DNA of 63,768 nucleotides, filler included, from Collodictyon triciliatum (taxonomy: Eukaryota), in NCBI GenBank assembly GCA_043381765.1. It is 8 parts of 8 records of this genome, joined end to end, with 100 filler letters (N's around TTAATTAATTAA, not from the genome) between each part and the next. Parts side by side here need not be neighbours in the genome. Positions count along the whole stretch, not along the records: positions 34,671 to 52,973 come from JBHJMP010000756.1; 7 more parts are not named here. One strand, given 5' to 3'. The translations under genes and the position numbers were made by a program. Of this stretch, positions 1 through 63,768 are shown in pieces. The notes under the pieces are model-generated. The model was not told the DNA's origin, searched no databases, and saw only the letters and a list, made by a program, of their open reading frames with translations. Each line of letters opens with the position of its first letter. Positions within the stretch are counted from its first letter, which is position 1.

Positions 1-31074: not shown

Positions 31075-34000
31075 TTATTATTTCGTTTTTTCATTTAATA
31101 TGAAATTTAAATGAAATGTTGAATACTGTCATCTCTGCTGGCTTCCTCAATTATTTTTTTTTTTTAATGTTACAGTGATGATTTATGGGAACTTAAAAAT
31201 GATATCCCTGCTTCTTATTTGATTTGAGAAGAATTAACACACAATTACTTAAACTAACATAGTAATCGAGGGAATTGGTCTGGCAGCTATGGACCCTGGT
31301 GGTATGAGCTTCTCATTAACCTCATATATAAGAAATAGCTTCACTTTCTTTTTGGCAGAAATTTGACAAAAGCAAAAGGAACTAGTGACCCTTACTGTAC
31401 GGTTGACGTTGGGAAGCAAAAGAAGAAAACAAAGGCAATTCAAAAAACTCTAAATCCCATGTGGAATGAAAAATTCGGATTGTATACTTCATATCTTTAA
31501 ATTTCAACAAGATAGCAAATCATTTCATATCTACCAAGTGCTTCTTTCGAAAATCCTGTTGTGTTCTTTCAATTTCGTTCAATACCACACTATTACCCTT
31601 TAGTGACGTGACCCCAGACGCAACAAAAATTATTTTAACGGTTTATGACCAAGATTTTGGTCTTAGTGATGACTTTATCGTGAACTTTTATCCTTTAAAA
31701 CAATATGAAAAATTATTGTGGCAATAAAATAAAAATCAATCAAAACATATACCGCTGTAGAAACATAGTTCACATATTTAATAATTGGCTTATACTTGGT
31801 GTTTATAACATGCCACGCATAATAAAAAAAAATTGCCGTATGGATCAAAGGGAGACGTGCGCATCGATACTCTGGATGTCATCAAGCATAAACGCATGGA
31901 AGTAACAAGAGCTTTGAATCCTCCGGGAAATGGAGAAATTCGATTCTCAATTGAACATGCCCTTACTGCCGTAATTTTCGTCATTTGAAAATAGTATTTT
32001 GATGATTGAAATAGAAAATCATACCTCTTGCTGAAGCGTATACTTAATAATTTAATTGTGTGTATTCAGGATGAGCTTCAGTCGCTTGAAGAGAAAGTAA
32101 ATTTGAGTGCTTTAAGTTCCAAACAAAAAACGACTGGTGCCAAAATTCACATAGGAGGTAGCAGTTTGGAGAAATTTTAGAATGGAATCACCATGCTTTG
32201 CTTCCAATTATGTTTTTTTTTGTGTTGTTTGTGTCGAGGGCTTTTTTAATCCAGATTTAAACAATATGAAGTTGTTGAAGCCCGTAATTTGCTTGCTGCT
32301 GATGATGGAGGTGAGCTATTGCTTGATATGGAAAAAATAATACCTTACTTGGTTTCAAAATCGTCGTATAATAACAAAACAACGACAAAAACAAAACAAA
32401 AACAACATCAACATCAACAACAATAAGAAAAGAAAAGAAAAGAAAAGAAAAGAAAAGAAAAGAAAAGAAAAGAAAAGAAAAGAAAAGAAAAGAAAAGAAA
32501 AAAAAGAAAAAAAAAGAAAAAAAAGAAAAAAAAGAAAAAAGGGCAGATACATGGAACTCAATCTTTTTTAGATTTAAAGTAAATAAATAAAAAGGGACAA
32601 GCGATCCATATTGCAAGATTTCCATCAGCGGGAAAAAAGACCAGAAGACCAAGGTCCTTTACAAACAATTAAATCCTGTATGGGATGAAGTGCTTGTGTT
32701 CGAGTAAGTTTCATTCGAATGTTTATTGACGAGCCAAAAGCATTTAACGAGCCCCCCAGTACTTTTTTTCACTGGATTCATAGATAATTACCACTATTTG
32801 TGTATCATGAGCATTGTTTCTAGAGTCGCAAGCAATATTTCCAACCATGCAATCAACTAATTCATTCTCTTTGATTACATTTTCATCACAACGCCCATCC
32901 TGAAGCGGAATCAACGATGTTACGGGAATTATTCGTGTAGAGGTATATGACCATGACCAATTTACGATGCACGACTTACTCGGGCAGCTCGATATTCCCA
33001 TGCAAGAAATCACAGTAATTATGGATTGAATGTGTCAAAATATATCCATCTTCCTTTTTTAAATCCTCTTACACAGTTTGAAACATAAAATTCTTATTAT
33101 TCTAATAACAAAAACTCTACCAAGATCCCCTCAATCCTCTTATCCCTTTCACTTTTTTCCCATATAGATGGAAGCCGAAGACAAGTGGTACCCACTTAAC
33201 TCAAAATCCAAAGGAGCTCAAGTTACAGGCGAAATTAGACTGCAGACATTCTTTACTTTAGAGGTTTATATTCAAATTGGTTTTTTTTTAAAAAAAAAAT
33301 AGGTTAATGTATCGAGAGCCATAACATACTAAACACGGATAAACTCTATGTAAACCAGAATCTAGACAACCAGTTCATCAGGACTATGAGTATGAAATCC
33401 ACAGGCCCTAATCAGAAAGCAGGAGGGCGACTTCTCGTTGATGGTACTAAATAATCTTGTTTTTTTTTTTTTTGAAATACGATGGGCATAGTGTAATCCA
33501 CTTCCGATATTCAAAGGGATTAATGATAGTGCTATGGTCTCCTTTAGAGTCCGTCACTTCCGAACATTTTAAATAAATTTATTAAAAATGGAAATTTTAC
33601 ATTTATTCTTATCTTAAATATTGCAGTAATAGCCGCAGAGGGGCTTCTAGCAGCTGATTCGAATGGTTTGTATCTATTGATAAAGTATACTAGACTCTTT
33701 TTGAATATTAAACTTTAAAATAGTTTTTGTTGTTATTGTTGTAGATGTTGATATTGCTATTGTTGTTTTTGCAGGCTTCAGTGACCCCTACTGTCTGGTT
33801 TCCTTGGGAAAACAAGGATTCAAGACACCCATTATCAAGAAAAGCCTCAATCCTGTTTGGAACTTTCAAAAAATTATGTAATTAAAACTATTATATGTCA
33901 TATACACACAATTCATTTTGCTACTTTGGAGTTTGACAATCTTGTATGATTGGCATTAAATAATCATTCTTGAAAAATTAGAATGCAAAACTTTAATGGA

Positions 34001-34253
34001 CTTTTTTTTTTAACTGTCTAAGTCTTGTGGGAGGGTTCGCATCATTACTTAATCTTTATTAGCCTAAATATTTTTATTTTTTTATGTATACTCTAATATT
34101 CAAGGGATGTGACCCCTGATGCTAAAGAGCTACACATTAAAGTTATGGATTGGGATGCTATTGGAAGTGCTGACTTTTTGGGCCAGATATCTATTCCGAT
34201 TGAGCCCTTATTCAATGAGATTCCTAGCGATAATTGGTATACGCTCGTTGCAG
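20912..34253 (+). CDS. multi-C2-domain protein with >=11 tandem C2 domains; ~50 exons; both ends missing
   Basis: Repeated C2 signature G-x-L-x-h-x-V-x-x-A-x-x-L-x-x-x-D-x-x-G-x-SDPY...KT-x-x-I-x-K-x-LNP-x-W...D-x-D...DF-h-G. Exons splice in frame throughout except across the gap at 30885-30984. Confidence 0.92.
22561..22806. repeat. (GAAAAGAA)/(GAAAA)-type purine array, intronic
   Basis: Read directly. Confidence 0.9.
26478..26610. repeat. (TTTTTG)n to (TTTTGG)n compound array, intronic
   Basis: Read directly. Confidence 0.9.
28660..28960. repeat. (AACAATAATAAT)n array with gap, intronic
   Basis: Read directly. Confidence 0.9.
30781..31075. repeat. (ATTCCT)n - gap - (ATT)n arrays; the gap probably hides C2 exon(s)
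   Basis: Read directly; the last strand of C2 repeat 8 and the linker to repeat 9 are absent from the visible sequence. Confidence 0.85.
31202..31258 (+). other. probable AT-AC (U12-type) intron
   Basis: Starts ATATCCCT, ends ...CTTAAACTAAC; removal gives [14 protein letters not shown], matching C2 strand 1; contains in-frame stops. Confidence 0.65.
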
Positions 34254-34527
34254 GTGAGTTGAATTAAACCACCCTGAGTCCTTTCAAAGGGATATATTTT
34301 TTACATTAAGTAAATGAATAGTATACAATATATAGTTGTATATCTATGCAGTTGAATATTCGACGATGATTTACCACATGATAAACACTCGGGTCCTAGA
34401 TTTTTTCTTTTTTCTTTTTTTTTTCTTTTTTTTCTTTTTTTTCTTTTTTCTTTTTTCTTTTTTCTTTTTTTCTTTTTTCTTTTTTCTTTTTTCTTTTTTC
34501 TTTTTTCTTTTTTCTTTTTTTCTTTTT

Positions 34528-34567
<40 letters not shown>

Positions 34568-34570
34568 TTT

Positions 34571-34670
34571 NNNNNNNNNNNNNNNNNNNNNNNNNNNNNN
34601 NNNNNNNNNNNNNNTTAATTAATTAANNNNNNNNNNNNNNNNNNNNNNNNNNNNNNNNNNNNNNNNNNNN
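34571..34670. other. artificial contig-joining linker
   Basis: N44-TTAATTAATTAA-N44. Confidence 0.97.
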
Positions 34671-34818
34671 AGAAAAGAAAAGAAAAGAAAAGAAAAGAAA
34701 AGAAAAGAAAAGAAAAGAAAAGAAAAGAAAAGAAAAGAAAAGAAAAGAAAAGAAAAGAAAAGAAAAGAGTTCATTTTCGGGTAAACAACGTATAAAGTCT
34801 TTGTACTTAAATAATTAC

Positions 34819-37287
34819 TATTTTAATAAGAAATCCTCTGAATAATCCGTTTTCAGTCTGCTCTTGTATAATGTTGATAATTTCTTGTGGCCATTCAAGA
34901 AGCAATGCAAGTTCTTGTATATCAAGACAAAATCTATAATTTATATCGAATGAGAAGCTAAAAAAGAACGCTTTTATGACTTTAATTTACTAAAATTGAA
35001 AAGAATATAAAAATAAACAAGTTCTAATAAATCGAAATTACCGAATGGCTTTCTCCCAATCTACAAACAAGAGAATGTGTTCATCTGCCTCCACAAACAC
35101 ACATTTACCATCATGTTTTCCTAGGAGCTTTTAGGCGATATCATGCGATAGTTATGGTATTGAGGAAAACAATATGAATTTTCTCAACATCTTGGCTCAT
35201 TTCTAACATGTTACACATTAATTGATAGAAAAGTGATGTTTTAAAGAAATTTGTACTATAAGGTATTATTTCGATAAAAATCGTCACCTTTCGGATGAAC
35301 TCATTAAATAAAATGACAGATTTTTCCATGGACATGGGCTCTCCTTGCCAGAGGGAGGCGACGTCATCAACACCCAGAGTGACCACCGCCCCTATGCGCT
35401 GCACGACATCCTTTTTTGCTACCATCTATTAATTGTTTATTTTTATCGTTATTGTGGCGTATAATAAAACTGCTGATATTGCAGAGAATTCGAGATAAAA
35501 AATTAAGCTAGTTCTCAAAAGTTTCCAAAAGACATGGAGAACCTGTCGGGCTTGGTCGAGGAAATCAATGAATAAATCTGTTGTTAGTGTCTCTAATCTA
35601 CGCGCGACAGTTTCAAACGTCAAACGGTGATTTGGATTCTGCTCCCAAAGATTCTCAATCAACGCCTTAAATTGCTGGGGGATTCTTTCCGGAATTTCAG
35701 GTCGCAATCTCCCTTGGACAACTTCGAGAGCAATAAAGAATCCTTTATCTAAGTCTTCATACGGTACTTGCTGGGTGATAATTTCCCATAGCACAATACC
35801 GAAGCTGTAAGAATCTGACATTTCTGAGTGATGTAAACCACTAATAATCTCTGGTGCCATCCATGGTAGACTTCCCGTCCATTCCCTTTTGGGTTTGTGT
35901 TTAACAGAAGACAGCCCGAAATCACTATTCAGAAGAAGTTGTTAATGGTGCATAAGTTGAGGTTCAATGGTATTTATTCAGACAACTGAAATCAGATTGA
36001 AATAAAAAAAACAATAAATAAATAAAAATAAAAAGACGAACCATAATTTTAGTGTTTTACTTCGGTCAATCTTCGGAGTTGGGCGCGGCATAAATAAGAC
36101 CAGGGATTAGTAATGATAATATATTGGCTAAAGGGCTATCAAGTGTTGTGGCAGAAATAGAGGATATATAATAATATAAATCATTATAAATGCATTATCA
36201 CAAGAAGATTTGGCGATTTTAAATCCCCATGGATCACTGGAGGTGAGGCAGAATGGAGATATTTCATGCCTGCAAGGAATCGTGATATGCGGTTCAATAA
36301 GAAATAACAAATATCAATATTTTTTTTTAAAAAAAAAAAACAACAACTGTGTAATACATCAGAACATAACTTAGGAAGAGCTGCAGAGGAAAAGAATATA
36401 CCTTTAACCACGTCACGTATGAAAGACAACTTCAACTTCATATGGATATTGCGATGATTTCGAAGATAATTAAATAGAGTCCCCTCACTCATATACTCAC
36501 ACAAAATCGACATATTTGGCTTTTCAATGCAAGTACCCATATACATCGTAATGTTAGGATGACGTAGTTCCCTGCTCGTGTGAAATATATTCATTAATGG
36601 CCCAACCGTGGTTCAAAAATCTAGTCTAAATCGGCTTTTAAAATGTACATAGACATTGTAGTTTTTGAGTATAGGATAGTTTTCTTACACTAAAACACAC
36701 ACTTCATCCAGAAGCTGCTCTAACCCATCATTTTCGATATCTTGATTATGAAGCCTTTTCACTGCTATTTCCGTCCCCTTCCAGACGGCACGGTATACCT
36801 ATTTTATGATAAAATTGGTTTTCATATAGATTCTTTTTCTTTTTCTTTTTCTTTCAACAAATCGAACAAATGCACATTAATTGTGTATGCTTTGGTAGAG
36901 GTGAATATGTGTGTGTATATATTGTGATACATCTCCAAAACTCCCAGAGCCGATGAACTCATGTAATTCTAAAGTATCGAACTCGACAACAGTGTAGTGT
37001 TTGATATAGTTCTCCTGAGGCACAACTTTGTTTCTTCTCTTTTTCTTATAGACACAAGCTGCTATGAAAAACAATATTATAACTCCAGCAGAGGCGGAAA
37101 CGGCTCCCACTAAAAAGGAGTACCCTGTTTATTTTGAATTTAGTGACATTTTGTGACCCTTTAAGGTCCAAAAATAATAACGCAGACAAATTTTCAATGG
37201 TAAATGGTACACCTTTGTATTCGTCAAATGCAGAGGGCAACTAGGCAAGTTCCATTTTAGGGTGTAATAAAAATGATTGACTCAGTA

Positions 37288-37383
<96 letters not shown>

Positions 37384-40300
37384 TTTCCTCAGAGGGTTAA
37401 TCAACAGTAAATCTTACATCTGGGCATGATTTGCAAGAAAGCAACTCGTCCGAAAAACACTTGTTTGTTGGGCAGCCACAGTTTTCGTTGCTATTAGAAT
37501 TGCTTGAAATTTGGCAATCTATGATATGTAAATAAGTATGTCTGGTCATGCAATTAGAGACTTTGTAAACTAAAATTATTCGAATTGAAATATATCAATC
37601 TTTCGAAAATATAATTCAGTATCAATAGAAAGGGCTATTTAATTAAATTTTGTATGGCCATAGTAATTATTCCATATTTTATATGTGTCGATTCCATCAA
37701 TAACTCATTATTATGTATAGAAATAGTTTACATAGTTGAGTAATTATTATCATGCTTCCAATTATCATTTGAATGGGGGAAAAAAGGGCAATATTGAACA
37801 ATAGTTACTGGTATATCTGATTTCAAATCCTGAGGAAGACGCCTGAAATCCAGAATCTCTCTGCACTAACAATTGGACAACACATATCATACTTTGGCTT
37901 CTGATCAGTCCACTTCGGCCGTTGCCAGAAAGCATTATTATTTCATTGGCCCCGGTAGTGGCGGTCAATACAACCCGAAGCCTAGAGTTAAATCGCGGTT
38001 ATAGACTCTATATTTTAGAATATGACACGGAGTTGTAAATTGATACCTGTCTCCTCGTCTCAGCTTATATTCAACTATTAAATTTGAAGAGTTTCGAATT
38101 TCCCATGTGCAATTTGCAACTGTGGAGTAACCACTTCCAAAACTTCCATCTCCAAATGACATGATTTTTTCAGAACCGTACAGAATGGTCGGCGAGTTGC
38201 TGTTGCAAAAAGCTATGTGATACAAAAAAAAATCATTATTATTATTTTGCATTTTAGATTGCCTGCTTCGTGAGTGACACACTTATAGGATATCACATAC
38301 CAGGAAAATACTCAAAGTAGTTGTTTGTCTCTACTCTCGGCTTCATAGGGAAAAACACGAGTAATCCGTTGGAAAAGTAATTTGGAACAAATGTAGAATT
38401 CAATCCAACATATTGGTCATTCTGAAATTTAATCCAAACATCGAAGCCTTCCAAAAAATAAAATAGAAAATGAAAAAGGAAAAAGGAAAAAGGAAAAAGG
38501 AAAAGAAAGGAATTAAAAGATTTAATACCCGTTTTTTAAGAACATATTTTCTAATTTTTAAAACTATAACAACAATCCTGAATTATACAGATATCATTCA
38601 GAGGTACCTGTGTTATAGTACCATAATTCGTAGTATTCTTTGGTGGATATATGCAGCTGAACATAAACGACAATTCCTTTCTTAAAGGGGATGAGAGAAA
38701 TAATCGAAAAGCTGCTCCAAACCATAGGAATGTCACGTTTAAACCAATCTCGAGTTTCTATGTTGATGTACGTAGTATTATGTTAAAGTGAGATGACAGA
38801 CTATACTTCTAAGTATTTAACCACGACTTTGAATCGAATAAAGGGAAAAAAGTATTTAACCACGAAAAGAAGTAAAGAACAATTGATATGCAATTAAAAA
38901 TGGGTAGCACAGTCTTGTACAAAGTAATTATATAATTAATAAATTGATGCTATTAAACATGAGTGCGACGCTATAAAGGACATGCAGGAAAGTAGATAAA
39001 AAATATTATGAAATTACCTATGCCATATCCATATAAACTTAGATTGGGGGTTCCATCGAGATGTTTTCCGCCAATTACATATACTGTACCCGAAAACTCA
39101 ACAGCAACTCCAGCGTAGATGCATGGCTTATTAATGACATGGTATATGTATTATAGAAAAGAATCATATTTGTTCCTTTTTTTTTTTCCATCGAATTAAT
39201 TCAAAAAAAAAAGAGTGTACACATATCTTTTATAGTTAAAAAAAAAATTCTTACAGGACTATTGCTAGCATGATAAACTGTTATTGAACTTTCTGTAAAG
39301 CCAAAAAATACAACAAGAGATGGATCCATGGGAAGTGAAGTTGTGGGCTTCATGTATTGAGAATAGTTGAGGACATATCCAACAAGTTACATATTGGTCT
39401 TTGATATAATAACATAACGCAGAGGATTACCTTTCCTCCCCAAAAAAAGATAAAATCCTTCAGTGTACAAGTAATTACGTTGTTTCTTCGAAATATATAT
39501 GATAGATTGGACGGTAGTTGGAAAAAGGATGGCTGCCAACGAATTTCGTCTAACCCTATAGCGGTGCGATACTTAATGAATTCAATATTCAAAATTAATA
39601 AAGGGGGAAACTTTTTCTACTCCAATAGTTGATGGGAATGAATAAAAGAGACATGATTCCAAAAAAAAAATCATAATAATATGAAAGCTGAGTGTATTGT
39701 CAGGCCATGATTGGTAGACTACGGAAGGGGAATAGAGGGAATTTGGTTGTATATGCCTGTATTTAAAACCCAGAGCAATGGGGTCTGAGATGATTTCAGG
39801 ACTCCGAATATGAAAATATCTGGAAAGTGCTGGTACAGTTGATAGACGAATGTGGAGTCCAAAATCAAACTGGATGCTTGTTCATTTAACACTTTAGACC
39901 AAAGTCCCGTATCTAAAATGTTTGCATTAAAAAAAGTATGTGTATTCATGGGTAGGTCGCATCATTTTTTCTTCAAAGGTAGATACCATAGATTTCCTTT
40001 CATAATTATCATATTTTACCAAATAAATAAATATAATGATAAAAGTGGATAGTTAAATAGTGCCCTCCAAAACCTTTGTTGTATATCCAAATATCATCAA
40101 GTTCTGCTTCTGGTTGGTTGGTATATCCCCCCAAAATACAAACATGAGTGGAATTCTCATATGTCTTCGGTCTCACCCTCGATGATGGAAATATTGTATT
40201 TGGAAAAGATATCCAACCATTATTATCTAAAAGGAATAATCACATCAAATAACAAAAATGAAAGGCAAAAGTGTATTCAATTACAGAATGAACTGTTCGT

Positions 40301-43300
40301 ACTATTATCCGAACAATACCATTGATGGTGTTTAGAATGTGTATATACCTGCTCCCCATACCCATATGTTAGTGCTCAAGATGCCCCTCTTTGTCTCACT
40401 CGGTCCCATCATGAATCCGATAATATCAGACAAATTAATGGCCAGCCCTCCATATTGCATCGGAGGTATATAAATCTTGTCCAGATAATTCTTCCTTGGT
40501 ATTATCGACATGAGCATTGTTTCTATTCCATAATAATGACGATAATGAACAAACTAAGAAAGATATATTGAAAGCCTGCTTAAGGGAAAACATGTATTGT
40601 GCAAAAAGAAAAAGTCTCCCGAACCCGTGTCCAATATAAGCATATCGTCCATAGGGTTCTCTTGGATTTTCCCCCCGTAAATATATATTTTATTTTTAAA
40701 CTGTGTGAATGTAGCCCCCATGCGATTGGATATGCATGATAAAAAATGAGGGCAGCATCCATTCGCAATTGACATACTGTCCTTTGTGAAGTATTTTCCA
40801 TCTGAGATGGACATATTTTCTTAATGGAAGTGGAAAAAAAAAGTGGGCTACAATTTTATTTTATTTTTTTGCTGAACATTCATGAAGGACTCACCAAAGG
40901 AAAACAGCCAAATTTGGTTCGAAGGCTCATAATTATTTATCCCTCCAATAAAGAGCCATTTATTGATTTTCAATCCATGACTGGGATAAGAAATGTATGG
41001 AAAAGATGTATCGGCGAATCTCTGCATTTCAGTAGCATCTATAATCGAAAGTTGATCATATTGTTAATTGTTTGGGTGAAACCACCATTTTATAAATTAA
41101 AAGCAAGAACTATTCTAAGTAACTGAATATTCAAGCCATGTATAGCCTAGTATCAAGCTGCAATATTATTACTTTTTGATAGGCGAATCATATCATTAAC
41201 AATCCTTCCGTACTCCTATTATACAACATAATAGCAATAATACTAAGAAATCAAATAATCCTAATTTCCAAAAAAAAAAAATTATCTCACATCAACACCT
41301 CCAAAAACCCATATGGATGAGTCATGCGCCACACAACTATGTCCGACCAATTCATTTGGAAAGTTGATTGTGGGAGTCCAATATAACGCTTGGCTGTGGA
41401 GTTTGTATATGACATTGTCATGCCGATTTTCTGTGCTACCGCCAATCATGATTATATTCGGTTCTGCATAAACCAGACAAAATCCAAATCTTCCAATCGG
41501 GACATGCCCGATGGCATATTTACTTGTCCAACCGATACCTGCCATAAAAAATATTAGTATATTTGTAACTATTATTGCATGCTTTCTAATTTGGAATATA
41601 ACAGACCTAGAATAGAAAAGTGAATTGACATCGGCAAAAGTAAAGGGGGTTAACCACCAGGCTTCACATACAAAAAAGAAAAGAAAAGAAAAGAAAAGAA
41701 AAGAAAAGAAAAGAAAAGAAAAGAAAAGAAAAGAAAAGAAAAGAAAAGAAATGAAGTATATTACTTGTTAATATGTATATTATGTCCATTCGATTGAATA
41801 AAGGTTGATTTTCGTTTGGCGTCTGGAGTCCTCCAAGAAGTAAAGCCTCGTTTGATATAGATATAGAACCTCCGAAAAATATTGGTGGGGGATTTCCGTT
41901 GAAGTAAAGTGCATGCGACTCTATATCCCTTAAAGGATCTTTTGTTTTGTCCAATTACACGATCAATTACATAGTTTAATAGTATTTTCTTCAATTTTTA
42001 AAAAAATATGGGTAAAGATAAAGAACCTTTAGCTTGAGTCGGTGAACAACTTTCCTATTTTTTATTTCGTAGTAAGTTACTTAAGAATAATAAAAATAAT
42101 AAAAAATAATAATAATTATAAATCACTATGTCCTTGCTGATTTCTCTCAATAAATAAGTAAACATAGTCTTATTAGAAAAAAGTGGCACAACTTTTACGT
42201 CATTAAGTGGATCTTGAATCCATCCTGTCCTACATGGGATACAATCTCCCAAGTAGTTGACGAAATGGTCAACTGGACACTCGCATGTAATGTTGAGAAT
42301 GTATCCAAGAGGACAATCTATGTTCGTGTAAGCGAGTTATAATATTTCGGCATAAAGTTAAGCCATAAATCGATAATTATTTATCTTAAATTTTGCTGGG
42401 AGGGGGTTATATGAAATACATTAGGCTACCAATAAGATCTATTTGAAAGCCTTCCTCGGTATTTGCATCTGATGGGACATTCAACTTGACGTAAAATTTT
42501 CTTTCTGGACTTTGAATATATTGAACATCTCTATTCATGTCCATCATTTTCTGGAGAAAAAAAATGAAGTAATGGAAAGGATGCGAAATATAAAGTTAGC
42601 CATGATACTTGTGACCCAAAACTTAGATGAATTTTAAGTTCTTTTCTTTACTTGATTGATTAATTTATAGACATACCCATTCGATGCAATCGATATCAGA
42701 CGATCTTTGCAGTTCGTTACAGCATTTACCCACACCAAAATATATTCTTGACTTGGAAAGGTGAAGGAGAGTCATCTATGTTAAGGTGCACTTTGTACTT
42801 TATTGATACATTTGCAGTTTTTCTCTCTCTCTTTTGTCTCTTTTTTTTTCTTTCGAGGCGGAGGAGGAGAGAGTCTATGTGTCTGCATGTACTATTTATG
42901 CCATAGGATGTATAATATACCTTAAAGCTATTCGCTCCGCTCACCTCCCATGTACAAACTGACCCTGGTATCATTTTGAAATTTCCGCTACCATCATCAA
43001 AGCTTCTATTTTCTGGAAAAAATACTGTCGCATATTCCTGACAGAAAGCTGTATAAATTTTGTAAATTTAATTTGTCCAATAGTTCGAATTGCTTATTAC
43101 TTTCTATTATTATCTATGACTTTCTATGACTTTTCTATTCTATTCTATTCTATTCTATTCTATTCTATTCTATTCTATTCTGTTCTGTTCTGTTCTATTC
43201 TGTTCTATTCTGTTCTATTCTGTTCTATTCTGTTCTATTCTGTTCTATTCTGTTCTATTCTGTTCTATTCTGTTCTATTCTATTCTATTCTATTCTATTC

Positions 43301-46300
43301 TATTCTATTCTATTCTATTCTATTCTATTCTATTCTATTCTATTCTATTCTATTCTATTCTATTCTATTCTATTCTATTCTATTCTATTCTATTCTATNN
43401 NNNNNNNNNNNNNNNNNNNNNNNNNNNNNNNNNNNNNNNNNNNNNNNNNNNNNNNNNNNNNNNNNNNNNNNNNNNNNNNNNNNNNNNNNNNNNNNNNNGT
43501 TGTGTTTTGTTTTGTTTTGTTTTGTTTTGTTTTGTTTTGTTTTGTTTTGTAACAAACTTTCCTATTTCTAATTCTTATGTTAACTTCATTTTGCGTACAA
43601 TAAAATTACCTAGATCCATTCGGTAGATATGGGGTATATAGGCAAAATAACCATTGAATTGACGTATGCCATCAACCAGGTACAAACTATTACCTCGCAA
43701 GAATGATGTTGTAAAATACGTGGAATTCATATTACTATGTACATGGATATCCGGGCATAACTTGGTGCCTAATACAGAAAAGCAACCAATTTTTACATGA
43801 GAACGCGCATCGAGATTTTCATAACACTGTTAAGAAACATATAAATAAGTTTTTCTAAACATGAATGATTCAATCGAGATGACAAAGCCAAAATATTACT
43901 TAGGTTGCATATGGCCATGACATTTGGTTGTATATTGAAATTAGATGGGCCATAAATAAACAGATATTCTAGGTATGTTACGGATGCAATTTGTGAATTA
44001 GGTATATTCTGGTCTCGTAAAATCAGGTCCCATGAATAGGCGTCTGCAAGAAGGAATGATTAAAATCGAGACATTATCGTCCAGGCGGTCAGGTAATATC
44101 AAAAAAATTGCTTCGAACAACTCAAATAAATCGACAAAAGGAATAAGCGGATTAATAAGAGTTGTTAACAAATACCTTTATTGTAGCACCATAAAGTTGG
44201 CATAAATAATTGGCCAGATAGCCCAAGAATGCAATAAGAATTTTGAATGATTACAGATTTGTAACTGTTTGATGGTGGCCATGGGATAGGGACTGTTGAT
44301 GACTCCCAAGATCTTTTCGTCAAGGACAACTTGTATAACGAGCGACTAATAGTTTCACTTTTGTTAAGAGCACTTCCCGCGCTGTATATATACAAGGTAT
44401 CGTCGTGTTGAGAAAAGGACCCCAGGTACAGCGTAGCTGGTGAATCATTTCGAATTGGATATATGCTTAATCTTTTCCACGCCATCATATCTGGATATTA
44501 ATTTAATTCAGAAATATGTATAGAGCGCATGGACGCGTATGCTACTTTACTAATTTCAGTTGTAAATTGTCCCCGAATATATATACATTCGGGGATAGTA
44601 AATGGTGTGCCCTCGCATTTAAACTTTAAGAATAATGCGATGTCAATTAAAAATATTATTAGACGAAATTCGGAATTATATATCTTATTAGAGAAAAGGA
44701 TAAAAATGAAATTTGTCAATCTAAAAGAAATATACTTAAATCGAAGGCATATATAATCTCCGAAGTGATAGGAGTGTTTTCGGCAGTCCCACCAATTACA
44801 TATATAGTGCCTTCATAGAATCCCATATACTATCAGTTTTATAAAGTCTAAATTAGTTTTTGTTTTTGGTGTTGTTTTTGGTGTCCTTTATGGAGAATTT
44901 GTTTTTGTTTTTTCATCATCTATTTAAATGTTTATTTGTTTATTTATTCTATTAGTAGTACGGTTTGTTTGCATGAATAATCGATTGGTTATTTATTAAT
45001 TTAATTATATTCATAAATATAGGTTTCGTTAATAGTATTAAGAGAATATATTCTCCAATTACTAACCGGTCGAATCAATATTGGAGGGCTTTCGCTGTTG
45101 CTTTGTAAATCAGCGTTGTGGTTGCTGAGTAACTCCCAATTTTGGCGTACTTAAGGGGAATCATGAATCAAATACCAAATTTGTCGTTAGTTGAAGATAT
45201 AGTAATTGTTCTCAAACGTCGTGATAGAACTTCATTATATAAGGAACTTTCTTTTTTATAAAGTCTTGAAATTTATACCAAAGCTAAATCGCCATAATTC
45301 ATTTGTTGGCATCAAAATCCCGTGACATTTTTTACCACCGAATATAAACAAAGAATCATCAGATCTGGCAAATGAATGCTGCATTCTTGGAAGAGGGTTG
45401 TATCTCGATGATGAATAGACCCATTTTTTCGAATCTGGTAGGGGAAAAAAGGATAATTTTGAGTCTCAAACATTTGCAAGAAATTTTAAATGTATGTGTT
45501 TGCTGGTCGTAGTATACATACAAATTTATTCATATTTTTAAGGCCGAACATGCTTGAGAACTACCTAAGAAAAACTCCCATATTGATGAGTCAGCACAAA
45601 TACCGGTCCACGAACCGATAAAGACGACACTCTTTTTCAAGTATAAAAGACTAGAGTATCTCTTCATGGGAGGATATTCATAAAAACTTAAACCAGAGTA
45701 GTCGAAGGAATATGTTTTCGAATAATTCACTGAGAAACTCTCTGTCAGTTATGTAAATCAATTAAGGGAGTCAATTATATTATAAAACCCAAGATAATAA
45801 TAATCATGTATAATAAGTTTTCGAATCATCAAACACAGTAAGAAGAAAGAAAGAGAATATATCGAATATCTTTTAATACCTAGATTAATTTCTATTAAGA
45901 AAGTTGGAGATCCATTGCCCATGGTGGGTTCTTTTTGAGCCCCATAACCAATCAGACTATCGCCCATTTTCAAGGTGATAAGTTGGTTGATTGAGAAGGT
46001 GACGTTCATTATATTATTCCACGTAATATTTTGTGTGGACCAAATCTTCTTTTCTATTTTAAAAGATTAAATAAGATGTAAAAAAAAAAAATTGCAAAAG
46101 AGCTATTTCTATGCTACCAAATAAAAAAACTGTGGACAACAAGGAGCGAAGGATATATCAATTTGTAAGGTCACAAATTTCCAGAGTATGCTTACGGAAT
46201 ATATATACATCGAAGAAATAGCCTCCTGGTGTCTTTCTTGGCGTGGATAAGAAGAAATTATTATTGTAAATAAATCCAGAATCAAATTCGGAATACAGTA

Positions 46301-47929
46301 TGGGATTCTGAGGAGTTGATATCGACCAAGTTGTTGAATCTAATATTGGTTTCGTGGTATTTTTCTCAGATATTGATTATTTTTTTTTATTCTTCCTTTC
46401 AACTTTTGTGCAGGACCGAGGGGGGGTGTTTTCTCAGATATTGATATAGAGAATACTGTATAATGAACGTATATTCTTTCTTTTCCACGAAAATATTGAT
46501 ATGAATTACCTAAGCTGTATGCATAAAATTCATTTCTGCGAACTCCTTGGCCATCTATGCCTCCATGAATGTATAGACTACGATTCAGAAAGAAGCATCT
46601 TGGATGGTACAAAGATGGGGGCCCAGGTTTTTTAAATGTGATGCGTTTCCAGTCCAAGTTCAATAGATTTAACGAGAAAAGGGAATTGTCTGCCATAACC
46701 TTAGAACCTTTGTCATCAACTACTCCGGCGAAGTAGGGGTCACTTACATAACCACCGAATAAAAAAACCTAATTATATTGTCTTGAATAAATTATCGGTT
46801 TCGATAGCTAAATAACATTATCTTTTCAAATTAGTTGGAGGAGTGCAGGGTAATTATTCCGGAAAACTCTAAAGTATGAATGGACATTCGTATTGAAGAT
46901 AAGGTAGAGTGGTGAGGAAAAATTTTACTGATTCATCCAGCAAAGATATACAATATGAGTTCCTCAGATCAGGAAAATCCCCAGTTAATCTTAATATGGA
47001 CCACTTCATGTTTTCTGTGAAGAAAATATTTATGAATGAAAATAAATTGCCGTCTAAATATCTTCAACTTTCTGCAAAAAAAAAAAAAAAATGGTGGGGA
47101 TACTCAAGAATAATTTAAGTTTCTCGGTTTCTGTCTTTTGATAATAAGATAATATTTTGAAAATAAATGAAAAATGGCATACCAATGTCAAATGATGTAT
47201 GTATATAATCAATAACCCCACTGGATTCAGGGAGAAAATATGTGCTCCTTGAATAATAGTGATGGAGGTAAGGTATGTAATGTGTCAGTTATACTACATA
47301 ATTGAAGGGCCTCTTTCAAATAAAACTGACTTTAATATGGAATGCAGAGGGGAAATATGCAAAACAAAAAATGAAGGGAATTGTAAAATGATGAGAGAAT
47401 ATGAAGGGTGCAAAGTAGAGGAGAAAAAGAGAAGATAAAAAGGAAAATAGAAATAACTACATACTTATCAGGCAGTTGATACAGTGTTTCGTTCCATGTG
47501 AATGCTTTTCCTAATATATACGATGGCAAAACAGGGCCTGTTATATGGAGCCCGGCAAGTTTTACAGAACATTGTCCTAGTGAGGATTTTCATTACAAAC
47601 AACATAAATTGTAGTACATGAATAATGACCGAGATAATGGGCGGGTCAAAACTCGCTGTTATGAACTAGTATAGTGTTGAAAGGATATGCACCATACGTG
47701 GTGATTCTATTTTCATATTATTAGGCTAAATTCTATATACATTGGAGTTCTTTTTTACACCATATATGTGCGTTAGCCTATGTCGATTTCGGTGCCAGTA
47801 AAGACCAAGGAAAACAAAGGGAAAACAAAAGGAAAATAAATATATGTAAATACCCAATTCAGTTTGCATAATAACCAGGATATGCACAAAAAAGAACCGG
47901 GCTTGAATCGAAGTTGGAAATCGGTTCAT
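34819..47929 (-). CDS. single-pass receptor: [Kelch repeats - CUB-like - Cys-rich]x2 - TM - TKL Ser/Thr kinase - class III cyclase-homology domain; 3' truncated
   Basis: ATG 47929 with a short hydrophobic leader; Kelch blades (VFLFGG, LYIHGG, LFIFGG, IWVFGG, IYIYGG); CUB-like DGSG...CTWEV (~43049-42430) and DGSFG...NCTWEI (~38212-37810); TM AVSASAGVIILFFIAACVY-KKKRR (~37110-37040); kinase GSGSFG, AVK, HGDLKSPN, DFG, GSLPWMAPE, SDSYSFGIVLWE; cyclase-like SLWQ-EP-SM...FN-FIR, FC-DIQ-L-LLEWP...LFRGF. Confidence 0.9.
37288..37383. repeat. (AAT)n microsatellite, intronic
   Basis: Read directly. Confidence 0.95.
43134..43550. repeat. (TATTC/TGTTC)n - gap - (TTTTG)n arrays, intronic
   Basis: Read directly. 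Confidence 0.92.
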
Positions 47930-49106
47930 CGGGAAAAGATCCTTTACACCAGGAAGGACTGATATCTGGTAAGCACAGACAACACCTCACTTCTTCTAGC
48001 CAGAATTTATCTTTGATTCTAAGTAGTGTTTTCAACATATCAGAAAAGAAAAGAATGTAGCTTGCAAAGAGGAAATATCCAGTATGAAAGCCCTTACATT
48101 TACAAAATGTTTGTGTCGAGACGGTTNNNNNCTCTTTTTCTTCTTTTTCTTCTTTTTCTTCTTTTTCTTCTTTTTCTTCTTTTTCTTCTTTTTCTTCTTT
48201 TTCTTCTTTTTCTTCTTTTTCTTCTTTTTCTTNNNNNNNNNNNNNNNNNNNNNNNNNNNNNNNNNNNNNNNNNNNNNNNNNNNNNNNNNNNNNNNNNNNN
48301 NNNNNNNNNNNNNNNNNNNNNNNNNNNNNNNNNNNNNNNNNNNNNTCTTTTTTCTTTTTTCTTTTTTCTTTTTTCTTTTTTCTTTTTTCTTTTTTCTTTT
48401 TTCTTTTTTCTTTTTTCTTTTTTCTTTTTTCTTTTTTCTTTTATCTCGATCTCTCCTTCTATGCCGCGCTCGCCTTCGGTGGTGATCAGCAGCCGGACGA
48501 CAGATAATGTTTTTGCGGGCATCCTCACCACGAAGCACAAACGCATGCTTTGGGGTTCGAACCAGGATGCCAACCACAAAGGCATCTCGCCACTGCCCAC
48601 AGCGACAGGTTTCGCTCACAAGGGTTGTCTTATGTCAAGTTTCTATTTGCGGAATTTACCGAAATTTAGAAAAAAATTCATCCAACCTCTGGAAAGTATC
48701 AATGGTGGTTATCTTGTTGCGTGGCCCAGCGCGAAGAGAGTCTCTCCCAGGGACATACCTGTGTGGTTGGGTTGCTTGCTCTCTGGCACGCAGTCCTTCT
48801 TTGCCCTTTATTCGACTCAAAGGACACGCGGCTTGGTACATCGTTTCGGTCCAACCTCACGGAAGACAGCTCAGTTCCAATCATCTAAAGGAAAAATGAG
48901 CCTCGCTACCAAAGCCCTCCACGAACTGAAACGCCCGTACTTGGATTTTTTTTCCTCTTTTCTTCCCCATTCTACCACATAGCCGAAGGAGTCTTATCGG
49001 CAGCACACAATATATTTTCATCAGCTGCAGGCTCTGAACTGACTCTCGACAGAAACGCAAGTTGGTAGGATCCACACACGTTTGACATAATACGGAGGAA
49101 CGAGTC

Positions 49107-51069
49107 ATGAGCAAAGAGAAAGGAAAGGCGAAGGCTACAAAAGGGGCGAAGGCTTCAGCAAGCGGTGATCAAGAGGGTAGCAAACACATTCCCCTCTTGT
49201 TTTTCTTTTCAGTTTTTCCTCTGTTTCCTTACTACTTTATGTAACTACCACTCGTTTCATTGCCCCTTTTTATGCCTCTTTTCTTTGGTCGATTCTAACC
49301 GCCTCCTCCTTACTATTAGACACACAGTTGATTCTCAACTACATCAACACACAAAACCGACCTTTCAATTATCTCATGATATTCTCGAACCTACATCAAA
49401 AAGTGGCAAAGACGCAAACACAAAAGATCCTTGATACGCTCGTAGCTAGTGGTCGGATAGCTTCTAAAGAAAATGGAAAAGCCGTTGTTTACTATGCCAG
49501 ACAAGTATGTACCACTGCTGTTGTTTTCTTTTTCTTTCTTTTCCAAAATTCCTTTGATGTGTCTGCTCTTCCATCTTTAAATAGTGGGCTATATCATTTG
49601 TTGATTACTCTTCCTAATAAATTTTACTGTGTCGTATTGCTTTTTGTATGATGTGTGTACTAGCAAAAAAAAAAAAAAAAAGTACATTTGCATAAGCAAC
49701 CTCTCAAGCATTTATCTTACCATAGTATTTTTATGCAATCAGGACCAGTTTCCCATTCCTGATAAGGCCGAATTAGCTGAGATGGACACCCAAGCCAAAG
49801 CGTTGAGCACACGCTTACAAGAAGTCGCTGCCGAGAATAAGCAGCTTGGAACGGGTTATTTTCCCATATATATTTACAATATAATAATGTGTTTAAGAGT
49901 CTCAATTGCATATAATCTATTTATATACTTATCTTTTAATTGAAAATATCAAAGTGTGTAAAGTAGACCCATAATGCTGTTATTGAGTCTAATTTCTTTC
50001 AAATCATGTCGAAATTGTATATTATTTTTAATAGACTATTTATCGTTTCAGAATTACAGAGACTTGAATCGGCTCTTACCGACGAAGAGATAGAAGCGAG
50101 GATCAAAGAACTACAAGCAGAGGTTACAATCATGCAACCATATCGCACCACCAATTTTTTTCTTGGTTCCTTTACTTGATATCTCTACAAGACTTTGCAA
50201 GTTCCTCATTATCATATTAGCATTCTGTATGCGATTAAAAATAACTCATGTCCAAGAAAAACGTTCCCTTCTAAATTGCATTTTAGAAGCGCAAACTTCA
50301 AGAGCGTCTTGAGAGATTAGGTGATGGTTCTAATCTAATCACAGAGCCTGAAAAAAAAAGAGTAGATGCATCATTCAAATCTGGAATGGTATTGTCCCTA
50401 GCTTGTAAACAAAAGAGAACGAATTATGTCACACATGTGTTTTACTTCAGTACAGATATAAATATATGTTAAGGAAAAATCCACTACTTATATTTTGAAT
50501 ATAATACACACAGCTTGAATGGAAGAAAAGGAAGAAGCTTGTAAGAAAAAAATCATTCCAGAACGCTTCATATGTCAATTCTTTTGCAGTAGATATTTAT
50601 CTTTCTGATATTGAGGTCTACTATACAGCATAACATTTTTATGTTAATGAATGTCGTATTATGTCACAGACCGAGGACATTTTATCTACTCTGTCTGAGG
50701 GATTTGAAAAGAAACCATCAGAAGTTCGGGTAAAAAGAAAAGTTGCATACAAACACTCTACAGTCCAAGATGTATACGTATATATCAGCTGCCAACAATA
50801 ATGTGTCTTAGAGGCATCATAATCATGATTTTCTATCTGATTGAAATTTCTTTCTTTTCTTTTTTATTTTATTTTTAGCTCTCTCGCATCTTCACCTACT
50901 CACACCTAATCGAGAGAGAGAAATTGAAACAATAAACTAACGCAATGAGTCTCTTATAATGTAGGAAATGTTGGGAATCGACACAGACGAGGCTGCAAAC
51001 GTAAGTGTCGATCAGGTCATGGCCAGCATTACCGGAGATAGTGGCCCAGTGTCAAAGAAACCTCGCTGA
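49107..51069 (+). CDS. HOP2: Homologous-pairing protein 2 (HOP2/TBPIP/PSMC3IP), 8 exons, complete
   Basis: ILNYINTQNRPFN...IFSNL...KILDTL...GRIASKENGKAVVYYARQDQF (winged helix), coiled coil, EWKKRKK, EMLGIDTDE; ends TGA at 51069. Confidence 0.92.
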
Positions 51070-51254
51070 TGAGGCAATGGAGAGAGGGATGGGGAAAAAA
51101 ACCGCCTTTGTTTTGTCTTGATGTGAAAATTCTAAGGTCTTGAAATTTTATTAAGCTAGCAAAATAAAGATATTTAGAAAACACATGGCTATGTACCAAA
51201 CTTCCCACAGTTTAGAGACCAGGATGAAGACGTCAACGTTTGAGCAAACGAAAA

Positions 51255-52799
51255 TCACTGGGAATCGAAAACAAATGATAGGGAGTGGTAAATGTGTAGG
51301 ATGCTTGTAGCGATGTGAACAAATATTAGTGTAGGAGCGGAAAGAAAGGCAAAAAAACTTCTATTCAGGGTAGAAACCCAGAGAACATGCATGTCATATT
51401 TGTAGACCATCAACAAAATCCTCCTGGTTATTCCATACTGGACCAGAGCGATAACCCCGCTGCTGAAGGAAAATGTGATTCCGATGATGAATTCTTCATA
51501 TCTCAGGTTGTCGGATGTGACAAATGCGTCGTGGTTGTAACCATAGAAAACATACGTGCAAAGGAATACCGAACATAAGGAGGCGTTCATCCTTACGAAA
51601 AAGCTCATGGCGCAGTTTGTGAGGGAAAACTTTCTGTCTGACTTGGTGCGGATAGTGAGAAGGTTTCCCATCGTTTCTTCTTTGAAAAGCGGTATTTTAT
51701 TTAGGGTGCGGATTAGGATGCTTCTGCCTTTGTTTGAGTCTACCAAGGGCACAAAAGCCAGGCTGAAACTTTCGAATAGCAAATAAACAACTAGTGTGGA
51801 CGAGTTCAGAACCCTTGGAGAGACGATTGATATGTAGCACTGTAGTATAAACTCAAAGAAATAGTTTGTAAGCAGGATACAAATGGCGGCTGTGCGTTCA
51901 TCGGCTAAGCGAGGCGCCACCCTTCTAATTTGCAGTCTTGTGATAAACTTCATGACGGTCAGAAAGGATTGAAATCCAAAGACAATCAATATTTGCCTGT
52001 CGGCTGGTGACTTGTAAATCCCAATCATGAAAGGTATCTCTGTCATGGTGGCAGAGAATAAAAGGAGCCAAATCTGAACAAATATGATGCATCCCTCGAT
52101 GATAGTGCGTTTGCCCAGATCGACGAGAATAAAATGGAGGTACAATCCTAGAAGAGCCGGGGAAATCAATATAATACTAACGGAACCAAGCACAGTGCCA
52201 TAAAATGGAATGGGAAATATGTCTAGAGCCACCATGAGAGATAGAATACATATCATGCCAACCCAGAAAGTCACAGAAACAGACACAAACCAAAGCAAAA
52301 GTTTTCTTGTCAGGACTTTGGTATCCGGATACTTTTCCCAGAGGTTTAAGATGATGGCAACCAAACAGCATTGATAGAGCATCGTCGCTGGTACCTCAAA
52401 CGCAATGTTTGCAGCAAAAAGCCAGTATGCTCTGTTAAACAATCCCATTTCATTTATGCGGTCCAAAGGGATAGAGAAGATGAGATACAATGTGAGAATT
52501 GAACAGATGTTGAATTTCAGGAATGTCCATGTCCCTGAAAGATTCCTCGTGAAGAAGCTGTGTTTCGCATCGGCATCTTGGCAGTAGCTCTGGACCTCAA
52601 CATTGAAGTTTGTTTCGTTTTGATGGGGGTCGTCCTTGATTTGTGCCTCTGGGTCTAAAGGGATGCACCTGGTATTATTTTCCTGGTCTGAAGCAGGGGC
52701 AACTGAACACAGCGTGTTCTCCATAACTTCCCCACTAAGTACAGTCGGACTAAAAGGCTTCTCACCGGGGAAATTGTGAACTATGGTCACTTTAAACAT
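51255..52799 (-). CDS. multipass (~8-10 TM) membrane protein of unknown family, one uninterrupted 514-codon ORF
   Basis: Long non-repetitive ORF with alternating hydrophobic segments. A TTCTTCTGTAG acceptor lies ~12 nt upstream of the ATG, so an upstream exon may be missing. Confidence 0.8.
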   Translation of the reverse strand: MFKVTIVHNFPGEKPFSPTVLSGEVMENTLCSVAPASDQENNTRCIPLDPEAQIKDDPHQNETNFNVEVQSYCQDADAKHSFFTRNLSGTWTFLKFNICSILTLYLIFSIPLDRINEMGLFNRAYWLFAANIAFEVPATMLYQCCLVAIILNLWEKYPDTKVLTRKLLLWFVSVSVTFWVGMICILSLMVALDIFPIPFYGTVLGSVSIILISPALLGLYLHFILVDLGKRTIIEGCIIFVQIWLLLFSATMTEIPFMIGIYKSPADRQILIVFGFQSFLTVMKFITRLQIRRVAPRLADERTAAICILLTNYFFEFILQCYISIVSPRVLNSSTLVVYLLFESFSLAFVPLVDSNKGRSILIRTLNKIPLFKEETMGNLLTIRTKSDRKFSLTNCAMSFFVRMNASLCSVFLCTYVFYGYNHDAFVTSDNLRYEEFIIGITFSFSSGVIALVQYGITRRILLMVYKYDMHVLWVSTLNRSFFAFLSAPTLIFVHIATSILHIYHSLSFVFDSQ

Positions 52800-52859
52800 T
52801 TCCTGGGGACTACAGAAGAAAAAATTGTTTGAATCTTTGGATAAAATTACTCTTAGTTT

Positions 52860-52973
52860 ATGTTTAATGTTTAATGTTTTATGTTTTATGTTTTATGTTT
52901 TATGTTTTATGTTTTATGTTTTATGTTTTATGTTTTATGTTTTATGTTTTATGTTTTATGTTTTATGTTTTAT
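52860..52973. repeat. (TTTTATG)n array at contig end
   Basis: Read directly. Confidence 0.92.
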
Positions 52974-53073
52974 NNNNNNNNNNNNNNNNNNNNNNNNNNN
53001 NNNNNNNNNNNNNNNNNTTAATTAATTAANNNNNNNNNNNNNNNNNNNNNNNNNNNNNNNNNNNNNNNNNNNN
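52974..53073. other. artificial contig-joining linker
   Basis: N44-TTAATTAATTAA-N44. Confidence 0.97.
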
Positions 53074-53248
53074 CTGATGTTTTTCTGATGTTTTTCTGAT
53101 GTTTTTCTGATGTTTTTCTGATGTTTTTCTGATGTTTTTCTGATGTTTTTCTGATGTTTTTCTGATGTTTTTGGATGTTTTTTGGATGTTTTTTGGATGT
53201 TTTTTGGATGTTTTTTGGATGTTTTTTGGATGTTTTTTGGATGTTTTT
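53074..53248. repeat. (CTGATGTTTTT)n to (GGATGTTTTTT)n 11-mer array
   Basis: Read directly. Confidence 0.92.
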
Positions 53249-53580
53249 GTTCATTTGTTTTTATGTGATTGTGTGTTTTCTTTCTTTTATTCGATTCAAA
53301 GTTGTGTTGTGTTGTCGTGTGTTATTTTCATTTTTGTTTGTTACATTTCAATAAAATAAATTCGATGCAACAACAGCAATCGCACTTGATTAAACTAAGA
53401 AAGATAAACATGAGTGGGTTAACATTTAGTGTAAAGTTTGATTACAATGTCAATAGGACTAAATGAGACATGAACTTTTCATGTCTATGCACTGCGAGTC
53501 TATCTTCATAATTTTATGGTTGTATCCTATCACCAATGATGCAGGGAATCCAAAATGCTGTTAATTTGTTCTTGTTCGTT

Positions 53581-55598
<2,018 letters not shown>

Positions 55599-55794
55599 GG
55601 TCGACGTGTTAAGACCTTTTGGCTCGATTTTCCTTTGTCTTGACACGATAAGAAGCCCAGAGTGAGCGTGTTGAGCCAAAAAAAAGTTTTCGGGTGTGGT
55701 TTATTGGGTGTGTTTTTTTTATTTTATTTTGGTGTGTTTTATTGGGTGGGTGGGTGTTTTTATATTTTATTTTGTTTTTGTTTTTATTTTTGTT

Positions 55795-55960
55795 TTTTCT
55801 TTTTCTTTTTCTTTTTCTTTTTCTTTTTCTTTTTCTTTTTCTTTTTCTTTTTCTTTTTCTTTTGATTTTGATTTTGATTTTGATTTTGATTTTGATTTTG
55901 ATTTTGATTTTGATTTTGATTTTGATTTTGATTTTGATTTTGATTTTGATTTTGATTTTG
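55795..55960. repeat. (TTTTTC)n to (TTTTGA)n compound array between divergent genes
   Basis: Read directly. Confidence 0.92.
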
Positions 55961-55990
55961 TTTAAAAGCATCCGTTGGATAGTTTGCGCG

Positions 55991-63768: not shown

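What the first reader, a model, noticed from the sequence alone, without database searches (positions are those of the whole stretch)
34819..47929. Receptor with duplicated Kelch-CUB-Cys ectodomain, TKL kinase and nucleotide-cyclase-homology domain
Seen: the spliced product is leader - Kelch blades - CUB-like - Cys-rich - Kelch blades - CUB-like - Cys-rich - TM - kinase - cyclase-like. Established: CUB+Kelch ectodomains occur in attractin/MEGF8, which lack a kinase; TM-kinase-cyclase(-kinase) cytoplasmic modules are known from Acanthamoeba and Mimiviridae receptors. Inference: this fusion may define an uncharacterised protist surface-sensing receptor family. A second kinase could follow beyond the contig end.
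Basis: partly seen in the sequence, partly recalled or inferred. Interest (0 to 1): 0.72.

Follow-up and report, generated by a model that had tools for sequence, protein, structure and literature searches.

The report
Kelch-CUB receptor kinase with dead cyclase
This is one intact, spliced protist gene for a very large cell-surface receptor: a doubled Kelch-CUB outer part, then two protein kinases around a cyclase domain that has lost its catalytic residues but is conserved in a second species; it is an undescribed-looking variant of a receptor family known from amoebae and giant viruses.

Summary
Forty-five minus-strand exons give an open frame: signal peptide, (Kelch block, CUB, Cys-rich) twice, one transmembrane helix, TKL kinase, cyclase-homology domain. 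A spliced contig from run X1 confirms five introns and runs past the contig end; its overhang maps uniquely to G000:C63, which supplies the rest of the cyclase domain and a second kinase (55 exons, about 2,500 aa). The gene therefore belongs to the published 'cyclase kinase' (kinase-cyclase-kinase) receptors. Its cyclase keeps only 2 of 6 catalytic residues and kinase 1 is non-RD. A full-length Diphylleia rotans orthologue shares both traits, and the dead cyclase (45% identity) is better conserved than the ectodomain (26-38%). The family is large: 45 of 70 fetched paralog loci show CUB plus kinase, and only 16 of 59 readable cyclases are intact. Most likely it is a ligand-gated Ser/Thr kinase receptor whose cyclase fold serves as a dimer or allosteric hinge and makes no cAMP. 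The ligand is unknown. This scan had already noted the same family on other pieces of this genome.

The parts
47854..47929 (-). Exon 1: start codon at 47929 and probable signal peptide (aa 1 to about 27)
   Evidence: the orthologue also has an N-terminal hydrophobic stretch (2.02); no signal-peptide predictor was run
43610..47576 (-). Exons 2-14: first Kelch block (aa about 28-694), about 12 blades, the first and last degenerate
   Evidence: Pfam Kelch/ATRN-LZTR1 hits; 10 conserved GG columns; two more blade-like motifs read by eye in the consensus
42430..43048 (-). Exons 15-17: CUB-like domain 1 (aa 695-802)
   Evidence: aligns to CUB 2 (z=5.0); family-level CUB fold; no Pfam hit on these exons
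42027..42317 (-). Exons 18-19: Cys-rich module 1 (six family-conserved Cys), ending in a 28-nt micro-exon
   Evidence: the orthologue-guided alignment skips the micro-exon, so that exon is less sure
38301..41938 (-). Exons 20-32: second Kelch block (aa 852-1488), 12 blades
   Evidence: Pfam; 12 conserved GG columns
37809..38212 (-). Exons 33-34: CUB-like domain 2 (aa 1489-1601)
   Evidence: the profile of this exon and 37 related exons retrieves CUB proteins (10 of 14 hits carry PF00431); fold of a paralog copy
37213..37518 (-). Exons 35-36: Cys-rich module 2 and a second 28-nt micro-exon
   Evidence: the exon-36 donor is used in X1 record 3
37040..37109 (-). Single transmembrane helix (aa about 1645-1665) at the start of exon 37, followed by a basic stop-transfer cluster
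   Evidence: hydropathy; acceptor at 37109 from X1
35579..36975 (-). Exons 37-42: kinase 1, TKL type; catalytic Lys, Asp and DFG kept; non-RD (HGD)
   Evidence: PF07714 E 3e-20 on exon 42; motifs; introns 40-42 spliced in X1
34819..35425 (-). Exons 43-45: first half of a degenerate class III cyclase domain (first metal Asp is Gly1975, base Lys is Phe2014, second metal Asp2018 kept)
   Evidence: spliced in X1 and X2
34671..34818 (-). Intron 45, broken by a 5-nt microsatellite at the contig end. The gene continues off-window on G000:C63:130-3047 (+): 10 exons with the rest of the cyclase domain (Asn is His2096, Arg is Tyr2100), a linker, kinase 2 (HRD, DFG, APE intact) and the stop codon
   Evidence: X1 loose end; 1 exact match in the genome; exon model; the same 10 introns come out of the orthologue-guided alignment

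Best explanation
A type I membrane receptor of the 'cyclase kinase' family that signals by protein phosphorylation and not by cAMP. Shown from sequence: a signal peptide, two tandem units of about 12 Kelch blades + CUB + Cys-rich module, one TM helix, kinase 1, a cyclase fold and kinase 2, in one intact, spliced gene. Shown: both kinases keep their catalytic residues and carry the Ser/Thr-type HxDLKxxN loop; the cyclase has lost one metal Asp, the base Lys and the Asn/Arg pair, so it can supply neither half of a class III active site. Inferred: the Kelch propellers and CUB domains bind a surface or secreted ligand (a glycan or protein of prey, partner or substratum). Inferred: binding changes the arrangement of a receptor dimer held by the dead cyclase domains, which brings the four kinase domains together. 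Inferred: the non-RD kinase 1 acts first or allosterically, and the canonical RD kinase 2 phosphorylates downstream targets.
For: Intact 55-exon frame; five introns and the cross-contig link seen in a spliced contig of X1. The D. rotans orthologue P0374 is one complete 2,486-aa ORF, sister to this gene at SH-aLRT 99, with the same HGD loop and the same losses (S,F,D,Q,Q,Y against G,F,D,D,H,Y; canonical D,K,D,D,N,R). Identity to the orthologue: kinase 1 58%, kinase 2 66%, cyclase fold 45%, linkers 23-32%, ectodomain parts 26-38%, so the dead domain is under constraint. The gene lies in a 47-row clade (SH-aLRT 97) in which no row has both metal aspartates. Roles of the six residues and the two-subunit active site: PMC6005667, Table 1 and passages.
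Against: No activity, ligand, location or dimer was measured or modelled. No RNA contig bridges ectodomain and kinase for this gene: cover is missing over most of exons 37-39 and the exon 36-37 joint has only 28 letters on each side. The CUB fold was shown on a paralog, not on this copy. Constraint on the cyclase fold fits a heterodimer role or plain folding needs equally well. The tree is a quick one (SH-aLRT only) on columns from my own spliced alignments.
Confidence: 0.6

Rival explanations
1. The receptor is a modulator of cAMP signalling: its dead cyclase pairs with an active-cyclase paralog and, lacking both half-sites, shuts that paralog's cAMP output in a ligand-dependent way; its kinases may also phosphorylate the partner.
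For: Active and dead copies sit side by side in both species: 16 of 59 genome loci and 3 of 33 EukProt rows keep all six residues. Some rows keep only one half-site, including the orthologous pair C1217/P0179 that lost only the first Asp, which hints at heterodimers. Class III sites are built from two subunits (PMC6005667).
Against: This cyclase fold is only 23% identical to an active paralog (C844), so the interfaces may no longer fit. Dead copies outnumber active ones about 3 to 1, which suits independent receptors better than dedicated brakes.
Confidence: 0.23
2. The ectodomain works as in attractin/MEGF8, as an adhesion or trafficking adaptor that captures other membrane proteins; the kinases are a secondary output.
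For: Same domain types (CUB, Kelch propellers); the Pfam ATRN/LZTR1 propeller model hits several exons; MEGF8 and ATRN act on other receptors (PMC5792066).
Against: MEGF8 has a short tail; here the tail is about 830 aa with two intact kinases, the best-conserved parts of the protein. No PSI, EGF or lectin model hits the orthologue at E<=1. The ATRN/LZTR1 model scores below the KLHDC2-type Kelch model on the orthologue.
Confidence: 0.08
3. The cyclase domain is still an active adenylyl or guanylyl cyclase that uses non-canonical residues.
For: The fold is conserved (45% to the orthologue); the second metal Asp is kept; the papers count all family members as nucleotidyl cyclases.
Against: 4 of 6 residues are lost here and 5 of 6 in the orthologue, and the replacements differ at three sites. 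Pfam PF00211 does not hit the orthologue at E<=1.
Confidence: 0.05
4. The model is an artefact: two neighbouring genes (a secreted Kelch-CUB protein and a kinase), a wrong join to C63, or a decaying copy.
For: No single RNA contig spans the gene; one X1 contig retains intron 36, where read-through would stop before the membrane helix; the C63 join rests on 28 matched letters.
Against: No stop in 2,500 codons; the orthologue is a single ORF that aligns end to end at 35.5%; the 28 letters match once in 75 Mb; the first four C63 exons sum to 330 nt against a 329-nt overhang plus one shared base; 29 of 29 contigs holding both marker exons have them on one strand 3.5-7.5 kb apart.
Confidence: 0.04

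Closest known systems
'Cyclase kinases': receptor nucleotidyl cyclases flanked by two Ser/Thr kinases of Acanthamoeba castellanii (66-67 genes), Physarum polycephalum (43) and amoeba-infecting giant viruses (PMC4053784, PMC4758236, PMC5804921; passages read)
   Same: Ectodomain, one TM helix, kinase, cyclase domain, kinase; large gene-family expansion; 33-39% identity over the inner module between family member P0314 and the Acanthamoeba and viral proteins that align over its whole length.
   Different: Ectodomain of two Kelch-CUB-Cys units (about 1,620 aa); the Acanthamoeba and viral hits carry PF12849, PF02872 or PF13458 and none lists Kelch. Found outside Amoebozoa, in D. rotans and this genome. 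Cyclase dead and kinase 1 non-RD in this copy.
Diphylleia rotans Kelch-CUB kinase-cyclase-kinase proteins in EukProt (unnamed Trinity ORFs); orthologue P0374 = EP00002_Diphylleia_rotans_P024177
   Same: Same architecture as single ORFs of about 2,500 aa; P0374 shares the HGD loop and the dead cyclase.
   Different: Only 35.5% identical overall; these are raw predictions that none of my paper searches found described.
Attractin / MEGF8 (PMC5792066, passages read; fuller domain order recalled, not from a call)
   Same: Single-pass type I protein with CUB domains and Kelch propellers outside.
   Different: Short tail acting with an E3 ligase, against a tail of about 830 aa with two kinases; no PSI, EGF or lectin hit in the orthologue; here CUB follows the Kelch block, and each block has about 12 blades.
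Non-RD receptor kinases of plant innate immunity such as EFR (PMC8463890; search listing and start of abstract only)
   Same: Membrane-proximal kinase lacks the Arg of the HRD loop.
   Different: Different kinase family and ectodomain; non-RD is rare in this family (79 of 98 rows are HRD, 2 are HGD), so it is a trait of this orthologue pair and no sign of an immune role.

Membership tests
Cyclase kinases (receptor kinase-cyclase-kinase) | Extracellular domain separated by a single TM helix from the inner part | tested here: met
   One strong hydrophobic segment plus an N-terminal leader in the model and the orthologue
Cyclase kinases (receptor kinase-cyclase-kinase) | Class III cyclase-homology domain | tested here: met
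   HMM of 64 non-family cyclases: 65 bits, E 3e-22, shuffles at most 3.2 bits; Pfam alone misses it
Cyclase kinases (receptor kinase-cyclase-kinase) | Two Ser/Thr-type kinase domains flanking the cyclase domain | tested here: met
   Kinase 1 in the window, kinase 2 on G000:C63
Cyclase kinases (receptor kinase-cyclase-kinase) | Common descent of the inner module with the Acanthamoeba and viral proteins | tested here: inconclusive
   Full-length homology, but the quick kinase tree leaves the Kelch clades and the amoebozoan/viral clade in an open fork, with no non-family kinases as outgroup
Active class III adenylyl cyclase | Two metal-binding Asp residues | tested here: not met
   Gly1975 in place of the first; Asp2018 kept
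Active class III adenylyl cyclase | Base-specifying Lys and Asp/Thr | tested here: not met
   Phe2014 in place of Lys; Asp2089 aligns to the second site, Gln in the orthologue
Active class III adenylyl cyclase | Asn and Arg pair | tested here: not met
   His2096 and Tyr2100
Active class III adenylyl cyclase | cAMP or cGMP formation | not testable with these tools
   needs an enzyme assay
CUB domain | CUB beta-sandwich fold of about 110 residues | tested here: met
   On paralog G000:C360 with a family alignment: pLDDT 85.8, VIA Z 13.3, rmsd 1.9 A over 99 residues; family member P0135 passes the Pfam CUB cut-off (27.8 against 21.4 bits). This gene's own spliced CUB was not folded
Kelch beta-propeller | Repeats with GG motif and downstream Trp | tested here: met
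   Pfam; conserved GG and W columns
Kelch beta-propeller | Closure into six-bladed propellers (two per unit) | not tested
   Both folding jobs went to the CUB domain; two propellers per unit is inferred from 12 blades
Attractin/MEGF8 | CUB plus Kelch ectodomain on a single-pass protein | tested here: met
Attractin/MEGF8 | EGF (and, recalled, PSI) modules in the ectodomain | tested here: inconclusive
   No EGF or PSI model hits the orthologue at E<=1; one paralog's Cys-rich module gives a sub-threshold EGF_MSP1 hit (E 0.005)
Attractin/MEGF8 | Short cytoplasmic tail without enzyme domains | tested here: not met
   Tail of about 830 aa with two kinases
Receptor tyrosine kinase | Tyr-kinase catalytic loop (HRDLAARN or HRDLRAAN type; motif recalled) | tested here: not met
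   Both kinases have HxDLKxxN

The most novel reading that the evidence does not exclude
The family is a combinatorial receptor repertoire in a deep-branching phagotrophic lineage: some 60 or more Kelch-CUB receptors pair through their cyclase folds, and the mix of active, half-site and dead copies decides whether a given prey or partner ligand yields cAMP, phosphorylation only, or a brake on cAMP. This gene would be an old, dedicated 'kinase-only' or braking subunit.
Probability: 0.15. Interest if true: 0.75.

Novelty: new variant of a known kind. Interest (0 to 1): 0.45.

Why it matters
It extends the kinase-cyclase-kinase receptors beyond Amoebozoa and their viruses to the Diphylleia lineage, with an outer part that pairs Kelch propellers and CUB domains as animal attractin/MEGF8 do. 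It also shows that counting these genes as 'nucleotidyl cyclases' can mislead: 43 of 59 readable copies in this genome lack at least one catalytic residue, and this gene's dead cyclase has been kept in two species. That makes a conserved pseudo-cyclase in a receptor directly testable. It changes no textbook mechanism, and no ligand or phenotype is known.

Tried and rejected
Pfam on single exons found no CUB or cyclase domain; the exons are too short and divergent. BLAST self-search showed no internal repeat. A first mixed alignment of CUB half-exons misplaced the second halves and was not used. Single-sequence AlphaFold of the paralog CUB failed (pLDDT 34). The PDB profile search gave only weak CUB hits (3 rows, E 0.011-0.034). 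P0180 first looked like the orthologue; trees did not support it and P0374 replaced it. Fetching 20 candidate contigs did not identify the 3' end by alignment alone; the RNA overhang did. The tree held a frameshifted kinase 2 from a coordinate slip and was redone; the careful bootstrap search did not finish. The protein atlas gave no result. Paper searches for the architecture or for a description in Diphylleia gave nothing relevant: 2 unrelated papers; 0; only the Physarum paper; 0. PMC2447327 held none of the terms sought. Supplements that may bear on novelty were not seen: Figure S3.3.1 of PMC4053784 (only a spreadsheet was held) and Figure S16 of PMC4758236 (not searchable); both show cyclase domain architectures. 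By my alignment 0 of 21 Acanthamoeba-type and viral rows keep all six residues, but the register near the second Asp may be off by one, so I do not rest a claim on it. No Physarum protein appeared among the 120 rows, so its ectodomains are untested.
Full report
Observation. The window is a chain of contigs; places 34671-52973 are G000:C756. Reading the minus strand in three frames gave 45 exons from 47929 to 34819 with 43 GT-AG introns and one GC-AG intron and no stop in 2,075 codons. Pfam on 41 exons hit Kelch or ATRN/LZTR1 propeller models at E<0.01 in 6 exons and kinase models in 3, and found neither CUB nor cyclase. The two ectodomain units are too far apart for BLAST, but CUB+Cys of unit 1 aligns to unit 2 with z=6.7 and 0 of 200 shuffles reach that score. 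Eleven of 16 introns match in place (within 8 codons) and phase between the units, against a random mean of 2.7; that control is lenient, because blade spacing itself makes intron positions periodic. A family alignment shows 10 conserved GG columns in unit 1 and 12 in unit 2, and the consensus shows two more blade-like motifs in unit 1 by eye, so each unit has about 12 blades. Two propellers per unit is inference.

Expression and the missing end. Three coded runs were laid on 34790-37262. Their RNA status is the tool's guess, but the contigs are spliced. One 1,114-nt contig of X1 lies on exons 40-45 without a mismatch, confirms five introns, and runs on for 329 nt. X2 confirms two of these joints; X3 gave nothing. 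The overhang's first letters match once in the 75-Mb genome, at G000:C63:133-160. C63 gives ten more exons with proper splice sites, the rest of the cyclase domain, a linker, a second kinase and a stop: 55 exons and about 2,500 aa in all. The first four C63 exons add up to 330 nt, which fits the overhang; the loose-end table itself gives a length of 255, and only 28 letters were matched directly. X1 also moves the exon-37 acceptor to 37109, and a second X1 contig keeps intron 36 unspliced. No contig bridges ectodomain and kinase in this gene, and exons 1-35 were not tested against RNA.

Family. Marker exons found 62 (Kelch) and 64 (CUB) matches in the own genome; all 29 contigs that hold both the Kelch exon and a kinase-1 exon have them on one strand 3.5-7.5 kb apart. 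All 10 long loci fetched show Kelch, kinase and a second kinase; spliced alignment recovered both ectodomain units in 8 of these 10, and only the second in 2. Of 70 paralog loci aligned, many cut by contig ends, 45 show CUB plus kinase 1 and 32 show CUB and both kinases. Three pairs are about 95% identical or more and may be alleles or recent copies. A profile of the CUB exon against 1.84 billion proteins returned, among bacterial-type repeat proteins, long Kelch-kinase proteins. All 27 Kelch-bearing ones that I looked up are Trinity ORFs of Diphylleia rotans; 10 more of the 28 Kelch rows were not looked up. Several genes pair one to one between the two species, so the family diversified before they split. 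That the window's organism is a relative of Diphylleia is inference from these pairs.

CUB and cyclase identity. A paralog on G000:C360 carries its CUB in one exon. It gives a sub-threshold Pfam CUB hit (E 0.045). Folded with 23 family rows it reached pLDDT 85.8; Foldseek ranked the C1r CUB2 domain first (E 2.8e-5) and the wide VIA search ranked the GPR126 CUB first (Z 13.3, rmsd 1.9 A, 99 residues), followed by neuropilin, TSG-6, cubilin and Kremen. Family member P0135 passes the Pfam CUB cut-off. The CUB label for this gene thus rests on family homology. The cyclase label was tested on this gene's own model: a profile of 64 non-family class III cyclases scores 65 bits on residues 1972-2161, and 500 shuffles reach at most 3.2.

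Catalytic state. Class III cyclases need two metal aspartates from one subunit and a base-reading Lys and Asp plus an Asn and Arg from the other (PMC6005667, Table 1 and passages). This gene has Gly, Phe, Asp, Asp, His, Tyr at those six sites, so it can give neither half. Both kinases keep the catalytic Lys, Asp and DFG; kinase 1 has HGD in place of HRD, a form seen in 2 of 98 family rows. The other row is P0374 of D. rotans, sister to this gene at SH-aLRT 99, with Ser, Phe, Asp, Gln, Gln, Tyr at the cyclase sites. It is the best BLAST hit of the full model among all fetched proteins and aligns end to end at 35.5%; 37 of 44 window introns and all 10 introns towards and on C63 come out the same when it guides the alignment. 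Identity by part is 58% and 66% for the kinases, 45% for the cyclase fold, 23-32% for linkers and 26-38% for the Kelch, CUB and Cys parts. Across the genome 16 of 59 loci with all six sites readable are intact and 17 keep both aspartates; 3 of 33 EukProt rows are intact (26 of the 33 were looked up as D. rotans). In the kinase-only tree of 117 rows (9 short or duplicate rows and rows with too little kinase 1 left out), this gene lies in a clade of 47 rows (SH-aLRT 97) in which none keeps both aspartates; intact copies lie in other clades and in the m51a1 proteins, which I recall as Mastigamoeba. One old loss followed by expansion is the simplest reading; the tree is quick and midpoint-rooted.

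How it most likely works. The anatomy is that of a type I receptor. I infer that the Kelch propellers and CUB domains bind an outside ligand; PMC5792066 links such modules to adhesion and sugar binding. Because cyclase domains of this class form their site between two subunits, and this one is conserved but cannot catalyse, it most likely holds or gates the receptor dimer and couples the two kinases, so that the output is Ser/Thr phosphorylation (0.6). The main rival is pairing with an active paralog to damp cAMP (0.23).

Comparison with what is known. PMC4053784 describes 67 Acanthamoeba nucleotidyl cyclases with an extracellular domain, one helix and a cyclase flanked by two Ser/Thr kinases, also present in giant viruses. 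PMC4758236 counts 43 such 'cyclase kinases' in Physarum, and PMC5804921 finds none in Protostelium aurantium. I read passages of these three, not the whole texts; 'kelch' occurs in none of the main texts, and their supplementary architecture figures were not available. The Acanthamoeba and viral homologues list phosphate-binding, 5'-nucleotidase or periplasmic-binding domains and no Kelch. The gene meets the structural tests of that family, fails those of an active cyclase, and fails the short-tail test of attractin/MEGF8. Searches found no description of the Kelch-CUB form, of the family in Diphylleia, or of its dead cyclases; the library lacks most subscription papers.

Verdict. A real, intact gene; a new variant of a known kind. 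Earlier notes of this scan report the same family on other pieces of this genome; they are not independent support. Interest 0.45.

Noticed in passing
window 37110-37212 (intron 36): One X1 contig keeps this intron (depth 7.6) while another splices it (depth 6.2). Read-through stops 64 codons after the start of exon 36, before a membrane helix can be made: a soluble ectodomain form, or just unfinished RNA. One sample only.
   Followed up: partly
G000:C1217 (L027-L028) and P0179; also C9058, P0323; C892, P0330, P0333, P0336: Half-site cyclases: some copies keep Lys, Asn and Arg but lost a metal Asp, others keep both Asp but lost Lys or Asn/Arg. C1217 and its D. rotans orthologue both lost only the first Asp, which hints at complementary heterodimers.
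   Followed up: partly
L033-L057 and related loci (for example G000:C906, C3743, C2035): A large dead-cyclase subclade shares the same replacements (mostly Arg, Gln, Glu at the first three sites); mean identity in the cyclase fold is 41% against 23% in the linker (24 loci).
   Followed up: partly
G000:C32, C2078, C2692, C2912, C1935, C7477 (L064, L061, L063, L062, L066, L034): A small, fast-evolving group has lost the catalytic Asp and DFG of kinase 1 as well as the cyclase residues: pseudokinase and pseudo-cyclase receptors, with counterparts in D. rotans.
   Followed up: partly
L055:291-2760 (G000:C1884): A paralog whose ectodomain part lacks the family's introns (CUB to TM in one 231-codon stretch) and lies in several frames, while its kinase part keeps introns: a partly processed, probably broken copy.
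   Followed up: partly
P0331 (D. rotans): A cyclase kinase listing a Cu/Zn-SOD-type domain (PF00080) and no Kelch nests beside Kelch member P0318, which suggests ectodomain swapping within the family.
   Followed up: no
P0351, P0388, P0404, P0409 and viral rows: The Acanthamoeba and giant-virus cyclase kinases sampled also look non-canonical at the cyclase sites (0 of 21 keep all six in my alignment), although the papers count them as cyclases; the alignment register needs checking.
   Followed up: partly
window 49100-51070 (+): The gene facing away from the receptor, about 1.2 kb upstream, encodes a TBPIP/Hop2 protein (PF07106, E 5e-18).
   Followed up: partly
window 51255-52892 (-): A 545-codon stop-free frame with several hydrophobic stretches and no Pfam hit at E<=0.1.
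   Followed up: no
window 30100-34260 (+): On the neighbouring contig, a gene with several C2-like exons (one tested: PF00168, E 6e-8); it is separated from the receptor by an assembly linker and is not a true neighbour.
   Followed up: no
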